Part shown: positions 1 to 64,000 of the stretch, in pieces
How the letters are laid out: every line of letters starts with the position of its first letter
How positions within the stretch are numbered: position 1 is the first letter of the stretch
NCBI GenBank assembly: GCA_036279475.1
Contig: DASUJB010000147.1
Location: 1,070 to 65,069, forward strand
DNA length: 64,000 nt
DNA from: Acidimicrobiales bacterium
GTDB taxonomy: Bacteria > Actinomycetota > Acidimicrobiia > Acidimicrobiales > VFJN01
Reading direction: 5' to 3'
Translations under genes and position numbers: made by a program
Notes under the pieces: model-generated
What the model was told of the DNA's origin: nothing
Database searches by the model: none
What the model saw: only the letters and a program-made list of their open reading frames with translations

Positions 1-1
1 C

Positions 2-784
2 GACGCCCGCAACATCGCCACCTCCGCCGTGCTCGACGGCGACGAGTGGGTCATCAACGGCGAGAAGTACTACATCTCCGGCGCGGGCGACCCGCGCTGC
101 AAGGTCATGATCTGCATGGCGCGCACCAACCCCGACGCCGCTCCGCACCAGCAGCAGTCCCAGATCCTGGTGCCCATGGACGCCCCCGGCCTCGAGATCG
201 TCGGCCCCATGCTGGTGTTCGGCCACGACGACGCCCCTCACGGGCACATGCACCTCCGCCTGCACGACGTCCGGGTCCCGAGGGAGAACGTCCTGCTGGG
301 CGAGGGCCGGGGCTTCGAGATCAGCCAGATGCGCCTCGGCCCCGGCCGGATCCACCACTGCATGCGCTCGATCGGCGCTGCCGACCGTGCCCTGCAGCTC
401 ATGGTGGAGCGAGGCCTGGGGCGCACGGCGTTCGGGAAGCCGCTCATCGCCTTGGGGAAGAACACCGAGCTGGTGTCCCGAGCCCGCATCGAGATCGAGG
501 CCATGCGACTCATGGTCCTGCGGGCAGCCAAGGCCATGGACCTGATGGGCAACGCCGAGGCGCGGGTGTGGGTCAGCGCGGTGAAGGCCATGGTCCCCGA
601 GCGCGTCTGCACCATCATCGACCAGGCGATCCAGCTCCACGGCGCCGCCGGTGTCTCGCAGTGGACACCGCTCGCCGACATGTACACGGGTCTGCGGACG
701 TTGCGGTTGGCCGACGGCCCCGACGAGGTGCACCACATGGTGGTGGGGCGGGCGGAGATCGCCCGGTACCAGTCGCCGGCCTGA
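2..784 (+). CDS. acyl-CoA dehydrogenase family protein, C-terminal part (5' end outside window)
   Basis: The frame of ORF 29..784 stays open to the window edge. The translation (EWVINGEKYYISGAGDPRC ... IQLHGAAGVS ... LRLADGPDEVH) looks like the middle and C-terminal helical domains of FAD acyl-CoA dehydrogenases. Confidence 0.85.
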   Translation, partial: DARNIATSAVLDGDEWVINGEKYYISGAGDPRCKVMICMARTNPDAAPHQQQSQILVPMDAPGLEIVGPMLVFGHDDAPHGHMHLRLHDVRVPRENVLLGEGRGFEISQMRLGPGRIHHCMRSIGAADRALQLMVERGLGRTAFGKPLIALGKNTELVSRARIEIEAMRLMVLRAAKAMDLMGNAEARVWVSAVKAMVPERVCTIIDQAIQLHGAAGVSQWTPLADMYTGLRTLRLADGPDEVHHMVVGRAEIARYQSPA

Positions 785-792
785 CCGGTCGA

Positions 793-818
793 CCCTCTCC
801 CCTGACCGGGGGAGGGGG
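793..818 (+). terminator. GC-rich stem-loop just after the acyl-CoA dehydrogenase stop (possible intrinsic terminator)
   Basis: CCCTCTCCCC (793-802) pairs with GGGGGAGGGGG (808-818) around the loop TGACC, with one bulge and one G-U pair. It starts 9 nt after the TGA at 782-784. There is no U-tract. Confidence 0.3.
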
Positions 819-916
819 TGGCCGCCGCGTCGGTGCGCGAGCGATGGCGGTGGACGGCCAGCGGCCACAGTCGCACACTGGGTGCATCCAACCGGCGAAG
901 ACCGAGGGGGTGCCTG

Positions 917-1621
917 ATGGCGAGCCGCAACGGCCTACCCGACGTGGTCCCGCAGCTGTCGCGGGGCAAGCATCGCAGTCCCCGCAAGGGCGCCTGCTTC
1001 ATGGAGATGGCCTCGTACCTGGCCGGCGAGCGCTGGAGCGACCGTCCCCCGTGCACGCATCCGCTCCTGGCCGCCCTCGCCCGGCTGGTCAACGACCACA
1101 CCTCCGACGCGGCCCGCACCGAGCTGGCGCCGCTCGTGCCGTCCGTCATCGGCCTGCGAACCGACGATCCCCGGGTCGACGTGCGCATCGCCCTCCGGGC
1201 AGCCATCGCGGCCCTGCCCGTGGCCTCGGCGGAGCGGCAACGGGTGCTGGCGGTGTCCGTGCTGACCGCGGGCCGCGCCCTGTCCCAGGCCGGCGGCAGC
1301 GATCCGCTGATGGAGGGCGAGGCCCGAACCGCGCTCGAGGCCGCCCCCGCGGCGACCGCCTGGGCCACGCGCTTCATCGAGGAGATGCGGGCCAGCAGCA
1401 GGGGCTTCGGTCGGCACGCTGCCCCCAGCACCGTCCGCTACGCCGTGGTCGGCATCGCCGCCGCCTGCGTCGAGGACCCCGACGTCCGGCTGCGCCGGCT
1501 GCTGCGGGACGCCATCGACGACACGGCGCTGTTCGTCGACGCCCGCTCCGGGGTGCCCGGCGACGTCGACGAGGACCGCTGGCTGGCGGCCTGTCGCCTC
1601 ACGGGGGTGGCCGCCGGCTGA
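917..1621 (+). CDS. conserved hypothetical protein
   Basis: ORF 818..1621 trimmed to the ATG at 917, which follows GAGGGGG at 904-910. The coding-like N-terminus (GKHRSPRKGACFMEMASYLAGERWSD) recalls actinobacterial hypothetical proteins. I recognise no functional domain. Confidence 0.6.
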   Translation: MASRNGLPDVVPQLSRGKHRSPRKGACFMEMASYLAGERWSDRPPCTHPLLAALARLVNDHTSDAARTELAPLVPSVIGLRTDDPRVDVRIALRAAIAALPVASAERQRVLAVSVLTAGRALSQAGGSDPLMEGEARTALEAAPAATAWATRFIEEMRASSRGFGRHAAPSTVRYAVVGIAAACVEDPDVRLRRLLRDAIDDTALFVDARSGVPGDVDEDRWLAACRLTGVAAG

Positions 1622-2052
1622 CCGGTGGGCGCCCGACGCTGCTCCCGCTCGACGTGGGAGCGGCCAGCGACCTGGTCGACCTCGCACCACACCGACTTCG
1701 CCGCGCCGTGGCGGTCGACCCCCCACCGGCGGGCCAGGCAGGCGACCAGGTGGAGGCCCAGGCCGCCCACTCGGCTGGGGTCGAGCTCCCGGGGCCGAGG
1801 GACCGACCCGGGGGCGCCGTCGACCACCTCCAACCGCAACGACGCGTCCCCCGCCCGCAGGTGCACGGTCGACGCCGTCCGGGCGTGGACCACGGCGTTG
1901 GCGACGAGCTCGGACACGGCGAGCTGAGCCCGCTCGACGTCCCCCTCGGCCCATCCCCGGCGGCGGAGGGCGGAGGAGACCCGCCGCCGTGCCGAGCGGA
2001 CGGCGGCGGTGTCGCAACCCACCCAGATCGTCTCTTCGTACACGTCGTCCAT
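1438..2052 (-). CDS. ATP-binding anti-sigma regulatory factor-like protein (HATPase_c, RsbW/SpoIIAB-type)
   Basis: ORF 1438..2124 trimmed to the ATG at 2052 (MDDVYEETIW). It has the motifs ELVANAVVHA and GGLGLHLV typical of small GHKL-fold serine kinases. The roughly 77-aa Ser/Arg-rich tail is antisense to the neighbouring gene. Confidence 0.6.
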   Translation of the reverse strand: MDDVYEETIWVGCDTAAVRSARRRVSSALRRRGWAEGDVERAQLAVSELVANAVVHARTASTVHLRAGDASLRLEVVDGAPGSVPRPRELDPSRVGGLGLHLVACLARRWGVDRHGAAKSVWCEVDQVAGRSHVEREQRRAPTGQPAATPVRRQAASQRSSSTSPGTPERASTNSAVSSMASRSSRRSRTSGSSTQAAAMPTTA

Positions 2053-2198
2053 GGTCCCCACCGTGGTTCGGCCGCCGTCCCTACTCGTGGCCCACCCAGG
2101 GATACCCTGCGTGGCGCCGACCAAACAGGAGGGGCCCCGGGTGGACGCCCCCGGGCCCGAGCGGGTGGACGACGGGGCGAGGTGCCCGGGAGGTAGCA

Positions 2199-2483
2199 GT
2201 GGACGAGGACAAGGTGTGGGACGGCGTGGCGACGATGGCCGCCGTCGGCGCGGTGGCGATGACGAGGCCGCTCATCGAGCGGGCCTGGCGTGCCGCCTTC
2301 CGTGCGGAGCCCCCGGGCAACCCGGCCCACGAGGACGTCGCCTGGCGCGACGCGCTCCTGTGGGCGGTGCTCACCGGGGCCGTGGTGGGCCTCGTGCGCC
2401 TGGTGGCTCAGCGGGTGGCGGCGGGTGCCTGGGCCAAGGCCCGCGGCGGCTACCCCAGGGCGCTGGCCTCGACCCGTCCGTGA
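2199..2483 (+). CDS. DUF4235-like small protein
   Basis: This is the C-terminal part of ORF 1989..2483, with a GTG at 2199 preceded by GGGAGG at 2187-2192. RAWRAAFRAEPPGNPAHEDVAWRDALLWAVLTGAVVGLVRLV resembles the DUF4235 pattern. The start is uncertain. Confidence 0.55.
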   Translation: MDEDKVWDGVATMAAVGAVAMTRPLIERAWRAAFRAEPPGNPAHEDVAWRDALLWAVLTGAVVGLVRLVAQRVAAGAWAKARGGYPRALASTRP

Positions 2484-2590
2484 GGCGCAGGCCCGGCGGG
2501 GTCCCGCCCGCCCGGTGCCGCCTGGACCGGTCGAGTCCGGAGGCCGGCCACCACGGCGAGGATCTCACGCCGCGGCGGCCGGCTGACCAG

Positions 2591-2672
2591 TGGGCCGGGG
2601 AGGATTCGAACCTCCGAAGGCGATGCCGGCAGATTTACAGTCTGCTCCCTTTGGCCGCTCGGGCACCGACCC
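2591..2672 (-). tRNA. tRNA-Tyr (anticodon GTA), long variable arm, CCA not encoded
   Basis: The minus-strand sequence folds by hand as acceptor GGGTCGG/CCGGCCC (one G-U pair), anticodon stem-loop GCAGA-CTGTAAA-TCTGC, long variable arm, T arm GGAGG-TTCGAAT-CCTCC and discriminator A. Confidence 0.9.
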
Positions 2673-2761
2673 GGGAGGCGACACCGTAGCGCCCGACCGC
2701 CGGCGTCACCACACGGCGACGTGGGTGACGCCGGAGGTGGGACCGCCCTACCCTCGGCCTC

Positions 2762-3250
2762 ATGCCCAGCTTCGACGTCGTCTCCGAGATCGACATGCAG
2801 GAGGTCCGCAACGCGGTCGACCAGGCGTCCCGCGAGGTCGCCAACCGGTTCGACTTCAAGGGCACCGACAGCTCCGTCGAGCTCGGCGACCACGTCATCG
2901 TCCTCCGCAGCGTCAGCGAGGACCGGATCGGCGCCCTGCGCCAGGTGCTGGAGGAGAAGCTGGTGCGGCGCAAGGTGTCGCTCAAGGCACTCGACCACCA
3001 GAAGGTGGAGGAGGCCGCGGGTGGCACCGTTCGCCAACAGGTCGACCTGGTCGCCGGGATCTCGCGCGACAAGGCCACCGCCATCAACAAGTTCCTCAAG
3101 GGCCTCGGCCTCAAGGGGGTGCAGAGCCAGGTGCAGGGCGACCGGCTCCGGGTGTCGGGCAAGAAGCGGGACGACCTCCAGGCTGCCATCCAGGCCCTGC
3201 GCGAGCACGACTTCGGCCTGCCGCTGCAGTTCGACAACTTCCGGGACTGA
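2762..3250 (+). CDS. yajQ: YajQ family (UPF0234) nucleotide/c-di-GMP-binding protein
   Basis: 162 aa. MPSFDVVSEIDMQEVRNAVDQASREVANRFDFKG is the hallmark YajQ N-terminus, and the similarity runs the full length. Confidence 0.9.
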   Translation: MPSFDVVSEIDMQEVRNAVDQASREVANRFDFKGTDSSVELGDHVIVLRSVSEDRIGALRQVLEEKLVRRKVSLKALDHQKVEEAAGGTVRQQVDLVAGISRDKATAINKFLKGLGLKGVQSQVQGDRLRVSGKKRDDLQAAIQALREHDFGLPLQFDNFRD

Positions 3251-3298
3251 CGCCCCTGCCATGGGGAGCGTCGGGCCACCGCCGCGGGCGCCGGTGCG

Positions 3299-4153
3299 TC
3301 AGCGCCAGTCGCCGCTGCGCAGCCGGGCCACCCGATCCTCGGTGGTGGGATGGGTCCGCCACAGGTTGGCGAAGCTCATCTTGCGCCCCGACAACGGGTT
3401 GACGATGAACGCCGAGGCATGGGCCGGGTCGATGTCCATCGGGATCCGGCGGGCACCGACCTCCAGCTTCTGCAGAGCTCTCGCCAGCGGCTCGCCGTCA
3501 CCGATCAGGCGGGCGCCGCTGCGGTCGGCCTCGAACTCGCGGCTGCGGCTGATGGCCATCTGCAGCAGGCCGGCGGCGAGCGGGGCGAGGAGGGCCATGG
3601 CGAGGAGGGCGATGGGGTTGGGGCCGTCCTCGTCGCGTCCGCCGAAGAAGGCGGAGAACTGCAGGAAGTTGGCCACCAGGGTGATGCCCATGGCGATGGC
3701 AGCCGCCACCGACCCGATGAGGATGTCGCGGTTGCCCACGTGGCTGAGCTCGTGGGCGAGCACGCCACGGAGCTCGTCCCAGTCGAGGATGCGGAGGATC
3801 CCCCGCGTCACCGCCACCGCGGCGTGCTCGGGGTTGCGGCCGGTGGCGAAGGCGTTGGGCTGCTCGTCGGGCGTGACGTACAGCTTGGGCATGGGCATGC
3901 CCGCCTGCTGGGTGAGCTGGCGCACGACGGCGTAGTACTCGGGCATCTGCGCCTCGGTCACGGGCTGCGCCCGTGCGGCACGGATGGCGAGCTTGTCGCT
4001 GTTCCAGTACGAGAAGCCCACGAACGCGACGCCGAGCGCGAACCCGATGAGCGCCCCGTTGCCGCCCCAGATCGCCCCGCCGACGACGACGAGGATCCCG
4101 CCCAGCCCGGCGAGGAGGACGACGGTCTTGAAGGTGTTCTTCACGAGGTTCAC
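3299..4153 (-). CDS. htpX: zinc metalloprotease HtpX (M48 family)
   Basis: ORF 3299..4201 trimmed to the GTG at 4153 (VNLVKNTFKTV). It has the HELSHV zinc motif, a downstream EFEAD, and N-terminal TM helices. Confidence 0.9.
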   Translation of the reverse strand: MNLVKNTFKTVVLLAGLGGILVVVGGAIWGGNGALIGFALGVAFVGFSYWNSDKLAIRAARAQPVTEAQMPEYYAVVRQLTQQAGMPMPKLYVTPDEQPNAFATGRNPEHAAVAVTRGILRILDWDELRGVLAHELSHVGNRDILIGSVAAAIAMGITLVANFLQFSAFFGGRDEDGPNPIALLAMALLAPLAAGLLQMAISRSREFEADRSGARLIGDGEPLARALQKLEVGARRIPMDIDPAHASAFIVNPLSGRKMSFANLWRTHPTTEDRVARLRSGDWR

Positions 4154-4253
4154 GCTAGCGGCAGGGCCTGGGAAGCACCTGGGAGGGCCCTGGCGCGGCA
4201 CGCCTTGGCCGGTGGGCCGGCACCACCCTCCCCTCGGCGGCCCCGGACGTGCC

Positions 4254-4751
4254 TCAGTCGTAGTAGCCGGAGTGGATGTAGACGCAGGGGACGCCCTCGG
4301 CGTGGAACATGTCGACGTTGCGCCGGTCGTCCTCGAAGGCGAGGCGCAGGTCGAACCCGGCCTCCCGCAGCTCGTCCACGGTGTCGCGCTTGAAGGCCCG
4401 GGACGTGGAGTGGTCGCCGTGGTCGCGCATCACCAGCAGGTCCCAGCGGAGGCCGTAGCGGTCGAGCCAGGCCACGGTCTGCGGACGGACCCGGAGCGGG
4501 CGGGCGGTCAGGAGCACCACGCCCACGGCCGGGTCCAACAGGTCGAGCAGCCGCGCCGTCTCGTCGATGGGCGCGTCGTCGCCGCAGGCGGCGAAGAAGG
4601 CATCCCAGTCCCGCCGCGGCGCCGCGAGGAAGTGCTGTCGGCTGGAGGCGTCGGACAGGACCCCGTCCACGTCGAACACGACCGCCTGGCCACGCGGTGG
4701 TGGCGGGTCCTGGCGCCAGGTCCAGTTGGGCGGCATCCGGTCGCGGTCCAC
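4254..4751 (-). CDS. HAD-superfamily phosphatase-like protein
   Basis: 165 aa. It carries the VVFDVDGVL motif I and a later FEDD acidic motif. The start is GTG at 4751, with an alternative ATG at 4736. Confidence 0.6.
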   Translation of the reverse strand: MDRDRMPPNWTWRQDPPPPRGQAVVFDVDGVLSDASSRQHFLAAPRRDWDAFFAACGDDAPIDETARLLDLLDPAVGVVLLTARPLRVRPQTVAWLDRYGLRWDLLVMRDHGDHSTSRAFKRDTVDELREAGFDLRLAFEDDRRNVDMFHAEGVPCVYIHSGYYD

Positions 4752-4804
4752 CGCCCGAACCTACCGGCGCCGGCCGGGGGGCGAGCTCCCGGGGCGCCGG
4801 GCGG

Positions 4805-6796
4805 TCACTCCTCCGAGGGCTGGGCCTGCGCCCGCCGCCGGATCTCGTCGACCACCGCGGGATCGGCCAGGGTGGTGGTGTCGCCCAGGTCCCGGCCCTC
4901 GGCGACGTCACGCAACAGCCGTCGCATGATCTTGCCCGAGCGGGTCTTGGGCAGCTCCTCGGTGAAGACCACCAGCTTGGGTCGCGCGGTGGGCCCGATC
5001 TTCCGGGCCACGTGGCCGCGCAGCTCCTCCCCCAGCGCCGGGGTGGCATCGACGCCACCCCGCACGGTGACGAAGGCGACGATGGCCTGGCCGGTCAGCG
5101 GATCCGTGGCGCCGCAGACGGCGGACTCGGCCACGGCCGGGTGGTCGACCAGGGCCGACTCGACCTCGGTGGTGGAGATCCGATGGCCGGACACGTTCAT
5201 CACGTCGTCGACCCGGCCGAGCAGCCACAGGTAGCCCTCATCGTCCACCTTGCACCCGTCGCCGGCGAAGTAGCGGTCGCCGAACCGTGCCCAGTAGGTG
5301 TCGCGGTAGCGGTCGGGGTCGCCGTAGATGCCCCGGAGCATCGAGGGCCAGGGGCGGGTGAGCGTGAGGTAGCCGCCACCCTTCTCGACCCGGGCACCGT
5401 CGTTGTCGACCACCTCGGCAGCGATGCCGGGGAGCGGGAAGGTGGCCGACCCCGGCTTGAGGGTGGTGACGCCGGGCAGGGGCGCGATCATGATGGCGCC
5501 CGTCTCCGTCTGCCACCACGTGTCGACGATCGGGCACCGGCCCCCGCCGATGTGGGTGTGGTACCACATCCACGCCTCGGGGTTGATGGGCTCGCCCACC
5601 GATCCCAGCAGGCGGAGCTTGGACAGGTCGTGGCGCGCCGGCTCCTGCTCCCCCCACTTCATGAACGTGCGGATCGTGGTGGGGGCCGTGTACAGGATGG
5701 TGACCCCGTAGCGCTCGGCCACCTCCCACAGGCGGTCCTTGCCGGGGGTGTCCGGCGTGCCCTCGTAGATGACGCTGGTGGCACCGTTGGCCAGGGGGCC
5801 GTAGACGATGTAGCTGTGGCCCGTCACCCAGCCGATGTCCGCCGAGCACCAGTAGACGTCGGTCTCCGGCTGCAGGTCGAAGACGTACCGGTGGGTGAAG
5901 GCGACCTGGGTGAGGTAGCCACCGGTGGTGTGCATGATGCCCTTGGGCTTCGCCGTCGTGCCCGACGTGTAGAGCAGGTAGAGGAGGTCCTCGCTGTCCA
6001 TCCGCTCGGGCTCACACACCGGTGCGGCCTCGGCCATGAGGTCGTGGAACCACAGGTCGCGGCCGTCGGTCATGTCGACGGCCACGTCTGCGTCGGGGTG
6101 GCTGGACACCCGGTCGACCACCACGACGTGCTCGATCGACGGGGTGGAGGCCAGCGCCACGTCGGCCGTGGGCTTGAGCAGGTGGGCCTGGCCGCGTCGG
6201 AAGCCCCCGTCGGCGGTGACGAGCACCTTGCAGGCGGCATCGTTGATGCGGTCGACGAGCGAGTCGGCGGAGAACCCGCCGAAGACCACCGAGTGGGGGG
6301 CGCCGATCCGGGCGCAGGCCAGCATGGCCACCGGCAGCTCCGGGATCATCGGCATGTAGATGGCGACCCGGTCGCCCTTGCCGACGCCCAGCCCCTTCAG
6401 GGCGTTGGCGAAGCGCTGCACGTCGGCCAGGAGGTCGGCGTAGGTGACGGTGCGCCGGTCGCCGGGCTCCCCCTCCCAGTAGTAGGCGACACGGGCGCCG
6501 TGCCCCGCCTCGACGTGGCGGTCGAGGCAGTTGTACGCGACGTTGAGCGTGCCACCCAAGAACCACTTGGCGAACGGCAGGTCCCAGTCGAGGACGGTGT
6601 GCCAGTGGTCGTACCACGACACCAGCTCGGACGCCTGGCGTGCCCAGAAGCCCTGCCAGTCGGCTTCGGCCTCGTCGTAGATCCCCGGGTCCCTGACCAG
6701 GGCACGGGCCGCGAAGTCGGCCGGGGGCGGGAACGTGCGATCCTCGCTGAGGTAGTCCTCGATCGCCGCGCCGTCAGCCTGCGGATCGGATGGCAT
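4805..6796 (-). CDS. acs: acetyl-CoA synthetase (AMP-forming)
   Basis: The 1006-aa ORF 4805..7825 was trimmed to the ATG at 6796, giving 663 aa. The protein is Acs-like along its length (WYDHWHTVLDWDLPFAKWF, YTSGTTAKPKG, WWQTETG, PKTRSGKIMRR). Confidence 0.95.
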   Translation of the reverse strand: MPSDPQADGAAIEDYLSEDRTFPPPADFAARALVRDPGIYDEAEADWQGFWARQASELVSWYDHWHTVLDWDLPFAKWFLGGTLNVAYNCLDRHVEAGHGARVAYYWEGEPGDRRTVTYADLLADVQRFANALKGLGVGKGDRVAIYMPMIPELPVAMLACARIGAPHSVVFGGFSADSLVDRINDAACKVLVTADGGFRRGQAHLLKPTADVALASTPSIEHVVVVDRVSSHPDADVAVDMTDGRDLWFHDLMAEAAPVCEPERMDSEDLLYLLYTSGTTAKPKGIMHTTGGYLTQVAFTHRYVFDLQPETDVYWCSADIGWVTGHSYIVYGPLANGATSVIYEGTPDTPGKDRLWEVAERYGVTILYTAPTTIRTFMKWGEQEPARHDLSKLRLLGSVGEPINPEAWMWYHTHIGGGRCPIVDTWWQTETGAIMIAPLPGVTTLKPGSATFPLPGIAAEVVDNDGARVEKGGGYLTLTRPWPSMLRGIYGDPDRYRDTYWARFGDRYFAGDGCKVDDEGYLWLLGRVDDVMNVSGHRISTTEVESALVDHPAVAESAVCGATDPLTGQAIVAFVTVRGGVDATPALGEELRGHVARKIGPTARPKLVVFTEELPKTRSGKIMRRLLRDVAEGRDLGDTTTLADPAVVDEIRRRAQAQPSEE

Positions 6797-6833
6797 CGCC
6801 ACTTCCCCTCGTTCGTGGACCGACGGAGCGAGC

Positions 6834-8033
6834 CTACCCGCCCTCGCCCGGGGCCTCGCCGGGCGCCCACTCGAGCACCCTGAAGCCGCCCAGGCCCCCC
6901 CGGTCGGTGAGGGCGGCGGCCTCGAGCACCCGGCTGCGGGCGGCCAGGGCCGCCAGGTCGCCGACGTGGGCGCGCTCCTGCCACGTCGACCTCGCCTCGC
7001 CCACCAGGTCGTCCAGGCCGTGCCGTGCCAACCAGTCGGCCTGGGACCGGTCGGAGGTGGGCGGCCGGACCAGCGCGAGCTGGTCGACCGCCACCTCGCA
7101 CGTGACGTCCTGGCGGCCGAGGTCGTCGAGCGGTCCGCCGGCACGGCCGTGCGCCCGGTAGGTCCGGAGCCACTCGCCCTGCGGCCGGGTCGCCATGTCG
7201 GCCGTGGTGGTGACGTAGTCCACGACCACCACCCGACCGCCGGCTCCGGCGACGGCCAGCGCCTCGCGCAACCAGGACCGGGCCGCCTCCTGCAGGGCCA
7301 CCCGTGCCCCCTCGGCCGCCACGGGGACCAGCCGATCGAGTGCCGCGGACCGGCGGGCGTCGAGGGGCACCGCCCTCTCCGCGAGGCGGGGCCCACCACG
7401 ACCGGTGGCCAGGTCGACCCGGACCTCGTCCCAACGATCCACCGACCGCTGGGCCAGGCCGAAGGGGAGGTCGTCGAGCAGCTCGTTGGCCAGCACCACC
7501 GCCGGTCCCGCCACCCGAGGCAGGTCGGCGAGGCTGACGCACAGCGGACCGGCGGGACCGCCGGCCACCGGCGATCCGGTGTCCGGATCGACGGGCGGGA
7601 AGGCCAGCGCCGGGTCCTCCACCGGGAGGTGGCGGGCGTGCAGCCGTCGCTGGGCCACCGACCGCTCGACCAGGACGTAGCGCAGGGCGGTGGCGCAGGC
7701 GGGCGCGGCCGCCAGGACCGTCCGTGCCAGCGTGCCCGGTCCGGCCCCGGCCTCGACGACCACGTACGGCGACGGCCGGCCGAGCTGGTACCACCACTGG
7801 TCGAGCGCTCGGGCCACCACGCCACCGAAGAGGGGGCCGACCTCCGGGCTGGTCAGGAAGTCGCCCGACCGGCCGCCGGCCCGGCCACCCCTCTCGTAGA
7901 AGCCGGCGCCGGGCTGGTACAGCGCCAGCTCGAGCACCCGGTCGAAGGGCAGCGGGCCGTGCCGCCGGATCTCGGCGGCGACCGCCGCCTCCACGCCGGA
8001 GACCGGCGGGTCGGGCACGCTCACCGGCGCCAC
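6834..8033 (-). CDS. class I SAM-dependent methyltransferase, NDUFAF7/MidA (DUF185) family
   Basis: 399 aa. LYQPGAGFYERGG ... SGDFLTSPEVGPLFGG ... VVEAGAGPGTLA matches the DUF185/MidA signature. It lies 76 bp downstream of nuoN of operon 1. Confidence 0.75.
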   Translation of the reverse strand: MAPVSVPDPPVSGVEAAVAAEIRRHGPLPFDRVLELALYQPGAGFYERGGRAGGRSGDFLTSPEVGPLFGGVVARALDQWWYQLGRPSPYVVVEAGAGPGTLARTVLAAAPACATALRYVLVERSVAQRRLHARHLPVEDPALAFPPVDPDTGSPVAGGPAGPLCVSLADLPRVAGPAVVLANELLDDLPFGLAQRSVDRWDEVRVDLATGRGGPRLAERAVPLDARRSAALDRLVPVAAEGARVALQEAARSWLREALAVAGAGGRVVVVDYVTTTADMATRPQGEWLRTYRAHGRAGGPLDDLGRQDVTCEVAVDQLALVRPPTSDRSQADWLARHGLDDLVGEARSTWQERAHVGDLAALAARSRVLEAAALTDRGGLGGFRVLEWAPGEAPGEGG

Positions 8034-8109
8034 CGGCCCGTGGGGGGAGCGGTGCCGGGAGCGGGCGCCACCGGCGCGGCCCCCGCCCTCCGGTGGCGGC
8101 CCCCGGCCG

Positions 8110-9621
8110 TCAGGGCGTCACGCCCGCCACGAAGTCGGCCATGTCGCCCAGCTCGGCCGCCCACTGGGTGACGCCGAAGGCCAACGTGAGGACGGCCGTG
8201 ATGGCCAGCGCCGCCGTCAACGACACCGGCAACCGCACGGGGGTGACGTCACCGTCGGGCGCAGGGTTCATCCACATCTCCTTGGCGACGTTGGCGTAGT
8301 ACGCCAGCGACACCACGGTGTTGACCGCCATCACCACGGCCAGGGCGTACCCCCACCCCGTGTCCGACTCGACCACCGCTCGGAAGGCGACGAACTTGGC
8401 CAGCCAACCGCCCAGGGGCGGGATGCCGGCCAGGGCAAACAGGAAGAGCGACATCAGGACGGCCAGGGACGGGGCGTACTCGAACAGCCCGCCGAACGTC
8501 GAGATGTCCGCGCTGCCCGTCTTGCGAGCCACCGCCATCACCACGGTGAAGGCACCGAGGTTCATGGCGGCGTAGATGAGCAGGTAGGTCACCACCGTGC
8601 TGAGGGTCGTGCCACCGATCTGGCCCACCACCGCCATGGGGGCGAGGATGAAGCCGGCCTGGGAGATCCCCGAGTAGGCCAGCATGCGCACCAGGTTCGT
8701 CTGGCGCAGCGCCACCACGTTGCCGACCGTCATCGAGCCCGCGGCCAGGACCCACATGAGCGGCCGGACGACCTCGGCCTGCTCGGCGAAGCCGATGACG
8801 ACGAGCTGCACCAGGGCCACGAACCCCGCGGCCTTGGAGGACACCGACAGGAAGGCGGTGACGGGCGTGGGCGCGCCCTCGTACGTGTCGGGTGCCCACG
8901 TGTGGAAGGGCACCGCCGACACCTTGAAGGCGAAGCCGGCGATCACGAACACGATGGCCAGGGTGATCACGGGGACGGAGCCGCCCGCGGTGCCGAGGGC
9001 CTCGCCGATGCCGCCGAGCCGGGTGGTACCCGCCACGCCGTACAGGAGCGACATCCCGTAGAGGAGCACACCCGTGGCGAACACCCCCATCAGGTAGTAC
9101 TTGACGCCGGCCTCGTTGCCCTTCCGGTCGCGCTTGCGCCAGCCGGCCAGGAGGTACGCGGGGACCGACAGGGTCTCGAGGGCGACGAAGATCGTGACGA
9201 GGTCGCGCGCCGACGCCATCACCGTCATCCCCAGGATGGACGACAGCAGCAGGAAGTAGTACTCGCCCTCCGCGTAGTCGCCCTCGGCGACGTAGTTGGT
9301 CGACAGCAGCACCGTGACGTACCCGGCCACGAGGAACAGGGCCTTGACCACGAGGGAGAAGTCGTCGACGGCGTAGGCGCCGCCGAACATCGTCCGGTCG
9401 GCGCCGTCGGCGGCCAGCGTGAGCACGGGGACGAGCGCGCCGAGCAGCCCGATCCCTGCCAGGGAGGGGAGCGCTCCCTTCCGGTCGTCCGGGAGGAAGA
9501 GGTCGGCCACCAGCACGAGGCACAGGACGCCCACGACGACCAGCTCGGGGGCGAGGGCGTGCCAGTCGATGTCGGGACGGGCGAAGCCGTCCTGCGACGC
9601 CCGGGCGAGGAGGGCCAGCAC
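8110..9621 (-). CDS. nuoN: NADH-quinone oxidoreductase subunit N (operon 1, 11-subunit type)
   Basis: 503-aa polytopic antiporter-like protein (VPFHTWAPDTYEGAPTPVTAF). GTG start at 9621, 6 nt after the nuoM stop. Confidence 0.9.
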   Translation of the reverse strand: MLALLARASQDGFARPDIDWHALAPELVVVGVLCLVLVADLFLPDDRKGALPSLAGIGLLGALVPVLTLAADGADRTMFGGAYAVDDFSLVVKALFLVAGYVTVLLSTNYVAEGDYAEGEYYFLLLSSILGMTVMASARDLVTIFVALETLSVPAYLLAGWRKRDRKGNEAGVKYYLMGVFATGVLLYGMSLLYGVAGTTRLGGIGEALGTAGGSVPVITLAIVFVIAGFAFKVSAVPFHTWAPDTYEGAPTPVTAFLSVSSKAAGFVALVQLVVIGFAEQAEVVRPLMWVLAAGSMTVGNVVALRQTNLVRMLAYSGISQAGFILAPMAVVGQIGGTTLSTVVTYLLIYAAMNLGAFTVVMAVARKTGSADISTFGGLFEYAPSLAVLMSLFLFALAGIPPLGGWLAKFVAFRAVVESDTGWGYALAVVMAVNTVVSLAYYANVAKEMWMNPAPDGDVTPVRLPVSLTAALAITAVLTLAFGVTQWAAELGDMADFVAGVTP

Positions 9622-9627
9622 GGCGGA

Positions 9628-11175
9628 TCAGCCGCCCACCGCGGCGGCGATGGACTGGGCCACGGAGGTGAGCTGGTCGTCCCCGACGCGGAACACCAGG
9701 TTCGGGTAGACGCCGACGACGAGGATCAGCACGAGGAGCGGCACCCAGGCGATCCACTCCGGCAGCGTGACGTCAGGGATCTCCTCGTCCTCGAACTCCT
9801 CGGTGGGCGTGCCGAAGGCCGTGCGCTGGTACAGCCACAGCAGGTAGCCGGCGGCGAACACCGTGCCCAGGGCGGCGACGACCATGTAGACGCGGAACAG
9901 CTCCTCGCTGAGGCCGGCGCCCGGCTGGTAGGTCGAGAGGATCGCCGGGAACTCGCCCCAGAAGCCGGCGAGGCCCGGCAGGCCCAGCGAGGCCATGGCC
10001 GTGAAGCCCAAGATCCAGCCCAGCCGCGGCGCCTTCACGAGGATGCCCCCCAGCCGGCGGATCTCCAGCGTGTGGTAGCGCTCCTTCACGGAGCCGGCGA
10101 TGAAGAAGAGCATGCCGGTGATGAGCCCGTGGGCGACCATGCCCATCAGGGCGGCGTTGAGCCCGAAGTCGGTGAGCGTGGCCACCCCGAGCATGGTGAA
10201 GCCCATGTGGGCGACCGACGAGAAGGCGATGAGCCGCTTCATGTCCGTCTGCGCCAGGCAGGCCAGGGCTCCGTAGATGATGCCGATGACGGCCAGCAGG
10301 CCGATCCACGGAGCCCACGACACCGCGGCCTCGGGCAGGATGGGCAGGGCGACCCGGACGAACCCGTAGGTGCCGAGCTTGAGGAGCACCGCCGCCAGGA
10401 TGACCGAGCCCACGGTGGGCGCCTGGGTGTGGGCGTCGGGCAGCCAGGTGTGGAACGGGAAGATCGGCACCTTGATGCCGAACCCCATGAACATCCCGCC
10501 GAAGATCAGCAGCTCGGTGGTGTGCGAGACGTTGCCGCGGGCCACCCCCGCGGCCAGGTCGCTCATGACGAACGAATCGCTGCCCGCCGCGAAGAAGAGC
10601 GCGAGGAAGCTCACGATCATCAGGGCCGACCCGAACAGCGTGAACAGGAAGAACTTGATGGCCGCGTACTGGCGCTGCTCACCGCCCCACACGCCGATGA
10701 GGAAGTACATCGGCAACAGCACGACCTCGAAGAACACGAAGAAGAGGATGAGGTCCTGGGCCACGAACGTGCCGAGCATGCCGGTGTGCAGCACGAGCAG
10801 CAGGATGAGGAAGGCCTTGGGGTTCCGTGGCTCGGGGAAGTGGTTCCACGAGTACACGATGCACAGCGGCACGATCAGCAGCGTCAGGGCGATCAACGGG
10901 ATCGACAGGCCGTCGATCCCGATCGCGTACCGGCTGTGGATCACGTCGATCCACGACTCGTCCACCACGAACTGCAGGCGGTCCGTGGCGCCGTAGTCGA
11001 AGTCGGCGATGACGGCGGCTCCGACACCCGCCGTGCCCAACGACACGACGAGGGCCAGCCACTTGTGCGCCGACTCCAGGGTCCTGGGCACGAGCAGCAT
11101 CACCAGGGCTCCTGCCAGAGGCAGGAACACCATGAGCGACAGGCCCCAGTCGGTCAGGAACTCGTTGTTGTCCAT
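9628..11175 (-). CDS. nuoM: NADH-quinone oxidoreductase subunit M (operon 1)
   Basis: 515 aa, with FPFHTWLPDAHTQAPTVGSVILA and an NuoM-type topology. ATG start at 11175. Confidence 0.9.
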   Translation of the reverse strand: MDNNEFLTDWGLSLMVFLPLAGALVMLLVPRTLESAHKWLALVVSLGTAGVGAAVIADFDYGATDRLQFVVDESWIDVIHSRYAIGIDGLSIPLIALTLLIVPLCIVYSWNHFPEPRNPKAFLILLLVLHTGMLGTFVAQDLILFFVFFEVVLLPMYFLIGVWGGEQRQYAAIKFFLFTLFGSALMIVSFLALFFAAGSDSFVMSDLAAGVARGNVSHTTELLIFGGMFMGFGIKVPIFPFHTWLPDAHTQAPTVGSVILAAVLLKLGTYGFVRVALPILPEAAVSWAPWIGLLAVIGIIYGALACLAQTDMKRLIAFSSVAHMGFTMLGVATLTDFGLNAALMGMVAHGLITGMLFFIAGSVKERYHTLEIRRLGGILVKAPRLGWILGFTAMASLGLPGLAGFWGEFPAILSTYQPGAGLSEELFRVYMVVAALGTVFAAGYLLWLYQRTAFGTPTEEFEDEEIPDVTLPEWIAWVPLLVLILVVGVYPNLVFRVGDDQLTSVAQSIAAAVGG

Positions 11176-11196
11176 CGTGAACCTTGGCGGTAGCCG

Positions 11197-13377
11197 TCAG
11201 ACGAAGATGATGATGACGCCGGCGAAGAGCGCGGCGGCACCGAAGAGGAGCGCCCCGTACTGCTGCACCTTGCCGGAGGTGAGTTGGCGGAAGACCTGGC
11301 CGCTGCTGTTGGCCGCAGCCGCCGACCCCGTGATGGCACCGTCGACGACCTGCTGGTCGATCCGGGTGTACACGAAGCGGCCGACGGCCGTGGCCCCCCG
11401 GCCGGCCCCGTTGACCACGCCGTCGATGACGTGCTGGTTGACCCAGTACGCGGCCCGGGCGACGGGACCCTTGACCGCACCGACGATCACGTCGGTGTAC
11501 AGCCAGTCGAGGTAGTACTTGTTCTCGAGCACCTGGCGGCCGACCCGGGCCAGGCGGTTGCGCTGCGTGATCCCGTGGGGACCGAGGCCCCGCCAGTACC
11601 ACAGGTAGGCGACGCCGATGCCGAGGACGGCCACGATCGTGGCCGTGACGGCGATCCCGGGGGAGAACTCCGGGTGGCTGAAGTTGGCCGTCGGGAAGTA
11701 CGGGGCCTTCGGCTCGTAGAAGTGCTCGAACCGCAGGTCGAGCCCGTCACCGGGCCCCACCGCCGCCGGCAGGTTGGCGAAGCCGGCGGTCACCCCTAGG
11801 ACGGCCAGCACCCACAGCGGGACCGTGAGGCGGGGGCCCGATTCGTGTGGGTGACCGTGGCCGCGGTACTCGCCGAAGAACGTCAGGTACACGACCCGGG
11901 TCATGTAGGCCGCCGTCATCAGGGCCCCGACGATGCCCACGACCATGAACGCGGTGTAGCCGCCCCCGCCGCCGAGCTGGCTGGCACCTGCGAGGATCTC
12001 GTCCTTCGACCAGAACCCCGCCAGGGGGAAGATGCCGACGAGGGCCCCCGTGGCGATGAGGAAGGTCCGGTAGGTGTGCGGCATCCACCGCCGCAGACCC
12101 CCCATGTCCTTGCGCATGTCGAAGCTGTGCACGGCGTGGCTGACCGACCCGGCGCCCAGGAACAGGCAGGCCTTGAAGAAGGCGTGGGTGAAGAGGTGGA
12201 AGAACGCTGCCGTCCAGGCTCCCACGCCCAGCGCCATCACCATGTAGCCGAGCTGCGACACGGTCGAGTAGGCGAGGACCTTCTTGATGTCGTTCTGGAC
12301 GAACGCCAGCCCGGCACCGCCGAGCACCGTGACCGCGCCCACCACGGCGAGCAGGTTCACGCTGGACACGCCGATGCTCAGGCCCTCGAAGAACACGCCG
12401 TAGAGGCGGCCCACCATGTAGACGCCGGCGACCACCATCGTGGCCGCGTGGATGAGGGCCGACACGGGCGTGGGTCCGGCCATGGCGTCGGGCAGCCACG
12501 TGTGGAGGATGAACTGCCCCGACTTCGACATGACCGCGGCCACCAGCGAGCACGACGCCACCAGCAGGGCGAGGTGGCTGATGTCGCCCGACAGCGCCTG
12601 GGAGTTGATGTCGACGATGTCGAAGGTCTGCCCGGCTGCGAAGTACAGGGTGATGACGCCGACGATCAGGCCAACGTCCCCCACGCGGTTGGTGATGAAC
12701 GCCTTGAGGGCGGCGTCGCTGTTCGCCTTCTCCTCCCACCAGTGGCCGATGAGCGCGAACGAGCACAGGCCCACCAGCTCCCAGCACACGAGGAGCTGCA
12801 GCGTCGACGTGGACATGACCAGGCCGAGCATCGACGCCGTGAACAGCGACAGGAAGGCGAAGAAGTGGGTGTAGCGCCGGTCGCCGTGGACGTAGTCGGT
12901 GGAGTACACGTGCACCAGGAGGGACACGAGCGTGACGACGACCAGCATCATCGCGGCCGGGCCGTCCAGCAGCATCCCGGCCTCGACGTCGACCCCGCCG
13001 ATCTCGAACCAGGTCCAGGTCCGCTGGACGGGCGGGACCTCGTGCTCCTCCTCCTCGGCCGCGGCGGCGACCTCTCCGCCCTGCCCACCGGTGCCCTCGA
13101 CCCCTCCGGCGGTGGTGGCCTCGGCCAGCTCGCCCTCGCCCCCGAGGGCGTGACCCGTACCCTCCCCCGCCTCCTCGGCGGTGGCCTCGTGGGCGGCCGG
13201 CGGGTCCTCGACGTGGTCGAACCACTGGACGTTGGTGGCGATCGCCAGCACGAAGGCGACGGCGACGGCGGCGATGCCGACCTCGCTGCCCTTCCTGGGC
13301 AGGCGCTTGCCGAAGAAGAGGATCAGGAAGAACGAGGCGGCGGGGACGAGGGGGATGATCCAGGCGTTGTCGAGCAC
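11197..13377 (-). CDS. nuoL: NADH-quinone oxidoreductase subunit L (operon 1), with an acidic/Gly-rich insertion near the N-terminus
   Basis: 726 aa, with HTWLPDAMAGPTPVSALIHAATMV and a C-terminal lateral-helix region. GTG start at 13377. Confidence 0.9.
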   Translation of the reverse strand: MLDNAWIIPLVPAASFFLILFFGKRLPRKGSEVGIAAVAVAFVLAIATNVQWFDHVEDPPAAHEATAEEAGEGTGHALGGEGELAEATTAGGVEGTGGQGGEVAAAAEEEEHEVPPVQRTWTWFEIGGVDVEAGMLLDGPAAMMLVVVTLVSLLVHVYSTDYVHGDRRYTHFFAFLSLFTASMLGLVMSTSTLQLLVCWELVGLCSFALIGHWWEEKANSDAALKAFITNRVGDVGLIVGVITLYFAAGQTFDIVDINSQALSGDISHLALLVASCSLVAAVMSKSGQFILHTWLPDAMAGPTPVSALIHAATMVVAGVYMVGRLYGVFFEGLSIGVSSVNLLAVVGAVTVLGGAGLAFVQNDIKKVLAYSTVSQLGYMVMALGVGAWTAAFFHLFTHAFFKACLFLGAGSVSHAVHSFDMRKDMGGLRRWMPHTYRTFLIATGALVGIFPLAGFWSKDEILAGASQLGGGGGYTAFMVVGIVGALMTAAYMTRVVYLTFFGEYRGHGHPHESGPRLTVPLWVLAVLGVTAGFANLPAAVGPGDGLDLRFEHFYEPKAPYFPTANFSHPEFSPGIAVTATIVAVLGIGVAYLWYWRGLGPHGITQRNRLARVGRQVLENKYYLDWLYTDVIVGAVKGPVARAAYWVNQHVIDGVVNGAGRGATAVGRFVYTRIDQQVVDGAITGSAAAANSSGQVFRQLTSGKVQQYGALLFGAAALFAGVIIIFV

Positions 13378-13386
13378 GATTCCCCG

Positions 13387-13695
13387 CTATCCCCTCATCG
13401 AATCGATCTCGTCGAGGTCAACGCTCGACCGGTTCCGGTAGATGATCAGCACCATGGCCAGGCCGACGCCGACCTCTGCGGCGGCGACCGCGATGACGAA
13501 GAGGGCGAACACCGCCCCCGTGATGTCGTTGCCCATCGCCCCGAATGCAAGCAGGTTGATGTTCACCGCGTTCAGGATGAGCTCGATCGACATGAGCACG
13601 AGCACCGTGTTCTTCCGAGCGATCACCCCGTACACGCCGGTGCAGAAGAGGATCGCCCCCAGTAGGAGGAACTGGTTGAGCAGCAACTCGTCCAT
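13387..13695 (-). CDS. nuoK: NADH-quinone oxidoreductase subunit K (operon 1)
   Basis: 102 aa with three TM helices (SIELILNAVN, AAAEVGVGLA). Its ATG overlaps the nuoJ stop as ATGA at 13695-13697. Confidence 0.9.
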   Translation of the reverse strand: MDELLLNQFLLLGAILFCTGVYGVIARKNTVLVLMSIELILNAVNINLLAFGAMGNDITGAVFALFVIAVAAAEVGVGLAMVLIIYRNRSSVDLDEIDSMRG

Positions 13696-14207
13696 CAGCG
13701 GTCCTTCCGGGCGATGACGATGGCCCCGATCAGGGCCGCCAGCAGCAGGACCGAGATCGCCTCGAAGGGGATCAGGAACTGGCTGAAGATGGCGTCACCG
13801 ATGGTGGACGTGTTGCTGCCGTCGACGGTGGCGATCTGGCGGTCGTTGGGCAGCGGGTCGTCGCCGAAGTTTTCGATCAGGGCGTAGCCCATCACGCCGG
13901 CGAGCAGGGCGGCAGTGACGACGCCCGCCCACCAGTGGCTGTTCGTCATCTGCTCGTCGCGCCCGATGCGGCTGCGGGTGAGCATGATGCCGAACAGCAT
14001 CAGGACCATGATCGCACCGATGTACACGAGGACCTGCGTGACGGCCACGAACTCGGCGGCCAGGAGGATGAACTGCGCCGCCACGCCGGCGAACACGACG
14101 ATCAACGCCAACGCCGATCGCACGACGTTGCGGTTGGTCACCACCACGACGGAAGCTGCCACCATGACCGCGGCGATGGCGTAGAAGAAGACGTTCTCGG
14201 CGACCAT
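13695..14207 (-). CDS. nuoJ: NADH-quinone oxidoreductase subunit J (operon 1)
   Basis: ORF 13695..14534 trimmed to the ATG at 14207, giving 170 aa ([14 protein letters not shown]...). It overlaps the nuoI stop as ATGA. Confidence 0.85.
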   Translation of the reverse strand: MVAENVFFYAIAAVMVAASVVVVTNRNVVRSALALIVVFAGVAAQFILLAAEFVAVTQVLVYIGAIMVLMLFGIMLTRSRIGRDEQMTNSHWWAGVVTAALLAGVMGYALIENFGDDPLPNDRQIATVDGSNTSTIGDAIFSQFLIPFEAISVLLLAALIGAIVIARKDR

Positions 14208-14761
14208 CAGCGGGGCACCTTGCGAACCTTCTGCTCCGACCCCGCCTCGTACGGCTCGAAGTCCGGGACGGTCTCCATCCACTGACCGAGGCGCTCCTTG
14301 TCGTGGAGGAGGTCGGCCAGGCGCAGCTCGGAGTACTCGTACTCCGGGCTCCAGAACAGCGCGTCGAACGGGCAGACCTCGACGCAGATGCCGCAGTACA
14401 TGCAGAGGGCGTAGTCGATGTCGAAGCGGTCCAGCTCGTTGACCGTGCGGGGCCGACCACCGGGGCGGCGGGGCGGGGCGGTGGCCTTGTGGCCCTCGAT
14501 GTAGATGCACCAGTCGGGGCAGCTGCGGGCGCACAGCATGCAGACCGTGCAGTTGTCCTCCTTGAGGGCGATCACCCCCCGGGCCCGCGGCGGCGGGGTC
14601 TCCTTCTCGTGGGGGTACTGGACGGTGGCCGCCCCCTGGGAGGGAGCGGGGACGAGCGTGCGGACGCCCCGCGAGGGGAACATCGTCTTCGCCATCGTCT
14701 TGAGCGTGACGCCCAGGCCCTTCACGAGGCCCGGCGCCTTCGGCGTGGGGATCTCCGCCAC
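14207..14761 (-). CDS. nuoI: NADH-quinone oxidoreductase subunit I (operon 1), 2x[4Fe-4S]
   Basis: 184 aa with two ferredoxin motifs, [12 protein letters not shown] and [12 protein letters not shown]. Confidence 0.9.
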
Positions 14762-15798
14762 TACCAGGCCACCTTCAGAGCCATGGTCGCCAGGATGTTG
14801 ACCAGCGACAGCGGGATGAGGAACTTCCAGGCGAGCTGCTGGAGCTGATCCTCACGGAAGCGTGGGTAGGTGAACCGCACCCAGAAGACCACGAACGACA
14901 CCAGCATGATCTTCACCAGGAGCACGATCGGGCCCACCACGTTCATGTAGTCGGCGTCGAGGTCCATCCCCGGCAGCGCCCAGCCACCGAGGAACAGCGT
15001 GGCAGCCACCGCCGAGAACGCGCCCACGCTGGCGAACTCGGCGATGAAGAACAGCAGGAACCGCATGCCCGAGTACTCGGTCATGTAGCCGGACACCAGC
15101 TCCGACTCGGCGATCGGCATGTCGAAGGGTGCCTGGGTCAGCTCCGCCTGCATCGACACGAGGAAGATGAAGAAGCCCACGAACTGGGTGATGATGTACG
15201 GGTTGCCGATGCCGGAGAACCCGAAGATCTCGCCGTCGGCCTGGGCGGCGACGATGCCCTGCATGTTGAGCGTGCCGGCCTGGATGACCACGCCGACGAC
15301 GGCCAGGACCATCGGCAGCTCGTAGGCGATGAGCTGCCCTGCCGCCCGGAGGCCGCCCAGGAGCGAGTACTTGTTGGCCGACGCCCACCCGGCGAGGAGG
15401 ATGCCGAGCACGGAGATCGACGAGACGGCCAGCACGTAGAAGATGCCGACGTCCAGGTCGGTGAACCAGGCGTCAGGGCCGAACGGCACCGCCGCCAGGA
15501 TGAGGAAGACGGCCAGGACCACCACGTACGGCGCCATGGCGAACAACCGCCGGTCGGCCCGCCACGGGATGATGTCCTCCTTCTGGATCCACTTGCCCAC
15601 CTCGGCCAGGAGCTGCATCGAGCCGTAGGGACCGGCCTCCATGGGCCCGAGCCGGCTCTGCATGAAGCTCATCATCTTGAACAGGAAGACGTAGACGAGG
15701 GTGCCCGCCAACAGCAGCACCGCTGCCAGCACGCCGACCGATCGCAGCACCGTCTGCTGCCAGTAGGCCAACTCGATCGCGAGCAGCGAGGCCGTCAT
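14761..15798 (-). CDS. nuoH: NADH-quinone oxidoreductase subunit H (operon 1)
   Basis: ORF 14761..15879 trimmed to the ATG at 15798, giving 345 aa. That ATG overlaps the nuoD stop (ATGA at 15795-15798), so nuoH directly follows nuoD. Confidence 0.9.
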
Positions 15799-16967
15799 CG
15801 GTCGATGTCTCCCAGGATGAAGTACAGGCTGGCGAGGATCGTGATGATGTCGGGCACGTAGACCCCGCGCAGCAGCCACGGAACGATGGAGACGTTCGAG
15901 AAGCTGGCCGAGCGGATCTTGACCCGGAACGGACCCAGGTCGCCCTTGCTCACCAGGTAGTAGCCCGTGACGCCGAGGGGGTTCTCGGTGGCGACGTAGG
16001 CCTCACCCGCCGGCACCTTGATGATCCGAGGCACCTTGGCCATGATCGGCCCGCCCGGCAGGCCGTCGCAGAGCTGGTCGACGATGCCCGTCGCCTCGCG
16101 AGTCTCCTGGAGGCGCACCCAGCACCGGGCGAAGCTGTCCCCGTCGGGGTGCGTCCACACCCGCCAGTCGACCTCCCGGTGGGCCAGGCCGACGTCGCCG
16201 TCACGCCGAAGGTCCCAGTCGACCCCCGTGGCCCGCAGGTTGGCCCCCGTGAGCCCGTAGGACAGCGCCACCTCGGGAGGGATGACGCCCACGCCACGGG
16301 TGCGGGCCTGGAAGATCTCGTTGCCGAAGAGGAGCGCCTCGACCTCGTCGCAGAAGTCCCTGATCCGTGCCATCACGGCCTTGGTGTCCGCCACCCATCC
16401 CTTGGGCAGGTCGTCCCTCAGCCCTCCGATGCGGTCGAAGTTGGGATGGAACCGCCCGCCCGTCACCGCCTCGATCTGGTCGAGGACGTGCTCGCGGTCG
16501 CGGAAGGCGTAGAAGGCCGGGGTGACGGCACCCAGCTGCACCCCCAGGTCACCGAGGAAGAGGACGATGTTGGCGATCCTGGCCATCTCGAACAGGATCG
16601 TGCGGATGTGACGGGCCCGAGGTGGCGCCTCGATCTCCATCAGCCGCTCGGCGGCCAGGATGAAGGGCACCTCGTTGGCGAAGCTGCCCAACCAGTCGAT
16701 GCGGTTGACGAGCGTGGTGATCTGGGGATAGGTGCGGACCTCGGTGAGCTTCTCGTAGCCCCGGTGCATGTAGCCCGGCACCACGTCGGCCCACACCACC
16801 TGCTCGCCGTCGAGCTTGGCGGTGATGCGGAGCGTCCCGTGGGTGGCCGGATGCTGGGGGCCGAGGTTGATGACCATGCCCTCGTCGGTCTCGAGCTCCA
16901 CGTTGACCCGGCCCTCGGCGGCTTGGGCGTCGACGTAGGCGAGCTGCTGGCGCTCCGTCACCGTCAC
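15795..16967 (-). CDS. nuoD: NADH-quinone oxidoreductase subunit D (operon 1)
   Basis: ORF 15795..17171 trimmed to the GTG at 16967, giving 390 aa. It overlaps the nuoC stop as GTGA. It has GPQHPATHGTLR and HRGYEKL, and ends ILGDIDR. Confidence 0.9.
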   Translation of the reverse strand: MTVTERQQLAYVDAQAAEGRVNVELETDEGMVINLGPQHPATHGTLRITAKLDGEQVVWADVVPGYMHRGYEKLTEVRTYPQITTLVNRIDWLGSFANEVPFILAAERLMEIEAPPRARHIRTILFEMARIANIVLFLGDLGVQLGAVTPAFYAFRDREHVLDQIEAVTGGRFHPNFDRIGGLRDDLPKGWVADTKAVMARIRDFCDEVEALLFGNEIFQARTRGVGVIPPEVALSYGLTGANLRATGVDWDLRRDGDVGLAHREVDWRVWTHPDGDSFARCWVRLQETREATGIVDQLCDGLPGGPIMAKVPRIIKVPAGEAYVATENPLGVTGYYLVSKGDLGPFRVKIRSASFSNVSIVPWLLRGVYVPDIITILASLYFILGDIDR

Positions 16968-17665
16968 TCGGCGACCTCCTCGGTCCGGCCGTCGCCCGAC
17001 GGAGGCTCGTCGGGCATCGGCTCCACGTCGACGATGCCCGGCCACGGCTTCACCAGCCGGGCCAGCAGCGGGAAGTCCTTGCGGAGAGGGTTCCCCTCGA
17101 AGCCGCTCGGAAGGTAGATGTGGCGCAGGCCGGGATGCCCCTCGAAGGTGATGCCGAACATCTCCCAGCACTCACGCTCGTGCCAGCTGGCCCCGCTGAA
17201 CAGCGGCACGAGGCTGGCGATGCGCAGGTCGTCGTCGGGGACGTCCGCCTTGAGGACGACGTTGAGGTGCGCTTCTTCGTGGCGGCGGACGTTGGCGAGG
17301 CGGCAGACCACCTGGAACCGCGTGTCGCCCCCGGCGTACCCGGTCTCGAAGGGACCTTCCGGCAGGGAGGGGGCCGCCCCCTCGAGGGCGGCGTCCTCGT
17401 AGCGACCCCACGGTGACGGCGCCCAGTCGATGGCGGACAGGAACTCGAAGAAGGTGCAGCCCAGCTGGTACTTGGCCGCCTCGGCGGCGGCCGTCCACGC
17501 CGACCGATCCACCCGGAGCCACGAGCCGTGGCCGGGCTGGACGTGGCTGCCCAGGACGGCGTCGCCCAAGGCGTCGGTGAGGGTGTCGACGACCCCCTGA
17601 CGTGCCTCGTCGAGCTGGGTCCCGCCAGCCTCGCCCGCCGGGACCTCGGTGGTGTCCGCCATCAC
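16964..17665 (-). CDS. nuoC: NADH-quinone oxidoreductase subunit C (operon 1)
   Basis: 233 aa, with [20 protein letters not shown] and NPLRKDFPL. The GTG at 17665 overlaps the nuoB stop; an ATG at 17662 is an alternative. Confidence 0.85.
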
Positions 17666-18162
17666 TGCGCCACCAACGGGTCGCCCCGCCAGCGCTCGGC
17701 CATGTCCTCCCGGCCGATGCGCTGCTGGAGCAGGACGATGCCCTCGAGCAGGGCCTCCGGCCGGGGTGGGCAGCCCGGCACGAAGACGTCGACGGGGATG
17801 ACCTGGTCGACGCCCTTCGTCACCGAGTAGCTGTCCCAGTAGGGACCGCCGCAGTTGGCGCAGGAACCCATGGAGATGACGTACTTGGGATCGGCCATCT
17901 GCTCGTAGAGCCGCTTGATGGCAGGGACCATCTTGTCGGTCACCGTGCCGGAGATGATCACCACGTCGGCCTGGCGGGGGCTCGACGGGAGGGGGATGAC
18001 CCCCAGTCGCATCACGTCATAGCGGGGCGACGCGAAGGCGGCGCCCATCTCGATGGCACAGCAGGCCAGGCCCCACTGGTACGCCCAGAGGCTGTACTTG
18101 CGAGCCGTGTTGAGCAGGGAGGTGAGCGGCTTGGGCAGCTTGCCGCTCTCGACGAGACCCAT
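17662..18162 (-). CDS. nuoB: NADH-quinone oxidoreductase subunit B (operon 1), N2 cluster ligands intact
   Basis: ORF 17662..18288 trimmed to the ATG at 18162, giving 166 aa. The ligand motifs [19 protein letters not shown] and PGCPP are all present. Confidence 0.9.
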
Positions 18163-18178
18163 CAGCCGACGTCCTGTC

Positions 18179-18571
18179 TCAGATCCAGCGGAGGACCTTC
18201 TTCTTCCACGCGTAGAGCAGCCCGAGGGCGAGGACAGCGATGAAGATGCCCATCTCCGTGAACCCGAACCACCCGTAAGCCTCGGCACGGGTGGCGAAGG
18301 GGAAGACGAACACCGCCTCGACGTCGAACAGCACGAACAGCAGAGCGAACAGGTAGTAGCGCACCTGTGTCTGGCCCCACATCGACCCGGCAGGATCGAC
18401 GCCCGACTCGTAGTTGACGTACTTCTCGGCCTGCGGGCGTACCGGGCGCACGAGGCGACCGAGGCCCAGGATCGTGCCCACCAGCGCGATCGCCACGCCC
18501 GCGAAGACGCCGACGGTGAGATACGACCGGAGGAGGTCCGACACGGGGGCGAGACTAGTGATCGCCTGCAC
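18179..18571 (-). CDS. nuoA: NADH-quinone oxidoreductase subunit A (operon 1)
   Basis: The C-terminal 120 aa of ORF 18179..18613 are NuoA-like ([24 protein letters not shown]). The start is ambiguous among GTG 18571, GTG 18544 and the ORF start at 18613. Confidence 0.8.
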
Positions 18572-18652
18572 GAGGGGCCAAAGCTGCCCCGGGGCGCCCC
18601 GACCGCAGGTCAAGCAGGACCCGGGCGGGGGTCGGCCGAGCCGCCGCTGCCC

Positions 18653-19645
18653 TCAGGCGCACCGGTCGACGTAGCGCACGGCGTCGTGCTCGCCGACCGT
18701 GATCCCGATGACCGTCATGCCGTCGGTCTGGAAGGCGATGCCGGTGCCGTCGCCGGCATCGGCGCGGTAGATGTGCCCGTTCGACACCATCGGGTGGGGT
18801 CGGTCGTCGAGGTTGCCGGCGTAGGCCGCCAGCACCTGGTCCTGGGGCGCGCCCAACCTGATGGCGCTGTCGCTGGCACGGTTGGTGGGCAGCCCGGACT
18901 CGATGGAGACGGTCGACAGCACCCCCTGCGACGGATCGTCGACGCCGCGGTCGTCGGGGGCCCGGAACCGCAGCTCGAGGTCGAGCGCACCGGCCACCCG
19001 GGCCACGAAGCAGGTGCCCCCTGACGCCTCGAGCTCGGCCCGGTCGGGCTGGATGTTCATCCCCGCGGCCTGCAGGTCGGCGAGGGTAGCCCCGATCCGG
19101 AGCGGTCCCACCCCGTGAGGTGTCAGCTCGGCCCCGGGGTCGATGGTCCCGGGGGCGGTGGTGGGAGGCGGGGCCGTGGTCGACGGGGGTGGCGCACCGG
19201 TGGTCGGCGTGCGCGCCTCGTCCGCCTCCGGCGGAGCCGAGCCGCGGCCGTCGGCGGGGTCCTCGTCGGGGGACTGGACGGCTGCCAGGACGAGGAGCAG
19301 TGTCAGCACCGCCGCCACGATGCCGACGACGCGGCCCCGTGACGACGGGCGGGGCGGGCGCGGCACCTCCCCGGCACGCAGGCCCTCGAGGAGGTTGCGG
19401 TCGTCGATCACCGGCGGCGGCTGGGTGATCGGGCGGATCGCCGACCGGGGGGCCAGGCGGAGCTGGGGCTCGTCGGCCAGGCGGGCGTCGAGCTCGGGCC
19501 AGAAGTCGGGACCGTGCCGAGGGGGCGCCAGCCCCCGGAGCGCGGCCCCCAGCGGGCTGCCCGCCCCGGAGGGACCGGCATCGGCATCGGGCTCGGCGGC
19601 GTCGGGCCCCCCGGGGTGGGCGTGAGCGGGCGGGCGCCTGGTCAT
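18653..19645 (-). CDS. single-pass membrane protein, putative cognate anti-sigma/sensor partner of the upstream sigma factor
   Basis: 330 aa. Its ATG overlaps the sigma-factor stop (ATGA at 19642-19645). It has a Pro-rich cytoplasmic N-terminus, one TM helix (VVGIVAAVLTLLLVLAAV), a Pro/Thr-rich linker and a roughly 170-aa extracytoplasmic domain. There is no HxxxCxxC zinc motif. Confidence 0.55.
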   Translation of the reverse strand: MTRRPPAHAHPGGPDAAEPDADAGPSGAGSPLGAALRGLAPPRHGPDFWPELDARLADEPQLRLAPRSAIRPITQPPPVIDDRNLLEGLRAGEVPRPPRPSSRGRVVGIVAAVLTLLLVLAAVQSPDEDPADGRGSAPPEADEARTPTTGAPPPSTTAPPPTTAPGTIDPGAELTPHGVGPLRIGATLADLQAAGMNIQPDRAELEASGGTCFVARVAGALDLELRFRAPDDRGVDDPSQGVLSTVSIESGLPTNRASDSAIRLGAPQDQVLAAYAGNLDDRPHPMVSNGHIYRADAGDGTGIAFQTDGMTVIGITVGEHDAVRYVDRCA

Positions 19646-20871
19646 CGGGCGTTGCTCACGCCGCCAGCGCCGTCCGGCCCCTCCGCCTCGGCGGTCCCCC
19701 TGCGGGCGGTGTCCCGCGCTCGCCGCCGGCCTCGCCGGCCCCGTCCGCGGTCGGCTGGCACCCGGGTGTGCGTCACGGTCCCCTCCGAGGTCGCGGCACC
19801 ACGCGAGCCGGCCACCGGCCGCTCGCCGCCGGAGCCGGCTGGGGTGGGCGTCACCGCCGGCGCCTCCTCGCTCCCGGACGTGGCCCTCCTCCCCGGCCCG
19901 ACGCCGACTGCAGCGTCCCCGGACGCGGCGTCCCCCGCCGCGGCCGCGGCGACGGCGTCGTCCCCGGCCACTCCGTCGCCGACAGCACCGTCGCCGTCCG
20001 CCGGGGCGGCGGGCATCCCGGGGCCGCGGTCGGCATCGCCACCGGCGGCGGCCGGCTCGCCGACGACCCGTGCCGGCGGCACGCCGTCACCGCCACGCTC
20101 CTCCTCCTGCTCCTGCTCCGGGTCGGCCGGGGCGCCGCGGCCCGAGGCAGGTGGGCCGCCGCGGCCGGGCCCCTCGGCGGAGCCCTCGACTCCGGCCGCC
20201 GCGGCGCGGAGGGCGGCCGCGTCCTCGGCGGCGATCACGATCTCCTCCGAGAGGTCGGGCGGAGCGCTGTCGATGTCGGCATCCCCGGCCGGTAGTGCCA
20301 TGGCACCGACCGGCAGTGCCACCGCCCCGACCGGGGCCGCGCTGGACGGCCCGCCGACCGGGTCCGGCGACGGGGCCGCTCCGGCCGTGCTCGGGACCTC
20401 CGGCACCCACGGCGCCAGCCGGTCGCGGGCCACGGCCAGGCGGGCCTCGATCACGTCGACGCCCATCCCGAGGATGCGGGCAGCCGAGCGGGCGGTGAAG
20501 CCCTCCCGCTCCACCAGCACCACCGCCACCCGGTCGGCCGGCGCTAGCGCCACCAGGCCGGCGGCCAGGCCGGCGGTGGCGTCGGCCGGTGGCTCGCCCC
20601 GGCGGAGCTGGTCGATGCAGGCGTTGTAGACGGACCGGTAGAGCCAGGGCCCGACCTCGTCGCGGGGACTGATGCGGACCACGTCACGCCAGGCCCGCAG
20701 GTACGCCAAACCCATCGCCGCGTCCATCTGCCGCCGGTCGAGCACCAGCGCGTGGGTCAGCCCCCGCAGGCGACGGTCGTAGCGGGTGAGGAGCGCGGCG
20801 AAGGCCCGCCGGTCGCCTTGCTGCGACCGCCGGACGAGGGTGGCATCGCTCAGTCTTCGTGACTTGGGCAC
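19642..20871 (-). CDS. ECF-type sigma-70 family RNA polymerase sigma factor with a ~255-aa low-complexity C-terminal extension
   Basis: 409 aa, GTG start at 20871. The first ~153 aa resemble sigma regions 2 and 4 (RRSQQGDRRAFAALLTRYDRRL ... WLYRSVYNACIDQLRR ... LVEREGFTARSAARILGMGVDVIEARLAVARDRL). The rest is Ala/Gly/Asp/Pro-rich and ends in an Arg-rich patch. Confidence 0.8.
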   Translation of the reverse strand: MPKSRRLSDATLVRRSQQGDRRAFAALLTRYDRRLRGLTHALVLDRRQMDAAMGLAYLRAWRDVVRISPRDEVGPWLYRSVYNACIDQLRRGEPPADATAGLAAGLVALAPADRVAVVLVEREGFTARSAARILGMGVDVIEARLAVARDRLAPWVPEVPSTAGAAPSPDPVGGPSSAAPVGAVALPVGAMALPAGDADIDSAPPDLSEEIVIAAEDAAALRAAAAGVEGSAEGPGRGGPPASGRGAPADPEQEQEEERGGDGVPPARVVGEPAAAGGDADRGPGMPAAPADGDGAVGDGVAGDDAVAAAAAGDAASGDAAVGVGPGRRATSGSEEAPAVTPTPAGSGGERPVAGSRGAATSEGTVTHTRVPADRGRGRRGRRRARDTARRGTAEAEGPDGAGGVSNAR

Positions 20872-20916
20872 GGTCCGGTCACTGTCGGCTCGATCGGTCA
20901 GGGGAGCAGTGCGCCG

Positions 20917-20934
20917 CCGTGGGCGATTTCACCA
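20917..20934 (-). promoter_or_regulatory. Rex-operator-like AT-rich element upstream of the sigma factor gene
   Basis: The minus strand reads TGGTGAAATCGCCCACGG. Its core GTGAAATCGCCCAC differs at one position from the core at 42617-42630. It sits 46-63 nt upstream of the GTG at 20871 and matches the TTGTGAA-N4-TTCACAA consensus only partially. Confidence 0.3.
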
Positions 20935-20952
20935 CACTTCACGGCCGGGAGA

Positions 20953-20988
20953 CACCACCGACCGTCGGGCCGGCCGGCACCACCGACC
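20953..20988. repeat. 11-nt perfect direct repeat CACCACCGACC x2 (25-nt period) in the nuoN2-sigma intergenic region
   Basis: Copies lie at 20953-20963 and 20978-20988 and flank the GC palindrome CCGGCCGG. Confidence 0.5.
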
Positions 20989-21028
20989 GCCTCCGGTCCC
21001 TCCGGCGGCGCGGGACCTGGCCCGAGCC

Positions 21029-22570
21029 TCAGTTGACAGCGGTCAGCACCGGCAGGGCGTCGCGGGCGATGTCGGCGATCGAGCTGGGCCACACGCCCGC
21101 CACGAGGGTGACGGCCAGGCACAGCGCCAGCGAGATCCCCGCGCCCACCGGCACCGCGATGCGGGGGGCGGCGGGAGCCTCGTCGCCGTCGCTCATGTAC
21201 ATGCTGACCGTGATGCGCAGGTACATGAACGCCGAGATCACCGACGACAGCATGGCCACGATGGCCAGCCACTCCGAACCGGCATCCACCGCGGCGGTGA
21301 CGACGTAGAACTTGGCGAAGAACCCCGACGTGAGGGGGACGCCCGCCTGGGCCAGGAGGAAGACGGTCAGGACCATGGCCAAGCCGGGCCGCGAGCGGGC
21401 CAGACCCCGGTAGTCGGCCAACCTGTGGTGGAGGTCTCCCCGGCGACCGACGAGGGTGACGACGCCGAACGTGCCGGCGATGAGGAAGGTGTAGGTCGCC
21501 AGGTAGAAGAGGGCCGACTCGACACCCCGGTCCGACGCGGCCTGCACGCCCACCAGGACGAACCCGGCGTGGTTGATGGAGCTGTACGCCATCATGCGCT
21601 TCACGTCGGTCTGCACGACGGTGAGGACGGCTCCGGCCACCAGGGTCAGCACCGCCACGGCGCCGATCATGGGCTGCCAGTCGACCGAGTAGGCGTCGAA
21701 GGCCAGCACGAACACCCGCATCAGCCCGGCGAAGCCGGCCACCTTCACCCCGGAGGCCATCCACGCCACGATCGGGGACGGGGCACCCTGGTAGACGTCC
21801 GGCGTCCAGAAGTGGAACGGCACCGCCGCCACCTTGAAGCCCAACCCGACGAGCATGAGGGCCAGGCCGGCCAGCACCAACCCGTCGTCGGTCAGCACGG
21901 TCGTGCTGAAGAGCTGGAGGATCTCGACCAGGTTCGTCGTCCCCGTCCCGCCGTACACCAGGGCGATGCCGTAGAGGAAGAAGGCCGACGAGAAGGCACC
22001 CAGCACGAAGTACTTCATGCCGGCCTCCTGCGAGGTGAACCGGCGCCGGTGCATGGCGGCCAGCACGTAGGCCGCCATCGAGAGGATCTCGAGCCCCAGG
22101 AACAGGACCACAAGGTCGTTGGCCTGCGCCATGATCACGCCGCCCGCCGCCGAGAGCAGCATCAGCACGTACGGCTCGACGCCCTCCAGGCCCTCCCGCC
22201 GCAGGTACTCATCGGTCAGCAGGGCCGCCAGGACCACGGCTGCGGCGATCACCACGGTGGCGAAGACGGAGAAGCCGTCGACGCCGACCGCACCTCCGAG
22301 CGTGGTGAACGGCCCCCGCTCGGCATCCTGGACCTCCCGCCACAGGGGAACCGCCGCTCCCACGGCGCCCAGGGCGATGAGGCAGGTGAGGACGGTGTAA
22401 GCCGCCGTGGCCCGCCGTGAGGTCACGAACGCCGAGATCAGCAGGAGCACCAGCGCCCCGCCCACCAGGACGAGCAGCGGTGCCGCCGCCGACCAGTCGA
22501 CCGCCGGGGTCTCGATGGGGGACGGGTCGACGGGCAGCGGCTGGGACAGCTCCAGCAGGACCCCGATCAC
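21029..22570 (-). CDS. nuoN: NADH-quinone oxidoreductase subunit N (operon 2, 14-subunit type)
   Basis: 513 aa, with VPFHFWTPDVYQGAPSPIVAWM. The GTG start overlaps the nuoM stop (GTGA at 22567-22570). Confidence 0.9.
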   Translation of the reverse strand: MIGVLLELSQPLPVDPSPIETPAVDWSAAAPLLVLVGGALVLLLISAFVTSRRATAAYTVLTCLIALGAVGAAVPLWREVQDAERGPFTTLGGAVGVDGFSVFATVVIAAAVVLAALLTDEYLRREGLEGVEPYVLMLLSAAGGVIMAQANDLVVLFLGLEILSMAAYVLAAMHRRRFTSQEAGMKYFVLGAFSSAFFLYGIALVYGGTGTTNLVEILQLFSTTVLTDDGLVLAGLALMLVGLGFKVAAVPFHFWTPDVYQGAPSPIVAWMASGVKVAGFAGLMRVFVLAFDAYSVDWQPMIGAVAVLTLVAGAVLTVVQTDVKRMMAYSSINHAGFVLVGVQAASDRGVESALFYLATYTFLIAGTFGVVTLVGRRGDLHHRLADYRGLARSRPGLAMVLTVFLLAQAGVPLTSGFFAKFYVVTAAVDAGSEWLAIVAMLSSVISAFMYLRITVSMYMSDGDEAPAAPRIAVPVGAGISLALCLAVTLVAGVWPSSIADIARDALPVLTAVN

Positions 22571-24360
22571 GGCTGTGCCTCCGCGTGCTCGTCGTCGGCG
22601 GCGTCCTCGCCGGCCTCGTCTCCGTGGTCACCGTGCCGGGCCGCGCGGTCGTCGTCGGCGGCGGCCCGCTCCCTCTCCCTCGAGCCCCCGATGTCCGGCG
22701 ACACGAAGTCACTGTTCTCGTCCACGTGGGCGACCAGGCGGTCCACCGCCGGCTCCATGCGGTCGAGCACCGGCTTGGGGTAGACGCCGAGGAACACGAT
22801 CAGGCCGAGGAGGGGCGCCAGGACGGCTCCCTCCCGCCAGGTGAGCTCGGCGAACCTCTCGTTCTCGCCGTCGACCTCGCCGTGGAACACCCGTTGGTAG
22901 GCCCACAGGAGGTAGACGGCGGCCAGGATCACCCCGGCCGCGGCCACGACGGCCCACCAGCGCCGGGTCAGGAAGGACCCGATGAGGATCAGGAACTCCC
23001 CCACGAAGCCGTTGAGCCCCGGGAGGCCGATCGACGACAGCATGACCACGGTGAACACCGCGGCGAACACCGGCGCCACCTTCTGCAGGCCCCGGAGGGC
23101 GGCGATCTCCCGGGTGTGGCGGCGGTCGGAGATCATGCCGACGAGGAGGAAGAGCGCACCGGTGGACAGGCCGTGGTTCACGTTCTGCAGCAGGCCGCCC
23201 TGGATCCCCTGGGTCGTCAGGGCGAACGTCCCCAGGACGATGAAGCCAAGGTGGGCGACCGACGAGTAGGCCACCAGCCTCTTCAGGTCCTTCTGCATCG
23301 TGGCCACGATGGCGCCGTAGATGATGCCGACCACGCCCAGCGTGACGAGGCCCGGAGCGAAGAAGTTGGCGGCGTCGGGGAACAGGTACACGCCCAGGCG
23401 CAGGAGCCCGTACGTACCGAGCTTCAGCATGACCCCGGCCAGGATCACCGAGCCCGCCGTCGGCGCCTCGGTGTGGGCGTCGGGCAGCCAGGTGTGCACC
23501 GGGAACAACGGCACCTTGATCGCGAACGCCAAGGCGAAGGCCAGGAAGATCCAGCGGGCCGCCGACCAGTCGAGGGGGTTGGCGCTCGAGGAATCGTCGA
23601 CCACCGTCCGTGCGTCGGCGATCTCCTCCAGGTCGAACGACAGGGGCTGGTCCGCCTCCAGCCTCTCGACGCGGGTCGCCTCCGCCCTGCTCGGCTCGCC
23701 GTCGGCGCGGGCCAGTATCTCCTGCGCCTCGGCCCGGTTGGCGTCCTCGACGGCGTCGCGGTGCACGTAGGCGGTGGCCACGATGCCCACGAGCATGAGG
23801 GAAGACCCGAACATCGTGAAGAGGAAGAACTTCAGGGCGGCGTACACCCGGTTGGCGTAGCCCCAGCCGCCGATGAGGAAGTACATCGGCACGAGCACGA
23901 TCTCGAACATGACGAAGAACATGAAGAGGTCGCGCGCCACGAACACGCCGAGGCAGCCGGCCTCCAGCAGCAGCAACCAGGCGTAGTACGCCTTGGCGTC
24001 GTGCTGCGGCACGGCGCCGAGGAGGGCCACCGGGAAGAGCACCGCCGTCAGGACGACGAGGAAGAGGGAGATGCCGTCGACGCCGACGTGCCAGGAGACG
24101 CCGAAGTCGGACACCCACGTACGGTCGACGACGAACTGGTAGCCGCCGTCGCCGGCCTCGAACGCCACCATCAGCCAGACGGCCATGGCCACCGTCGCCG
24201 CGGTGAAGGCCAGCGCCACCGGCCGGTGGACCTCCGCCCGGGACCGGGGGACCAGGGCCACCACGGCGGCGCCGACGGCTGGCAGCGCGACGAGCGTCGT
24301 GAGGATGTCGAACGACGGCGCGCCGTTGCCGGCCTCGCTCGCCAGGAGGGTGCCCAGCAT
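22567..24360 (-). CDS. nuoM: NADH-quinone oxidoreductase subunit M (operon 2)
   Basis: The 852-aa ORF 22567..25125 was trimmed to the ATG at 24360, giving 597 aa. It overlaps the nuoL stop as ATGA. It has FPVHTWLPDAHTEAPTAGSVILA and a ~65-aa hydrophilic insertion. Confidence 0.9.
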   Translation of the reverse strand: MLGTLLASEAGNGAPSFDILTTLVALPAVGAAVVALVPRSRAEVHRPVALAFTAATVAMAVWLMVAFEAGDGGYQFVVDRTWVSDFGVSWHVGVDGISLFLVVLTAVLFPVALLGAVPQHDAKAYYAWLLLLEAGCLGVFVARDLFMFFVMFEIVLVPMYFLIGGWGYANRVYAALKFFLFTMFGSSLMLVGIVATAYVHRDAVEDANRAEAQEILARADGEPSRAEATRVERLEADQPLSFDLEEIADARTVVDDSSSANPLDWSAARWIFLAFALAFAIKVPLFPVHTWLPDAHTEAPTAGSVILAGVMLKLGTYGLLRLGVYLFPDAANFFAPGLVTLGVVGIIYGAIVATMQKDLKRLVAYSSVAHLGFIVLGTFALTTQGIQGGLLQNVNHGLSTGALFLLVGMISDRRHTREIAALRGLQKVAPVFAAVFTVVMLSSIGLPGLNGFVGEFLILIGSFLTRRWWAVVAAAGVILAAVYLLWAYQRVFHGEVDGENERFAELTWREGAVLAPLLGLIVFLGVYPKPVLDRMEPAVDRLVAHVDENSDFVSPDIGGSRERERAAADDDRAARHGDHGDEAGEDAADDEHAEAQP

Positions 24361-26375
24361 CAGATGTACAGCCTCGTGAGGAAGTAGCCCAGGACGACGA
24401 CCACGCCGGCCGAGATGCCCAGGGCATAGGAGCGGACGAAGCCGGTCTGCACGGTGCGGAGCCGGCGGCCCGACCCCCGGACGAGCGCGGCCACGCCGTT
24501 CACCGCACCGTCGACGACGTGGGCGTCGAACCACGCCACCGCCTCGAACGCCCGGGCCCCGGGCCCGCCGACGAAGCGGGTGACGGCGCCGTCGTAGAAC
24601 CACGCCCGGGCGAGGACCTCCGGCTCGACGGCACGGACCCTGTGCCGCAGGTAGACCAGCCCGGCCAGCAGGAGGCCGGCCAACGAGGCGACGATCGCCA
24701 CCACCGCCAGGGCCACCTTGGTGCCGGTGGCGACGTCGATGGCGAGCCCGTTGTCGCCGAGGACGGGCTCGAGCCAGTGCTCCAGCACCTGGAGGTCGGG
24801 GGTGAAGGGAAGGTTCAGCACCTCGGCGACGGCCGCCAGCCCGGCCAGGACCACCAGCGGCACGGTCATGAGCCAGGGCGACTCGTGCGGTCGGCCGTGG
24901 GTGCCCGTGGGCTCGGCGTCGTGGACGTCGGCCGCGGTGTCGGGCTGGCCAGCCGCCGCCTGCTCGCCCAGGCCGGCGGCCGACCCGGCGGGATCGCCCC
25001 CGGCCGGGGCGGTGACGGCGCTGTCGGGCCCGCTGGCCCATCGTGGCTCGCCGAAGAACACCAGGTACACCTGGCGGCTCATGTAGTAGGCGGTCAGCAG
25101 GGCCGTCACCAGCCCGATGGCCCACAACGCCTTCGCCTGCCCACCCCCGCTACCCCAGGCGTACAGCAGGATCTCGTCCTTGGAGAAGAAGCCCGAGAAG
25201 GGCGGCACGCCGGCGATGGCCAGCCACCCGACGATGAACGTGCCGGCGGTGAGGGGCATGAACCTCGACAGCCCGCCCATGCGCCGCATGTCCTGCTCCT
25301 CGTGCATCCCGTGGATCACCGACCCGGCCCCCAGGAACAGGAGGGCCTTGAAGAAGGCGTGGGTGACCATGTGGAAGATGGCGGCCACGTAGGCGCCCAC
25401 GCCCACGGCCAGGAACATGTAGCCCAGCTGGCTGATGGTCGAGTACGCGAGGACCTTCTTGATGTCGTTCTGGGCCACGGCGATGGTGGCTGCCACCAGC
25501 GCCGTGACGACGCCGACCCAGGCGATCACGTCCGGCGCCCAGCCGTAGCCCTCGGCCAGGATCGGGTTGACCCTCGTCATCAGGTAGACGCCGCCCGTCA
25601 CCATCGTGGCGGCGTGGATGAGGGCCGACACCGGTGTCGGCCCGGCCATGGCGTCGGGGAGCCAGATGTAGAGCGGGATCTGCGCCGACTTCCCCACGGC
25701 CCCGACGAACAGGAGCAGGCCGATGGCCGTGGCCGTGACCTCCGGCAGGGTGCCGGCCTCCCGCCCCACCTCGAGGAAGTCCACGGTGCCCAGCGAGGCG
25801 AAGGACAGGAAGATGGCGACCAGGAAGCCCCAGTCCCCCACGCGGTTGGTGACGAACGCCTTCTTCCCGGCGCTGGCGTTCGCCTCCTCGGTGAACCAGA
25901 ACGAGATCAGCAGGTAGGAGCAGAGGCCCACGCCCTCCCAGCCGAGGAAGGTGACCAGCATGTTGCTGCCCAGCACCAACATCAGCATCGAGAAGACGAA
26001 CAGGTTGAGGTAGACGAAGAACTTCGAGAAGTCGCGGTCCCCGTGCATGTACCCGATCGAGTACAGGTGGATCAGCGCCCCGACGCCGGTCACGAAGAGG
26101 GCCATCGTGATCGAGAGGGGATCGACGAGGAAGCCGACGTCCACCTGCAGGGCACCGACGGGCATCCACTCGAAGAGGGTCTGCACGAAGCGTCGGTCCT
26201 CGTGGTGCTCGCCGAGCAGGCCGGCCCACACGACGACGGCGGCCACGAAGCTGCCGGCGCACAGGACCGTCGCCAGCCAGCCGGCGCGCGGCTCGCCCAG
26301 CCGCCGCCCGAAGGCCGTGAGCACCACGAACCCGGCCAGGGGCAGGGCAGGGATCAACCAGACGAGTTCAAGCAC
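24360..26375 (-). CDS. nuoL: NADH-quinone oxidoreductase subunit L (operon 2)
   Basis: 671 aa, with MLELVWLIPALPLAGF and WLPDAMAGPTPVSALIHAATMV. Confidence 0.9.
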   Translation of the reverse strand: MLELVWLIPALPLAGFVVLTAFGRRLGEPRAGWLATVLCAGSFVAAVVVWAGLLGEHHEDRRFVQTLFEWMPVGALQVDVGFLVDPLSITMALFVTGVGALIHLYSIGYMHGDRDFSKFFVYLNLFVFSMLMLVLGSNMLVTFLGWEGVGLCSYLLISFWFTEEANASAGKKAFVTNRVGDWGFLVAIFLSFASLGTVDFLEVGREAGTLPEVTATAIGLLLFVGAVGKSAQIPLYIWLPDAMAGPTPVSALIHAATMVTGGVYLMTRVNPILAEGYGWAPDVIAWVGVVTALVAATIAVAQNDIKKVLAYSTISQLGYMFLAVGVGAYVAAIFHMVTHAFFKALLFLGAGSVIHGMHEEQDMRRMGGLSRFMPLTAGTFIVGWLAIAGVPPFSGFFSKDEILLYAWGSGGGQAKALWAIGLVTALLTAYYMSRQVYLVFFGEPRWASGPDSAVTAPAGGDPAGSAAGLGEQAAAGQPDTAADVHDAEPTGTHGRPHESPWLMTVPLVVLAGLAAVAEVLNLPFTPDLQVLEHWLEPVLGDNGLAIDVATGTKVALAVVAIVASLAGLLLAGLVYLRHRVRAVEPEVLARAWFYDGAVTRFVGGPGARAFEAVAWFDAHVVDGAVNGVAALVRGSGRRLRTVQTGFVRSYALGISAGVVVVLGYFLTRLYI

Positions 26376-26385
26376 GGGTTCCCTC

Positions 26386-26703
26386 TCACCCCTCGAGCAG
26401 AGCGGCGTCGTCGGCCGTGGCGTGGGGCCGCTTGCGCAGCAGGGCGACGATGATGGCCAGCCCCACCACGACCTCGGCTGCCGCCACCACGAGCACGAAC
26501 ACGACGGTGGACTGCCCCCCCGTGTCGCGCAGCATCCGGGAGAACGTGACGAACGTGAGCGTCACCGCGTTGAGCATCAGCTCGACGCACATGAACATCA
26601 CCAGCGGGTTGCGCCGGACGAGCAGCCCGAAGGTGCCGATGGCGAACAGCACCGATGCCAGGATCAGGTACCAGGCCGGTGTGACCTGGACGGCGGCGAT
26701 CAC
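26386..26703 (-). CDS. nuoK: NADH-quinone oxidoreductase subunit K (operon 2)
   Basis: This is the C-terminal 105 codons of the over-extended ORF 26386..28056. The GTG at 26703 overlaps the nuoJ stop as GTGA. It has CVELMLNAV and [10 protein letters not shown]. Confidence 0.85.
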
Positions 26704-27407
26704 GACGACGGCTCCTCTGCTGCCGGACGACCACCCGCTGCCTCGCCACCACGGCCGGCCGCCTGGCCGGCGGGGACCCGCTCGGCCCCGGCGGCCGCGC
26801 CGTGGCCGTCGCCCCCGGCGGCCCTGGCGGCTGCCGCCGCCATGCGCTCGGCGAGCTCTGCCGAGCGCTCCGCCTCGTCGGGCTCGACGATCTCGGGTTG
26901 CCGGGCCCGCCGGGCCAGCAGGACCGCACCCACGACGGCGATCACGAGCAGGACCGAGGTGATCTCGAAGGCGAAGAGGTAGTCGGTGAAGAGCGACCTC
27001 CCCAGCCGCTCGATGTCCGGCACGTCCTCGTCGACCTGACCGACGACGCCGGTGACCTCGTAGCCCGTGCTGGCCAGCGCTCCCACGATCAGCGCCAGCA
27101 CGCCGAGCGAGACGACGGCGGCCGCCACCCGCTGCCCCACCAGCGGCTCCACCCGCAGGTCGTCGGAGCGGTCCACGCCGAGCAGCATGATGACGAAGAG
27201 GAACAGGACGACGATCGCCCCGGCGTACACGATGACCTGGACCGCGGCCAGGAAGTTCGCCTCCTGGGCCACGAAGAGGACGGCGATCCCGAACAGCGTG
27301 CCCACGAGCGACAGCGCGGCGTGCACCGGGTTCTCGCTCGTGATCACGCCGAGGGCGCCGGCCAGGCAGGCGGCTCCGGCCACGACGAACACCACCAGCT
27401 CGACCAT
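26700..27407 (-). CDS. nuoJ: NADH-quinone oxidoreductase subunit J (operon 2), with an Ala/Gly-rich C-terminal tail
   Basis: 235 aa with an NuoJ-like TM core ([20 protein letters not shown]), followed by ~60 aa of low-complexity tail. Confidence 0.85.
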
Positions 27408-28138
27408 CAGCGGTCCCTCCGCGGGCCGTCGCCGTGGCCCTCGCCGCCCGCGGGCACGTCGGTCCGGCCGTGGCCGCCCGGCTCCCCGGGGTGGGCGAAG
27501 ATGACGTCGGCGTCGGCGGTGTCCACCTCGGCGTCGTCGACGGACTGGCCCTTCTCCGGAGGCCGGACACCGAAGCCCAGCTCACCGGTCCACTGGACAC
27601 GCCCCTCGTAGGCGGCGGCGCCCGCCGGCGCGGTGGCCCGCATCCACGCCGACGTGTGGGGGGCGACGTCGTCCACGTCGGACCAGTCCTCCCACGGCAA
27701 CTGCCGTGGGAGGCCGGCGTCGTCCACCACCAGCTCTGCCTTCGTGTAGATGGCGTCGTTGCGGTCGGTGAAGCTGAACTCGAACAGCTTGGTCTCGGTG
27801 ATGGCCTCCGTGGGGCACGCCTCCACGCAGAGGTCGCAGTGGATGCACCGGAGGTAGTTGATCTCGTAGATGTAGCCGTACCGCTCGCCGGGCGACACGG
27901 GCTCCTCGGGAGGGTTGTCGGCCCCCCGCACGTAGATGCAGCGGGCGGGGCACACCCCGGCGCACAGCTCGCAGCCGATGCACTTCTCCATGCCGTCCTC
28001 GTAGCGATTGAGGACGTGGCGGCCGTGCAGGCGGACGGGCTTGGGATGCTTCCCACCCTTGCCCTTGGTGTAGTCGCGGGTCACCCGCTCCTCGAAGAGC
28101 TTCTTGAAGGTGACACGGAACCCGTCGAGGTATCCCAT
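27407..28138 (-). CDS. nuoI: NADH-quinone oxidoreductase subunit I (operon 2), 2x[4Fe-4S], long C-terminal extension
   Basis: ORF 27407..28897 trimmed to the ATG at 28138, giving 243 aa. It overlaps the nuoH stop as ATGA. The motifs are [12 protein letters not shown] and [12 protein letters not shown]. Confidence 0.9.
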
Positions 28139-29379
28139 CAGGCGATCACTTCCTCCTCGGGCGACTCCCGGCGCCTGCGGGCGACCGCCACCGAGCCGCT
28201 GAGGGCGGCCCATCCCGCCGCCAGCACCACCAGCGAGACGACGACCACCACCGCGGTGTTCCAGCCCTCGTCCCGACCGACGTTGACCGCGGCCAGCAGC
28301 AGCAGCCAGGCGAGGGCCAGCGGGATCAACGTGGTCCAGCCGATCCGCATCAGCTGGTCGTAGCGGAAGCGGGGCAGGGTGGCCCGGATCCAGACGAACA
28401 CGAAGAGGAACACCAGGAGCTTCAACGTGAACCAGATCAGCCCCGACAGCCATCCGGGACCGAACCACAGGGGACCAGCGGGCCCTCCGAAGAACAGGGT
28501 GACGATGATGGCCGACATCGTGATCGTGTTCATGAACTCGGCCAGGTAGAAGAGCGCGAAGCGGAACGAGGAGTACTCGGTCTGGTAGCCCCCGACCAGC
28601 TCCTGCTCGGCCTCGACCAAGTCGAAGGGCGGGCGGTTGAGCTCGGCGGTCCCCGCGATCATGAAGAGGACGAACGGCACCACGCCCGTGGCGAGCAGGT
28701 TCCAGCGCGGGATGCCGATGGCGCCGAACAGCTCGTAGCCCTCCCCCGCCTGTGCTGCGACGATGTCGTGGGTCGACAGCGAGCCCGACAGCAGCACGAC
28801 CGCCACCACCGCCAGCCCCAGGGCGGCCTCGTAGCTGACCATCTGGGCCGAGCCGCGGACCGCCCCGAGCAGCGGCCACTTCGAGCCAGACGACCACCCG
28901 GCGAGCATCACCCCGTAGACGGCGATGGACGACATGGCCAGGACGAGCAGCACCCCGATCGGGGGATCGGCCAGCTGGAGGTAGGTGTCGTGGCCGAAGA
29001 GGCGGACGGAGCCGAACTTCTCGCCGTCGAAGCCCCCGGCGATGGGCACGACCGCGAACGTGACGAAGGCGGGCACGGCCGAGAGGAACGGGGCGAGGAT
29101 GAACACCCGGCGGTCGGCCCTGTCGGGGATCAGGTCCTCCTTCATGATGAGCTTCAGCCCGTCGGCCAGCGTCTGGAGGATGCCCCAGGGGCCGGCCTTG
29201 TTGGGTCCGACACGGTTCTGGAGGTCCGAGATGACCTTCCGCTCGAACCAGATCATCAGGATGACCGACGTGAGGAGCAGGCCGAAGGCGACGACGGCCT
29301 TGAGCAGGACGATCAGCACCTCGGCCAGGCCGATCCCCCCCTCGAGGAGGGGATCGAGCGCGAGAACGGCCGGGCTCAC
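28138..29379 (-). CDS. nuoH: NADH-quinone oxidoreductase subunit H (operon 2)
   Basis: 413-aa polytopic protein, with FDLVEAEQELVGGYQTEYSS. GTG start at 29379 preceded by GGGGAG. Confidence 0.9.
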   Translation of the reverse strand: MSPAVLALDPLLEGGIGLAEVLIVLLKAVVAFGLLLTSVILMIWFERKVISDLQNRVGPNKAGPWGILQTLADGLKLIMKEDLIPDRADRRVFILAPFLSAVPAFVTFAVVPIAGGFDGEKFGSVRLFGHDTYLQLADPPIGVLLVLAMSSIAVYGVMLAGWSSGSKWPLLGAVRGSAQMVSYEAALGLAVVAVVLLSGSLSTHDIVAAQAGEGYELFGAIGIPRWNLLATGVVPFVLFMIAGTAELNRPPFDLVEAEQELVGGYQTEYSSFRFALFYLAEFMNTITMSAIIVTLFFGGPAGPLWFGPGWLSGLIWFTLKLLVFLFVFVWIRATLPRFRYDQLMRIGWTTLIPLALAWLLLLAAVNVGRDEGWNTAVVVVVSLVVLAAGWAALSGSVAVARRRRESPEEEVIA

Positions 29380-29446
29380 CGTGGCCGGCTCCCCGCCAGC
29401 GGGTGACGACGGCCGGACCGGACCGCGGGTCGGGACGGGAGCCTGC

Positions 29447-32128
29447 TCATGGTCGCTCCACCCTGACGTCGGTCACGGGCGAGTTCCCGTCGATGAGGAC
29501 GTTGGCCCGGCCGCCCGCCCTGTTGGCGTGCAGGTGGGCGACGCTGCGGGGCACGCCGGGGTCGGGCACGGTCGGCACGGTCACGTTCCCCTTCGTCGAG
29601 GTGATGCGCACGTCGGCCCCCGCCGCCACGCCCAGGCGGTCGAAGTCCTGCGGGTGGAGGTGGAGGATCGCCGGCTCGGCCAGGTCGGCGAGCGAAGGCG
29701 AGCTGCGCACGAGCGTGCCCCGGTCGTAGAGCTTGCGGGTGACCACCAGCCGCAGCGAGTAGGCGTCGACCGAGGGCGGGTCGATGACCGTCCACACCGG
29801 CAGGGGCACGCCCGAGGTCGGCGGCAGCACGCCGGTGGGCTCGAGCTCGGGAGTCGTCCCCTGGTTGCTCTCGGCGGCCACGACGGCCTCGTCAGCGACG
29901 GCCGGTGCCGTCTGGCCCCGGGTGGCTGCCTCGTCGACCGTGGGCTCGTCGGGGGCGGCCTTGGCGACCTCGGACTCCTCGGCGCCGTTGCCGGACCGCC
30001 GGCTCGGCATGCCCACGACGACGCCCTCGCGGCCGACCGGGCTGCGCAGCGCCTCGGCGGTCAGGCCGGAGAACACCGGCGCCACCGCCTCGATCTCGGC
30101 CGCCAGGTCGGCCACGGACCCCACCCCCAGGTCGCCGCCGAGCCGGTCGGCCAGCTCGGCGGCCACGATCCAGTCCGCCTGGGCCGTCCCGGGCGCGGTG
30201 ACCGTGCGGGCCAGCGTGCTGACGCGCCCCTCGAGGTTGGTGGTGGTCCCCTCCACCTCGCCGTAGCCGGCCACGGGCAGGACCACGTCGGCCTGCTTCA
30301 CCGACTCGGTCAGGAACTGGTCGAGGGCCACGACCGTCCGCGCCCCGGCCAGGCCCCGCCGTGCCAGGTCGCGGTCGAGGAAGTCGGCCAGCGGATCGCT
30401 GCCGAGCAGCACGAGGGTGTCGATCTTGCCGTCGGCGGCGGCGCGCAGGATGCCGGCGGCGTCCAGGCCCCGCGCCTTCGGCAGGGTGGGCCACCGGTCG
30501 GCGAACCACTCCCGGCCGCCGTCGAGCGTGACCCGCCCGGGCAGGAGGCCCGGTGCCATGCCCAGCTCCAGCGCGCCGTGGACGTTGGCCCGGCGCAGCC
30601 CGCTCAGGAAGCGGACGTCGGCCAACGAGTGATGGATGGCGGCGGCGGCCGCCCCGATCGACCGGGCCGACTCGGCGAGGTTGCCCCGGCCGAGCACGAC
30701 GGTGACCGGTCCGTCGCCCAGGACCTGCTGGGCGGCCCGGAGGGCCTCGGGGGCGACGCCCCCCACCTCGTCGTCGACGTCGTGCCGGCCGACGAGCGCT
30801 CGGACGACGGGTAGCGCGCAGCCGGGCCGGTAGCGCAGCGAGACGGCGGCGAGCTGGTCGGTCAGGCTGGTGGCGACGGACGCTAGCTCGACCACCTTGA
30901 CGCCCGACTCCCGTACGGCGTGCCGCAGCCTGAGGTACAGGACCGGCAGCTCCTCCTTCAGGTCGGGACCCATCACGACGACGGTCCCGCCCGGGCGGCA
31001 GGCGTCGTCGATGGTGGCCCGGGGCAGGCCCAGGACCACCTCCGCCGGGAGGCCGTCGCCCAGCTGGGCGTCGACGTGGTCGGACCCGATCACGCCCTTG
31101 GCGAGCTTCACCCAGGCGTAGCATTCCTCGTTGGTGAGGCGCGCCCCGCCGATGACGGCGAACCCCTCCGGCCCGCTGCGATCGAGCCCCTCCTTGACGG
31201 CCTCGGCAGTGCGGCTCAACGCCTCGCTCCACGTGGCCGGCTTGAGGGAGAGGGCGGCGTCGCGCACCAGGGGCTCGCCCAGGCGGTCCTCGCTGTTCAC
31301 CGCCTCGAAGTCGAAGCGACCCTTGTCGCACAGCCAGCCCCAGTTGACGGCGTCGTTGTCGACGCCCTGGTACCGCACCAGCCGGTTCCGGCTCGACTGC
31401 ACCACGACCCGGCAGCCGACCGAGCACGACGTGCACGTCGACTCCACCTGCTCGAGGTCCCAGGGACGTGCCTTGAAGCGGTAGGGGGTGGAGGTCAGGG
31501 CACCCACCGGGCAGATCTGCACGGTGTTGCCGCTGAAGTAGCTGGCGAAGGGGTGCTCGGGGAAGGTGTTGACCTCGGTCTGGCTACCCCGGTCCATGAA
31601 GTGGATGAGCGGGTCGCCTGCCACGTCCTTGGCGAAGCGGGTGCAGCGGTCGCAGAGGATGCAGCGCTCGCGGTCGAGCAGGACCAGGTCGCTGACGGGG
31701 ATGGGCTTCTCGAAGTGCCGCTTCTCCTCGACGAAGCGGCTCTCGCCCGGCCCGTACGCCATGGTCTGGTCCTGGAGGGGGCACTCGCCTCCCTTGTCGC
31801 ACACCGGGCAGTCGAGCGGGTGGTTGACGAGCAGGAACTCGAGCACGCCCTCCTGCGCCTTGCGGGTGACCGGCGAGCCCGTCGACACGGTCATGCCGTC
31901 GGTGCACTCGATCATGCAGGACGGCTGGAGCGCGGGCCCCCGACCGGTGTCGATCTCGACGATGCACATGCGGCACATGCCCACCGGCTTCATCCGCGAG
32001 TGGTAGCAGAACCGGGGGATGTAGATGCCGTTGCGCTCGGCTGCCGCGATGACGAGCTCGCCCTTCATGGCTTCGATCGGCTGCCCGTCGACGGTGATGC
32101 CGACGGTGTCGGCGGCGGTGGCGGTCAT
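29447..32128 (-). CDS. nuoG: NADH-quinone oxidoreductase subunit G (operon 2)
   Basis: The 1053-aa ORF 29447..32608 was trimmed to the ATG at 32128, giving 893 aa. It overlaps the nuoF stop as ATGA. It has N-terminal 2Fe-2S and 4Fe-4S motifs (CYHSRMKPVGMCRMC, HPLDCPVCDKGGECPLQD, CILCDRC) and a molybdopterin-like domain. Confidence 0.9.
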   Translation of the reverse strand: MTATAADTVGITVDGQPIEAMKGELVIAAAERNGIYIPRFCYHSRMKPVGMCRMCIVEIDTGRGPALQPSCMIECTDGMTVSTGSPVTRKAQEGVLEFLLVNHPLDCPVCDKGGECPLQDQTMAYGPGESRFVEEKRHFEKPIPVSDLVLLDRERCILCDRCTRFAKDVAGDPLIHFMDRGSQTEVNTFPEHPFASYFSGNTVQICPVGALTSTPYRFKARPWDLEQVESTCTSCSVGCRVVVQSSRNRLVRYQGVDNDAVNWGWLCDKGRFDFEAVNSEDRLGEPLVRDAALSLKPATWSEALSRTAEAVKEGLDRSGPEGFAVIGGARLTNEECYAWVKLAKGVIGSDHVDAQLGDGLPAEVVLGLPRATIDDACRPGGTVVVMGPDLKEELPVLYLRLRHAVRESGVKVVELASVATSLTDQLAAVSLRYRPGCALPVVRALVGRHDVDDEVGGVAPEALRAAQQVLGDGPVTVVLGRGNLAESARSIGAAAAAIHHSLADVRFLSGLRRANVHGALELGMAPGLLPGRVTLDGGREWFADRWPTLPKARGLDAAGILRAAADGKIDTLVLLGSDPLADFLDRDLARRGLAGARTVVALDQFLTESVKQADVVLPVAGYGEVEGTTTNLEGRVSTLARTVTAPGTAQADWIVAAELADRLGGDLGVGSVADLAAEIEAVAPVFSGLTAEALRSPVGREGVVVGMPSRRSGNGAEESEVAKAAPDEPTVDEAATRGQTAPAVADEAVVAAESNQGTTPELEPTGVLPPTSGVPLPVWTVIDPPSVDAYSLRLVVTRKLYDRGTLVRSSPSLADLAEPAILHLHPQDFDRLGVAAGADVRITSTKGNVTVPTVPDPGVPRSVAHLHANRAGGRANVLIDGNSPVTDVRVERP

Positions 32129-33522
32129 GGCGTCGCACCTGCGGAGACGGTGGGAGGGGTGGACAGGTAGGCCTTGCCGTTCACCGGCACGGTGACCTCG
32201 GCCGCCCCCCCGCAGTAGGCGGCGAACTCGTCGCGGAAGCGCAGGATGGCCGAGGCGATGGGCGCCACCGCCGACGGCCCCAGCGGGCAGATCGTGGTCT
32301 GCTTGGGAGGCCAGGCGATGGAGGGGCTGATGTTGTCGCAGATGTCGAGGAGCTTGTTCACGTCGGCCGGGCGACCGTAGCCGTCGAGCATGCGGCGCAG
32401 GACCTTCTCCAGCCACGCCGTGCCCTCCCGGCACGGCGTGCACTTCCCGCACGACTCGTGGGCGAAGAAGCGCACGATCCGCCACGCCGCCTTGACCACG
32501 TCGGTGGTCTCGTCCATCACGACGATGGCCCCCGAGCCCAGCATCGATCCCGCCGCCCCCACGGCGCCCGCCTCCAACGGCAGGTCCAGGTGCTCCTCGA
32601 AGAACCACGCGGCCGACGCACCGCCGGGGATGAACGCCTTGAGCTCGTTGCCGTCCCGGATGCCGTCGGCGTAGCGCTCCCCGAAGATGATGTCGCGGAA
32701 CGTGGTGACGCCGAACTCCACCTCGAACACGCCGGGGTTGCGGACGTGACCGGACACCGCGAAGAGGCGGGTGCCCTTCGAGCTCTCCGCTCCCAGGTCG
32801 CCGAAGGCGGCACCGCCGTTCTCGACGATCCAGGGCAGGTTCGACAGCGTCTCGACGTTGTTGACCACCGTGGGCTGCATGTACAGGCCCTTGGCCGCCG
32901 GGAAGTACGGCGGCTTCAGGCGAGGCATCCCCCGGTTGCCCTCGAGCGACTCCAGCAGGGCGGTCTCCTCGCCCACGATGTAGGCGCCCGCCCCCCAGTG
33001 CAGCACGATGTCGACCGAGAAGTCGGTGCCGAGGATGTGATCGCCGACGAGGCCGGCGGCATAGGCGTCGTTGAGCGCGCCGGCCAGCCGCTCCTGCGCC
33101 AGCGCCATCTCGCCTCGCACGTACAGGAAGGCCTGGCTGGCGCCGATGGCGTAGCAGGCGATGAGCACGCCCTCGATGAGCTGGTGCGGATCGCGCTCCA
33201 TGAGCAGGCGGTCCTTGTAGGTGCCCGGCTCCGACTCGTCACCGTTCACCACGATGTAGCGGGGGAAGACGCCCGGCGGGCAGAAGCCCCACTTGACCCC
33301 CGCAGGGAAGCCCGCGCCGCCCCGACCGAGGAGGCTGGCCCCCTTGACCTGGTCGGCGACCTGCGCCGGGGTCATCTCGGTGACCGCCTTGGCCAGGGCG
33401 CGGTAGCCGCCGGTCTCCCGGTAGCGGTCGAGGGTGTAGCCGTCGGCGAGGTCCCAGCGCGAGGAGACGATGCGCGGCAGCTCTCGCGATCCACCGTCGG
33501 TGGTGGCGTCGACGTCCGTCAC
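32125..33522 (-). CDS. nuoF: NADH-quinone oxidoreductase subunit F (operon 2)
   Basis: ORF 32125..33906 trimmed to the GTG at 33522, giving 465 aa. It overlaps the nuoE stop as GTGA. It has GRGGAGFPAGVKWGF and ESCGKCTPCREG. Confidence 0.9.
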   Translation of the reverse strand: MTDVDATTDGGSRELPRIVSSRWDLADGYTLDRYRETGGYRALAKAVTEMTPAQVADQVKGASLLGRGGAGFPAGVKWGFCPPGVFPRYIVVNGDESEPGTYKDRLLMERDPHQLIEGVLIACYAIGASQAFLYVRGEMALAQERLAGALNDAYAAGLVGDHILGTDFSVDIVLHWGAGAYIVGEETALLESLEGNRGMPRLKPPYFPAAKGLYMQPTVVNNVETLSNLPWIVENGGAAFGDLGAESSKGTRLFAVSGHVRNPGVFEVEFGVTTFRDIIFGERYADGIRDGNELKAFIPGGASAAWFFEEHLDLPLEAGAVGAAGSMLGSGAIVVMDETTDVVKAAWRIVRFFAHESCGKCTPCREGTAWLEKVLRRMLDGYGRPADVNKLLDICDNISPSIAWPPKQTTICPLGPSAVAPIASAILRFRDEFAAYCGGAAEVTVPVNGKAYLSTPPTVSAGATP

Positions 33523-34145
33523 GAGGTGGCCCCTCCGGTCGTCCCCTCGGTGTTGCGGGCCAGCCACGGCGGCTCGACGTTGCGGTCGGGCGGCGCCACG
33601 CCGGCCCTGGTGTCGGGCAGCTGCTGGCGCACGCGGCTCAGGATGCCGTGCCGGGGGATGTCGTTGTCGAGGCGGCCGGCCCTCAGGTCGTCGACGAGCT
33701 CGTCGGCCTGGTCCGCGGTGACGCGATGGAAGTAGCGGTAGTTCACCTGCAGGCACGGGGCCTCGGTGCAGGCGGCGATGCACTCCACGTCCTCGAGGGT
33801 GAACCTGCCGTCGGGCGTGGTGTCGCCGGCGCGGATCCCGAGTCGCTGCTCCAGGTGGTGCAGCAGCTCCTCCCCGCCTCGCAACATGCACGAGATGTTC
33901 GTGCACACGTTCACCACGTAGTCGCCCACGGGCTCGAGCTTGAACATCTCGTAGAACGAGGCCGTGCCGAGCACCTCCGCCGGCGTGATCCCCAACAGCT
34001 CGGCGATGTGCTCCATCGCCTCCTCGGTGACGTGCCCGTCCTGCTCCTGGGCCAGGTGCAGCAGGGGGATCAGCGCCGACCTCGCCACCGGGTAGCGGGC
34101 GATCACGTCCTCGGCGACGGCGGCGTTCTCCGCGGTGAACCTCAC
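33519..34145 (-). CDS. nuoE: NADH-quinone oxidoreductase subunit E (operon 2)
   Basis: 208 aa with the thioredoxin-like 2Fe-2S motifs CTNISC and CIAACTEAPC. The GTG at 34145 overlaps the nuoD stop as GTGA. Confidence 0.9.
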   Translation of the reverse strand: MRFTAENAAVAEDVIARYPVARSALIPLLHLAQEQDGHVTEEAMEHIAELLGITPAEVLGTASFYEMFKLEPVGDYVVNVCTNISCMLRGGEELLHHLEQRLGIRAGDTTPDGRFTLEDVECIAACTEAPCLQVNYRYFHRVTADQADELVDDLRAGRLDNDIPRHGILSRVRQQLPDTRAGVAPPDRNVEPPWLARNTEGTTGGATS

Positions 34146-35470
34146 CGGTCGACCTCGCCCAGGATGGGGTCGACGGAGGAGATGACGGCCACCGCGTCGG
34201 CGATGAGGCCGCCCCGCAGCATGTGGGGGATGGCCTGCAGGTTCAGGAAGGACGGGGCCCGCACGTGCATCCGGTAGGGGACGCTGCTGCCGTCGCTCAC
34301 GATGTAGCAGCCGAGCTCTCCCCGGGGGCTCTCGACCGCTCGGTACACCTCGCCCTCCGGCACCTTGAACCCTTCCGTGAAGATCTTGAAGTGGTGGATG
34401 AGGGCCTCCATCGACTCGTCGATCCGACCGCGGGGTGGAGGCGTGACCTTGCGGTCCTGGATCCGGTAGTCGCCCGGCGGCATGCGGTCGAGGATCTGCC
34501 GCACGATCCCCATCGACTCTCGCACCTCCTCGAGGCGGATGGAGTACCGGTCGAAGCAGTCGCCGTAGCTGCCGACCACCACGCCGAAGTCGACCTCGTC
34601 GTAGAAGAGGTAGGGCTCGGCGCGCCGGAGGTCCCAGGGCACGCCGGTGGACCGCAGGACCGGTCCCGTGGCACCCAGGGCGATGGCCTCGTCGGCCGTG
34701 AGGACGCCCACGCCCTGCAACCGCTCACGCCAGATCGGCTGGCCGGTGAGCAGGACGTCGTACTCGTCGAGCCGGGGCTCGATCAGGTCGAGGACCCGGA
34801 GGGTGGCGTCCCGCCAGCCGTCGGGGAGGTCGGCGGCCACCCCGCCGACGCGGATGAAGTTGTGGTTCATCCGCGTCCCCGTGAACATCTCCAGCAGGCG
34901 CAGCGTCTCTTCGCGCTCCCGCCAGCCGTAGATCATCATCGACACCGCCCCGAGGTCCATGCCGTTGGTGGCGAGGTACAGCAGGTGGGACGAGATCCGG
35001 TTCAGCTCGGTCAGCAACATGCGGATCCACTGGGCCCGCGGGGGGATGTCCGCCTCGATGCCGAGGAGGGCCTCGGTGGCCTGGCAGAAGACGAGCTCGT
35101 TGAAGAGCGGGGACGCGTAGTCCATCCGCGTGGTGTTGGTGGGTCCTTGGAGGTACGTCAGCTTCTCGCCGGTCTTCTCCATGCCCGTGTGCAGGTAGCC
35201 GATCACCGGCTTGGTGCGCAGCACCTCCTCGCCCTGCAGCTCCAGCATCAGCCGCAGGACCCCGTGCGTCGACGGGTGCTGGGGGCCCATGTTGAGCAGC
35301 ATCGTCTGCTCGTCCGACTCCGGCTCCTGACCGGAGCGGGCGGCGACGTCGGCCTCGGACATGCGGAGGACCGAGCCGGCCTCGCGGAGCGGCTCGGCGA
35401 CGGCGGACCCCCTCGACGGCTCCAGCTCCTGGCTGCCCTCGTCGGTACGGAGGACATGGGTGGTGGTCAT
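34142..35470 (-). CDS. nuoD: NADH-quinone oxidoreductase subunit D (operon 2)
   Basis: 442 aa, with GPQHPSTHGVLR and HTGMEK, ending ILGEVDR. Confidence 0.9.
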   Translation of the reverse strand: MTTTHVLRTDEGSQELEPSRGSAVAEPLREAGSVLRMSEADVAARSGQEPESDEQTMLLNMGPQHPSTHGVLRLMLELQGEEVLRTKPVIGYLHTGMEKTGEKLTYLQGPTNTTRMDYASPLFNELVFCQATEALLGIEADIPPRAQWIRMLLTELNRISSHLLYLATNGMDLGAVSMMIYGWREREETLRLLEMFTGTRMNHNFIRVGGVAADLPDGWRDATLRVLDLIEPRLDEYDVLLTGQPIWRERLQGVGVLTADEAIALGATGPVLRSTGVPWDLRRAEPYLFYDEVDFGVVVGSYGDCFDRYSIRLEEVRESMGIVRQILDRMPPGDYRIQDRKVTPPPRGRIDESMEALIHHFKIFTEGFKVPEGEVYRAVESPRGELGCYIVSDGSSVPYRMHVRAPSFLNLQAIPHMLRGGLIADAVAVISSVDPILGEVDR

Positions 35471-35483
35471 GGGCAGTTGGACC

Positions 35484-36038
35484 TCACCGCTCGTTCCGGA
35501 CGCCCTTGAACTGCACGGGGATCTCCCCCACCGGCTGGTCCTTGCGGAGCGGGTACCCCTCCCAGTCCTCGGGCATGAGGATGCGGGTCATGTCGGGGTG
35601 GTCGGTGAAGGTGATGCCGAACATGTCGTACACCTCCCGCTCGAGCGCCTCGGCCGCCGGGTGCACGCCGAACAGGGACGGGCAGGTGGGATCGTCGGCC
35701 GGGATCTGGACCCGCAGCCGCAACCGCTCGGCGCGGGCGTGCGAGAGCAAGGCCACGACCACCTCGAAGCGCTCGGCGGACACCCCGGCCGGCAGGTCCC
35801 GCCGCCCCCGGAAGGCGACGTAGTCGACGGCGGTGATGTCGACGCACACCCGGAAGCCCTCGTCGTCCCGCAACCTCCGGACGAGGTCGACGAGCTCCTC
35901 CCGCCCCGGGTGCAGCACGACCTGGCCCCGGCTGCTGGACATGGGCACGCCGTCGCGGGTCTGCGGCGCGGTGGTGCCCCCCTCGTCGCCGGCGGCCTCG
36001 CCGGCCTCGTCCGCACCCCCCTGGGGCGACGACGCCAT
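35484..36038 (-). CDS. nuoC: NADH-quinone oxidoreductase subunit C (operon 2)
   Basis: ORF 35484..36143 trimmed to the ATG at 36038, giving 184 aa. The start lies 1 nt after the nuoB stop. It has EREVYDMFGITFTDHP and YPLRKD. Confidence 0.85.
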   Translation of the reverse strand: MASSPQGGADEAGEAAGDEGGTTAPQTRDGVPMSSSRGQVVLHPGREELVDLVRRLRDDEGFRVCVDITAVDYVAFRGRRDLPAGVSAERFEVVVALLSHARAERLRLRVQIPADDPTCPSLFGVHPAAEALEREVYDMFGITFTDHPDMTRILMPEDWEGYPLRKDQPVGEIPVQFKGVRNER

Positions 36039-36039
36039 C

Positions 36040-36615
36040 TCAGCGCTCCCTCTGGGCCAGCGCCGGCTCCACGATGCCGTCACGCTGCTCGATGACCAGC
36101 CCCGCGCCTCGGCTCCGCTCTCCCCGCCGTCGCAGGAGCTCACCCGAGGCGATGTTCTCGCGGAGCGTCTCGATGGCGTGGATCAGCGTCTCCGGCCCCG
36201 GGGGGCAACCGGGGGCGTACACGTCGACCGGGACGAACTCGTCGACTCCCTGGACGAGGGCGTAGTTGTTGAACATCCCGCCCGTGCTGGCGCATACGCC
36301 CATCGAGATGACCCACTTGGGCTCCATCATCTGGTCGTGGATCTGGCGCAGCACGGGGGCCATCTTCTGGGACACCCGCCCGGCGACGATCATGATGTCC
36401 GACTGCCGAGGCGACGCCCGGAACACCTCCATGCCGAAGCGGCCCAGGTCGTAGTGAGCTCCACCGGCGGCCATCATCTCGAGGGCGCAGCACGCCAGGC
36501 CGAAGGTGACCGGCCACGACGACCGGGAGCGGGACCACTGCACGAGGTCCTCCACCTTCCCGGTGATGAAGTTGTGGTCGAGGCCCTCCAGGCCCTTCGA
36601 CACGTCCCACCCCAT
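36040..36615 (-). CDS. nuoB: NADH-quinone oxidoreductase subunit B (operon 2)
   Basis: 191 aa, with [19 protein letters not shown] and PGCPP. Confidence 0.9.
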
Positions 36616-37127
36616 CAGGGCGCTCCCGTGGTCGTGGCGGTGGCCGGCTCGTCGGCCGGCTCGATCGCCTCCTCGACGTCGGGACGGCCCACGAGGCCGA
36701 CCCGCCGCACGGTGGTCCGGGTCGTGCGCTCCACCCCCACCATCGCCGAGCGCTGCGGCCGGGCCCGGTTGATCGGCCCCCAGTCGAGGACACCGTTGCT
36801 GATCAGGTACACCAGGCTCACGGCCACGAGCGCCGCGAAGACCAGGACCTCGACGAGCCCGAACGCACCGAGGTCCCGGTAGATCACCGCCCAGGGGTAG
36901 AGGAAGATGATCTCGATGTCGAACACGACGAAGATCATCGCCACCAGGTAGAAGTGCACCGGGAACCGCTCGGGGTTCTCACGGCGGGGGACGATGCCGG
37001 ACTCGTAGGGTGCCCGCTTCGCCGACGTCGAGCGGCGCGGGGCGAGCACCCTCGACATCAGGAGGCTGACGGCGGCGAAGGCCACGGCGAGCACGCCGAT
37101 GGCCACCACGGGGAGGTACTGGCCCAT
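36615..37127 (-). CDS. nuoA: NADH-quinone oxidoreductase subunit A (operon 2), with a ~50-aa C-terminal extension
   Basis: 170 aa, with YESGIVP and [24 protein letters not shown] at 37127 preceded by GGAAGGG. Confidence 0.9.
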
Positions 37128-37152
37128 CTACCGCCCTTCCTGACGCGTCATC

Positions 37153-38040
37153 TCAACCTCCTGCCGGCGCCGGTGCCGGCGCGTTCCGGTGCTGGGCGGC
37201 TCGCTGGTCTCGCCGGTGCAGCATGACGCACAGCAAACCGACCATCATCCCGGAACCGGTGGTGATGAGGGCGGCGGGGAGCCGCCGCTGCCCGATGTCA
37301 CGCTCGAGGATGACCGAGATGGTCTGTGCATCCTCGTCCGCCTCGGGCGGAGGGGCGGGCTGGCCGGGCTCGGGCTCCCCCTGCTCACGGGCCGGCTTCA
37401 GTTGGACGATCGCGTAGTGGGGCGGGTGGGTCACGCGCAGGGTGTTGGTGATGCGGTTCGTGACCCGGTCGATGACGGCGTCGCTCTCCCGCTCCGGCTT
37501 CCCGCCCGTCTCGAACGCGTAGGTGAACACCCGGCTGTTGGCGTCCTCCAGCCCGGGGACGGCCCCCTCGGCCAGGAGGGCGTCCACCGCCGTCTGCGCC
37601 TCGCCCCGGGAGGCGTCCGACGCGTCCAGCAGCTTCCAGTCACCCAGGTCGTCGTCATGCTCCTCGGTGACCCGCTCCAGCTCCTCCGGCGACAGCTCGT
37701 CGATCTTCGACGGCGGCGGGAGCGAGGACGGGTCCAGCTCGTGGGCCTCGTCCAGGGTGGAGTTGTCGAGGTCGCCGTAGACGATCTCGGTGACCTCCCA
37801 GGCCGGGGCCCGCCCGGCCGGCCCCTGCCCCGGCGGGTACAGCCACCACACCGTGCCGTGGATGGTGAGCCAGGCGAAGACGCCCGTCAGCGCCACCAGG
37901 AAGCCCAGCCGGTGGGCGAGGTTGGTGGCGAGCAGCAGGTACACCGAGCCCATCAGCACCAGGACGCCGGTGGCCACGGCCAGGATGCCGCGGATCTGCG
38001 GGTCCCAGGCGATGCCGGCCAGGGTGGTGACGATGTGCAC
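37153..38040 (-). CDS. membrane protein of unknown function, last gene of the Rieske/cyt b operon
   Basis: 295 aa. The GTG at 38040 lies 1 nt after the cytochrome c stop. It has three N-terminal TM helices, an acidic ~170-aa soluble region and one C-terminal TM helix. I recognise no domain. Confidence 0.6.
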   Translation of the reverse strand: MHIVTTLAGIAWDPQIRGILAVATGVLVLMGSVYLLLATNLAHRLGFLVALTGVFAWLTIHGTVWWLYPPGQGPAGRAPAWEVTEIVYGDLDNSTLDEAHELDPSSLPPPSKIDELSPEELERVTEEHDDDLGDWKLLDASDASRGEAQTAVDALLAEGAVPGLEDANSRVFTYAFETGGKPERESDAVIDRVTNRITNTLRVTHPPHYAIVQLKPAREQGEPEPGQPAPPPEADEDAQTISVILERDIGQRRLPAALITTGSGMMVGLLCVMLHRRDQRAAQHRNAPAPAPAGG

Positions 38041-38041
38041 G

Positions 38042-39283
38042 TCAGCCCTCTTCCTTCTCGAGCTGGGCCTGGATCTGGCTGACCGAGGGTGCCCCCTTGG
38101 GGTTGGGCGTCTCCGAGGCGGGCAGGGTGGCCTCGTAGCGGGCGATGGCCGCCACCATCTCCGGGGTCAGCATGCCGTCCCCCTCCACCTCCTCGGTGTT
38201 GGGGTTGTCGGCGAACCCGGGCATCCGGCCGCTGCCGATCCCGTTGTTGCCGTACGGCTCCCCGTCGATGCTGCCCTGGGACACGAAGCCCACCAGCTCC
38301 GTGTAGTCGGCGAACTGCCGGGGGATGAGGCCGCCCGTCAGGTTGGGGCCGAGGGCACCACTGCCATCGGGGAACCCGACGTACACGCCCTCGAGGGGGG
38401 CGTCCGGCGGCTGCACCACGTCCTCCCCCGTGCGGATGATCGACCAGCCCCGGGTGTGGCAACGGGCGCAGGCGAAGGCGCCACCCGAGGTCTCCAGGTT
38501 GAACAGCGTCCGGCCCACCTGGGGGTCGTCGTAGTCGAGGCCCTTGATGGCGGCGTCCATCTCGGCCTTGCTCGCTCCCTCGTCGACCAGCCCGAGCTGC
38601 TCGACCAAGCCTTCCTCGGCCTCACGCTGTGCCTGGGCCGGCGACAGCTGGATGGACTCGAGGTAGTCGACGAGGTTGCTGACCTGCTGCTCGTTGAGCG
38701 GGCCCTTGTTGACCGATGCGCCCCATCCCGCCATCGGCGAGAACGGGCGGCCGTAGTTGATGATGTACTCCACCTCGTCGCGCGAGAAGCGGAGCAGCAC
38801 CGTGTCGAGGGCGGGTGCCCGCCAGGTGACGGTGGCGACGAACTCCCCGTCAGCGTTGGTGACGGTGTACGGCGCCTGGCCGCCCGTGCCCTCGGGGCCG
38901 TGGCAGTTCTGGCACTGGGAGCCGGTGACGTACAGCTCCTCGCCCCGGCTGGCGAACACGCGCTCGAAGTTCTCGACGGCCCCCGACTGCCGGCCCGGCT
39001 CGGCCAGCCAGTAGAGCGGTAGCGCCACGGCGATGACGACGAGGAGCACGAGGGCCCACCGCAGCGTGCGGTTGAGCACGGTCGTCTCGAGCGTCTCGTC
39101 GTCGTGGTAGGGCCTCCGGTTGGGAGCGAGCTCGATCTCCGAGCCGGTCTCCGGGCGGCCGGCGCGGAGGTTTGCCACCACGTACGCCAACAACCCGAGG
39201 AGGAGCAGCACCACCAGCGTGGCGCCGATCGTCGTGACCGTGCTGGCTGCCAGCACGGCCGGCGAGATGGACAGGGGGCTCAT
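38042..39283 (-). CDS. membrane-anchored di-haem c-type cytochrome
   Basis: ORF 38042..39766 trimmed to the ATG at 39283, giving 413 aa. It overlaps the Rieske stop as ATGA. It has two N-terminal TM helices and two haem-c motifs, CQNCH and CARCH. Confidence 0.85.
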   Translation of the reverse strand: MSPLSISPAVLAASTVTTIGATLVVLLLLGLLAYVVANLRAGRPETGSEIELAPNRRPYHDDETLETTVLNRTLRWALVLLVVIAVALPLYWLAEPGRQSGAVENFERVFASRGEELYVTGSQCQNCHGPEGTGGQAPYTVTNADGEFVATVTWRAPALDTVLLRFSRDEVEYIINYGRPFSPMAGWGASVNKGPLNEQQVSNLVDYLESIQLSPAQAQREAEEGLVEQLGLVDEGASKAEMDAAIKGLDYDDPQVGRTLFNLETSGGAFACARCHTRGWSIIRTGEDVVQPPDAPLEGVYVGFPDGSGALGPNLTGGLIPRQFADYTELVGFVSQGSIDGEPYGNNGIGSGRMPGFADNPNTEEVEGDGMLTPEMVAAIARYEATLPASETPNPKGAPSVSQIQAQLEKEEG

Positions 39284-40146
39284 CAGTGGCCGCCGCCTCC
39301 AGAGACGCAGTGGGGGCCCTCGGCCTCTTGGCCGGTGGTGTTGGTACCGATCGGCGGGCCCTCGACGATGGTGCCCGTGTCGACCGTGAACTGGCCGCCG
39401 TTCACCTCCATGGCGAAGCGGTCCATGCCTCGCGGCGCCGGTCCGCCCTTCTTCTCGCCGACGCGGTTGTACTGCGAGCCGTGGCAGCCGCACTCGAACC
39501 ACTGCGAGGACAGGCACTGGGGCACCCGGCAGCCGAGGTGGGGGCACTTTTGGTACAGGGCCACCAGGCCCGCCTCCATGCCCGCCAGCTCTGGCGGGGA
39601 GTAGACGGACCTCGCCTTGTCCAGGGCGTCCGCCGGGTACCGGGTCACCCACATGCGGCCCTCCGGGTAGTAGGCGAACCCGTCGCCCTCGTCGATGGCG
39701 GCCTCGATGTCGGTGATCTTGCCGACGTTGATCTTGGTGCCGAACCCGCCCACCCCGCTGGGCCACAGGAAGGCGAGGACACCGGCACCGAAGCCGGAGA
39801 TCCCCAGGAGGAACGACACGACGATCGACCGGTTGAAGAACTGCCGCCGCGTCACCCCCAGCGTCTCCTCGTCCGGGGGCACCCAGGCGACGGGTGGCTC
39901 GCCCGCCCTCGCCGGTGCCGACGACTCGCGGCGGGCCACGACGGCGGCGCGCTCGACCTCGCGACCGCTGGCCGGCCGGTCCTCCTCCGACAGCTCGACG
40001 GGCCCGCGGTCACGGCGGGCCGTCTCGCTGGACAGGACGCCCCGGGCGGCGCCGGTGTCGCGCCGACGGGCCGAGGCCAGCAGCAGCACGCCGGCCAGGA
40101 CGACGAGGACGGGGACGGCGATGAGGATGATCGTCGTTGGACTCAT
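39283..40146 (-). CDS. Rieske [2Fe-2S] subunit of a Rieske/cytochrome b complex
   Basis: 287 aa with the cluster boxes CPHLGC and CGCHGS. It has an internal twin-arginine motif (TRRQFFNRS) before the second TM helix and an extra N-terminal TM helix. Confidence 0.9.
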   Translation of the reverse strand: MSPTTIILIAVPVLVVLAGVLLLASARRRDTGAARGVLSSETARRDRGPVELSEEDRPASGREVERAAVVARRESSAPARAGEPPVAWVPPDEETLGVTRRQFFNRSIVVSFLLGISGFGAGVLAFLWPSGVGGFGTKINVGKITDIEAAIDEGDGFAYYPEGRMWVTRYPADALDKARSVYSPPELAGMEAGLVALYQKCPHLGCRVPQCLSSQWFECGCHGSQYNRVGEKKGGPAPRGMDRFAMEVNGGQFTVDTGTIVEGPPIGTNTTGQEAEGPHCVSGGGGH

Positions 40147-40164
40147 GGCTGGTGTCCTTTCCGA

Positions 40165-40947
40165 TCAGAGCTCGAAGAACAGCCCGGCGTTCCAGGGGAA
40201 CACGAAGTTCTGGCCGGGACCCCGGAAGAACGAGCCGATCATCACGAGGGTCGCCCACGCCATCAGGAAGATGGTGAACAGCGAGATGGCGAACTTGCGG
40301 TCCTCGGGCTTGTTGGACGGGTTGCGATCCGTGTACGGCGTGAGGACCAGGCCGATCAGGCCGAAGCCCGGCAGCGTCACGCCCGCGACCATGGGGTGGA
40401 ACATGGTCAGCATCTCCTGCAGGCCGAGGAAGTACCACGGGGCCTTGGAGGGGTTCGGCGTCTCGTTGATGTTGGCCAGCGCCAGCAGGGGAGCGTTGAC
40501 GAACACCGAGAAGAGCAGGAGGAAGGCGGTGATGGCCAGCGCCGCCACGAACTCGATGCTGAGGAGGTGGGGCCAGACGTGGACCTTGTCCTGGGGGACC
40601 GCCTTCACGTCCTGGATCGACCCGGACTTGACCACGGTCAGGAGGCGCTGGGTGTGGCCGCCGGGACCGGTGGCCACCGGCGGGGCGGCGACGGCGGGAG
40701 CGGCCGTCGCCACGGCGGTGGCGGCGCCGCCACCGCCGGACGAGCTGGCGCCGCCGGCCTTGGCCGCCTTGGACCGCTCGAGGAGGTGGGCCGGGATGCG
40801 GCTCGCCGCCTCGCTCGTGGCGCCGGTCTCGCCCGCGCCGCCGGTCTCGCTGGCCGCCGGGGTGCCGGCGCCGCCGGCCTTGGCCGCCGCCGCCTTCTTG
40901 CGGGCCTCCTCGGCCCGCTTGCGGAGATGTTCGGGGATCTCGGTCAC
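40165..40947 (-). CDS. cytochrome b C-terminal domain protein (b6f subunit IV / PetD-like) with a ~110-aa N-terminal extension
   Basis: 260 aa, GTG start at 40947. The C-terminal 150 aa align by eye with subunit IV (VWPHLL..., NPSKAPWYFLGLQE). The N-terminus carries two IP(E/A)HL...AAKAGGA modules. Confidence 0.85.
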   Translation of the reverse strand: MTEIPEHLRKRAEEARKKAAAAKAGGAGTPAASETGGAGETGATSEAASRIPAHLLERSKAAKAGGASSSGGGGAATAVATAAPAVAAPPVATGPGGHTQRLLTVVKSGSIQDVKAVPQDKVHVWPHLLSIEFVAALAITAFLLLFSVFVNAPLLALANINETPNPSKAPWYFLGLQEMLTMFHPMVAGVTLPGFGLIGLVLTPYTDRNPSNKPEDRKFAISLFTIFLMAWATLVMIGSFFRGPGQNFVFPWNAGLFFEL

Positions 40948-40963
40948 GTCGCCTACCTGGTCT

Positions 40964-41755
40964 CTACAGCGGCCCGGAGATGCCGCCGTCCTTGCGGACC
41001 CGCCAGAAGTGGACGGCCATGAAGATCACGATGACGAAGGGCAGCATCAGCACGTGGAGCACGTACCAGCGGAGGAGCGTGTCCGTGCCGATCTCGGCCC
41101 CGCCCAGCAGCACGAAGCGGACCTGGTTCCCGAACACGGGGGTGTACCCCATCATGTTGGTGCCCACGGTGACCGCCCACAGGGCGAGCTGGTCCCACGG
41201 CAGCAGGTAGCCGGTGAACGACAGCAGCAGGGTGAGCGTGAGGAGGACCACGCCGATCACCCAGTTGAACTCCCGCGGTGGCTTGTAGGCGCCGTGGTAG
41301 AAGACGCGTGCCATGTGCAGGAACACGGAGATCACCATCAGGTGCGCCGCCCACCTGTGCATGTTTCGCACCAGCAGCCCGAAGGTGACGGAGGTCTGCA
41401 GCGTGTAGATGTCGTCCCACGCCTGGGCAGCCGTGGGCCGGTAGAAGAACATCAGGAAGATGCCCGTGACCGTGAGCAGGATGAACAGGAAGAAGCTCAG
41501 GCCGCCCAGGCAGAGCGTGTAGCTCACCTTCACCGCGTGCCTCTTCACCTTCACCGGGTGGAGGTGGTAGAGGACGCTGTTCATGATCACGTAGGACCGG
41601 TTCCTGGGGCTGTCGTTGTAGCCCTTGCGGAAGATCGAGCCCGGACGGAAGATCGAGTTCCACGCCTGTGAGCCCTGGACCTGGTCGGGCAGGCCCTTGA
41701 CGAACTGTTGCGCCCGGTCCCTCAGCGGCGGCTTGGATTCCATGGTCTTGGCCAA
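40964..41755 (-). CDS. cytochrome b6-type protein (cytochrome b N-terminal four-helix domain)
   Basis: 263 aa. The TTG at 41755 lies 5 nt after GGAGA. Haem-b histidine pairs are present ([40 protein letters not shown]). The segment YTLCLGG...FFYRPT aligns with the b6 haem-ci cysteine segment. Confidence 0.9.
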
Positions 41756-41765
41756 CTGGGGTCTC

Positions 41766-42182
41766 CTATCCCAACCGCATGCCGTAGCCGTACCCGTGGC
41801 TGCTGGTGCGCTGGTGGGCGTCGCCGGTGGCGGCGGGGTCCCCCACCTTGCCGAGGATGATCACGCCCGTGGGGCACCGGTCGACGCACAGGGCGCAGCG
41901 GGTGCAGACGTCGTCGTCGATGGTGAAGATGACGTGGTCGGACGGATCGATGCCCGGCTGGTCGACGCCCAGCGCCTCGTCGACCGCGTCGGGCGACACC
42001 ATGTGGATGCACTTCCACGGGCAGATGTCGACGCAGCCCTCGCACATGATGCACTCGGACTGGTCGATGTGGATGAACTGCTTCGGCTTGACCGCCTTCG
42101 ACAGCCAGCCCGCGTCGACCTCCTGGAGGACGTAGTCGTCGCGGAACTCGGGCATCGGTGGGTTGGCATCGACCTTGGCCAT
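41766..42182 (-). CDS. soluble 2x[4Fe-4S] ferredoxin-domain protein inside the Rieske/cyt b operon
   Basis: ORF 41766..42455 trimmed to the ATG at 42182, which follows GAGGAAGGG, giving 138 aa. It has the motifs [12 protein letters not shown] and [12 protein letters not shown], and no TM helix or signal peptide. Confidence 0.8.
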
Positions 42183-42184
42183 GC

Positions 42185-42598
42185 CTATCCCTTCCTCACC
42201 AGGGGCCGGCCGTAGCGCGACGCGGGGATCTCGGCCGGCTTCTTCTTCCCCCGGTCGTTCCACACGGCCCACAGCGTGATGTGCAGCGTCAGCCCCACGC
42301 CGTAGATCACGACGGCGACGACGTCGGCGAGCGTCTTGTAGCTGATGGTGAGCGGCTGGTTGCCCGTCGGCTCGGCGATGAGGCGGTCGGACCGCCAGCC
42401 GAGCTGTCCCTCGGCCCATTGGAGCCACTGGTGGGGGATCACCCCGTACCACCACAGGAAGAGGAACATCGTCACCAGGGCGGCTGCCATCGCCTCGCCC
42501 CAGGACAGGGGGGCACCCGCCGGGCGGCGCCGGCCGTAGGCGAGGACACCGGCGACACCGCCGAAGCCCACAAGGATGGTGCAGATGAAGGCGACCAA
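42185..42598 (-). CDS. small three-TM membrane protein of unknown function, first gene of the Rieske/cyt b operon
   Basis: This is the frame of ORF 42185..42661. I prefer the TTG at 42598 (137 aa, GAGGAG upstream) because a Rex-like palindrome lies at 42615-42632. The GTG at 42661 is the alternative. The stop lies 2 nt before the ferredoxin ATG. Confidence 0.5.
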   Translation of the reverse strand: MVAFICTILVGFGGVAGVLAYGRRRPAGAPLSWGEAMAAALVTMFLFLWWYGVIPHQWLQWAEGQLGWRSDRLIAEPTGNQPLTISYKTLADVVAVVIYGVGLTLHITLWAVWNDRGKKKPAEIPASRYGRPLVRKG

Positions 42599-42614
42599 GG
42601 GACCTAGCGACTCC

Positions 42615-42632
42615 TCGTGAAATCGCTCACAT
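42615..42632. promoter_or_regulatory. candidate Rex operator (ROP-like palindrome) in front of the Rieske/cyt b-nuo transcription unit
   Basis: TCGTGAAATCGCTCACAT matches TTGTGAA-N4-TTCACAA at 11 of 14 specified positions by my alignment. A further TGTGAAC half-site lies on the minus strand at about 42692-42698. The region is the divergent intergenic between the operon and the cytochrome c gene. Confidence 0.4.
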
Positions 42633-42809
42633 TGAAGCAGCCGCCCATGGGGACCGGCCACCTCGGCAGGTTTAGCACGGGCCTTCCGAGGCGTTCACAT
42701 TGGCGCCGGGCACCGGGACGGGCCGCCGACCTGCACTTCCGGGAGCTTGGTGGCGACCGACGGCGCATGCGTAGAGTGGCCGATCGGAGAGCCGTCCGCG
42801 GAGGCAGCG

Positions 42810-43568
42810 TTGACCGAGATCCCCGAGCACCTTCTCAAGCGCTCCCGCGAGCGCCGCGCCGCCGTGGGCCGGGGCGGCGACACCCCCGAGGAGAGCTCGA
42901 GCGGGGCCGGCGGTCCGTCCCCGACGGCGCCCGCCCCCGGCGCCGGCGTGGCGCCCGCCGCCGTCCCACCCCCCGCCGTGGAGGAGGCGCCCGCCCCTCC
43001 GCCCCCCGAGCCCGCCTACGTGCAGGCGGCCCGTCGACGCAAGCGGGTGCCCTACTGGGCCACGGCGGCCCTCGCCATCCTGCCGCTGTGGGGCTACGTC
43101 TACGTGCGGACCCTCGAGCCCCCGCCGGCCGGCGAGGACGACCCGCTCACCCTGGGCGGCGAGGTGTACTCCGGCAACTGCGCCTCGTGCCACGGTGCCA
43201 CCGGTGGCGGGGGCGCCGGCGCCCAGCTCTCCGACGGCGAGGTGACGGCCAACTGGCCGGACTGGCGGGACCAGGCGGCATGGGTCCGCCTCGGCTCCGC
43301 CGACTACCCCGCGCCCACCTACGGCGCCCTCGACAGGCCCACCGGCGGCCTCGGGACCATGCCGGCCTGGCCCACGCTCACCGACCAGCAGATCGCCGAG
43401 GTCGTCCTGTACGAGCGGTCGCTGGCCGGTGACGAGGACGTGACCGAGGCCAACCCCGACTACGAGGAGCTCTACGCGGTGGCACGCGGAGAGACGACCC
43501 TCGCCGAGGTGGGCCTCGGTCCCCTGTCGGAGGCAGCCGGCGTGACCGAGGACCAGCTGGGCGGCTGA
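42810..43568 (+). CDS. membrane-anchored mono-haem class I c-type cytochrome
   Basis: ORF 42747..43568 trimmed to the TTG at 42810, which lies 5 nt after GGAGG (42800-42804), giving 252 aa. It has the N-terminal TEIPEHLLKRS motif, one TM helix (VPYWATAALAILPLWGYVYV) and the haem motif CASCH. Confidence 0.8.
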   Translation: MTEIPEHLLKRSRERRAAVGRGGDTPEESSSGAGGPSPTAPAPGAGVAPAAVPPPAVEEAPAPPPPEPAYVQAARRRKRVPYWATAALAILPLWGYVYVRTLEPPPAGEDDPLTLGGEVYSGNCASCHGATGGGGAGAQLSDGEVTANWPDWRDQAAWVRLGSADYPAPTYGALDRPTGGLGTMPAWPTLTDQQIAEVVLYERSLAGDEDVTEANPDYEELYAVARGETTLAEVGLGPLSEAAGVTEDQLGG

Positions 43569-43613
43569 CGGCCCGGCCGTCGATCCCCCTGGCCTCCCCC
43601 TAGCCTGAGGCAC

Positions 43614-44879
43614 ATGAGCCAGCCGCACCGGCACGACGTCCTTGTCATCGGCGGCGGGCCGGCCGGAGCGGCGGCCGGCTTCTGGCTGGCCAAGGCCGGC
43701 CGTGACGTCTGCGTCGTCGAGCGCAAGTCCTTCCCCCGGGACAAGACCTGCGGTGACGGGCTGACCCCCCGGGCCGTCCACCAGCTGCGCGCCATGGGGT
43801 TGGAGGCCGCCATCGCCGCCCGGCACCACCGCCACGACGGCCTGCGGGCCGTCGCCCACGGCATCACCCTCGAGCTGCCCTGGCCCGAGCACCCCGTGTT
43901 CCCCGACTACGGCTACGTGGTGCGCCGCCGCGACCTGGACCAGTTGGTGGCGGAGCACGCCGCCGGAGCGGGCGCCACCGTCCTCACCGCCACCGAGGCG
44001 GTGAGGCCACTGCTGCACGACGGCCTGCTGACGGGCGCGCTGGTGAAGCACGCGACCAGTGGCGACGTTCGCCCGCTGCGCGCCCGCTACGTCATCGTCG
44101 CCGACGGCTCGCTCTCGCGGTTCGGGCGGGCCCTGGGCGCGGCCCGGAACAAGGCCTACCCGCAGGGCATCGCCATCCGCACCTACTTCGAGAGCCCTCG
44201 CTCCACCGACCCCTGGATCGAGTCGTGCCTCGACGTCCGGGATCGGGACGGGGCGTCGATGCCCGGCTACGGCTGGATCTTCCCCTTGGGCGACGGCACC
44301 ATCAACGTGGGCATCGGCCTCCTGTCCACGTTCAAGGGCTACAAGGACGTCAACACCACCCACCTCATGGGGGAGTGGGCCGCCACCGCCCCCCGGCGCT
44401 GGGGCATCGACCCCGACGCCATGCTGGCCCCCCCCACCGGCGGCCGCCTCCCCATGGCCGGATCGGTGAACCCCAAGGCCGGGCCCAACTGGCTGCTCGT
44501 CGGGGACGCCGCCGGCTCGATCAACCCGTTCAACGGCGAGGGCATCGACTACGCCTACGAGACCGCTCACCTGGCGGCCGAGCTGGTGGACGAGGCGCTG
44601 GCCGCCGGTACCGGTGCCCCCCTCCAGCGCTACACCACCCTGCTCGACGAGGAGTACGGGCTCTACTTCAGGGTGGCCCGGAACTTCGCCCGCATCATCG
44701 GCCAACCGGCGCTGATGCGGGAGCTCACCCGCGTCGGCATGCGATCCCGCTCGCTCATGGAGTGGGTCCTGCGCATCATGGCCAACCTGCTGCGCGACGA
44801 CGAGCTGGGGCCGGCCGAGGCCGCCTACCGGTCCGTCGCCCGCCTCGCCCGGCTGGTGCCCGAGCCCGTCCCGTCCTGA
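43614..44879 (+). CDS. geranylgeranyl reductase family FAD-dependent oxidoreductase (MenJ-like menaquinone side-chain reductase candidate)
   Basis: 421 aa, with VLVIGGGPAGAAAG, KTCGDGLTP and GDAAGSINPFNGEGI. Confidence 0.8.
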   Translation: MSQPHRHDVLVIGGGPAGAAAGFWLAKAGRDVCVVERKSFPRDKTCGDGLTPRAVHQLRAMGLEAAIAARHHRHDGLRAVAHGITLELPWPEHPVFPDYGYVVRRRDLDQLVAEHAAGAGATVLTATEAVRPLLHDGLLTGALVKHATSGDVRPLRARYVIVADGSLSRFGRALGAARNKAYPQGIAIRTYFESPRSTDPWIESCLDVRDRDGASMPGYGWIFPLGDGTINVGIGLLSTFKGYKDVNTTHLMGEWAATAPRRWGIDPDAMLAPPTGGRLPMAGSVNPKAGPNWLLVGDAAGSINPFNGEGIDYAYETAHLAAELVDEALAAGTGAPLQRYTTLLDEEYGLYFRVARNFARIIGQPALMRELTRVGMRSRSLMEWVLRIMANLLRDDELGPAEAAYRSVARLARLVPEPVPS

Positions 44880-44935
44880 CGCCGGGTCGACCTACCCGCC
44901 CTCGACGAGCCGACCTGCCGACCCTCGACGACCGG

Positions 44936-45964
44936 TCAGCCCTCCCCAGGTCGGGCGGTGGCCTCGTCGCCCGACGAGCCACCGGCACCCCCGCCGGCCC
45001 CCTCCTCCCCGGCGACGGACCCCTCGGCGGGGACCTCGCCGGCGCCGCCCGGTGGGCGGGCGGACGCCGCCACCCCGAGGGCCGCGGCCCCGTCGCCGGC
45101 ACCGGAACCGACGGAGACGCCCTCGACGCCCGACGGGGGGTCGGCGACGGCCGCCAGGCGCGGGCGCACCCGCCCCAGCACCCAGATGCCGGCTGGCACC
45201 ATCGCCAGGGACATCCACTGGGCCCCGGTCATGCCCGCCACCCGCTCGTCGTTGACGCGCAACGAGTCGGTGAGCCACCGGCCCACCCCGTAGACGAGCA
45301 CGAAGAGCCCCACGATCGTCCCGGGCGCCACCTCCCGCCCCCGCCGCCGCACGGTGACCACCAGGGCGCCCAGCACGAAGAACAGCAGCAGCAGGAAGAG
45401 CAGCTCGTAGAGGGCGGTCTGGTGGAATGTGGTGCCGGGCACCAGCGGCGTGCCACCCAAGGTGGGCTCGCGCACCTCGCCTCCGTCGTAACGCACCGCC
45501 AGGAAGGAGTCGGAGGTCCGCCCGAAGTGCTCGCCGACCGCGTAGCAGCCCACGCGCCCGATGGCGAGGCCGAGGGTGAGGCCCAGGGCGTAGCCGTCGA
45601 GCACCCGCCAGCGGAGCGCCTCACCCCAACGCCGGAAGAACGGCAGGCCCACCACCAGGGCGACGATGAACCCGCCCGAGAACTGGATGCCGCCCTCCCA
45701 GACGGCGATCACGTCGACCGGATCGTCGATCTGGTCGAGGTGGGTGACCACCCACGTGAGCCTGGACCCGACGAGGCCCGCCAGGACCATCCACGTCGCC
45801 ACCCGGTACGTCTCGTCGCGGCTCACCCCGAAGCGCTCGACGTAGGCCGCGGCCACCCAGGCGCCGAGGAGCACGCCCGCGGCGACCATGAGCCCGAACG
45901 TCCGCAGGTCCAGGGGCCCCAGGTCGATGGTGGGGAAGGTGGTGTAAGGGATGACGGCCGGCAC
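44936..45964 (-). CDS. lgt: prolipoprotein diacylglyceryl transferase with a low-complexity C-terminal tail
   Basis: 342 aa, GTG start at 45964. It is Lgt-like (IDLGPLDLRTFGLM, WEGGIQFSGG, GRVGCYAVGEHFG). Confidence 0.85.
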   Translation of the reverse strand: MPAVIPYTTFPTIDLGPLDLRTFGLMVAAGVLLGAWVAAAYVERFGVSRDETYRVATWMVLAGLVGSRLTWVVTHLDQIDDPVDVIAVWEGGIQFSGGFIVALVVGLPFFRRWGEALRWRVLDGYALGLTLGLAIGRVGCYAVGEHFGRTSDSFLAVRYDGGEVREPTLGGTPLVPGTTFHQTALYELLFLLLLFFVLGALVVTVRRRGREVAPGTIVGLFVLVYGVGRWLTDSLRVNDERVAGMTGAQWMSLAMVPAGIWVLGRVRPRLAAVADPPSGVEGVSVGSGAGDGAAALGVAASARPPGGAGEVPAEGSVAGEEGAGGGAGGSSGDEATARPGEG

Positions 45965-46006
45965 GCGCCCATGGTTGCCGACGACGGGACCGGGTGCGAG
46001 CCGCGG

Positions 46007-47416
46007 TCAGTCCTCGGACAGCGGCTCCACCCATCCGCCGTGGCGGGCCGCGAGCCGCTCGGCCGCGGCCGGGCCCCAGGTGCCACCCCGGTAGAGCTGC
46101 ACCGGCGGGAGGTCGCGGAGGACGGTGTCGACGATCCGCCACTGCTCCTCCACCCCGTCGGCCCGGCCGAACCGGCGGTGGTCGCCCTCCATCGCATCCT
46201 CGAGGAGCCGTTGGTAGGCCTCCTGCCGGTGGGGGAACAGCGACTCGTAGGACACCTCGAGGTCCACCGGCCGGCTCACGAGGTCGTCGCCCGGCGACTT
46301 CGTCTGCATGTGCAAGGTCACGCCGTCGTTCCGCCCCAGCCGGAACCGGAGGCGGTTGGGGTCGGGCTGAGCCGCCCGGGAGCGGGAGAACAGCAGCCGG
46401 GGCGGGGCGGCGAAGGTGACGACCGCCTCGGTGGCCGTCACGGGCAGGCGCTTGCCGGTGCGCACCAGCCACGGCACGCCCGCCCAGCGCCACGAGTCGA
46501 TCTCCAGCTCGAGGGCGACGTAGGTCTCGACGTCGCTGCCGCCGTCCACACCGGGCTCGTCGACGTAATCCCGGTACTGGCCCCGCACCACGTGGGCCGG
46601 GTCGAGGGCTCGCACCTGCCGCCACAGGCGCACCTTCTCGTCGCTGAGCGCGTCCTCGTCGGCCGAGACGGGTGGCTCCATCGCCAGCAGCGCCACCACC
46701 TGGAGCAGGTGGTTCTGGAACACGTCCCGGAGGGCGCCGACGGACTCGTAGAAGCGGCCCCGACCCTCCACGCCGAACGCCTCGGCCAGGGTGACCTGCA
46801 CGCTGGTCACGTAGTTGCGGTTCCACAACGGCTCGAGCATGGAGTTGGCGAACCGGAAGATCAGCAGGTCCTCGACCGACTCCTTGCCGAGGAAGTGGTC
46901 GATGCGGAACACCGCGTCCTCGGGGAACACCGCGTGCAGCACGGCGTTGAGCTCGGCCGCCGACACCCGGTCGCGGCCGAACGGCTTCTCCACCACGACC
47001 CGCGATCCAGGGCCCGCCAGGCCGGCAGCCGACAGGCCCTCCACGATCTCGTCGAACATGCCGGGGGGGATGGCCAGGTAGTACAGGGGTCGCTCCACCC
47101 CCCTCAGCCTCCGGGCCAGGGCCTCGAAGGTGGACGGCTCGCGGTAGTCACCGCTGACGTAGCTGAGCCGGCCGGCGAGCTCGTCCCACGGACCGGGCTC
47201 GAAGTCGTCGCCCACCCGCTCCACCACGGCCTCCCGAGCCCGCTGGCGGAGGTCGTCGTCGGTCAGCTCGGACGACGCCACGCCGATGACCGGCACCTCG
47301 CACCGGCCGTCGCGCTGCATCTCGTAGACGGCGGGGAAGATCTTCTTGCGCGCCAGGTCCCCGGTGGCGCCGAACAGGACCAGGGCGTCGCTCCGGCGAC
47401 CGGGCACGACCGCCAC
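46007..47416 (-). CDS. zwf: glucose-6-phosphate 1-dehydrogenase
   Basis: ORF 46007..47635 trimmed to the GTG at 47416, giving 469 aa. The start follows directly after the gnd stop. It has [12 protein letters not shown] and RIDHFLGKE. Confidence 0.9.
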
Positions 47417-47418
47417 CC

Positions 47419-48344
<926 letters not shown>

Positions 48345-48348
<4 letters not shown>

Positions 48349-49898
48349 GTCGCCACCTCCGTCAGCTCGGCCAGCCGGACGCGCCCGGCCCGCCGCTTGC
48401 GCTCGCGCAGGGCGAGCAGGTCACCATCGGCCTGGGCCCGCTCGAGGGCGGCGAACCCGTAGGGACGGCCGGGGACGGGGACGTCCACGTCGCCGCCGTG
48501 GTCGGCCACCACCTGGACGAAGACGCCCATGCCCGGCCCTCCCTTGTGCAGCTGGCCCGTCGAGTGGAGGAACCGGGGGCCGAGGCCGAGCGTCGTGGCC
48601 ACCCGCAACCGGTCGCGCAGGGCGACGCGGGCCCGCTCGAGGGCGGGCACCTCCGGGCCGGCGGGATCGACGAAGGCCTGGATGGCCAGGTAGTCGCCGT
48701 CGCCCACCGTGGCCAGCAGGTCATCCAAGGGGGTGGGTGACACGTCGGGCGGCCCCTCCTCCAGCACTCGGGCGGTCGCCTGCTTGGCCGCGGCGACATC
48801 CGGCTGGTCGAAGGGCTGGATGCCGAGCAGGGCACCCGCCAGGGCGGTCGCCAGCTCCCACAAGATGACCTGGCCGCCGAGGTCGACGAAGCGGCCCCCG
48901 AACGGGAGCACGAGGACGGGGTGCCCGGCGGCGGCCAGCACGGTCAGCTCGGCGGGGGCCGTGTCGTCCCCCAGGGCCACGAAGAGACGGTCGTCACCGT
49001 AGGCGTCGGGACCCGCCACCGGCTCGCCCACGACCGGCACGATGCCGGTGCCGTCCTTGCCCGTCGACTCGGCGACCAGCTGCTCGAGCCACAGCCCGAA
49101 CGTGGCCTGGCCGGGCGGCGTGACGATCGTGAGCTTGTCCCGACCCCGGCGCACGCCCGCCGCCATCGTGGCTGCCAGCCGCGCCGCGGGGTTGACCGGC
49201 GCGGCGGCGTGGAGGTCGGCGGCCATGCCCTCGGCCGTCGCCAGGAGGCCGGCCACGTCGGCGCCGGCCAGGGCCGTGGGGACCAACCCGAAGTAGGAGA
49301 GGGCCGAGTAGCGGCCGCCGACGTCGGGCCGGTTCTCGAAGGTCGCCGCGAACCGCAGCTCGCGCGCCAGGGCGGCGAGCTCGCTCCCGGGGTCCGTGAT
49401 GACCGCGAAGCGCTCCGGATGGGGGTGGCGCCCCCACGCCCACGCCAGGTGGCTGCGGGTCTCCAGGGTGGTCCCCGACTTCGACGCGGCCACGTGGAGC
49501 GTGCGCTCGGGGACGAGGGTGGCGCCGAGCCGGTCGACGGCCACCGGGTCGGTGGTGTCGAGCACGTGGAGGAGGGGGGCCGAGGGGTCCGTGGCGCCGC
49601 TACGGGCCACCACCTCGGGGAAGAGGCTCGAGCCACCCATGCCGGCCAGCAGCACGTCATCGACGTCGCCTGCCAGGGCCTGGCACCGGGCGACGAGGGC
49701 CTCGGCGGTCGGCGCCAGCTCGGTGGCCAGCGACAGCCAGCCGAGGCGGTCGGCGATCTCCGTCGGGTCGTCGCGCCAGAGCGTGTGGTCGCGGGCCCAG
49801 GCGCGGGCCACGGCGTCGCGCGCCGCGAGGTCGGCCAGCGCCTCGGCCGCCGGCTCGGCGAGCGGTCCCAACCGGTCGGGGGTGTCGTCGCTGACCAC
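48345..49898 (-). CDS. pgi: glucose-6-phosphate isomerase
   Basis: 517 aa, with GMGGSSLFPEV, SKSGTTLET and VGGRYSALS. Confidence 0.75.
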
Positions 49899-49997
49899 CG
49901 CCTCTTGCTAGCAGCCCCGGGGGGCCGCCCGCGCCGCGGCGCCCGCGGTGGGCGGCGGCTGGGGGCGCCAGGGGCGTGGCAGTACCGTGGCCAGGCC

Positions 49998-51230
49998 ATG
50001 GGACCGCCCGTCCGCCTCCCCGTCGCCGGCGCCGATCCGGTCCCCGGCCGGGCCGCCCCGGGCGAGCGCCGCTGGAGCGCGGCGTGGCTGGTGGCGGCGA
50101 CCGCGGCGGTCACCCTGCCCATCCTGTGGCTGGGCTACGGGACGGACCTCGACATCGGAGCCGTCCTGGACACCGGTGCCCGCATCCGGTCGTTCGACTA
50201 CGCGCCGTCCCGCAACCCCGGGGTGCCGGTGGTGGAGGCCGTGGTGGCCGTGCTCGACCCCCTCGGCGGCCACGTCCTCGTCAACCTGGCCACGGCGGCC
50301 GCCCTGGCCGCCACCGTCGTGGCCGTCGCCCGCCTGGTCACGGGGTGGGGCCATCCTCACGGTGACCTCGTGGCCCTCTGCTTCCTGGCCTCCCCCATCG
50401 TGCTGATCTCGGGCACGCAGACGGCCGACTTCGTGTGGGCGACCGCCTTCCTGGCCTGGGCGGCGGTGGCCCTCCAGGCCCACCACCCGCTGGCGGCCGG
50501 TGTGCTGCTGGCGCTCACCGTGGGGAGCCGTAGCTCGTCGGCGCTGCTGGTGGTCGCCCTCCTCGTGGCCGTGGGGTGGGATCGGGACGAGCGGCGTGGT
50601 GCGGTCACGGCGGCGGTGGTGGCCGCACCGCTGACCGCGGCCCTGTACCTGCCGGCCTGGCTGGCCTTCGACCGGACCCTGGGCTTCCTCGACACCACCG
50701 ACGGGTGGGTGGGGCCGGCCAACAACCTGTCCCGGTTCCTCCTGAAGAACTACGCGGTGGCCGGCCCGGCGCTGCTCGCCCTGGTGGCGGTGGCCAGCCC
50801 GGCCCTCGTCCGCTCGCTGCGGGCCTGGAACCGGGACCCGCTGGTGCGCTTCGCGGTGCTGAGCCTGGTCCTCACCGAGGCCCTGTTCCTGCGCATGCCG
50901 TGGAAGCCGGCCCACCTCGTCCCCTCGTTGCTGGCGCTGGTCCTGTGGGTGGCGGCCAGCGAGCGCAACCGGCGACCGTTCCTCCGGCTCCTCGTGGGAG
51001 CGATGGTCCTCAACGGCCTGGTGGTGCTGCGGCCGTTCGTGGCCGAGTCGCCCGACGCCACGGAGGGGGGCGACCTCGAGCCGGCGGTGACGGCCGGGTG
51101 GCTCGTCAACGACATCCGCTGCCGCACCCGGTACATGGACGAGCCCCCGCGGCTGGACTCGGGGGCGTGGGCCTGCGCCCTGGAACCCATGCGGGGACCG
51201 GCCCGGGGAGCCACCGGCGAGCTGGGTTGA
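49998..51230 (+). CDS. polytopic membrane protein, possibly a GT-C-type glycosyltransferase
   Basis: ORF 48921..51230 trimmed to the ATG at 49998, giving 410 aa. It has about 9-10 hydrophobic helices. The functional assignment is weak. Confidence 0.4.
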   Translation: MGPPVRLPVAGADPVPGRAAPGERRWSAAWLVAATAAVTLPILWLGYGTDLDIGAVLDTGARIRSFDYAPSRNPGVPVVEAVVAVLDPLGGHVLVNLATAAALAATVVAVARLVTGWGHPHGDLVALCFLASPIVLISGTQTADFVWATAFLAWAAVALQAHHPLAAGVLLALTVGSRSSSALLVVALLVAVGWDRDERRGAVTAAVVAAPLTAALYLPAWLAFDRTLGFLDTTDGWVGPANNLSRFLLKNYAVAGPALLALVAVASPALVRSLRAWNRDPLVRFAVLSLVLTEALFLRMPWKPAHLVPSLLALVLWVAASERNRRPFLRLLVGAMVLNGLVVLRPFVAESPDATEGGDLEPAVTAGWLVNDIRCRTRYMDEPPRLDSGAWACALEPMRGPARGATGELG

Positions 51231-51250
51231 CGGCGGCACCGGCCGCCGGC

Positions 51251-52540
51251 TCAGGGCCCGGCGAGGGCGTCGACCGCGGCTGTGGCCACCGCGGCCAGGA
51301 CGTCGTCGCCGTGGGCCAACCCCGGGAAGAGCACCTCGTAGGCGCCGGGCGGGAGGGCGACGCCTCGTGCCAGCAGGGCGTGGAAGAGTCGGGCGTAGGC
51401 GGCCTCGTCGGTGGCCCGGGCACCGTCGTAGTCCGTCGGCGGCGGGTCGCCCAGGTACAGGCCGACGAGCGTCGACACCACCGGCACGTGCCCGGCGATC
51501 CCCGCGGTCCCGAGGGCGCCCAGGAGGGCGGTGGCCAGCCCCTGGGCTCGGGCCCGCAGGGCCCCGTAGGCCTCGTCGTCGAGCAGCTCGAGCACCGCCA
51601 GGCCGGCCGCGGTGGCCAGCGGGTTCCCCGAGAGGGTGCCGGCCTGGTAGACGGGCCCGAGGGGGGCGACGACCCCCATCACGTCGGCGCGGCCGCCGTA
51701 GGCGCCGACGTTGAGGCCCCCGCCGATCACCTTGCCCAGGGTCGTGAGGTCGGGGGTCACCCCGAGGAGCTCCTGCGCGCCGCCCCGTGCCAGGCGGAAC
51801 CCGGTGATGACCTCGTCGAACACCAGCAGGGCGCCCACCCGGTCGCACTCGGCCCGCAGGCCCTCGAGGAAGCCCGGCGCCGGCGCCACCAGGCCCATGT
51901 TGGCGGCGACGGGCTCGACGATGACGCACGCCGTCCGCTCGTCCAGGACGGGCACCACGTTGTACGGGACGACCACCGTGTCCTGCACGGCGGCTGCGGT
52001 GACGCCCGCCGACCCCGGGAGCCCCAGGGCGGCCAGGCCGCTGCCGGCCTGGGCCAGCAGCAGGTCGCCATGGCCGTGGTAGTTGCCGGCGAACTTCACC
52101 ACCTTCGGACGTCCGGTGAACCCCCGCGCCACCCGGACGGCGGACATCGTCGCCTCGGTGCCGCTGGACACGAGCCGCACCATCTCGCAGGAGGGGACGC
52201 GGTCGCAGATCTGCTCGGCCAGCAGCACCTCCCGCTCGGTGGGAGCGCCGTAGCTGGTGCCGTCGACCGCGGCCCGCCGCACCGCCTCGACGACGGCCGG
52301 GTGGGCGTGACCGGCGATGATGGCCCCGTAGGACTGCACGAGGTCGATGTAGCGATGCCCCTCGACGTCCCACACGTACGGTCCCTCGGCCCGGGCCACG
52401 AAGTAGGGCGTCCCCCCGACGGCGCCGAAGGCCCGCACGGGGCTGTTCACCCCCCCGGGGATCACGCGCCGGGCACGGGCGAACAGGTCGTCGTTGGCAG
52501 GCACGGGGCGCGAGCCTACGGGCGTCCCCGTGGCCGCCAC
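51251..52540 (-). CDS. hemL: glutamate-1-semialdehyde 2,1-aminomutase
   Basis: ORF 51251..52636 trimmed to the GTG at 52540, giving 429 aa. It has IPGGVNSPVRAF and the lysine segment TTLGKVIGGG. Confidence 0.9.
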   Translation of the reverse strand: MAATGTPVGSRPVPANDDLFARARRVIPGGVNSPVRAFGAVGGTPYFVARAEGPYVWDVEGHRYIDLVQSYGAIIAGHAHPAVVEAVRRAAVDGTSYGAPTEREVLLAEQICDRVPSCEMVRLVSSGTEATMSAVRVARGFTGRPKVVKFAGNYHGHGDLLLAQAGSGLAALGLPGSAGVTAAAVQDTVVVPYNVVPVLDERTACVIVEPVAANMGLVAPAPGFLEGLRAECDRVGALLVFDEVITGFRLARGGAQELLGVTPDLTTLGKVIGGGLNVGAYGGRADVMGVVAPLGPVYQAGTLSGNPLATAAGLAVLELLDDEAYGALRARAQGLATALLGALGTAGIAGHVPVVSTLVGLYLGDPPPTDYDGARATDEAAYARLFHALLARGVALPPGAYEVLFPGLAHGDDVLAAVATAAVDALAGP

Positions 52541-52580
52541 GACCCGCCCGTGGGGGGACGGCCCCTCGCCCCGGGCCCGC

Positions 52581-53561
52581 TCAGCGGAGGCGCTCGGCGA
52601 CGTCGCGTGCCGCGTAGGTGAGGACCATGTCGGCACCGGCCCGACGGATGGCCGTCAGGTGCTCGAGCATGACGGCAGGACCGTCGATCCACCCCTTCTC
52701 CGCCGCCGCCTTCACCATGGCGTACTCCCCCGACACGTGGTACGCGGCGAGGGGCACGTCCACCTCGGCCCGTACCCGGGCCAGGACGTCGAGGTAGGCC
52801 AGGGCCGGCTTGACCATCACCATGTCGGCGCCCTCGTCCAGGTCGGCACGGATCTCCTCGAGCGCCTCCCGGGCGTTGCGGGGATCCTGCTGGTAGCCCC
52901 TGCGGTCGCCCCCTCCGGCGATGGTGACGTCGACCGCCTCGCGGAAGGGGCCGTACAGGGCCGAGGCGTACTTGGCCCCGTAGGCCAGGACGGCCACCTC
53001 GGTGAACCCGTCCTCGTCGAGGGCGGCACGGATGGCGGCCACCTGGCCGTCCATCATGCCGCTGGGGGCCACGACGTCGGCGCCCGCCGCCGCCTGGGCC
53101 TGCGCCACCCGGGCGTAGAGGGGCAGGGTGGCGTCGTTGTCGACCCGGCCCCTTCCGTCGAGGACCCCGCAGTGGCCGTGGTCCGTGTACTCGTCGAGGC
53201 ACAGGTCCGCCATGAGCACGAGGTCGTCCCCCACGTCGGACCGCAGGTCGCGGAGCGCCACCTGCACGATGCCCTCGGGATCCCAGGCGCCCGATCCCTC
53301 CGCGTCCCTGGCCGCCGGCACGCCGAAGAGGATGACGGCGGGCACGCCCAGCTGGCCCAGCTCGTGGACCTCCTTGCGGAGCGACTCCCGGGTGTGCTGG
53401 ACGACCCCGGGGAGGGCGGTGACCTCCCGGGGTTGGTCGATGCCGTCGCGCACGAAGAGGGGGACCACCAGGTCGTCGAGCGAGAGGTGGGTCTCCGCCA
53501 CCAGGCGGCGCAGGGAGGGCGTGCGGCGCAGGCGCCGCAGCCGGCGCTGGGGGAAGCTCAC
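52581..53561 (-). CDS. hemB: porphobilinogen synthase (delta-aminolevulinate dehydratase)
   Basis: 326 aa, with RRLRRTPSLRRLVAET, MVKPALAYLD and YHVSGEYAM. Confidence 0.95.
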   Translation of the reverse strand: MSFPQRRLRRLRRTPSLRRLVAETHLSLDDLVVPLFVRDGIDQPREVTALPGVVQHTRESLRKEVHELGQLGVPAVILFGVPAARDAEGSGAWDPEGIVQVALRDLRSDVGDDLVLMADLCLDEYTDHGHCGVLDGRGRVDNDATLPLYARVAQAQAAAGADVVAPSGMMDGQVAAIRAALDEDGFTEVAVLAYGAKYASALYGPFREAVDVTIAGGGDRRGYQQDPRNAREALEEIRADLDEGADMVMVKPALAYLDVLARVRAEVDVPLAAYHVSGEYAMVKAAAEKGWIDGPAVMLEHLTAIRRAGADMVLTYAARDVAERLR

Positions 53562-53639
53562 GCACCGATGGTAGTGAGCGCCGGCCGGGCCTCACCTCCC
53601 GAGGCACCCCGACCGGTGCTCCCGGCCATCCCGCCCGCC

Positions 53640-54335
53640 TCAGCTCGGGGTGACCAGCGCAGCCAGCGCTCCGAGGTCGAGGTCGGCCAACGAGCCCACG
53701 GTCCGGTGGGCAGCCCCGAAGTCCAACGTCCGGGTCATCGGAACGGGCACGGCGACCACCACCATCCCCGCGGCCCGGCCGGCGGCCACGCCGTTGGGCG
53801 AGTCCTCGAGCACCACGCAGCGGGCGGGATCGACGGCCAGGGCATCGGCGGCGACGAGGTAGAGGTCGGGAGCCGGCTTGGTGCGGGTGGCATCGCCGTC
53901 GACGTCGTCGCGGGTCACGACAGCCCGGAAGCGGTGGCGCAACCCCAGGCGGTCGAGGTGGGGGACGACCCAGCCCGACGCCGAGGAGGACACGACGGCA
54001 CAGGGCACCCCGGCCCGGCCGGCACCCTCCAGGAGGTCCACCAGGCCCTCGCGGGGCGCGAGCTCCCGGATCCGGGGCAGCCGCCGCTCCTCTCGCCGGG
54101 CCACGAGGGAGGCCCGGTCCACCGGCCGGCCCAGCTGGGCGGCCAGCCGCTCGGTCCAGTGGGGGTGGTCGGCGGTCCCGAGGAGCGTGTGCCACCAGGC
54201 GAGGTCGACGGGTTGGCTGTGGGCGGCGAAGACCTCCACCACCGCCTCGTACGTGCAGGTCTCCGTGTCGAGGATGAGGCCGTCGAAGTCCAGCAGGAGG
54301 GCGGCGGGCGGCGTCACCGCGGCACGACCGCTCAC
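53640..54335 (-). CDS. HAD-superfamily hydrolase embedded in the haem operon
   Basis: ORF 53640..55259 trimmed to the GTG at 54335, giving 231 aa. It overlaps the cobA/hemD stop as GTGA. It has LLDFDGLILDTE and a later VLEDSPNGVAAG. Confidence 0.7.
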   Translation of the reverse strand: MSGRAAVTPPAALLLDFDGLILDTETCTYEAVVEVFAAHSQPVDLAWWHTLLGTADHPHWTERLAAQLGRPVDRASLVARREERRLPRIRELAPREGLVDLLEGAGRAGVPCAVVSSSASGWVVPHLDRLGLRHRFRAVVTRDDVDGDATRTKPAPDLYLVAADALAVDPARCVVLEDSPNGVAAGRAAGMVVVAVPVPMTRTLDFGAAHRTVGSLADLDLGALAALVTPS

Positions 54336-55852
54336 GGGCCCGCCTCGACGGGCGACGGCTGGGGACGGGGGTGGCATGCCGCCCAGGCGCAGAGGGCGTC
54401 GACCAGCCCATCGATGGTGTGGACCTCGGCCTCCACGTCGACGTGCAGGCCGTGGGACCGGGCGGTGGCGGCGGTCACGGGCCCGATGGCCGCCACGACC
54501 GGCGGCGTGCGACCGGTTCCCACGGAGGCGAGGAAGTTGGTCACGGTGGACGACGACGCGAACGTGACGACGTCGGCGTGGGCCACCGCCTCGGCCTGGG
54601 CCGGCTCGGGGGGGACGGGCACCGTCCTGTACGCCTCGACCACGTCGACGGCCCACCCCTTGGCGGCCAGGCCGTCGGGCAGGACGTCGCGGGCCGCGGC
54701 CGCCCGGGCCAGGAGCACCCGTCCTCCCTCGGGCGGCGCCGCGGGGAAGGCGGCCACGAGCGACTCCGCCACGTAGCGCTCCGGGACGAGGTCGGCCACG
54801 AGGTAGCCGGCGGCCAGGGCGTCGGCGGTGCCCGGGCCGATGGTCGCCAGGCGGGTCCCCCCGAAGGCCCGGGCATCGTGACCGGCGCGCCTCACCGCGT
54901 CGAGCAGCCTGCCGGCACCGTTGGGGGAGGTCACCACCACCCAGTCGTAGCCCCCCGCCGCCAGGCGGGCGACGGCCGCCGCCAGCCCGGCACCGCCGTC
55001 GGCGGGGTCGACGATCTCGATGGCCGGTACCTCCACCGTGGCCGCGCCCCGGGCGGCCAGCCTCTCGACGAGGGCGCTGGCCTGCGCCCGGGCCCTCGTG
55101 ACCACCACCCGCCACCCGAACAGGGGCCGGTCCTCGAACCACGCCAGGTTGGCGGCCGCCACGTCGCCCACGACGATCGTCGACGGCGTGCCCAGGGCGA
55201 GGTCGGCCACCGTGCCGAGGGTGGCTCGCACCGTGCGCTGCTCGGGGCGGGTGGCCCACTGCACGGCGGCCACCGGCGTGTCGGGGGACCGTCCCCCGGC
55301 GACGAGCGCGGCGGCGATGCGCCCGATGCGGGCCACCCCCATGAGGATCACGATCGTGCCGCCGACCCGGGCCACCGCCTCCCAGTCGACCGTGCCACCG
55401 TCGCCGACCCCCGGCTCCTCGTGGCCGGTGACGATGGTGACGCTGGTCGACGAGTGCCGGAGGGTCACGGGGATGCCGGCGTAGGCGGGCGCGGCGATCG
55501 CCGACGTGATGCCGGGCACGACCTCGAACCGCACCCCCGCGGCCGCCAGGGCCGCGGCCTCCTCGCCGCCCCGGGCGAACACGAAGGGGTCGCCACCCTT
55601 CAGGCGCACGACCGTGGCACCGGTCCGCCCGCGCTCGACCAGCAGTGCGTTGATGTCGTCCTGGCCCAGCCGCACGTGGCCGGGAGCCTTGCCGACGTCG
55701 ATGCGCTCGGCGCCCGGAGGGGCGAGGTCGAGCAGCGAGGCCTGCGACAACCGGTCGTACACCACGACGTCGGCCCGGCGCAGCACCTCCTGGGCCCGCA
55801 CGGTGAGCAGCCCCGGGTCCCCGGGCCCCGCCCCGACCAGGTGGACCGTCAT
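54332..55852 (-). CDS. cobA/hemD: bifunctional uroporphyrinogen-III C-methyltransferase / uroporphyrinogen-III synthase
   Basis: ORF 54332..56008 trimmed to the ATG at 55852, giving 506 aa. The N-terminal half is SUMT-like (VGAGPGDPGLLT, LKGGDPFVF) and the C-terminal half HemD-like. Confidence 0.85.
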   Translation of the reverse strand: MTVHLVGAGPGDPGLLTVRAQEVLRRADVVVYDRLSQASLLDLAPPGAERIDVGKAPGHVRLGQDDINALLVERGRTGATVVRLKGGDPFVFARGGEEAAALAAAGVRFEVVPGITSAIAAPAYAGIPVTLRHSSTSVTIVTGHEEPGVGDGGTVDWEAVARVGGTIVILMGVARIGRIAAALVAGGRSPDTPVAAVQWATRPEQRTVRATLGTVADLALGTPSTIVVGDVAAANLAWFEDRPLFGWRVVVTRARAQASALVERLAARGAATVEVPAIEIVDPADGGAGLAAAVARLAAGGYDWVVVTSPNGAGRLLDAVRRAGHDARAFGGTRLATIGPGTADALAAGYLVADLVPERYVAESLVAAFPAAPPEGGRVLLARAAAARDVLPDGLAAKGWAVDVVEAYRTVPVPPEPAQAEAVAHADVVTFASSSTVTNFLASVGTGRTPPVVAAIGPVTAATARSHGLHVDVEAEVHTIDGLVDALCAWAACHPRPQPSPVEAGP

Positions 55853-55916
55853 CGCGGCGTGGGACCCGCCGCTCCGGCCACGGACGGGCCTCGGGGCCGC
55901 CGTCGGCCGGCGCCGG

Positions 55917-56825
55917 TCACGTCCGCCCCAGCAGCCGGGCGCCGCCCTGGACCTCGAGGAGGTGCCGGGCCACGTCGGCCCCGATCGCCGGCCCGTCGGC
56001 GACGTCACCGGTCGCCGCGTGGCGGACGAGCGCGGCGCCGTCGGGCGTGGCCACCAGGCCCTCCACCGTCACCGCGCCACCGGCCAGCGTGGCGTGGGCA
56101 GCCGCCGGCAGCGCGCAGTCGCCGCCCAGCGCCGCCAGGAAGCCCCGCTCGGCGTCGACCGCCAGCCGTGACGGCCGGTGCTCGATGCCGGCCAGGGCAG
56201 CCCGGGCGGCCCCGTCGTCGACCCGGCACTCGACGGCCAGGGCCCCCTGGCCCACCTGGGGCAGCACCGTCTCGACGGGCAGGCGCTCGGCGATGCGCCC
56301 GGCCCAGCCGAGGCGGTCGAGGGCGGCGGCCGCCACCACGACGGCCGCCACCCCGTGCCGCCCGGCGCGGTCGACGCGCCGTGCCATGTTCCCCCGCACG
56401 CTCTCGAAGCGAAGGTCGGGACGGGCCCGGGCGAGCTGGGCCCGGCGCCGCAGGGAGCCGGTGGCCACCACCCCGCCCACGGGGAGCTCGGCGAGGCGAG
56501 CGCCGACGAGCGCATCGCGGACGTCGGCGCGCTGGGGCACGGTCGCCAGCACCAGGCCCCCGGGCGTGGCCGAGGGGAGGTCCTTGGCCGAGTGCACGGC
56601 GAGGTCGGCCCGGCCGTCCAGCACGGCGAGCTGGACCTCCTTCACGAACACGCCCTTGCCCCCCAGCTCCCAGATGGGCACGTCCAGCCGGCTGTCCCCG
56701 CCCGTCTCCACCAGGACGATCTCCGTCCGGAGGCCGGGATCGACGGCGTGCAGGAGGGCGGCGACGTGGTCGGCCTGCCACCGGGCCAGCGCCGAGCCCC
56801 GGGTGGCGATGCGAAGGCGGCTCAT
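55917..56825 (-). CDS. hemC: hydroxymethylbilane synthase (porphobilinogen deaminase)
   Basis: ORF 55917..57032 trimmed to the ATG at 56825, giving 302 aa. It has RIATRGSALARWQA, HSAKDLP and RGNMARR. Confidence 0.9.
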   Translation of the reverse strand: MSRLRIATRGSALARWQADHVAALLHAVDPGLRTEIVLVETGGDSRLDVPIWELGGKGVFVKEVQLAVLDGRADLAVHSAKDLPSATPGGLVLATVPQRADVRDALVGARLAELPVGGVVATGSLRRRAQLARARPDLRFESVRGNMARRVDRAGRHGVAAVVVAAAALDRLGWAGRIAERLPVETVLPQVGQGALAVECRVDDGAARAALAGIEHRPSRLAVDAERGFLAALGGDCALPAAAHATLAGGAVTVEGLVATPDGAALVRHAATGDVADGPAIGADVARHLLEVQGGARLLGRT

Positions 56826-56856
56826 GGAGGCCTCGATGACGCCCCGGGACGGGACC

Positions 56857-58122
56857 TCAGCCCTCGATCTCGAACAGGTCCCGCAGCGCGGCGACCAGCC
56901 GGTCACCGCGGGCGGTACCGGCGGCGTCCTTGAGGACCACGGTCGGCTGGTGCAGGAGCTTCGCCACCACCCCCCGGGTGACGGCGTCGACGAGGGCGAG
57001 CTGTCGAGGGTCGAGCTCGGCGTACCGGGCACCCAGCCGGTTCAGCTCGGCGGCGCGGACCGCCTCGGCCCGCTGGCGCAGGCCCACGATCATGGGGGCG
57101 ACCTCGCGGGCCGACGAGGCTCCCAAGTACCGCTCCAGCTCGTCGGCGAGGATGGCCTCGACCGCCGCCACCTCGCGGCGGCGGCCGGCCACGCCGGCGG
57201 CGGCGAACGTCCGCACGTCGTCCATGTCGAGCAAGGTCACGCCGGCCACCTCGGCCACCGCCGGATCGACGTCGCGGGGCACGGCGATGTCCACGACCAG
57301 GAGCGGTCGCCCGGCACGGGCCGCCATGACCGGGGCGACGTCGGCCTTCTCGACCAGTGGGGCCCGCGAGCCGGTGGACGTGAGGAGGACGTCGACCCGG
57401 CCCAGCTCCTCGGGCACGTCCAGGAGCGCCACCGCCCGCCCCCCGACCCGGGCCGCCAGCTCGCGGGCACGGCCCGGCGTGCGGTTGGCGACGGCCACGT
57501 CGGCGGCCCCGGCCCCGGCGAGCGCCGCGGCCATGCCCTCGCCCATCTCACCGGCGCCGACGACCAGCACGCGCGTGCCGGCGACCCCGCCGAGGTGCCG
57601 AGCAGCCATGGCGACGGCCGCCTGCGAGACGGAGGCGATGCTACGGGCGATGCCGGTCTCGGTGCGGGCCCGCTTGCCGGCCTCGAGGGCGTGGCGGAAG
57701 AGCAGGTTGAGGGTGGGACCGGCCGCGCCCTCGGCCCGGGACCGCTCCCAGGCGGCCTTGATCTGGCCCTGGATCTCGCTCTCCCCCAGGACGGCGGAGT
57801 CGAGGCCGGCCGTCACGGACATGAGGTGGGCGGCGGCCGCCGAGTCGTAGTGGACGTAGAGGTGGTCGGCGAAGTCCTCGGGAGGGAGGAAGGAGAAGTC
57901 GGCGAGGAAGCCACGGATGTCGCTGTAGGCGCCGTGGAACCGCTCGGCCACCGCGTAGACCTCGGTGCGGTTGCAGGTCGACAGCACCATCGCCTCGCTG
58001 ATGTGGTCGCGCGTGGTGAGGTCGTGCAACGCCTTGGACATCTGCCCCTCGCCGACGGCCATCCGCTCGAGGAGGTCGAGGGGTGCGGTGCGGTGGTTCA
58101 GTCCGATGACGACGACAGACAC
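56857..58122 (-). CDS. hemA: glutamyl-tRNA reductase
   Basis: The 872-aa ORF 56857..59475 was trimmed to the GTG at 58122, giving 421 aa. It has VIGLNHRTAPLDLLE and STCNRTEVY. It overlaps the upstream gene by 25 nt. Confidence 0.9.
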   Translation of the reverse strand: MSVVVIGLNHRTAPLDLLERMAVGEGQMSKALHDLTTRDHISEAMVLSTCNRTEVYAVAERFHGAYSDIRGFLADFSFLPPEDFADHLYVHYDSAAAAHLMSVTAGLDSAVLGESEIQGQIKAAWERSRAEGAAGPTLNLLFRHALEAGKRARTETGIARSIASVSQAAVAMAARHLGGVAGTRVLVVGAGEMGEGMAAALAGAGAADVAVANRTPGRARELAARVGGRAVALLDVPEELGRVDVLLTSTGSRAPLVEKADVAPVMAARAGRPLLVVDIAVPRDVDPAVAEVAGVTLLDMDDVRTFAAAGVAGRRREVAAVEAILADELERYLGASSAREVAPMIVGLRQRAEAVRAAELNRLGARYAELDPRQLALVDAVTRGVVAKLLHQPTVVLKDAAGTARGDRLVAALRDLFEIEG

Positions 58123-58730
58123 GCGCGCAGGCGCTCCTTCGCTTCGTCGAGCCGGCCGGCCCGGAGCATGTCCAGGATTCCCGAATCGAGCGCCTCTTGC
58201 CAATCGAGCCGCTCGGTGCCCAGGCCGCGTTCCTGTACCTCGTGCCGCACCTCGGACACCAACTCGATGAGGGCGTCGAACTCGGGGCCGTGGGCGTCGG
58301 CCAGCCGCCGACGCACCCAGGCGGCGACGGCCGGGCTGTGCCCCCCGGTCGACACCGTGAGCACCAGCCGCCCCTGGCGCACCCGCGCCGGGAGGATGGC
58401 GCTGCACCAGCGGGGGTCGTCCGCGCTGTTGACCCAGACGCCTGCCGCCTCGCCGTCCTCGTAGACCTGCCGGTCCACGGCGACGTCGCCCGTGGCCACG
58501 ACGGCGAAGCGATAGGCGGCGACCTCCCCCGACCGGTAGGGCCGCACCTCGGTCGCCACGTCGAGGGCGGCCAGCTCGGGCAGGACGTCCGGTGCCACGA
58601 CGGTCACCACCGCGCCGGCCTCGAGCAGCCCACGCGCCTTGGCCAGCGCCACGCGCCCCCCGCCGACCACCAGGCAGGGCCGGCCGGCCAGCAGGAGGTT
58701 GACGGGGTACACCGGCTCGTCGACGGGCAC
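58098..58730 (-). CDS. precorrin-2 dehydrogenase / sirohydrochlorin ferrochelatase-like protein (SirC/CysG N-terminal type)
   Basis: 210 aa with a Rossmann motif in LVVGGGRVALAKARGLLEAGAVVTVVAP, and an overall layout like the siroheme synthase N-terminal domain. Confidence 0.75.
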   Translation of the reverse strand: MPVDEPVYPVNLLLAGRPCLVVGGGRVALAKARGLLEAGAVVTVVAPDVLPELAALDVATEVRPYRSGEVAAYRFAVVATGDVAVDRQVYEDGEAAGVWVNSADDPRWCSAILPARVRQGRLVLTVSTGGHSPAVAAWVRRRLADAHGPEFDALIELVSEVRHEVQERGLGTERLDWQEALDSGILDMLRAGRLDEAKERLRACLSSSSD

Positions 58731-58745
58731 GTCGCCACCCGCCCG

Positions 58746-59444
58746 TCAGCCCGCCGGGGGCGCCAGCGCCTCGGGGGGCGGCACGCTCCCCACGTCGGCC
58801 ACCCGACGCTGCTGGTAGAAGCTGAGGATCTGCAACTCCACCGCGAGGTCGACCTTGCGCAGCGACACCTCGGGCGGCACCACCACCATGGTCGGCGCGA
58901 AGTTGAGGATGGAGGTGACCCCGGCGGCGATCATGCGGTCGGCCACCTCCTGGGCGGCGGCGGCGGGGGTGGCGATGATGCCGATGGCGATCCGGTGGTC
59001 GGCGGCGATGTCGTCGAGCTCGTCGACGTGGCGGACCGTGACCCCGTTCACCTCGGTCCCGACGACGGCAGGATCGGCGTCGACGAGGGCCGCGACGGGG
59101 AAGCCCCGCTCGGTGAACCCGGCGTAGTTGGCAAGGGCGTGCCCGAGGTTGCCCACGCCCACGATGACCACGTGCCACTCCTTGGTGAGCCCCAGCTCCC
59201 GGCTCATCTGGAAGATGAGGTACTGGACGTCGTAGCCGACACCCCGGGTGCCGTAGCTGCCCAGGTAGCTGAGGTCCTTGCGGACCTTGGCCGCGTTGAA
59301 GCCGGAGAGCTCGGCCAGGCGCTCGGACGAGATCGTGGGCATGCCGTCTCCCGCCGCCGCTAGGAGGCTGCGGAGGTAGATGGGCAGGCGGTTGACGGTC
59401 GCCTCGGGGATCTTGCGCACGTGCCGCCTGCTTCCCTCCGCCAT
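58746..59444 (-). CDS. rex: redox-sensing transcriptional repressor Rex
   Basis: 232 aa, with RLPIYLRSL, KVRKDLSYLGSYGTRGVGYDV and the NAD(H) Rossmann motif VIVGVGNLGHALANY. It heads the hem gene string, as in Streptomyces rex-hemACD. Confidence 0.9.
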   Translation of the reverse strand: MAEGSRRHVRKIPEATVNRLPIYLRSLLAAAGDGMPTISSERLAELSGFNAAKVRKDLSYLGSYGTRGVGYDVQYLIFQMSRELGLTKEWHVVIVGVGNLGHALANYAGFTERGFPVAALVDADPAVVGTEVNGVTVRHVDELDDIAADHRIAIGIIATPAAAAQEVADRMIAAGVTSILNFAPTMVVVPPEVSLRKVDLAVELQILSFYQQRRVADVGSVPPPEALAPPAG

Positions 59445-59452
59445 GGCCGGGG

Positions 59453-59486
59453 AATCTACCCTGCGGGCCTTTCACGTGCTCACAAG
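59453..59486 (-). promoter_or_regulatory. candidate rex promoter (-10 TAGATT) with an overlapping Rex half-site
   Basis: The minus strand reads GCTTGTGAGCACGTGAAAGGCCCGCAGGGTAGATTCCCCGGCC followed by the ATG. TAGATT (59458-59453) ends 8 nt before the ATG, which suggests a leaderless or near-leaderless mRNA. TTGTGAG matches only the left ROP half-site. Confidence 0.3.
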
Positions 59487-59505
59487 CGGCTGCGTGCCGG
59501 TCGCG

Positions 59506-59595
59506 CTACCGAGCGAGCAGCAGCAGCTGGATCACCGACGCCCCGAGGATGAGGGCCAGCAGGACCGCGAGGACGATCGTGGTGCCGGGCCTCAT
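59506..59595 (-). CDS. unlisted 29-codon hydrophobic small ORF (MRPGTTIVLAVLLALILGASVIQLLLLAR)
   Basis: I translated it by hand. The ATG at 59595-59593 overlaps the TGA of the DUF62 gene (ATGA at 59592-59595), and the TAG lies at 59508-59506. It has a single predicted TM helix and is too short for the ORF track. Confidence 0.45.
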   Translation of the reverse strand: MRPGTTIVLAVLLALILGASVIQLLLLAR

Positions 59596-60482
59596 GCCCG
59601 CCGCCGTGGCTGGAGGTGCACGGGGGACGTGGGCCCGCCACCGACGTCGCCGTCGCCGGGCCCGTCGTCGAGCGAGGCGAGCACGATCTCGTCGCCAGCC
59701 TCGAGGCCCAGGTCGTCGGCCGCGGAGGCCCGGGCCATGCTGACGGCCAGCAGCCCGTAGCTGTCGACCAGCAGCCCCACCTGGCGTGGCTTGAGCTCGC
59801 CGTAGGTGTGCACCCGCACGGCGGCGCGGGTGGCCGGGCGGGGACGGGTCCAGCGCAGCTGCACGCGCTCACCCCAGGGGTCGAGGGCCTCGGGGTCGAC
59901 GTTGAGCTGGCAGTTGCCGTAGCGGTCGACCCACAGCACCTCGCCCACGATGGTCCCCCGCTCCTCGCGGGCCAACGGCATGATGCCGGGGACGAGCTCG
60001 TGGAGGTCGACCGGCGCGCCCAGCTCCTCGGCGGGCACGCCGGCGGCCAGGTGCGCCGCCGCGGGGGCGAAGACGTCCCGCCCGGCGAAGGTCGGGCCCG
60101 GTGCCGGCAGCTGGTAGGCGGGGTTGGTCAGCTCCACGGCGGCGGTCGCACCGCCGGACATGTCGGCCGCCGAGGCCAGCACGCCGTTGTCGGGACCGAT
60201 CAGGAAGGACTGCCCACCACCGACCTCGACGGCGAGGGCACGGCGATCGGTGCCGACGCCGGGGTCGACGATGGCGAGGACCACGCCGGGGCACAGGTAC
60301 TGGACGCTGCGGGCCAGCGTGAGGGCCGCCCCCCTCGTGTCGTAGGGGGCGATCTCGTGGGTGATGTCGACGACCGCCACGTGCGGGGCGATCGAGCGGA
60401 TGACCGACTTCACCACGCCGACGAACTCGTCGCGCGTGCCGTAGTCGGACAGGAAGCTGATCGTGTCGAAGCGGGGAGCCAT
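59592..60482 (-). CDS. SAM hydroxide adenosyltransferase family protein (DUF62, SAM hydrolase/halogenase-like fold)
   Basis: ORF 59592..60653 trimmed to the ATG at 60482, giving 296 aa. It has SFLSDYGTRDEFVGVVKSVI, DPGVGT, GPDNGV and FAGRDVFAPAAAHLA. Confidence 0.85.
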   Translation of the reverse strand: MAPRFDTISFLSDYGTRDEFVGVVKSVIRSIAPHVAVVDITHEIAPYDTRGAALTLARSVQYLCPGVVLAIVDPGVGTDRRALAVEVGGGQSFLIGPDNGVLASAADMSGGATAAVELTNPAYQLPAPGPTFAGRDVFAPAAAHLAAGVPAEELGAPVDLHELVPGIMPLAREERGTIVGEVLWVDRYGNCQLNVDPEALDPWGERVQLRWTRPRPATRAAVRVHTYGELKPRQVGLLVDSYGLLAVSMARASAADDLGLEAGDEIVLASLDDGPGDGDVGGGPTSPVHLQPRRRA

Positions 60483-60636
60483 GCGGACGCGAGTGTGTCG
60501 GAGGGGGCGCTCCCGCACCACCCCGTGACGGCACGGGGCCCTCCCGGCCGCCGAGCGGTCGGCCGGGGGCCGCCGGCACGTGGCGGCGGCCACGGCGAGC
60601 GGCGGGTCGTGTGGTGCTGGACGGGGGGTCGCCAGG

Positions 60637-61431
60637 TCAACCGCCGAGGGCACGGCTGCGCTCCGTGGCGGCCACCACGGCGTCGAGGAAGGCGGCCCGC
60701 ACCGCCGCCGACTCCAGGGCGCGCAGCCCGGCAGCCGTGGTGCCGGCCGGCGACGTGACCGCCGCCCGCAGCGCCTCGGGCCCCTCCGGCGACTCGGCCA
60801 GCAGGCGAGCCGCGCCCAGGAGCGTCTGGACCACCAGGGCGTGGCTCGTGGCCCGGGACAGGCCCACCAGCACCCCGGCGTCGACCATGGCCTCGGCCAC
60901 GAGGAACAGGTAGGCGGGGCCGGAGCCCGACAACCCGGTCACCGGGTCGAGGAGCCCCTCGTCAACCCGGACGACCGTGCCCACCGCCCCCAGCACCTGC
61001 TCGGCCCAGTCGAGGTGGGCAGGGGTGGCTGCCGCTCCCCCGGCGATGGCGGCGGCACCCGCCCCCACCAGGGCTGGCGTGTTGGGCATGGCCCGGACGA
61101 CGGGCGTGCCCGGCGCCAGGGCGGCCTCGAGGCGGGCGGTCGTGACCCCGGCGGCGATGGACAGGACCGGCGACGTGGGCGTCCCCCCCAGGGCACGACA
61201 GGCCGACTCGACGTCGTCCGGCTTGACCGCCAGGACGTGGCCGTCCGCCGTGTCCGGCTCGGCGGCGACGTCGACCCCGGCCAACCGGTCCCGCAGCTCC
61301 GCCGCCCGGGCGGGCAGTCGCTCGACGATGCGCAGGGCAGCGGGCGGGGCCCATCCGGCGGCCAGGAGGCCACGCACGAGCGCCTCGCCCATCTTCCCCC
61401 CGCCGATGACCTGGAGCCGGGGCGTCGCCAT
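60637..61431 (-). CDS. proC: pyrroline-5-carboxylate reductase
   Basis: ORF 60637..61542 trimmed to the ATG at 61431, giving 264 aa. It has VIGGGKMGEAL, RAMPNTPALVG, SGSGPAYLF and VTSPAGTT. Confidence 0.9.
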   Translation of the reverse strand: MATPRLQVIGGGKMGEALVRGLLAAGWAPPAALRIVERLPARAAELRDRLAGVDVAAEPDTADGHVLAVKPDDVESACRALGGTPTSPVLSIAAGVTTARLEAALAPGTPVVRAMPNTPALVGAGAAAIAGGAAATPAHLDWAEQVLGAVGTVVRVDEGLLDPVTGLSGSGPAYLFLVAEAMVDAGVLVGLSRATSHALVVQTLLGAARLLAESPEGPEALRAAVTSPAGTTAAGLRALESAAVRAAFLDAVVAATERSRALGG

Positions 61432-61540
61432 GAACGGCGACGTTAGCGAAGCTCGGTCGGCGCAGCGGCCGCCCGGCCCGGCGCGGCGCCCCTCGACTTC
61501 CCCGATCGAGGTGCCGGCCGGGCCGGCCGTCCGGTTGGCC

Positions 61541-61570
61541 ACGATAGTGCAGGAAACAACCCAAGATCAA
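61541..61570 (-). promoter_or_regulatory. sigma-70-like promoter candidate for proC (TTGATC-N18-TATCGT)
   Basis: It lies in a locally AT-rich island. TTGATC is the reverse complement of 61565-61570 and TATCGT of 61541-61546, about 110 nt upstream of the proC ATG. Confidence 0.25.
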
Positions 61571-61590
61571 CTGGAAATCCTGGACGTATG

Positions 61591-61614
61591 GCGTCACGTC
61601 GAGAATCGTGACGC
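61591..61614 (-). terminator. perfect 8-bp stem hairpin spanning the stop codon of the YbjN-domain gene
   Basis: GCGTCACG (61591-61598) and CGTGACGC (61607-61614) flank an 8-nt loop. On the minus-strand transcript it is followed by a relatively U-rich stretch. Confidence 0.35.
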
Positions 61615-62061
61615 GAAGCCGATGCGTAGCGCCGGCTGGAAGAAGCGCTCGACCCAGGCGTAGAGCGAGCCGAGGATCCGGTCGAGCTCGTCGTCGTCGA
61701 TGCAGCCGTTGCCGAGCTGCCCGACGAGGAACACCGCGTCCTCGTCGCCGATGGCGAAGGCCGCGCCGTGCAGCTTGGCGTTCTGGCGCAGCAGGTAGGC
61801 GTAGAGGGAGCCCTCGTTCTCCTCGGGGGCAGGCATCACGTAAGTCTCGTAGTGCAGCGAGCGCTGCCTGAGGTGGAACCAGATCGTGAAGACGTCCTTG
61901 GCCTCGCCGCGGACGCGCACAAACCAGCGTCGCTCCCCGCTCAGGTCGTCGCGCTCGACCGCCGCCACCACCGGGTTGGCGAGGCGCTGGCGCTCGAGCC
62001 ACGCCTCGATGCGCCCCCCGAGCGCGTCGAGCTCCTCCTCGGTCGAGGGACGCTGGGTCAT
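61594..62061 (-). CDS. YbjN domain-containing protein
   Basis: 155 aa. The pattern RWFVRVRGEAKDVFTIWFHLRQRSLHYETYVMP ... AFAIGDEDAVFLV resembles actinobacterial YbjN-like proteins. Confidence 0.6.
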   Translation of the reverse strand: MTQRPSTEEELDALGGRIEAWLERQRLANPVVAAVERDDLSGERRWFVRVRGEAKDVFTIWFHLRQRSLHYETYVMPAPEENEGSLYAYLLRQNAKLHGAAFAIGDEDAVFLVGQLGNGCIDDDELDRILGSLYAWVERFFQPALRIGFASRFST

Positions 62062-62104
62062 GCGCGCAACCTATCCGCCCGGGCTGGCGGCCCCAGCGCC
62101 CCGC

Positions 62105-63343
62105 TCAGCGCGCGCAGGACACCGGTGACCGGGCCGACAGGTCGGCGTAGATGCGTCGCAGCCGACCGGCGGCGGTCGGCCACCGGTAGGCCCGGGCGCG
62201 GGCCGCGGCCTGCACCGCCAGCTGGCCGGCCAGCACCGGGTTGTCCAGTACCTGGGCCGCGTAGGCCGCGTACACCGCCGGGTCGCGTCCGTCGACCAGG
62301 AAGCCGGTGTGACCGTGGTCGACCAACGTGCGCAACCCGCCCACGGCGGCGGCGACGACGGGCGTGCCACAGGCGGCCGCCTCCAGGGCCACCAGGCCGA
62401 ACGACTCGCTGCGGCTCGGTACCAGCACGACGTCCGCCGCCCGGTAGTAGGAGGACAACAGGTGGTGGGGCTGCGGGGGGGCGAAGCGGACGCGGTCGCC
62501 CAGCCCCAGCTCCGCCACCAGCTCGCCGACGCGCGCCGCCTCCTCGCTCCCGGCGCTGCCACTCGCCCCTCCCACGACCACCAGCACCGCGGTGGGGTCG
62601 TCGAGCTGGGCCAACGCCCGCACGGCCACGTCGAGGCCCTTGAGCGGTTGGATCCGCCCCACGAACAGGAGGACGGAGCCGTCGCCCGGCACGAGCTCCG
62701 GCAGCGCGGCCCGGGCGCCCGCCCGGTCGCCCGGGGAGAAGAAGGCGTGAACCACACCGGGGGGGACGACCTCGATCCGCCGGGGATCGGCGCCGTAGAG
62801 CCGCTCCAGCTGAGCGGCCTCGGCCGGGCAGTTGGCCAGGATCACGTCGGAGCAGCCCACCACCTCCGCCTCGGCCTCGATGCGCCGCTGCGGCTCGCGG
62901 TCGCCGGTGGTCGCCTTGACCCGCGCCAGGGTGTGGAAGGTCGACACCAGCGGCAGGCCCAGCTCGTGCTTCAGGCGGTGACCGGCGACGCCCGACAACC
63001 AGTAGTTGGCGTGGAGCGCCTCGATCCCGAGGCCGCGGCTCTCGGCTGTCGCCAGCTGCCGGAGGACCCCGTCGGCGAACTCGTCGACGACCTCGGGCAG
63101 CGCCTCCTTGGGCAGGTCGGGGTGCCCGGCGGGCACGTGCACGACTCGGAACCCGGGCTCGACGTCGACCACGTCGGGCAGCCAGTCGGCCCATCGACGG
63201 GTGAAGACCTCGCTGGCCACGCCGGCCTGTGCCAGGGCCGACACCAGCTCTCGCACGTAGACGTTCATGCCCCCGCTGTCACCGGCGCCCGGTTGGACGA
63301 GCGGCGACGTGTGGAGGGAGAGGACGGCGACCCGGCGCACCAC
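62105..63343 (-). CDS. mshA: D-inositol-3-phosphate glycosyltransferase (mycothiol biosynthesis)
   Basis: The 611-aa ORF 62105..63940 was trimmed to the GTG at 63343, giving 412 aa. It has RRVAVLSLHTSPLVQPGAGDSGGMNVYV and the GT4 C-terminal ESFGLVALEAAACGTPVV. Confidence 0.9.
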   Translation of the reverse strand: MVRRVAVLSLHTSPLVQPGAGDSGGMNVYVRELVSALAQAGVASEVFTRRWADWLPDVVDVEPGFRVVHVPAGHPDLPKEALPEVVDEFADGVLRQLATAESRGLGIEALHANYWLSGVAGHRLKHELGLPLVSTFHTLARVKATTGDREPQRRIEAEAEVVGCSDVILANCPAEAAQLERLYGADPRRIEVVPPGVVHAFFSPGDRAGARAALPELVPGDGSVLLFVGRIQPLKGLDVAVRALAQLDDPTAVLVVVGGASGSAGSEEAARVGELVAELGLGDRVRFAPPQPHHLLSSYYRAADVVLVPSRSESFGLVALEAAACGTPVVAAAVGGLRTLVDHGHTGFLVDGRDPAVYAAYAAQVLDNPVLAGQLAVQAAARARAYRWPTAAGRLRRIYADLSARSPVSCAR

Positions 63344-63476
63344 GGCACCGAACAGCGCCCGTCGCCGAGGAATTCCCGGCCGGGAGGCGCGTCGGCCGGG
63401 ACCCGGCAAGGTCGTGTGCAGGGCCCGGCCCCGGGGTAGGTTGCGAGCGATCCGCCCGACGACCAAAGGAGAGCCG

Positions 63477-64000
63477 ATGGCTTTCGAGCTTCCTCCGCTT
63501 CCGTACGCCAAGGACGCCCTTGCCCCCCACATGAGCGAGAAGACGCTCGAGTACCACTGGGGGAAGCACCACCAGGCGTACGTCACCAACCTGAACGGCC
63601 TCATCGAGGGCACGGACCTCGAGGGCAAGTCGCTCGAGGAGATCATCCTGGCGGCCGAGCCCGGCGGTGTCTTCAACAACTCGGCCCAGGTGTGGAACCA
63701 CACGTTCTTCTGGAGCTGCATGACCCCCGGCGGCGGCGGCGAACCCGACGGCGACGTGAAGACGGCCCTCGAGCAGTCCTTCGGCTCGGTCGACGAGTTC
63801 AAGCAGACCTTCACCGACAAGGCCAAGACGCTCTTCGGCTCCGGGTGGACCTGGTTGGCCAAGGGCGACGGCGGCCTCGAGATCCTGCAGACCAAGGACG
63901 CCGACCTGCCGCTCAAGCACGGCAAGACGGCCATCCTCACGCTGGACGTCTGGGAGCACGCGTACTACCTCGACTTCCAGAACGCCCGGCCGGCCTACAT
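63477..64000 (+). CDS. sodB: superoxide dismutase, Fe/Mn family with Fe-type signature (3' end outside window)
   Basis: This gene is not in the ORF track because there is no stop before the window edge. The ATG at 63477 follows AAGGAGAG. The translation is MAFELPPLPYAKDALAPHMSEKTLEYHWGKHHQAYV ... FNNSAQVWNHTFFW ... DVWEHAYYLDFQNARPAY. Confidence 0.85.
   Translation, partial: MAFELPPLPYAKDALAPHMSEKTLEYHWGKHHQAYVTNLNGLIEGTDLEGKSLEEIILAAEPGGVFNNSAQVWNHTFFWSCMTPGGGGEPDGDVKTALEQSFGSVDEFKQTFTDKAKTLFGSGWTWLAKGDGGLEILQTKDADLPLKHGKTAILTLDVWEHAYYLDFQNARPAY

What the first reader, a model, noticed from the sequence alone, without database searches (positions are those of the whole stretch)
40749..42863. 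Shared N-terminal cytoplasmic motif TEIPEHL(L/R)KR on two respiratory membrane proteins, duplicated in one of them
The subunit IV-like protein begins (GTG at 40947) with MTEIPEHLRKRAEEARKKAAAAKAGGAG. About 50 residues later it carries a second module, RIPAHLLERSKAAKAGGAS (around 40749-40800).

The divergently transcribed mono-haem cytochrome c begins (TTG at 42810, good GGAGG ribosome-binding site) with MTEIPEHLLKRSRERRAAVG.

At the DNA level the two starts share ACCGAGATCCCCGA exactly. In both proteins the motif is followed by a low-complexity Ala/Gly/Pro linker and then a TM helix, so it should sit on the cytoplasmic face.

I know of no function for it. It might be a common docking, targeting or assembly tag that ties the cytochrome c to the b6 complex or to a cytoplasmic partner such as the ferredoxin or a complex I peripheral arm.
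Basis: seen in the sequence. Interest (0 to 1): 0.6.

Follow-up and report, generated by a model that had tools for sequence, protein, structure and literature searches.

The report
Shared N-terminal tail peptide, Acidimicrobiia respiration
Two respiratory membrane proteins of an Acidimicrobiales bacterium, subunit IV of a b6-type quinol oxidase complex and a membrane-anchored cytochrome c, start with the same undescribed ~18-residue cytoplasmic peptide, which is kept almost unchanged across the class Acidimicrobiia and probably docks both proteins to one still unknown partner.

Summary
The core IP[EA]HL[LR][KE]R occurs three times in the window and nowhere else, with 0 expected by chance. It sits at the N-terminus of subunit IV (SUIV), again at SUIV residue 51, and at the N-terminus of the divergently transcribed mono-haem cytochrome c.

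The window is an Acidimicrobiales MAG. The motif is near-invariant in 120 + 120 homologues, while the Ala/Gly/Pro linkers around it vary freely. Synonymous codons also vary freely, so selection acts on the protein.

AlphaFold2 models each copy as a short helix in a disordered cytoplasmic tail that precedes a TM helix.

A DNA scan of species genomes found the motif in about 110 Acidimicrobiia loci with the same gene order. In 14 large records (38 Mb) it occurs only at this locus.

A profile search of 1.84 billion proteins gave 561 hits. These are mostly the same two families, plus about 20 unrelated carriers with 2–8 copies.

No Pfam, NCBIfam, PDB or literature entry describes the motif.

Best reading: a portable, helix-forming docking peptide for a shared cytoplasmic partner. 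That partner is unidentified. The acidic 2[4Fe-4S] ferredoxin encoded in the operon is my lead candidate, by inference only. The motif also resembles the FtsZ C-terminal peptide, which I could not test.

The parts
40165..40947 (-). Subunit IV-like protein (SUIV) of the b6-type complex, 260 aa. A 124-residue cytoplasmic N-terminal tail is followed by three TM helices.
   Evidence: Pfam PF00032 at 34.7 bits against a 20.7 cut-off, on residues 158-239. 100 % identical to the NCBI protein P0121, 'menaquinol-cytochrome c reductase cytochrome b subunit [Acidimicrobiales bacterium]'. TM segments at 128-146, 185-203 and 219-237.
40888..40944 (-). Motif copy 1 in SUIV, residues 2-20: TEIPEHLRKRAEEARKKAA.
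   Evidence: Core hit. Present in 120/120 homologues. AF2 helix at residues 6-24, pLDDT 65-73.
40807..40887 (-). Hypervariable Ala/Gly/Pro/Ser linker between the two SUIV copies, residues 21-47.
   Evidence: Length and sequence vary among homologues of 73-100 % identity. pLDDT < 50 at residues 25-49.
40756..40806 (-). Motif copy 2 in SUIV, residues 48-64: ASRIPAHLLERSKAAKA.
   Evidence: Core hit. Among 66 copy-2 instances picked by the His-containing regex, I 65/66 and P, L, L, R 66/66, with free synonymous change. His is replaced in 16 of 83 SUIV genes. AF2 helix at residues 53-65.
40576..40755 (-). Remainder of the SUIV tail: a second variable linker, then the conserved juxtamembrane segment GPGGHTQRLLTVVKSGSIQDVKA..VHVWPHLL.
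   Evidence: Invariant columns G94-L129 in alignment A4.
42800..42812 (+). Ribosome-binding site GGAGG (42800-42804) and TTG start codon (42810-42812) of the cytochrome c gene.
   Evidence: Sequence. Homologues start at the same residue, with GTG in 48, TTG in 16 and ATG in 2.
42810..43568 (+). Membrane-anchored mono-haem class I cytochrome c, 252 aa.
   Evidence: Pfam PF00034 and PF13442. CASCH at residues 124-128, coordinates 43179-43193. AF2 mean pLDDT 80, TM helix 82-102, haem domain 112-250 with pLDDT > 90 over most of it. Foldseek returns only weak generic cytochrome c matches, none with E <= 0.001.
42813..42863 (+). Motif copy in cytochrome c, residues 2-18: TEIPEHLLKRSRERRAA.
   Evidence: Core hit. 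Present in 114 of 120 homologues at 55-100 % identity; the exceptions are truncated or alternatively called starts and one H-to-P variant. AF2 helix at residues 6-18.
42864..43052 (+). Cytochrome c cytoplasmic linker. It is hypervariable and Ala/Pro/Gly-rich, and ends in the basic juxtamembrane stretch RRRKR.
   Evidence: pLDDT < 50 at residues 22-51. Sequence variability among homologues.
43053..43115 (+). Signal-anchor TM helix of cytochrome c, residues 82-102.
   Evidence: AF2 helix 82-102, pLDDT about 80. RRRKR lies before it and acidic residues after it.
41766..42182 (-). Context and candidate partner: a soluble, acidic 2x[4Fe-4S] ferredoxin-like protein (138 aa, pI 4.6) encoded directly upstream of cyt b6.
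   Evidence: Pfam Fer4 families. pI 4.6, with 22 acidic and 11 basic residues. Present in all 91 loci that hold both cyt b6 and memb158, at 65-94 % identity. Its role as partner is inference only.
40964..41755 (-). Context: cytochrome b6 of the same complex. It carries a ~56-residue N-terminal extension relative to the NCBIfam model.
   Evidence: Pfam PF00033 at 156.9 bits. NCBIfam ExtP at 310 bits against a 290 cut-off, aligned from residue 57.

Best explanation
**What it is**
- A short linear motif, [ST]-x-I-P-x-H-L-L-x-R-[SA]-x-x-A-[RK].
- A short extended I-P is followed by a basic helix of 13-19 residues.
- It sits at the very start of intrinsically disordered cytoplasmic tails, and is sometimes repeated within them.

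**Where it is**
- In Acidimicrobiia it marks two products of one conserved respiratory gene cluster.
- SUIV of a b6c-type menaquinol:cytochrome c reductase carries two copies.
- A membrane-anchored mono-haem cytochrome c, transcribed divergently from the same promoter region, carries one copy.

**How it most likely works**
- The helix presents one conserved face (I0, H3, L4, R7, S/A8, A/R11, K/R12, A/L15) to a groove on a common cytoplasmic partner.
- The flexible linkers let the peptide reach that partner from the membrane.
- This would hold the periplasmic electron carrier and the quinol oxidase at the same place, or assemble both around the same cytoplasmic subunit.

**Shown versus inferred**
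- Shown: the motif is real, translated, selected at the protein level, helical in models, cytoplasmic by topology, conserved across the class, and modular.
- Inferred: that it is a docking ligand.
- More weakly inferred: that the partner is the acidic, TM-less 2[4Fe-4S] ferredoxin subunit encoded in the operon.
For: **More than chance**
- Three copies in the window against 0 expected.

**Conservation**
- Near-invariant in 120 cytochrome c and 120 SUIV homologues, while the flanking linkers change in length and sequence.
- Codons vary freely at invariant residues, including Ser AGY versus TCN.
- P0257, from a 46 % GC organism, starts with 19 residues identical to the 72 % GC window's SUIV.

**Structure and topology**
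- AF2 gives helices at residues 6-24 and 53-65 (SUIV) and 6-18 (cytochrome c). The linkers have pLDDT < 50 and are followed by TM helices.
- Conserved positions follow an i, i+3/4, i+7/8, i+11 spacing, so they fall on one helix face.

**Distribution**
- The gene order FADred<-cyt c | memb158-Fd-cyt b6-SUIV-Rieske-dihaem c-memb295-nuoA-nuoB is the same in about 110 Acidimicrobiia loci.
- Within those loci the motif occurs only in SUIV (154 copies) and cytochrome c (68 copies).
- In 14 large records totalling 38 Mb, the only pattern matches are at this locus.

**Modularity**
- The profile search gave 561 hits at E <= 1e-3. Among the best 150, the motif lies within the first 8 residues in 135, and 90 have more than one copy.
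- About 20 of them have unrelated C-terminal parts.
- Lineages without the cytochrome c gene carry the cytochrome c-type variant on SUIV.

**Candidate partner**
- The ferredoxin is acidic (pI 4.6), has no TM helix, and is in all 91 loci that hold both cyt b6 and memb158.
Against: - No partner was identified and no interaction was tested. AF2 was run on single chains only.
- The extra carriers lie in unrelated gene neighbourhoods with no recurrent neighbour. This argues against a partner specific to the b6c complex, at least in those organisms.
- The operon of ExtP/ExtQ, the closest curated relatives of cyt b6 and SUIV, also includes a ferredoxin according to my recollection of that literature (not checked here). 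ExtQ has no such tail. A ferredoxin subunit therefore would not need this peptide.
- His is dispensable in the second SUIV copy in 16 of 83 genes.
Confidence: 0.5

Rival explanations
1. The tails bind each other. The two SUIV helices and the one cytochrome c helix form a small helical bundle on the cytoplasmic face. This tethers the cytochrome c directly to the b6c complex without any third protein.
For: - All copies are helical in models and share an Ala/Leu-rich face.
- The typical complement is two copies plus one.
- Where the cytochrome c gene is absent, SUIV carries the cytochrome c-type variant, as if that slot had to be filled.
Against: - The helices are strongly basic with few hydrophobic residues, so self-association would be repulsive.
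- AF2 does not pack SUIV copies 1 and 2 together with any confidence.
- Proteins with a single copy and soluble carriers also exist.
Confidence: 0.13
2. The peptide binds anionic membrane lipids such as cardiolipin, or another polyanion such as nucleic acid, by electrostatics. This would concentrate the carriers in one membrane domain.
For: - Basic residues follow the core (KRSRERR, RKRAEEARKK, ERSKAAKA).
- Copy number of 1-8 suggests avidity.
- Many carriers are membrane proteins with N-in tails.
Against: - Invariant Ile-Pro, Leu-Leu and (in first copies) His point to stereospecific recognition rather than charge alone.
- The hydrophobic face is mostly Ala, with no aromatic residues, unlike known membrane-targeting helices.
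Confidence: 0.1
3. The peptide is a regulatory or processing signal rather than a tether. It could be a Ser/Thr phosphorylation site at position -2, a degron, or a co-translational targeting signal read as soon as the N-terminus leaves the ribosome.
For: - The first copy is at the extreme N-terminus in 135 of the best 150 profile hits.
- Thr or Ser occupies position -2 in most copies.
- Precedent: the n-side N-terminus of chloroplast PetD is phosphorylated at Thr4 and is needed for b6f function (PMC13287000).
Against: - Internal and C-terminal copies exist (P0250, SUIV copy 2).
- Conservation extends over about 18 residues, longer than a kinase site.
- No kinase or protease gene is linked to the cluster.
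Confidence: 0.12
4. The peptide mimics the FtsZ C-terminal peptide and binds SepF or another receptor of the FtsZ tail, linking respiratory proteins to the division or cytoskeletal hub.
For: - String resemblance: E-I-P-E-H-L-R-K-R-A in SUIV against D-I-P-A-F-L-R-K-Q-A in E. coli FtsZ. Other FtsZ tails read DIPTFLR, DVPPFMR and DDLDVPSFLQ.
- Both motifs lie at the end of a hypervariable disordered linker (PMC7118173).
- One lineage has VPAFLLERS, with Phe at the matching position.
Against: - The Phe that defines the FtsZ peptide is His here.
- Internal copies have Arg or Lys where FtsZ has Asp.
- The motif is N-terminal, not C-terminal.
- The motif profile did not retrieve FtsZ from the PDB at E <= 10 or among the best 150 library hits.
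- No ftsZ or sepF was available to compare.
Confidence: 0.06
5. The conservation is at the nucleotide level, for example a shared translational or sRNA target at the 5' ends of the two genes. Alternatively the match is a chance or gene-calling artefact.
For: - The two starts share 15 identical bases.
- Both genes use non-ATG starts in this window.
Against: - Third codon positions vary freely across species while the residues stay fixed. Ser uses both AGY and TCN, and Leu uses five codons.
- The motif persists from 43 % to 73 % GC.
- Chance expectation is 0.00.
- Internal copies exist.
Confidence: 0.02

Closest known systems
FtsZ C-terminal peptide (CTP/CTD 'landing pad', D-[IV]-P-x-F-[LM]-R-[KR])
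   Same: - A short conserved peptide at the end of a hypervariable disordered linker.
- An [IV]-P followed by a hydrophobic pair and then basic residues.
- It can form a short helix.
- It acts as a docking ligand for several partners (PMC7118173).
   Different: - Here the peptide is N-terminal, on respiratory membrane proteins.
- His replaces the defining Phe.
- The helix continues for 13-19 basic residues.
- It is often repeated.
- No partner is known.
N-terminus of chloroplast PetD (subunit IV of cytochrome b6f)
   Same: - The same subunit family and the same n-side location.
- A conserved extreme N-terminus with a Thr that matters for function and regulation (PMC13287000).
   Different: - PetD has only a few residues before the first helix.
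- It has no 124-residue tail and no IPxHLL sequence.
- Nothing in it is shared with a cytochrome c.
Membrane-anchored cytochromes c that shuttle between complex III and oxidase (for example Rhodobacter cytochrome c_y)
   Same: - A mono-haem class I domain on an N-terminal TM anchor with a flexible linker.
- Weak fold match to 6xkw_p, at E = 1.6.
- A role as a tethered electron carrier is plausible.
   Different: As far as I recall, those proteins have only a short cytoplasmic N-terminus. Here an 80-residue cytoplasmic tail carries a peptide that is also found on SUIV.
ExtP/ExtQ-type and Firmicute-type split b6 / subunit IV complexes
   Same: - Cyt b6 reaches the NCBIfam ExtP cut-off (310 bits against 290).
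- SUIV aligns to ExtQ over residues 125-252.
   Different: - The ExtQ model is 134 positions long and has no N-terminal tail.
- SUIV scores 49 bits against a 150 cut-off, so it is not an ExtQ equivalog.
- The first 56 residues of cyt b6 lie outside the ExtP model, which aligns from residue 57.
- The SUIV tail, the cytochrome c tail and this cyt b6 N-terminal stretch all lie outside the curated models.
Eukaryotic SxIP motif ([ST]-x-[IL]-P in basic disordered regions, binds EB1)
   Same: The copies read T-E-I-P, S-R-I-P and S-K-I-P in a basic disordered context. This resemblance is recalled from memory only.
   Different: SxIP is eukaryotic and not helical, its partner EB1 is absent from bacteria, and it lacks the HLLxR continuation. 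Most probably a coincidence.

Membership tests
Cytochrome b6f subunit IV / PetD family (host protein at 40165-40947) | Match to Pfam PF00032 above the gathering score | tested here: met
   34.7 bits against a 20.7 cut-off, residues 158-239.
Class I c-type cytochrome (host protein at 42810-43568) | CXXCH haem-binding site and a Pfam PF00034/PF13442 match | tested here: met
   CASCH at residues 124-128. PF00034 at 36.8 bits and PF13442 at 35.5 bits. The haem domain is modelled confidently.
Any curated domain or family covering the motif itself (Pfam-A, NCBIfam, PDB sequences) | A significant profile match over the N-terminal 20-30 residues | tested here: not met
   No family covers the tails of SUIV or cytochrome c, or of ten other carriers. 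The best PDB hit has E = 0.33 and is a chance PcrA segment. No paper contains the motif strings.
FtsZ C-terminal peptide | Conserved Phe two residues after the Pro (D-[IV]-P-x-F-[LM]) | tested here: not met
   His in every first copy examined, both in the pattern-independent homologue sets and in 83 SUIV and 66 cytochrome c first copies from the loci. His, Glu, Ala, Ser or Asp in second copies. Phe in only one lineage.
FtsZ C-terminal peptide | Position at the C-terminal end of FtsZ, after a disordered linker | tested here: not met
   The motif is at the N-terminus of non-FtsZ proteins. The disordered linker is present, but on the other side.
FtsZ C-terminal peptide | Binds SepF, FtsA or ZipA-type receptors | not testable with these tools
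   No ftsZ or sepF in any held sequence, and no complex prediction is available.
Tat (twin-arginine) signal peptide | [ST]-R-R-x-F-L-K followed directly by a hydrophobic h-region and an AxA site | tested here: not met
   Only the cytochrome c variant has RR (RERRAALG). It is followed by a charged Ala/Pro/Gly linker of about 60 residues before the TM helix. SUIV copies lack RR.
NCBIfam ExtQ (membrane partner of ExtP) | Score at or above the curated cut-off of 150 bits | tested here: not met
   49 bits. The neighbouring cyt b6 does pass the ExtP cut-off, at 310 bits against 290.
ParA/MinD-activating N-terminal peptides | Extreme N-terminal basic peptide together with a cognate ParA-like ATPase gene | tested here: inconclusive
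   N-terminal position and basic character are met. No ParA-like gene appears among the conserved cluster genes, but genomes were not searched for one.

The most novel reading that the evidence does not exclude
Acidimicrobiia use a dedicated peptide 'address tag'. One cytoplasmic receptor, such as the operon's ferredoxin subunit or a hub protein comparable to SepF, reads the same N-terminal helix on SUIV and on a periplasmic-facing cytochrome c. It thereby organises the quinol oxidase and its electron carrier from the cytoplasmic side, and possibly complex I, which is encoded in the same superoperon. Some lineages have then reused the tag on other proteins. This would be a new way of assembling or regulating a respiratory supercomplex.
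Probability: 0.15. Interest if true: 0.8.

Novelty: new variant of a known kind. Interest (0 to 1): 0.55.

Why it matters
**What is unusual**
- A periplasmic electron carrier and a core subunit of its reductase share a strictly conserved cytoplasmic peptide.
- This implies that assembly, tethering or regulation of this respiratory chain is coordinated from the cytoplasmic face. No such arrangement has been described for bc/b6f-type complexes, as far as Pfam, NCBIfam, the PDB and the searched literature show.

**Why it is tractable**
- The motif is an 18-residue peptide.
- It is present in cultured strains: Iamia majanohamensis, Aquihabitans sp. G128 and Salinilacustrithrix flava.
- Acidimicrobiia are abundant in soil, freshwater, marine and wastewater habitats, and their respiratory complexes are unstudied.

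**Practical uses**
- The motif is a clean sequence marker for the class.
- It exposed several mislabelled MAG contigs.

Tried and rejected
- **Chance or low complexity: rejected.** 0 expected against 3 found.
- **Downstream true start: rejected.** The amino acids are conserved while the codons change.
- **RNA or DNA-level element: rejected**, on the same evidence.
- **Known domain: none found.** Pfam, NCBIfam and PDB sequence searches gave nothing.
- **Literature search for the motif strings:** 0 papers.
- **Phage origin: rejected.** 1 match in 2.9 million viral contigs.
- **Membrane-binding amphipathic helix: judged unlikely.** The hydrophobic face is mostly Ala and has no aromatic residues.
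- **Tat signal: rejected**, because there is no h-region.
- **memb158 as receptor: considered and not favoured.** A memb158-like gene sits next to the 8-copy protein P0342. However, its cytoplasmic loop and tail, as I infer the topology from its TM segments and charge distribution, are basic like the motif (sequence and pI 9.7).
- **Third homologue search (P0241 family):** swamped by SUIV through the motif, so it gave little.
- **Neighbourhoods of seven other carriers:** no recurrent neighbour.
- **My own error:** an off-by-one in the ferredoxin coordinates (41766-42183) gave a wrong frame and an empty Pfam result. It was corrected to 41766-42182.
- **Taxonomy of the lower-GC carriers:** could not be determined.

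Full report
**Observation**

The window has 72 % G+C. A six-frame scan for IP[EA]HL[LR][KE]R finds three hits and no others:
- 40915-40938 (-)
- 40774-40797 (-)
- 42819-42842 (+)

The degenerate DNA pattern gives the same three sites, with 0.00 expected in 100 shuffles.

The first two hits lie in the subunit IV-like protein, SUIV (40165-40947, -). It starts at GTG 40947, 17 nt after the stop codon of cyt b6, with AGGTAGG in between.

The third hit is at the start of a mono-haem cytochrome c (42810-43568, +). It starts at TTG 42810, preceded by GGAGG at 42800-42804.

The NCBI proteins for both genes have exactly these starts and come from an Acidimicrobiales MAG.

**Gene context**

On the minus strand the genes run as follows:
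- a 158-aa membrane protein (memb158)
- a soluble, acidic 2[4Fe-4S] ferredoxin (41766-42182, pI 4.6)
- cytochrome b6 (NCBIfam ExtP, 310 bits against a 290 cut-off)
- SUIV
- a Rieske protein
- a dihaem cytochrome c
- a 295-aa membrane protein (memb295)
- nuoA, nuoB and the rest of complex I

The cytochrome c gene diverges from memb158 and is followed by a geranylgeranyl-reductase-like flavoprotein.

tblastn shows this order in about 110 loci retrieved from species genomes.

**Selection**

- In 120 cytochrome c homologues (55-100 % identity), the N-terminus reads (M/L/V)TE[IV]PEHLL[KRQ]RSRERRAA. The exceptions are truncated or alternatively called starts and one H-to-P variant. The next ~50 residues vary freely.
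- In 120 SUIV homologues both copies are kept, MTEIPEHLRKRAEEAR.KA and SRIPAHLLERS[KR]AAKA. The linkers between them change in length and composition.
- In loci from organisms of 52-73 % GC, invariant residues are encoded by many synonymous codons. Leu uses five codons and Ser uses both AGY and TCN.
- The second SUIV copy was not part of the DNA search pattern. Among 66 copies picked by a regex that requires Pro, His and an Arg-like residue, it shows I 65/66 and L, L, R 66/66.
- Selection is therefore on the peptide, and the annotated starts are right.
- In a wider set, 16 of 83 SUIV genes have a second copy without His (RIPAELLERS, RIPDAMLDRT, VPAFLLERS). The minimal core is therefore IPxxLLxR[ST].

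**Anatomy**

- SUIV model: mean pLDDT 52, from a shallow alignment. Helices at residues 6-24 and 53-65, with linkers below pLDDT 50.
- Cytochrome c model: mean pLDDT 80. Helix at 6-18, disordered at 22-51, TM helix at 82-102, and a confident haem domain. The haem domain gives only weak, generic cytochrome c fold matches.
- Basic residues precede each first TM helix, and the haem domain must lie outside the cell. All three copies are therefore cytoplasmic. This rests on the positive-inside rule and the known topology of b6f subunit IV.
- Conserved positions 0, 1, 3, 4, 7, 8, 11, 12 and 15 fall on one face of a helix.

**Distribution**

A 30-position profile of the motif was searched against 1.84 billion representative proteins. 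It gave 561 hits at E <= 1e-3 and 57 at E <= 1e-10. Among the best 150:
- 135 have the motif within the first 8 residues.
- 90 have two or more copies.
- 45 contain the SUIV or cytochrome c core.
- Most of the rest are contig-end fragments or frameshifted copies of those two families.
- About 20 are credible independent carriers.

The independent carriers include:
- a ~300-aa soluble family with 2-3 copies (P0241, P0282, P0377; alignment)
- small single-pass membrane proteins (P0243 with four copies)
- P0250, with four C-terminal copies
- a TIR-domain protein (P0269)
- P0342, with eight extended copies in front of a TM domain

The TM part of P0342 weakly resembles memb295 (E = 6e-9). Its gene sits next to a memb158-like gene.

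The carriers I could fetch come from DNA of 43-66 % GC, with heterogeneous neighbours.

- 81 matches were in SUIV and 61 in cytochrome c.
- Nearly all came from Acidimicrobiia, including Aquihabitans sp. G128 and Salinilacustrithrix flava.
- Hits in other phyla were in wrong frames, or in one case in EF-G.
- Contigs labelled Bifidobacterium or Acidobacteria carry the Acidimicrobiia operon.
- Iamia majanohamensis SUIV also has both copies.

In 14 large records totalling 38 Mb, six of them 3.3-6.3 Mb, the only matches are at this locus. In typical genomes the tag therefore seems confined to SUIV and cytochrome c. This assumes that the scan lists every match in a record; two records did yield two loci each.

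Two loci lack the cytochrome c gene altogether. Their SUIV starts with the cytochrome c-type variant, HLLQRSKERRKALGLP.

**Mechanism**

The features are those of a short linear docking motif:
- a short, strictly conserved peptide
- helical propensity
- disordered linkers of free sequence
- variable copy number
- transfer between unrelated proteins

I therefore commit to a peptide ligand that binds a common cytoplasmic partner. It would bring the quinol oxidase subunit and its membrane-anchored electron carrier to the same site.

The partner is not identified. The ferredoxin encoded in the operon is the only soluble cytoplasmic product of the b6c part of the cluster. It is acidic where the peptide is basic, has no membrane anchor of its own, and is present in all 91 loci that hold both cyt b6 and memb158. 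It is my first candidate, by inference only.

The rival explanations are tail-tail bundling, lipid or polyanion binding, a regulatory or targeting signal, and mimicry of the FtsZ tail. A nucleotide-level element is excluded.

**Comparison with what is known**

- The nearest functional analogue is the FtsZ C-terminal peptide (DIPAFLRKQ, DIPTFLR, DVPPFMR, DDLDVPSFLQ). It also ends a variable disordered linker and docks several partners.
- The motif fails that family's defining features: His replaces Phe, and it is N-terminal on other proteins. This is a resemblance and not membership.
- The chloroplast PetD N-terminus is a precedent for a functional n-side N-terminus of subunit IV.
- No Pfam, NCBIfam or PDB entry and no paper in the searched library describes the motif.

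**Verdict**

The feature is real, strongly selected and class-wide, and I found no prior description of it. Its general nature as a cytoplasmic docking peptide is well supported. Its partner and physiological role remain open and can be tested directly in cultured strains.

Noticed in passing
window 8110-37127 (-): Two complex I-like gene sets lie in tandem downstream of the b6c cluster. One runs nuoA to nuoN (37127 to about 21029) and includes NuoE/F/G-sized genes. A second set (about 18.6 to 8.1 kb) has NuoC, H, I, K, L, M and N-like genes (Pfam). The b6c-nuoA-nuoB junction is conserved in about 30 loci.
   Followed up: partly
window 42185-42661 (-) and 37153-38040 (-): Two membrane proteins with no Pfam or NCBIfam match (memb158 and memb295) are conserved members of the cluster, seen in 91 and 44 loci. 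In locus L124 a memb158-like gene directly precedes a memb295-like protein (P0342) carrying eight N-terminal motif repeats.
   Followed up: partly
L124 668-2524 (P0342): Here the motif is the first half of a longer ~30-residue unit, IPEHLLRRSAEAKAKAxGxxVEEVLAEL. This looks like a helix-turn-helix hairpin, is repeated eight times, and matches no Pfam family.
   Followed up: no
L004 and L011: In these lineages the mono-haem cytochrome c gene is missing. The flavoprotein gene diverges directly from memb158, with about 110 bp between them. SUIV starts with the cytochrome c-type variant of the motif.
   Followed up: partly
window 40964-41755 (-): Cyt b6 passes the NCBIfam cut-off for ExtP, 'selenite/tellurite reduction operon b-type cytochrome' (310 bits against 290). 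In this respiratory context that name is probably misleading. The protein has a ~56-residue N-terminal extension outside the model. It also keeps the Cys of the CLGG segment, which binds haem ci in b6f complexes (sequence; the assignment is from general knowledge).
   Followed up: no
window 39283-40146 (-): The Rieske protein has an extra N-terminal TM helix. This is followed by a cytoplasmic loop of about 85 residues that ends in a Tat-like TRRQFFNRS just before the second TM helix.
   Followed up: no
L031, L045, L050, L073, L080, L081, L098, L101, L078: MAG contigs labelled Bifidobacterium or Acidobacteria carry the typical Acidimicrobiia b6c operon with the motif. One cytochrome c homologue (P0035) is likewise named 'Thermoanaerobacterales bacterium' by NCBI. 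These are likely binning or labelling errors.
   Followed up: partly
L043 5226-5254 (-): EF-G of a Limnocylindria MAG contains TEIPEHLKERAKDALQELIE in its G' region. This is a chance look-alike of the motif in a translation factor.
   Followed up: no
L001 10556-11275 (+): The gene next to the four-copy carrier P0243 begins with a diverged copy, MPDNIPPHLRKQVRDQ. The motif has therefore spread locally in that 50 % GC organism.
   Followed up: no
window 43614-44879 (+): A geranylgeranyl-reductase-like FAD protein follows the cytochrome c gene after 45 nt, and is seen beside the cluster in 49 loci. From general knowledge it may be a MenJ-like menaquinone side-chain reductase. This was not tested.
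   Followed up: no

Follow-up and report, generated by a model that had tools for sequence, protein, structure and literature searches.

The window, i.e., the whole stretch of 64,000 nucleotides of Acidimicrobiales DNA that was analysed (72% GC), carries a gene for a small ferredoxin-type protein, termed here fdx138, inside a seven-gene module that encodes a Rieske/cytochrome b complex. The features of the locus, with the evidence for each in brackets, are the following.

8110-18613, complex I operon without nuoE, nuoF and nuoG, the EFG-less operon (nuo gene matches)
21029-37127, minus strand, 14-subunit nuo operon with nuoE, F and G and its own nuoI, directly downstream of the module (Pfam matches for nuoA, E, F, G, I and J)
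37153-38040, minus strand, mem295, membrane protein, last gene of the module (conserved position; no family match)
38042-39283, minus strand, membrane-anchored dihaem cytochrome c, 413 aa (Pfam Cytochrom_C and Cytochrome_CBB3)
39283-40146, minus strand, Rieske [2Fe-2S] protein, 287 aa (Pfam Rieske)
40165-40947, minus strand, subunit IV (SUIV), 260 aa (Pfam Cytochrom_B_C)
40964-41755, minus strand, cytochrome b6, 263 aa (Pfam Cytochrome_B)
41766-42182, minus strand, fdx138, 138-aa cytoplasmic 2x[4Fe-4S] ferredoxin-type protein (ORF, motifs, Pfam Fer4 families)
42185-42661, minus strand, mem158, small membrane protein with three transmembrane (TM) helices and a basic C-terminal tail, first gene of the operon (position; no family match)
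42810-43568, plus strand, membrane-anchored monohaem cytochrome c, divergently transcribed (Pfam Cytochrom_C)

The fdx138 gene and its module

The ORF of fdx138 encodes 138 aa beginning with MAKVDANPP, with cysteines at positions 44, 47, 50, 54, 58, 93, 96, 99 and 103. They form the motifs C44-x2-C-x2-C-x3-C54-P (C44-C47-C50-C54-P55) and C93-x2-C-x2-C-x3-C103-P (C93-C96-C99-C103-P104), and C58 is an extra cysteine outside both. The protein scored above the cut-off in five Pfam families, i.e., Fer4 (42.1 bits, cut-off 21.1), Fer4_7 (40.6, cut-off 27), Fer4_21 (41.3, cut-off 35), Fer4_9 and Fer4_10; it is a bacterial-type 2x[4Fe-4S] ferredoxin domain of the Fer4 clan, predicted to bind two cubane clusters. 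Its hydropathy, averaged over 19 residues, reaches a maximum of only 1.3, so that a transmembrane helix is not expected, and neither a twin-arginine motif nor another export signal was found in it. The isoelectric point is 4.6 and the net charge −11. The ORF, hydropathy and motif checks thus agree with the original prediction of a 138-aa protein with two CxxCxxCxxxCP motifs and without TM helix or export signal, and the DNA letters confirmed the short distances of 2 and 10 nt that it gave on either side of the gene. Two nucleotides (GC) separate the stop codon of mem158 (...AGG AAG GGA TAG) from the ATG of fdx138, the Shine-Dalgarno sequence of which, AGGAAGGG, lies within the mem158 coding region; between the TAG stop of fdx138 and the TTG start of cytochrome b6 lie 10 nt (GAGACCCCAG), and a GGAG is present upstream of this start. 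Mechanically, the longest ORF in this frame extends to 42455 (229 aa), but the ATG at 42182 is supported by the length of the homologues, since nearly all of those listed have 137-138 aa.

Upstream of fdx138, mem158 may start at the TTG at 42598 in place of the GTG at 42661. It matched no Pfam or NCBIfam family, and a profile search of the PDB gave chance matches only. Downstream, cytochrome b6 has the four histidine haem ligands and the haem ci motif YTLCLGG. It begins with a basic, family-specific extension of about 56 aa, placed on the cytoplasmic side, whose motif W.SIFRPGS.F+KGY..S.R.R is nearly invariant, also in distant loci; an invariant b6 segment of 11 residues includes His64, His66 and His73, which were considered as possible counterparts of the histidines that hold the 'novel haem b' in the Kuenenia model. 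Subunit IV has three hydrophobic TM helices, as judged by inspection of its sequence, the Qo motif APWY, and an Ala/Gly-rich cytoplasmic N-terminal extension of about 120 aa with two EIPEHL+KR motifs. Of 71 motif matches, 70 show the longer sequence NPSKAPWYFLGLQ, which the SUIV of the window has too, and every one shows APWY. The Rieske protein carries a Tat-like motif (TRRQFF), box I CPHLGC and box II CGCHGSQY, in which both Ser and Tyr are present, and box II reads CxCHGSxY in 64 of 66 loci. The ATG of the dihaem cytochrome c gene, with the haem motifs CQNCH and CARCH (two CxxCH), overlaps the Rieske stop codon (ATGA). The module closes with mem295, which also lacks a Pfam or NCBIfam match, is weakly homologous (30-33% identity) to the last module gene of two distant loci (L084 and L087, see below), and ends 25 nt upstream of nuoA. 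The divergent monohaem cytochrome c (mechanical ORF start at 42747), which is found in this orientation in most Acidimicrobiales loci, has a cytoplasmic N-terminal TEIPEHLLKRS motif. The presence of a MenJ-like gene in the vicinity is consistent with an organism that uses menaquinone.

Conservation of the module and class of the complex

The order mem158-fdx-b6-SUIV-Rieske-dihaem cytochrome c-mem295 was kept in all 80 of the Acidimicrobiales genome loci compared, and mem158 (median identity 45%) was directly 5′ of the ferredoxin gene in every one. Across these loci the identity of fdx138 is 83-94%, on par with b6; the median identities are 89% for b6, 86% for the ferredoxin, 70% for SUIV, 62% for the Rieske protein and 42% for the cytochrome c. 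With 2115 homologues at E ≤ 1e-3 and a position kept in 80/80 loci, the reality of the gene is far beyond chance, and the gene is strongly constrained. The homologues currently bear the database labels ferredoxin, 'NuoI', 'PreA' and 'DUF362'. At least 582 species-level genomes gave matches; they come from soil, freshwater, marine and activated sludge sources, and some members have been cultured.

In four distant Actinomycetota lineages, where the ferredoxin is 32-51% identical in the alignment, its gene again lies between a small protein of no known family and cytochrome b6, and the gene order is the same as far as the contigs reach, with the full seven-gene module present in three of the four. 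The proteins at the mem158 position have 115-154 aa and no family match; they are 14-27% identical to mem158 in the alignment, and blastp matched only the one of L087 (29% over 72 aa). In L084 and L087, b6 is 70%, SUIV 61% and the ferredoxin 45-52% identical to the proteins of the window. No nuo genes adjoin the module in L084, L087 and L172, where its neighbours are genes for cytochrome c maturation and for oxidases, and the 14-subunit nuo operon is therefore context that lies outside the module in distant lineages. The claim that the ferredoxin belongs genetically to the Rieske/cytochrome b6 operon is borne out by these loci, near and distant. Apparent mem158-fdx fusion proteins (P0131, P0153 and P0147) were rejected as frameshift-ridden sequences, and no natural fusion of fdx138 to a membrane subunit was found.

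In alignments of 18 and of 62 sequences all eight cluster cysteines are invariant, and in the first of these so are P55, W56, C58, F86, D89, R95, R102 and P104; the tails (residues 1-21 and 125-138) are 84-85% conserved despite lying outside the clusters. AlphaFold2 runs on the same two alignments gave mean pLDDT values of 50.5 and 50.8, with low-confidence tails, and at this level (about 50) the usable part of the models is the beta-alpha-beta secondary-structure pattern, which occurs twice.

The partner of fdx138 is a b6-type, i.e., split, Rieske/cytochrome b complex, with a four-helix b6 and a separate subunit IV, and its SUIV Qo motif assigns it to the APWY clade, or subfamily G; the APWY clade has been described with one Acidimicrobidae strain among its members (Kao & Hunte 2014, PMC4122944). 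The nearest b6 matches in the PDB are the plant and cyanobacterial proteins (E 2e-48): YTLCLGG aligns with Cys35, and the histidine ligands align with those of the spinach and Nostoc proteins. For the role of haem ci at the cytoplasmic (n) face that was put forward when the gene was first noticed, the required cysteine is in place, and the motif, which contains the CxGG predicted to hold haem ci/cn covalently, is present in 87 of 87 related sequences. The b6f complex of chloroplasts and cyanobacteria also shares the idea of a low-potential Fe-S donor at the n-side (the proposed route from ferredoxin/FNR to haem cn in cyclic electron flow); however, it has no operon-encoded n-side Fe-S subunit, its cytochrome f and small Pet subunits are absent here, the quinone of the window organism is presumably menaquinone, and the b6 of the window carries the additional 56-residue N-terminal extension. 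The QcrCAB (bcc) complex of Mycobacterium and Corynebacterium shares with the one described here the phylum, the role of menaquinol:cytochrome c oxidoreductase and a membrane-anchored dihaem cytochrome c, but QcrB is a fused cytochrome b of about 540 aa that lacks the haem ci motif; the b6 of the window reached 124 bits against the QcrB-type family (cut-off 500), and no ferredoxin was present among the matched chains of solved QcrCAB supercomplexes. The b6 protein also scored 310 bits against cytb_ExtP (NCBIfam NF040969, cut-off 290), the match beginning at residue 57. A Geobacter ExtP/ExtQ identity would be an over-call, with SUIV at 49 bits against ExtQ (NF040970, cut-off 150) and the other extHIJKLMNOPQS genes (PMC5877670) absent; furthermore, the ext cluster lacks a ferredoxin and is composed differently (porin and multihaem cytochromes).

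Relatives of fdx138 and its possible partners

To our knowledge, no Fe-S protein occurs at the cytoplasmic face of canonical bc1 and b6f complexes, and we know of anammox-type complexes as the only described exceptions. Evidence for the cytoplasmic NAD(P) oxidoreductase subunits of these complexes comes from gene clusters, co-migration and AlphaFold3 models, and the function of these subunits is still unproven. No description of a stand-alone ferredoxin in an actinobacterial Rieske/cytochrome b operon was found in the literature searched.

The best single-domain matches outside the fdx138 family are P0260 (37% identity over residues 1-112, 115 aa aligned, 75 bits) and P0267 (34%); taken together, these matches span residues 1-113 and include the segment before the clusters. 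Each is a GltD-like NAD(P)/FAD protein that carries four Fe-S sites, and fdx138 matches their C-terminal ferredoxin domain. A Rieske gene comes after P0260, while P0267 has before it a b6 with 65% identity to that of the window and an APWY SUIV with five TM helices, and is itself followed by multihaem cytochromes, a layout that matches the Kustd1480-85 architecture (PMC12954380). As a negative control, 80 generic GltD-like metagenome loci were analysed: Rieske/cytochrome b genes were found in 0/80, and in only three did the protein match the ferredoxin (28-30% identity, residues 35-109, E about 1e-5). Of the two metagenome scans for further anammox-type clusters, one was empty and the other returned these 80 generic loci, so that neither added a cluster. 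After the anammox-type ferredoxin domains were added to the alignment, C58, D89, R95, R102 and P104 stayed invariant, and R95 and R102 adjoin cluster 2. The comparison with anammox complexes that the original prediction had drawn therefore goes beyond analogy, as the closest relatives out of the family are ferredoxin domains encoded in anammox-type clusters.

The anammox complexes in question are Kuste4569-4574 and Kustd1480-1485 of Kuenenia (PMC12954380), 'subfamily G' of Dibrova et al. (PMC5600118), and they were compared by way of two metagenomic clusters of the same architecture (L090 and L091) in place of the Kuenenia proteins. The two systems have in common the split b6 and SUIV, the CxGG haem ci motif, the APWY Qo motif, the Ser-containing Rieske box II of high-potential type (its Ser and Tyr are linked to high potential, PMC12954380) and a cytoplasmic 2[4Fe-4S] module, with fdx138 34-37% identical to the C-terminal domain. 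They differ in that fdx138, which has Fer4 domains only, lacks the FAD/NAD(P) domain, and no Pyr_redox gene is found in the seven-gene module; fdx138 has two clusters versus four in the anammox-type subunit, since it lacks the N-terminal Fer4_20 clusters. In addition, the SUIV of the window has three TM helices versus five, its cytochrome c is dihaem versus hexa- or octahaem, the module includes two additional small membrane proteins, and the hosts are Acidimicrobiia and other Actinomycetota versus anammox Planctomycetes. This kinship suggests that fdx138 is a stand-alone counterpart of the anammox-type C-terminal 2[4Fe-4S] domain and a minimal version of that cytoplasmic module. In the anammox-type complexes this domain connects the n-side of cytochrome b6 to the FAD/NAD(P) module, and the cytoplasmic docking there is an AlphaFold3 model (PMC12954380).

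The closest relatives of solved structure are bound wire modules (FwdF, MvhB, NdhI/NuoI and PscB) rather than free ferredoxins. The methanogen polyferredoxins FwdF and MvhB gave the top matches (profile E 4e-27 and 4e-23), and MvhB has in common with fdx138 the CPW motif and a long inter-cluster insert; however, they are chains of 350-410 aa with many modules, so that the high scores are partly summed over repeats, and they have no functional or contextual link to fdx138. NuoI/NdhI (TYKY) of complex I and PsaC/PscB of type I reaction centres, which are significant relatives by sequence, resemble fdx138 in the 2[4Fe-4S] domain, the inter-motif insertion and the terminal extensions, as in docked subunits. 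The presence of NuoI and NdhI among its relatives, together with the end of the module 25 nt before nuoA, could be taken to mean that fdx138 is a displaced or extra NuoI-type subunit of the 14-subunit complex I encoded next to it, or that it bridges complexes I and III in a supercomplex. We regard this as very improbable: fdx138 falls far below the family cut-offs (41.2 bits versus 113 for NuoI, TIGR01971; 34.4 versus 302 for ndhI, TIGR00403), its genomic context is different, since it is located between mem158 and b6 and not between nuoH and nuoJ, NuoI is already encoded in both nuo operons (14207-14761 in the EFG-less one and about 27407-28141 in the 14-subunit one), and the adjacency to nuo genes is missing in distant lineages that retain the ferredoxin.

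Much of this evidence also bears on the proposal of the original prediction that the ferredoxin is the missing electron donor of the EFG-less complex I, for which no support was found. Each nuo operon has its own NuoI, fdx138 shows only 25% identity over 73 aa to that of the EFG-less operon, the nuo operon that abuts the module is the EFG-containing one, and three distant lineages keep the ferredoxin with Rieske/cytochrome b6 and without nuo genes nearby. A faint point for a link with complex I comes from a truncated paralogue in another Actinomycetota lineage (P0255), which lacks the N-terminal 35 residues or so, lies outside any Rieske/cytochrome b cluster, and is divergent from and adjoins a MenJ-like gene and nuoA-D; its occurrence there means that the fold of fdx138 can serve elsewhere.

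More broadly, fdx138 might diffuse freely as a soluble ferredoxin, sharing only its expression with complex III, and serve other enzymes, e.g., the EFG-less complex I, 2-oxoacid:ferredoxin oxidoreductases, sulfite reductase, IspG/H or P450s. Its small size, acidity and lack of a membrane anchor, the EFG-less operon in the window and the location of P0255 are in line with this, as is the use of a 2-oxoglutarate:ferredoxin oxidoreductase reported for Acidimicrobiia relatives (PMC12008989). We nevertheless consider a soluble carrier unlikely, because the gene stays in the Rieske/cytochrome b6 module in the 80 close loci and the four distant lineages, in three of these with no nuo genes nearby, the abutting nuo operon contains EFG and a NuoI is encoded in each nuo operon, fdx138 looks like a bound subunit in its inter-cluster insert and in the long, conserved tails at both ends, and the nearest outside relatives are domains tethered to Rieske/cytochrome b-linked enzymes.

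An assembly or regulatory role, not that of an electron-transfer subunit, was also considered; fdx138 could supply electrons for covalent haem ci attachment at the cytoplasmic face, or it could sense redox state or oxygen through its clusters and adjust the Qi site. In favour of this are the haem ci cysteine of b6, the lack of any dedicated haem ci maturation homologue among the module genes, and the cytochrome c maturation genes that adjoin the module in distant loci. But fdx138 is as conserved as the catalytic b6, far above the accessory membrane proteins, which makes an assembly role an unusual fit, and the homologous anammox-type domains are part of the modelled electron path (PMC12954380), so that such a role appears improbable. 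In addition, we know of no specific link between 2[4Fe-4S] proteins and the attachment of haem ci.

A putative electron path on the cytoplasmic side

We favour, on balance, the reading that fdx138 is a stand-alone Fe-S subunit, bound peripherally at the cytoplasmic (n) face of the actinobacterial b6-type menaquinol:cytochrome c oxidoreductase. Operon membership alone is insufficient proof of a stable subunit; synteny, sequence identity, the tight gaps with Shine-Dalgarno sequences, the ATGA overlap, the homology outside the family, the likeness to bound wire modules and the complementarity of charges were all counted for this reading. The strict placement of the gene and the anammox-type kinship suggest that this complex, the main quinol-oxidising respiratory enzyme of Acidimicrobiia, may have an additional gate for electrons at its inner face. 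The computed charges are −10 for the fdx138 core, +8 for the b6 N-terminal extension and +6 for the mem158 C-tail, and the acidic ferredoxin core may dock on a basic n-side surface made by the b6 extension, to which the mem158 C-tail and the SUIV N-terminal extension may add. Docking would involve the conserved tails of fdx138, which are of low confidence in the AlphaFold2 model of the isolated protein. Such docking would place both clusters within tunnelling distance of haems ci/bn, so that single electrons could pass, and the complex could exchange them one at a time between its low-potential chain and a cytoplasmic partner.

In theory, electrons could move in either direction. In an exit route, menaquinol would be bifurcated at the Qo site, as proposed for the anammox enzymes, with one electron going to a Rieske protein of high-potential type and the second being low enough in potential to reduce the clusters; in an entry route, electrons from reduced ferredoxin would enter at the Qi/haem ci site. 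We lean slightly towards exit, with entry almost as likely; what an aerobic heterotroph would need a bifurcation-driven low-potential electron for is not obvious. The energetics would fit the haem ci motif and the four histidines of b6 and the Ser/Tyr box II of the Rieske protein, given the Rieske potential and the quinone type that we infer. A stronger version of the exit route, in which the main complex III of aerobic Acidimicrobiia is an oxygen-driven ferredoxin-reducing machine, is doubtful. In this version, one Qo electron would pass by way of the high-potential Rieske protein and cytochrome c to the oxidase, and the other would travel along the b/ci chain, at a potential of about −300 mV or below, to the bound 2[4Fe-4S] protein and from there to cytoplasmic metabolism. 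If true, this would be a minimal, cultivable version of the anammox bifurcation, which has been proposed but never demonstrated.

For annotation, these results mean that fdx138 is generically labelled, and that the b6 would be mislabelled as ExtP. For the biology of the group, they point to a minimal, 15-kDa, anammox-type Fe-S module in a complex III that seems to be the standard one of a very widespread bacterial class. If fdx138 binds as proposed, a possible connection, in either direction, between Qo bifurcation and ferredoxin-level carriers via haem ci, and with it the purpose of haem ci, would become testable in a tractable organism, and the same system would bear on the long-debated ferredoxin:quinone route through b6f.

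The ferredoxin gene and its operon

The window, which has a GC content of 72%, comes from an Acidimicrobiales bacterium with 94% protein-level identity to its best genome matches, and it carries a seven-gene module for a b6-type complex III, the second gene of which encodes the ferredoxin-type protein fdx138.

Features of the window (coordinates, strand, description)
8110-18613, EFG-less nuo operon (without nuoE, nuoF and nuoG), with its own NuoI at 14207-14761
21029-37127, complete nuo operon of 14 subunits, including nuoE, nuoF and nuoG, starting 25 nt past mem295
37153-38040 (-), membrane protein mem295, no family, gene 7 of the operon
38042-39283 (-), membrane-anchored dihaem cytochrome c, gene 6, its ATG overlapping the Rieske stop
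39283-40146 (-), Rieske protein, gene 5
40165-40947 (-), subunit IV, gene 4
40964-41755 (-), cytochrome b6, gene 3, after fdx138
41766-42182 (-), fdx138, 138 aa, from the ORF and Pfam 4Fe-4S dicluster families
42185-42661 (-), membrane protein mem158, three TM helices, no family, gene 1
42810-43568 (+), monohaem cytochrome c, divergent from the module, with a MenJ-like reductase gene next

The original prediction of a 138-aa protein with two CxxCxxCxxxCP motifs and no TM helix or export signal was borne out by the ORF, the motifs, Pfam and hydropathy. The two motifs span C44-C54/P55 and C93-C103/P104, C58 is a ninth cysteine, several 4Fe-4S dicluster families of Pfam scored above their cut-offs, and the pI is 4.6. 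Since neither a hydrophobic helix nor a twin-arginine motif was found in the sequence of fdx138, no reading other than a cytoplasmic location is reasonable. The predicted spacing of the genes was also confirmed, i.e., the fdx138 ATG, with AGGAAGGG as Shine-Dalgarno sequence, lies 2 nt past the TAG of mem158, and a gap of 10 nt separates the fdx138 TAG from the TTG at which cytochrome b6 starts. At the other end of the module only 25 nt (37128-37152) part it from nuoA of the 14-subunit complex I operon, so that in Acidimicrobiales the genes of the two complexes may share a transcript. The EFG-less nuo operon lies about 2.4 kb past the nuoN end of the 14-subunit operon (21029 vs 18613) and about 18.5 kb from the module. 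Two ORFs between the nuo operons, 18653-19645 (-) of 330 aa and 19642-20871 (-) of 409 aa, have coding-like GC3, and no Pfam match was found for either. The divergent cytochrome c is adjoined by a geranylgeranyl-reductase family protein (43614-44879, +), whose best match is MenJ (menaquinone reductase) at 334 bits, below the 700-bit equivalog cut-off.

Linkage to complex III in near and distant relatives

Homologues of fdx138 numbered 2115 proteins at E<=1e-3, and among the matches listed nearly all were of 137-138 aa. When one genome per species was scanned, at least 600 stretches matched, and at least 582 of them encode a relative. Every specific taxonomic label among the best 80 scan matches was Acidimicrobiales or Acidimicrobiia, the remaining labels being only Actinomycetota, Actinomycetes or 'bacterium', and the gene order of the module was identical in all 80 loci (the best 80 of at least 582). 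In these loci, median identities to the window proteins were 86% (ferredoxin), 89% (b6), 70% (subunit IV), 62% (Rieske protein), 42% (dihaem cytochrome c), 45% (mem158) and 41% (mem295), and the non-cluster tails of fdx138 were 85% (N-terminal) and 84% (C-terminal) conserved. Judged by these figures, the ferredoxin, tails included, is under a constraint equal to that on the catalytic core.

Exhaustive searching of 1.84 billion cluster representatives with HMMER delimited a narrow family of 51 representatives at E<1e-30, many of which are fragments. The few divergent full-length members (P0168, P0184, P0223, P0245 and a cluster mate, P0291) share 32-51% identity with fdx138 in the alignment, and the source of the P0184 and P0223 lineages, in the cases with a named organism, was labeled 'Actinomycetota bacterium'. 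In every case the ferredoxin gene lies between the gene of a small protein with no family match, whose membrane character was inferred from its alignment to mem158, and the cytochrome b6 gene; where the contig was long enough, subunit IV, Rieske, cytochrome c and final membrane protein genes followed. All seven distant module proteins are homologous to those of the window, mem158 weakly so. In three distant loci (L084, L087 and L172) no nuo genes were found after the module, whose neighbours there are genes for cytochrome c maturation and for a haem-copper oxidase. Distant loci thus keep the module without nuo, and therefore the ferredoxin belongs to the Rieske/cytochrome b6 module, the adjoining nuo operon being an Acidimicrobiales-only feature.

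The single exception to this synteny was P0255, a truncated relative of 116 aa that lacks the first ~35 residues and is encoded outside any Rieske/cyt b cluster (L174:3278-3628, L175:2165-2515), divergent from a MenJ-like reductase gene and nuoA-D of the 14-subunit type. An ECF sigma/anti-sigma pair follows it, the adjoining MenJ-like protein in L174 is 44% identical to that at 43614-44879 of the window, and the C-terminal tail of P0255 resembles that of P0223, whose gene does adjoin a cyt b6 gene. As for the flanks of the three distant modules, the maturation genes are CcmABCEFH in L084 and L172 and ResB/CcsA-type in L087, the oxidase gene encodes subunit I, and a Rex-like redox-sensing regulator is found downstream in L084. 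Apparent fusions of the upstream membrane protein to the ferredoxin in the representative library (P0131, P0153 and P0147) are probably assembly or sequencing artefacts, with stretches that look like frameshifted translation.

The proposal that the ferredoxin is the missing donor of the EFG-less complex I is not supported, given the NuoI of that operon and the strict Rieske/cyt b6 linkage. NuoI is already encoded in both nuo operons, fdx138 shares 25% identity over 73 aa with one window NuoI, and its score is far below the NuoI family cut-off; a NuoI-like role is less likely.

The type of complex III

Plant and cyanobacterial b6 are the closest matches to the b6 of the window (E 2e-48). The four His ligands align with theirs, as does Cys35, to which haem ci/cn is attached, and YT[LF]CLGG was present in 87/87 related sequences. 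The Qo motif of subunit IV was APWY in 71/71 motif matches, which assigns the enzyme to the 'APWY clade' described by Kao and Hunte. Planctomycetes, Deltaproteobacteria and Chloroflexi are represented in that clade, as are a few deep Actinobacteria, including one Acidimicrobidae strain (PMC4122944). The cyt b proteins of this clade correspond to the kind termed subfamily G by Dibrova et al. Rieske box II is CxCHGSxY in 64 of the 66 sequences; its Ser and Tyr have been linked to potentials >+200 mV, and +303 and +335 mV were measured for Kuenenia Rieske proteins (PMC12954380).

The window b6 is extended at its N-terminus by ~56 residues, which lie on the cytoplasmic side and contain a motif, W.SIFRPGS.F+KGY..S.R.R, that is nearly invariant in distant lineages too and falls outside the NCBIfam model of the related Geobacter ExtP. 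With that model (NF040969 'cytb_ExtP', of a selenite/tellurite reduction operon; NCBIfam) b6 (40964-41755, -) scored 310 bits, just over the 290-bit cut-off; the other ext genes of Geobacter are all missing, ExtP was rejected as its identity, and automatic annotation would probably misname it. Residues 1-~120 of subunit IV (40165-40947, -) form an Ala/Gly-rich, low-complexity cytoplasmic extension; long Ala-rich extensions were also seen in L084 and L087, and not in L172, where subunit IV has 181 aa. The motif (T)E[IV]PEHL[LR][KQ]R[AS] has three copies in the window, each in an N-terminal part that faces the cytoplasm. Subunit IV carries one at its N-terminus (~40935, -) and another ~47 residues later (~40794, -), and the third stands at what is probably the N-terminus of the divergent monohaem cytochrome c (~42822, +). 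Of 91 loci, of which 80 are Acidimicrobiales, 64 contain two or three copies, and where these were inspected their positions were the same; the distant loci L084 and L087 have none. The motif may serve for docking in both proteins.

Anammox-type relatives and a proposed role on the n-side

The best single-domain matches outside the family were the C-terminal ends of P0260 and P0267, ~600-aa GltD-like proteins; P0260 matched fdx138 residues 1-112, including the segment before the first cluster, with 37% identity (75 bits). Both consist of an N-terminal Fer4_20, a FAD/NAD(P) domain and a C-terminal dicluster domain, i.e., four Fe-S sites, as also described for Kuenenia subunits (PMC12954380). 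A Rieske gene directly follows P0260, and P0267 is preceded by a b6 65% identical to that of the window and a five-helix APWY subunit IV, with multihaem cytochromes c coming after it. In gene order this is the architecture that has been reported for Kustd1480-1485 of Kuenenia (PMC12954380). Among 80 other GltD-like loci from metagenomes, used as controls, none (0/80) had Rieske/cyt b genes and only 3 matched fdx138 (28-30% identity, residues 35-109, E ~1e-5). With the Rieske/cyt b-linked domains of P0260 and P0267 included, the family alignment is invariant at the eight cluster Cys and at P55, C58, D89, R95, R102 and P104. The nearest sequences with solved structures are complex-bound wire-type modules (FwdF, MvhB, NdhI/NuoI and PscB), and among the solved structures searched no Rieske/cyt b complex was found that has an Fe-S subunit on its cytoplasmic side.

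On the most economical reading, fdx138 would be the stand-alone equivalent of the Fe-S domain at the cytoplasmic b6 face in anammox-type complexes, and hence a peripheral n-side (cytoplasmic) subunit of the actinobacterial enzyme. Indirect support for such a subunit comes from the conservation of fdx138, equal to that of b6, from its conserved tails, which have low confidence in AlphaFold2 models of the isolated monomer (both models being low-confidence overall), from charges that are basic in the invariant co-occurring b6 extension (+8) and in the tail of mem158 (+6) and acidic in the core of the ferredoxin (-10), and from translational coupling along the operon. A free soluble ferredoxin, merely co-expressed with complex III and possibly serving the EFG-less complex I, is a possible alternative; the strict linkage to the module argues against it, as do the b6-like conservation, the conserved tails, the charge pattern and the coupling. 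An assembly or sensor role is less likely.

Gene clusters and models have already revealed cytoplasmic NAD(P)/Fe-S subunits in complexes of subfamily G, and no description of a ferredoxin-only minimal version, or of its presence in a respiratory complex III of Acidimicrobiia, was found in the literature searched, the coverage of which was incomplete. It has been argued that where the potential of the Rieske centre is too high for menaquinol the b chain must have a very low potential, and that such a chain could reduce a cytoplasmic acceptor via Fe-S clusters (PMC12954380). Since the window-type enzyme has the same Ser/Tyr signature and the quinone of its organism is presumably menaquinone, it is energetically plausible that the clusters serve as an exit for a bifurcated low-potential electron. 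Relatives of the organism are reported to use 2-oxoglutarate:ferredoxin oxidoreductase (PMC12008989), and the reverse route, in which electrons of reduced ferredoxin would enter at haem ci, is also plausible.
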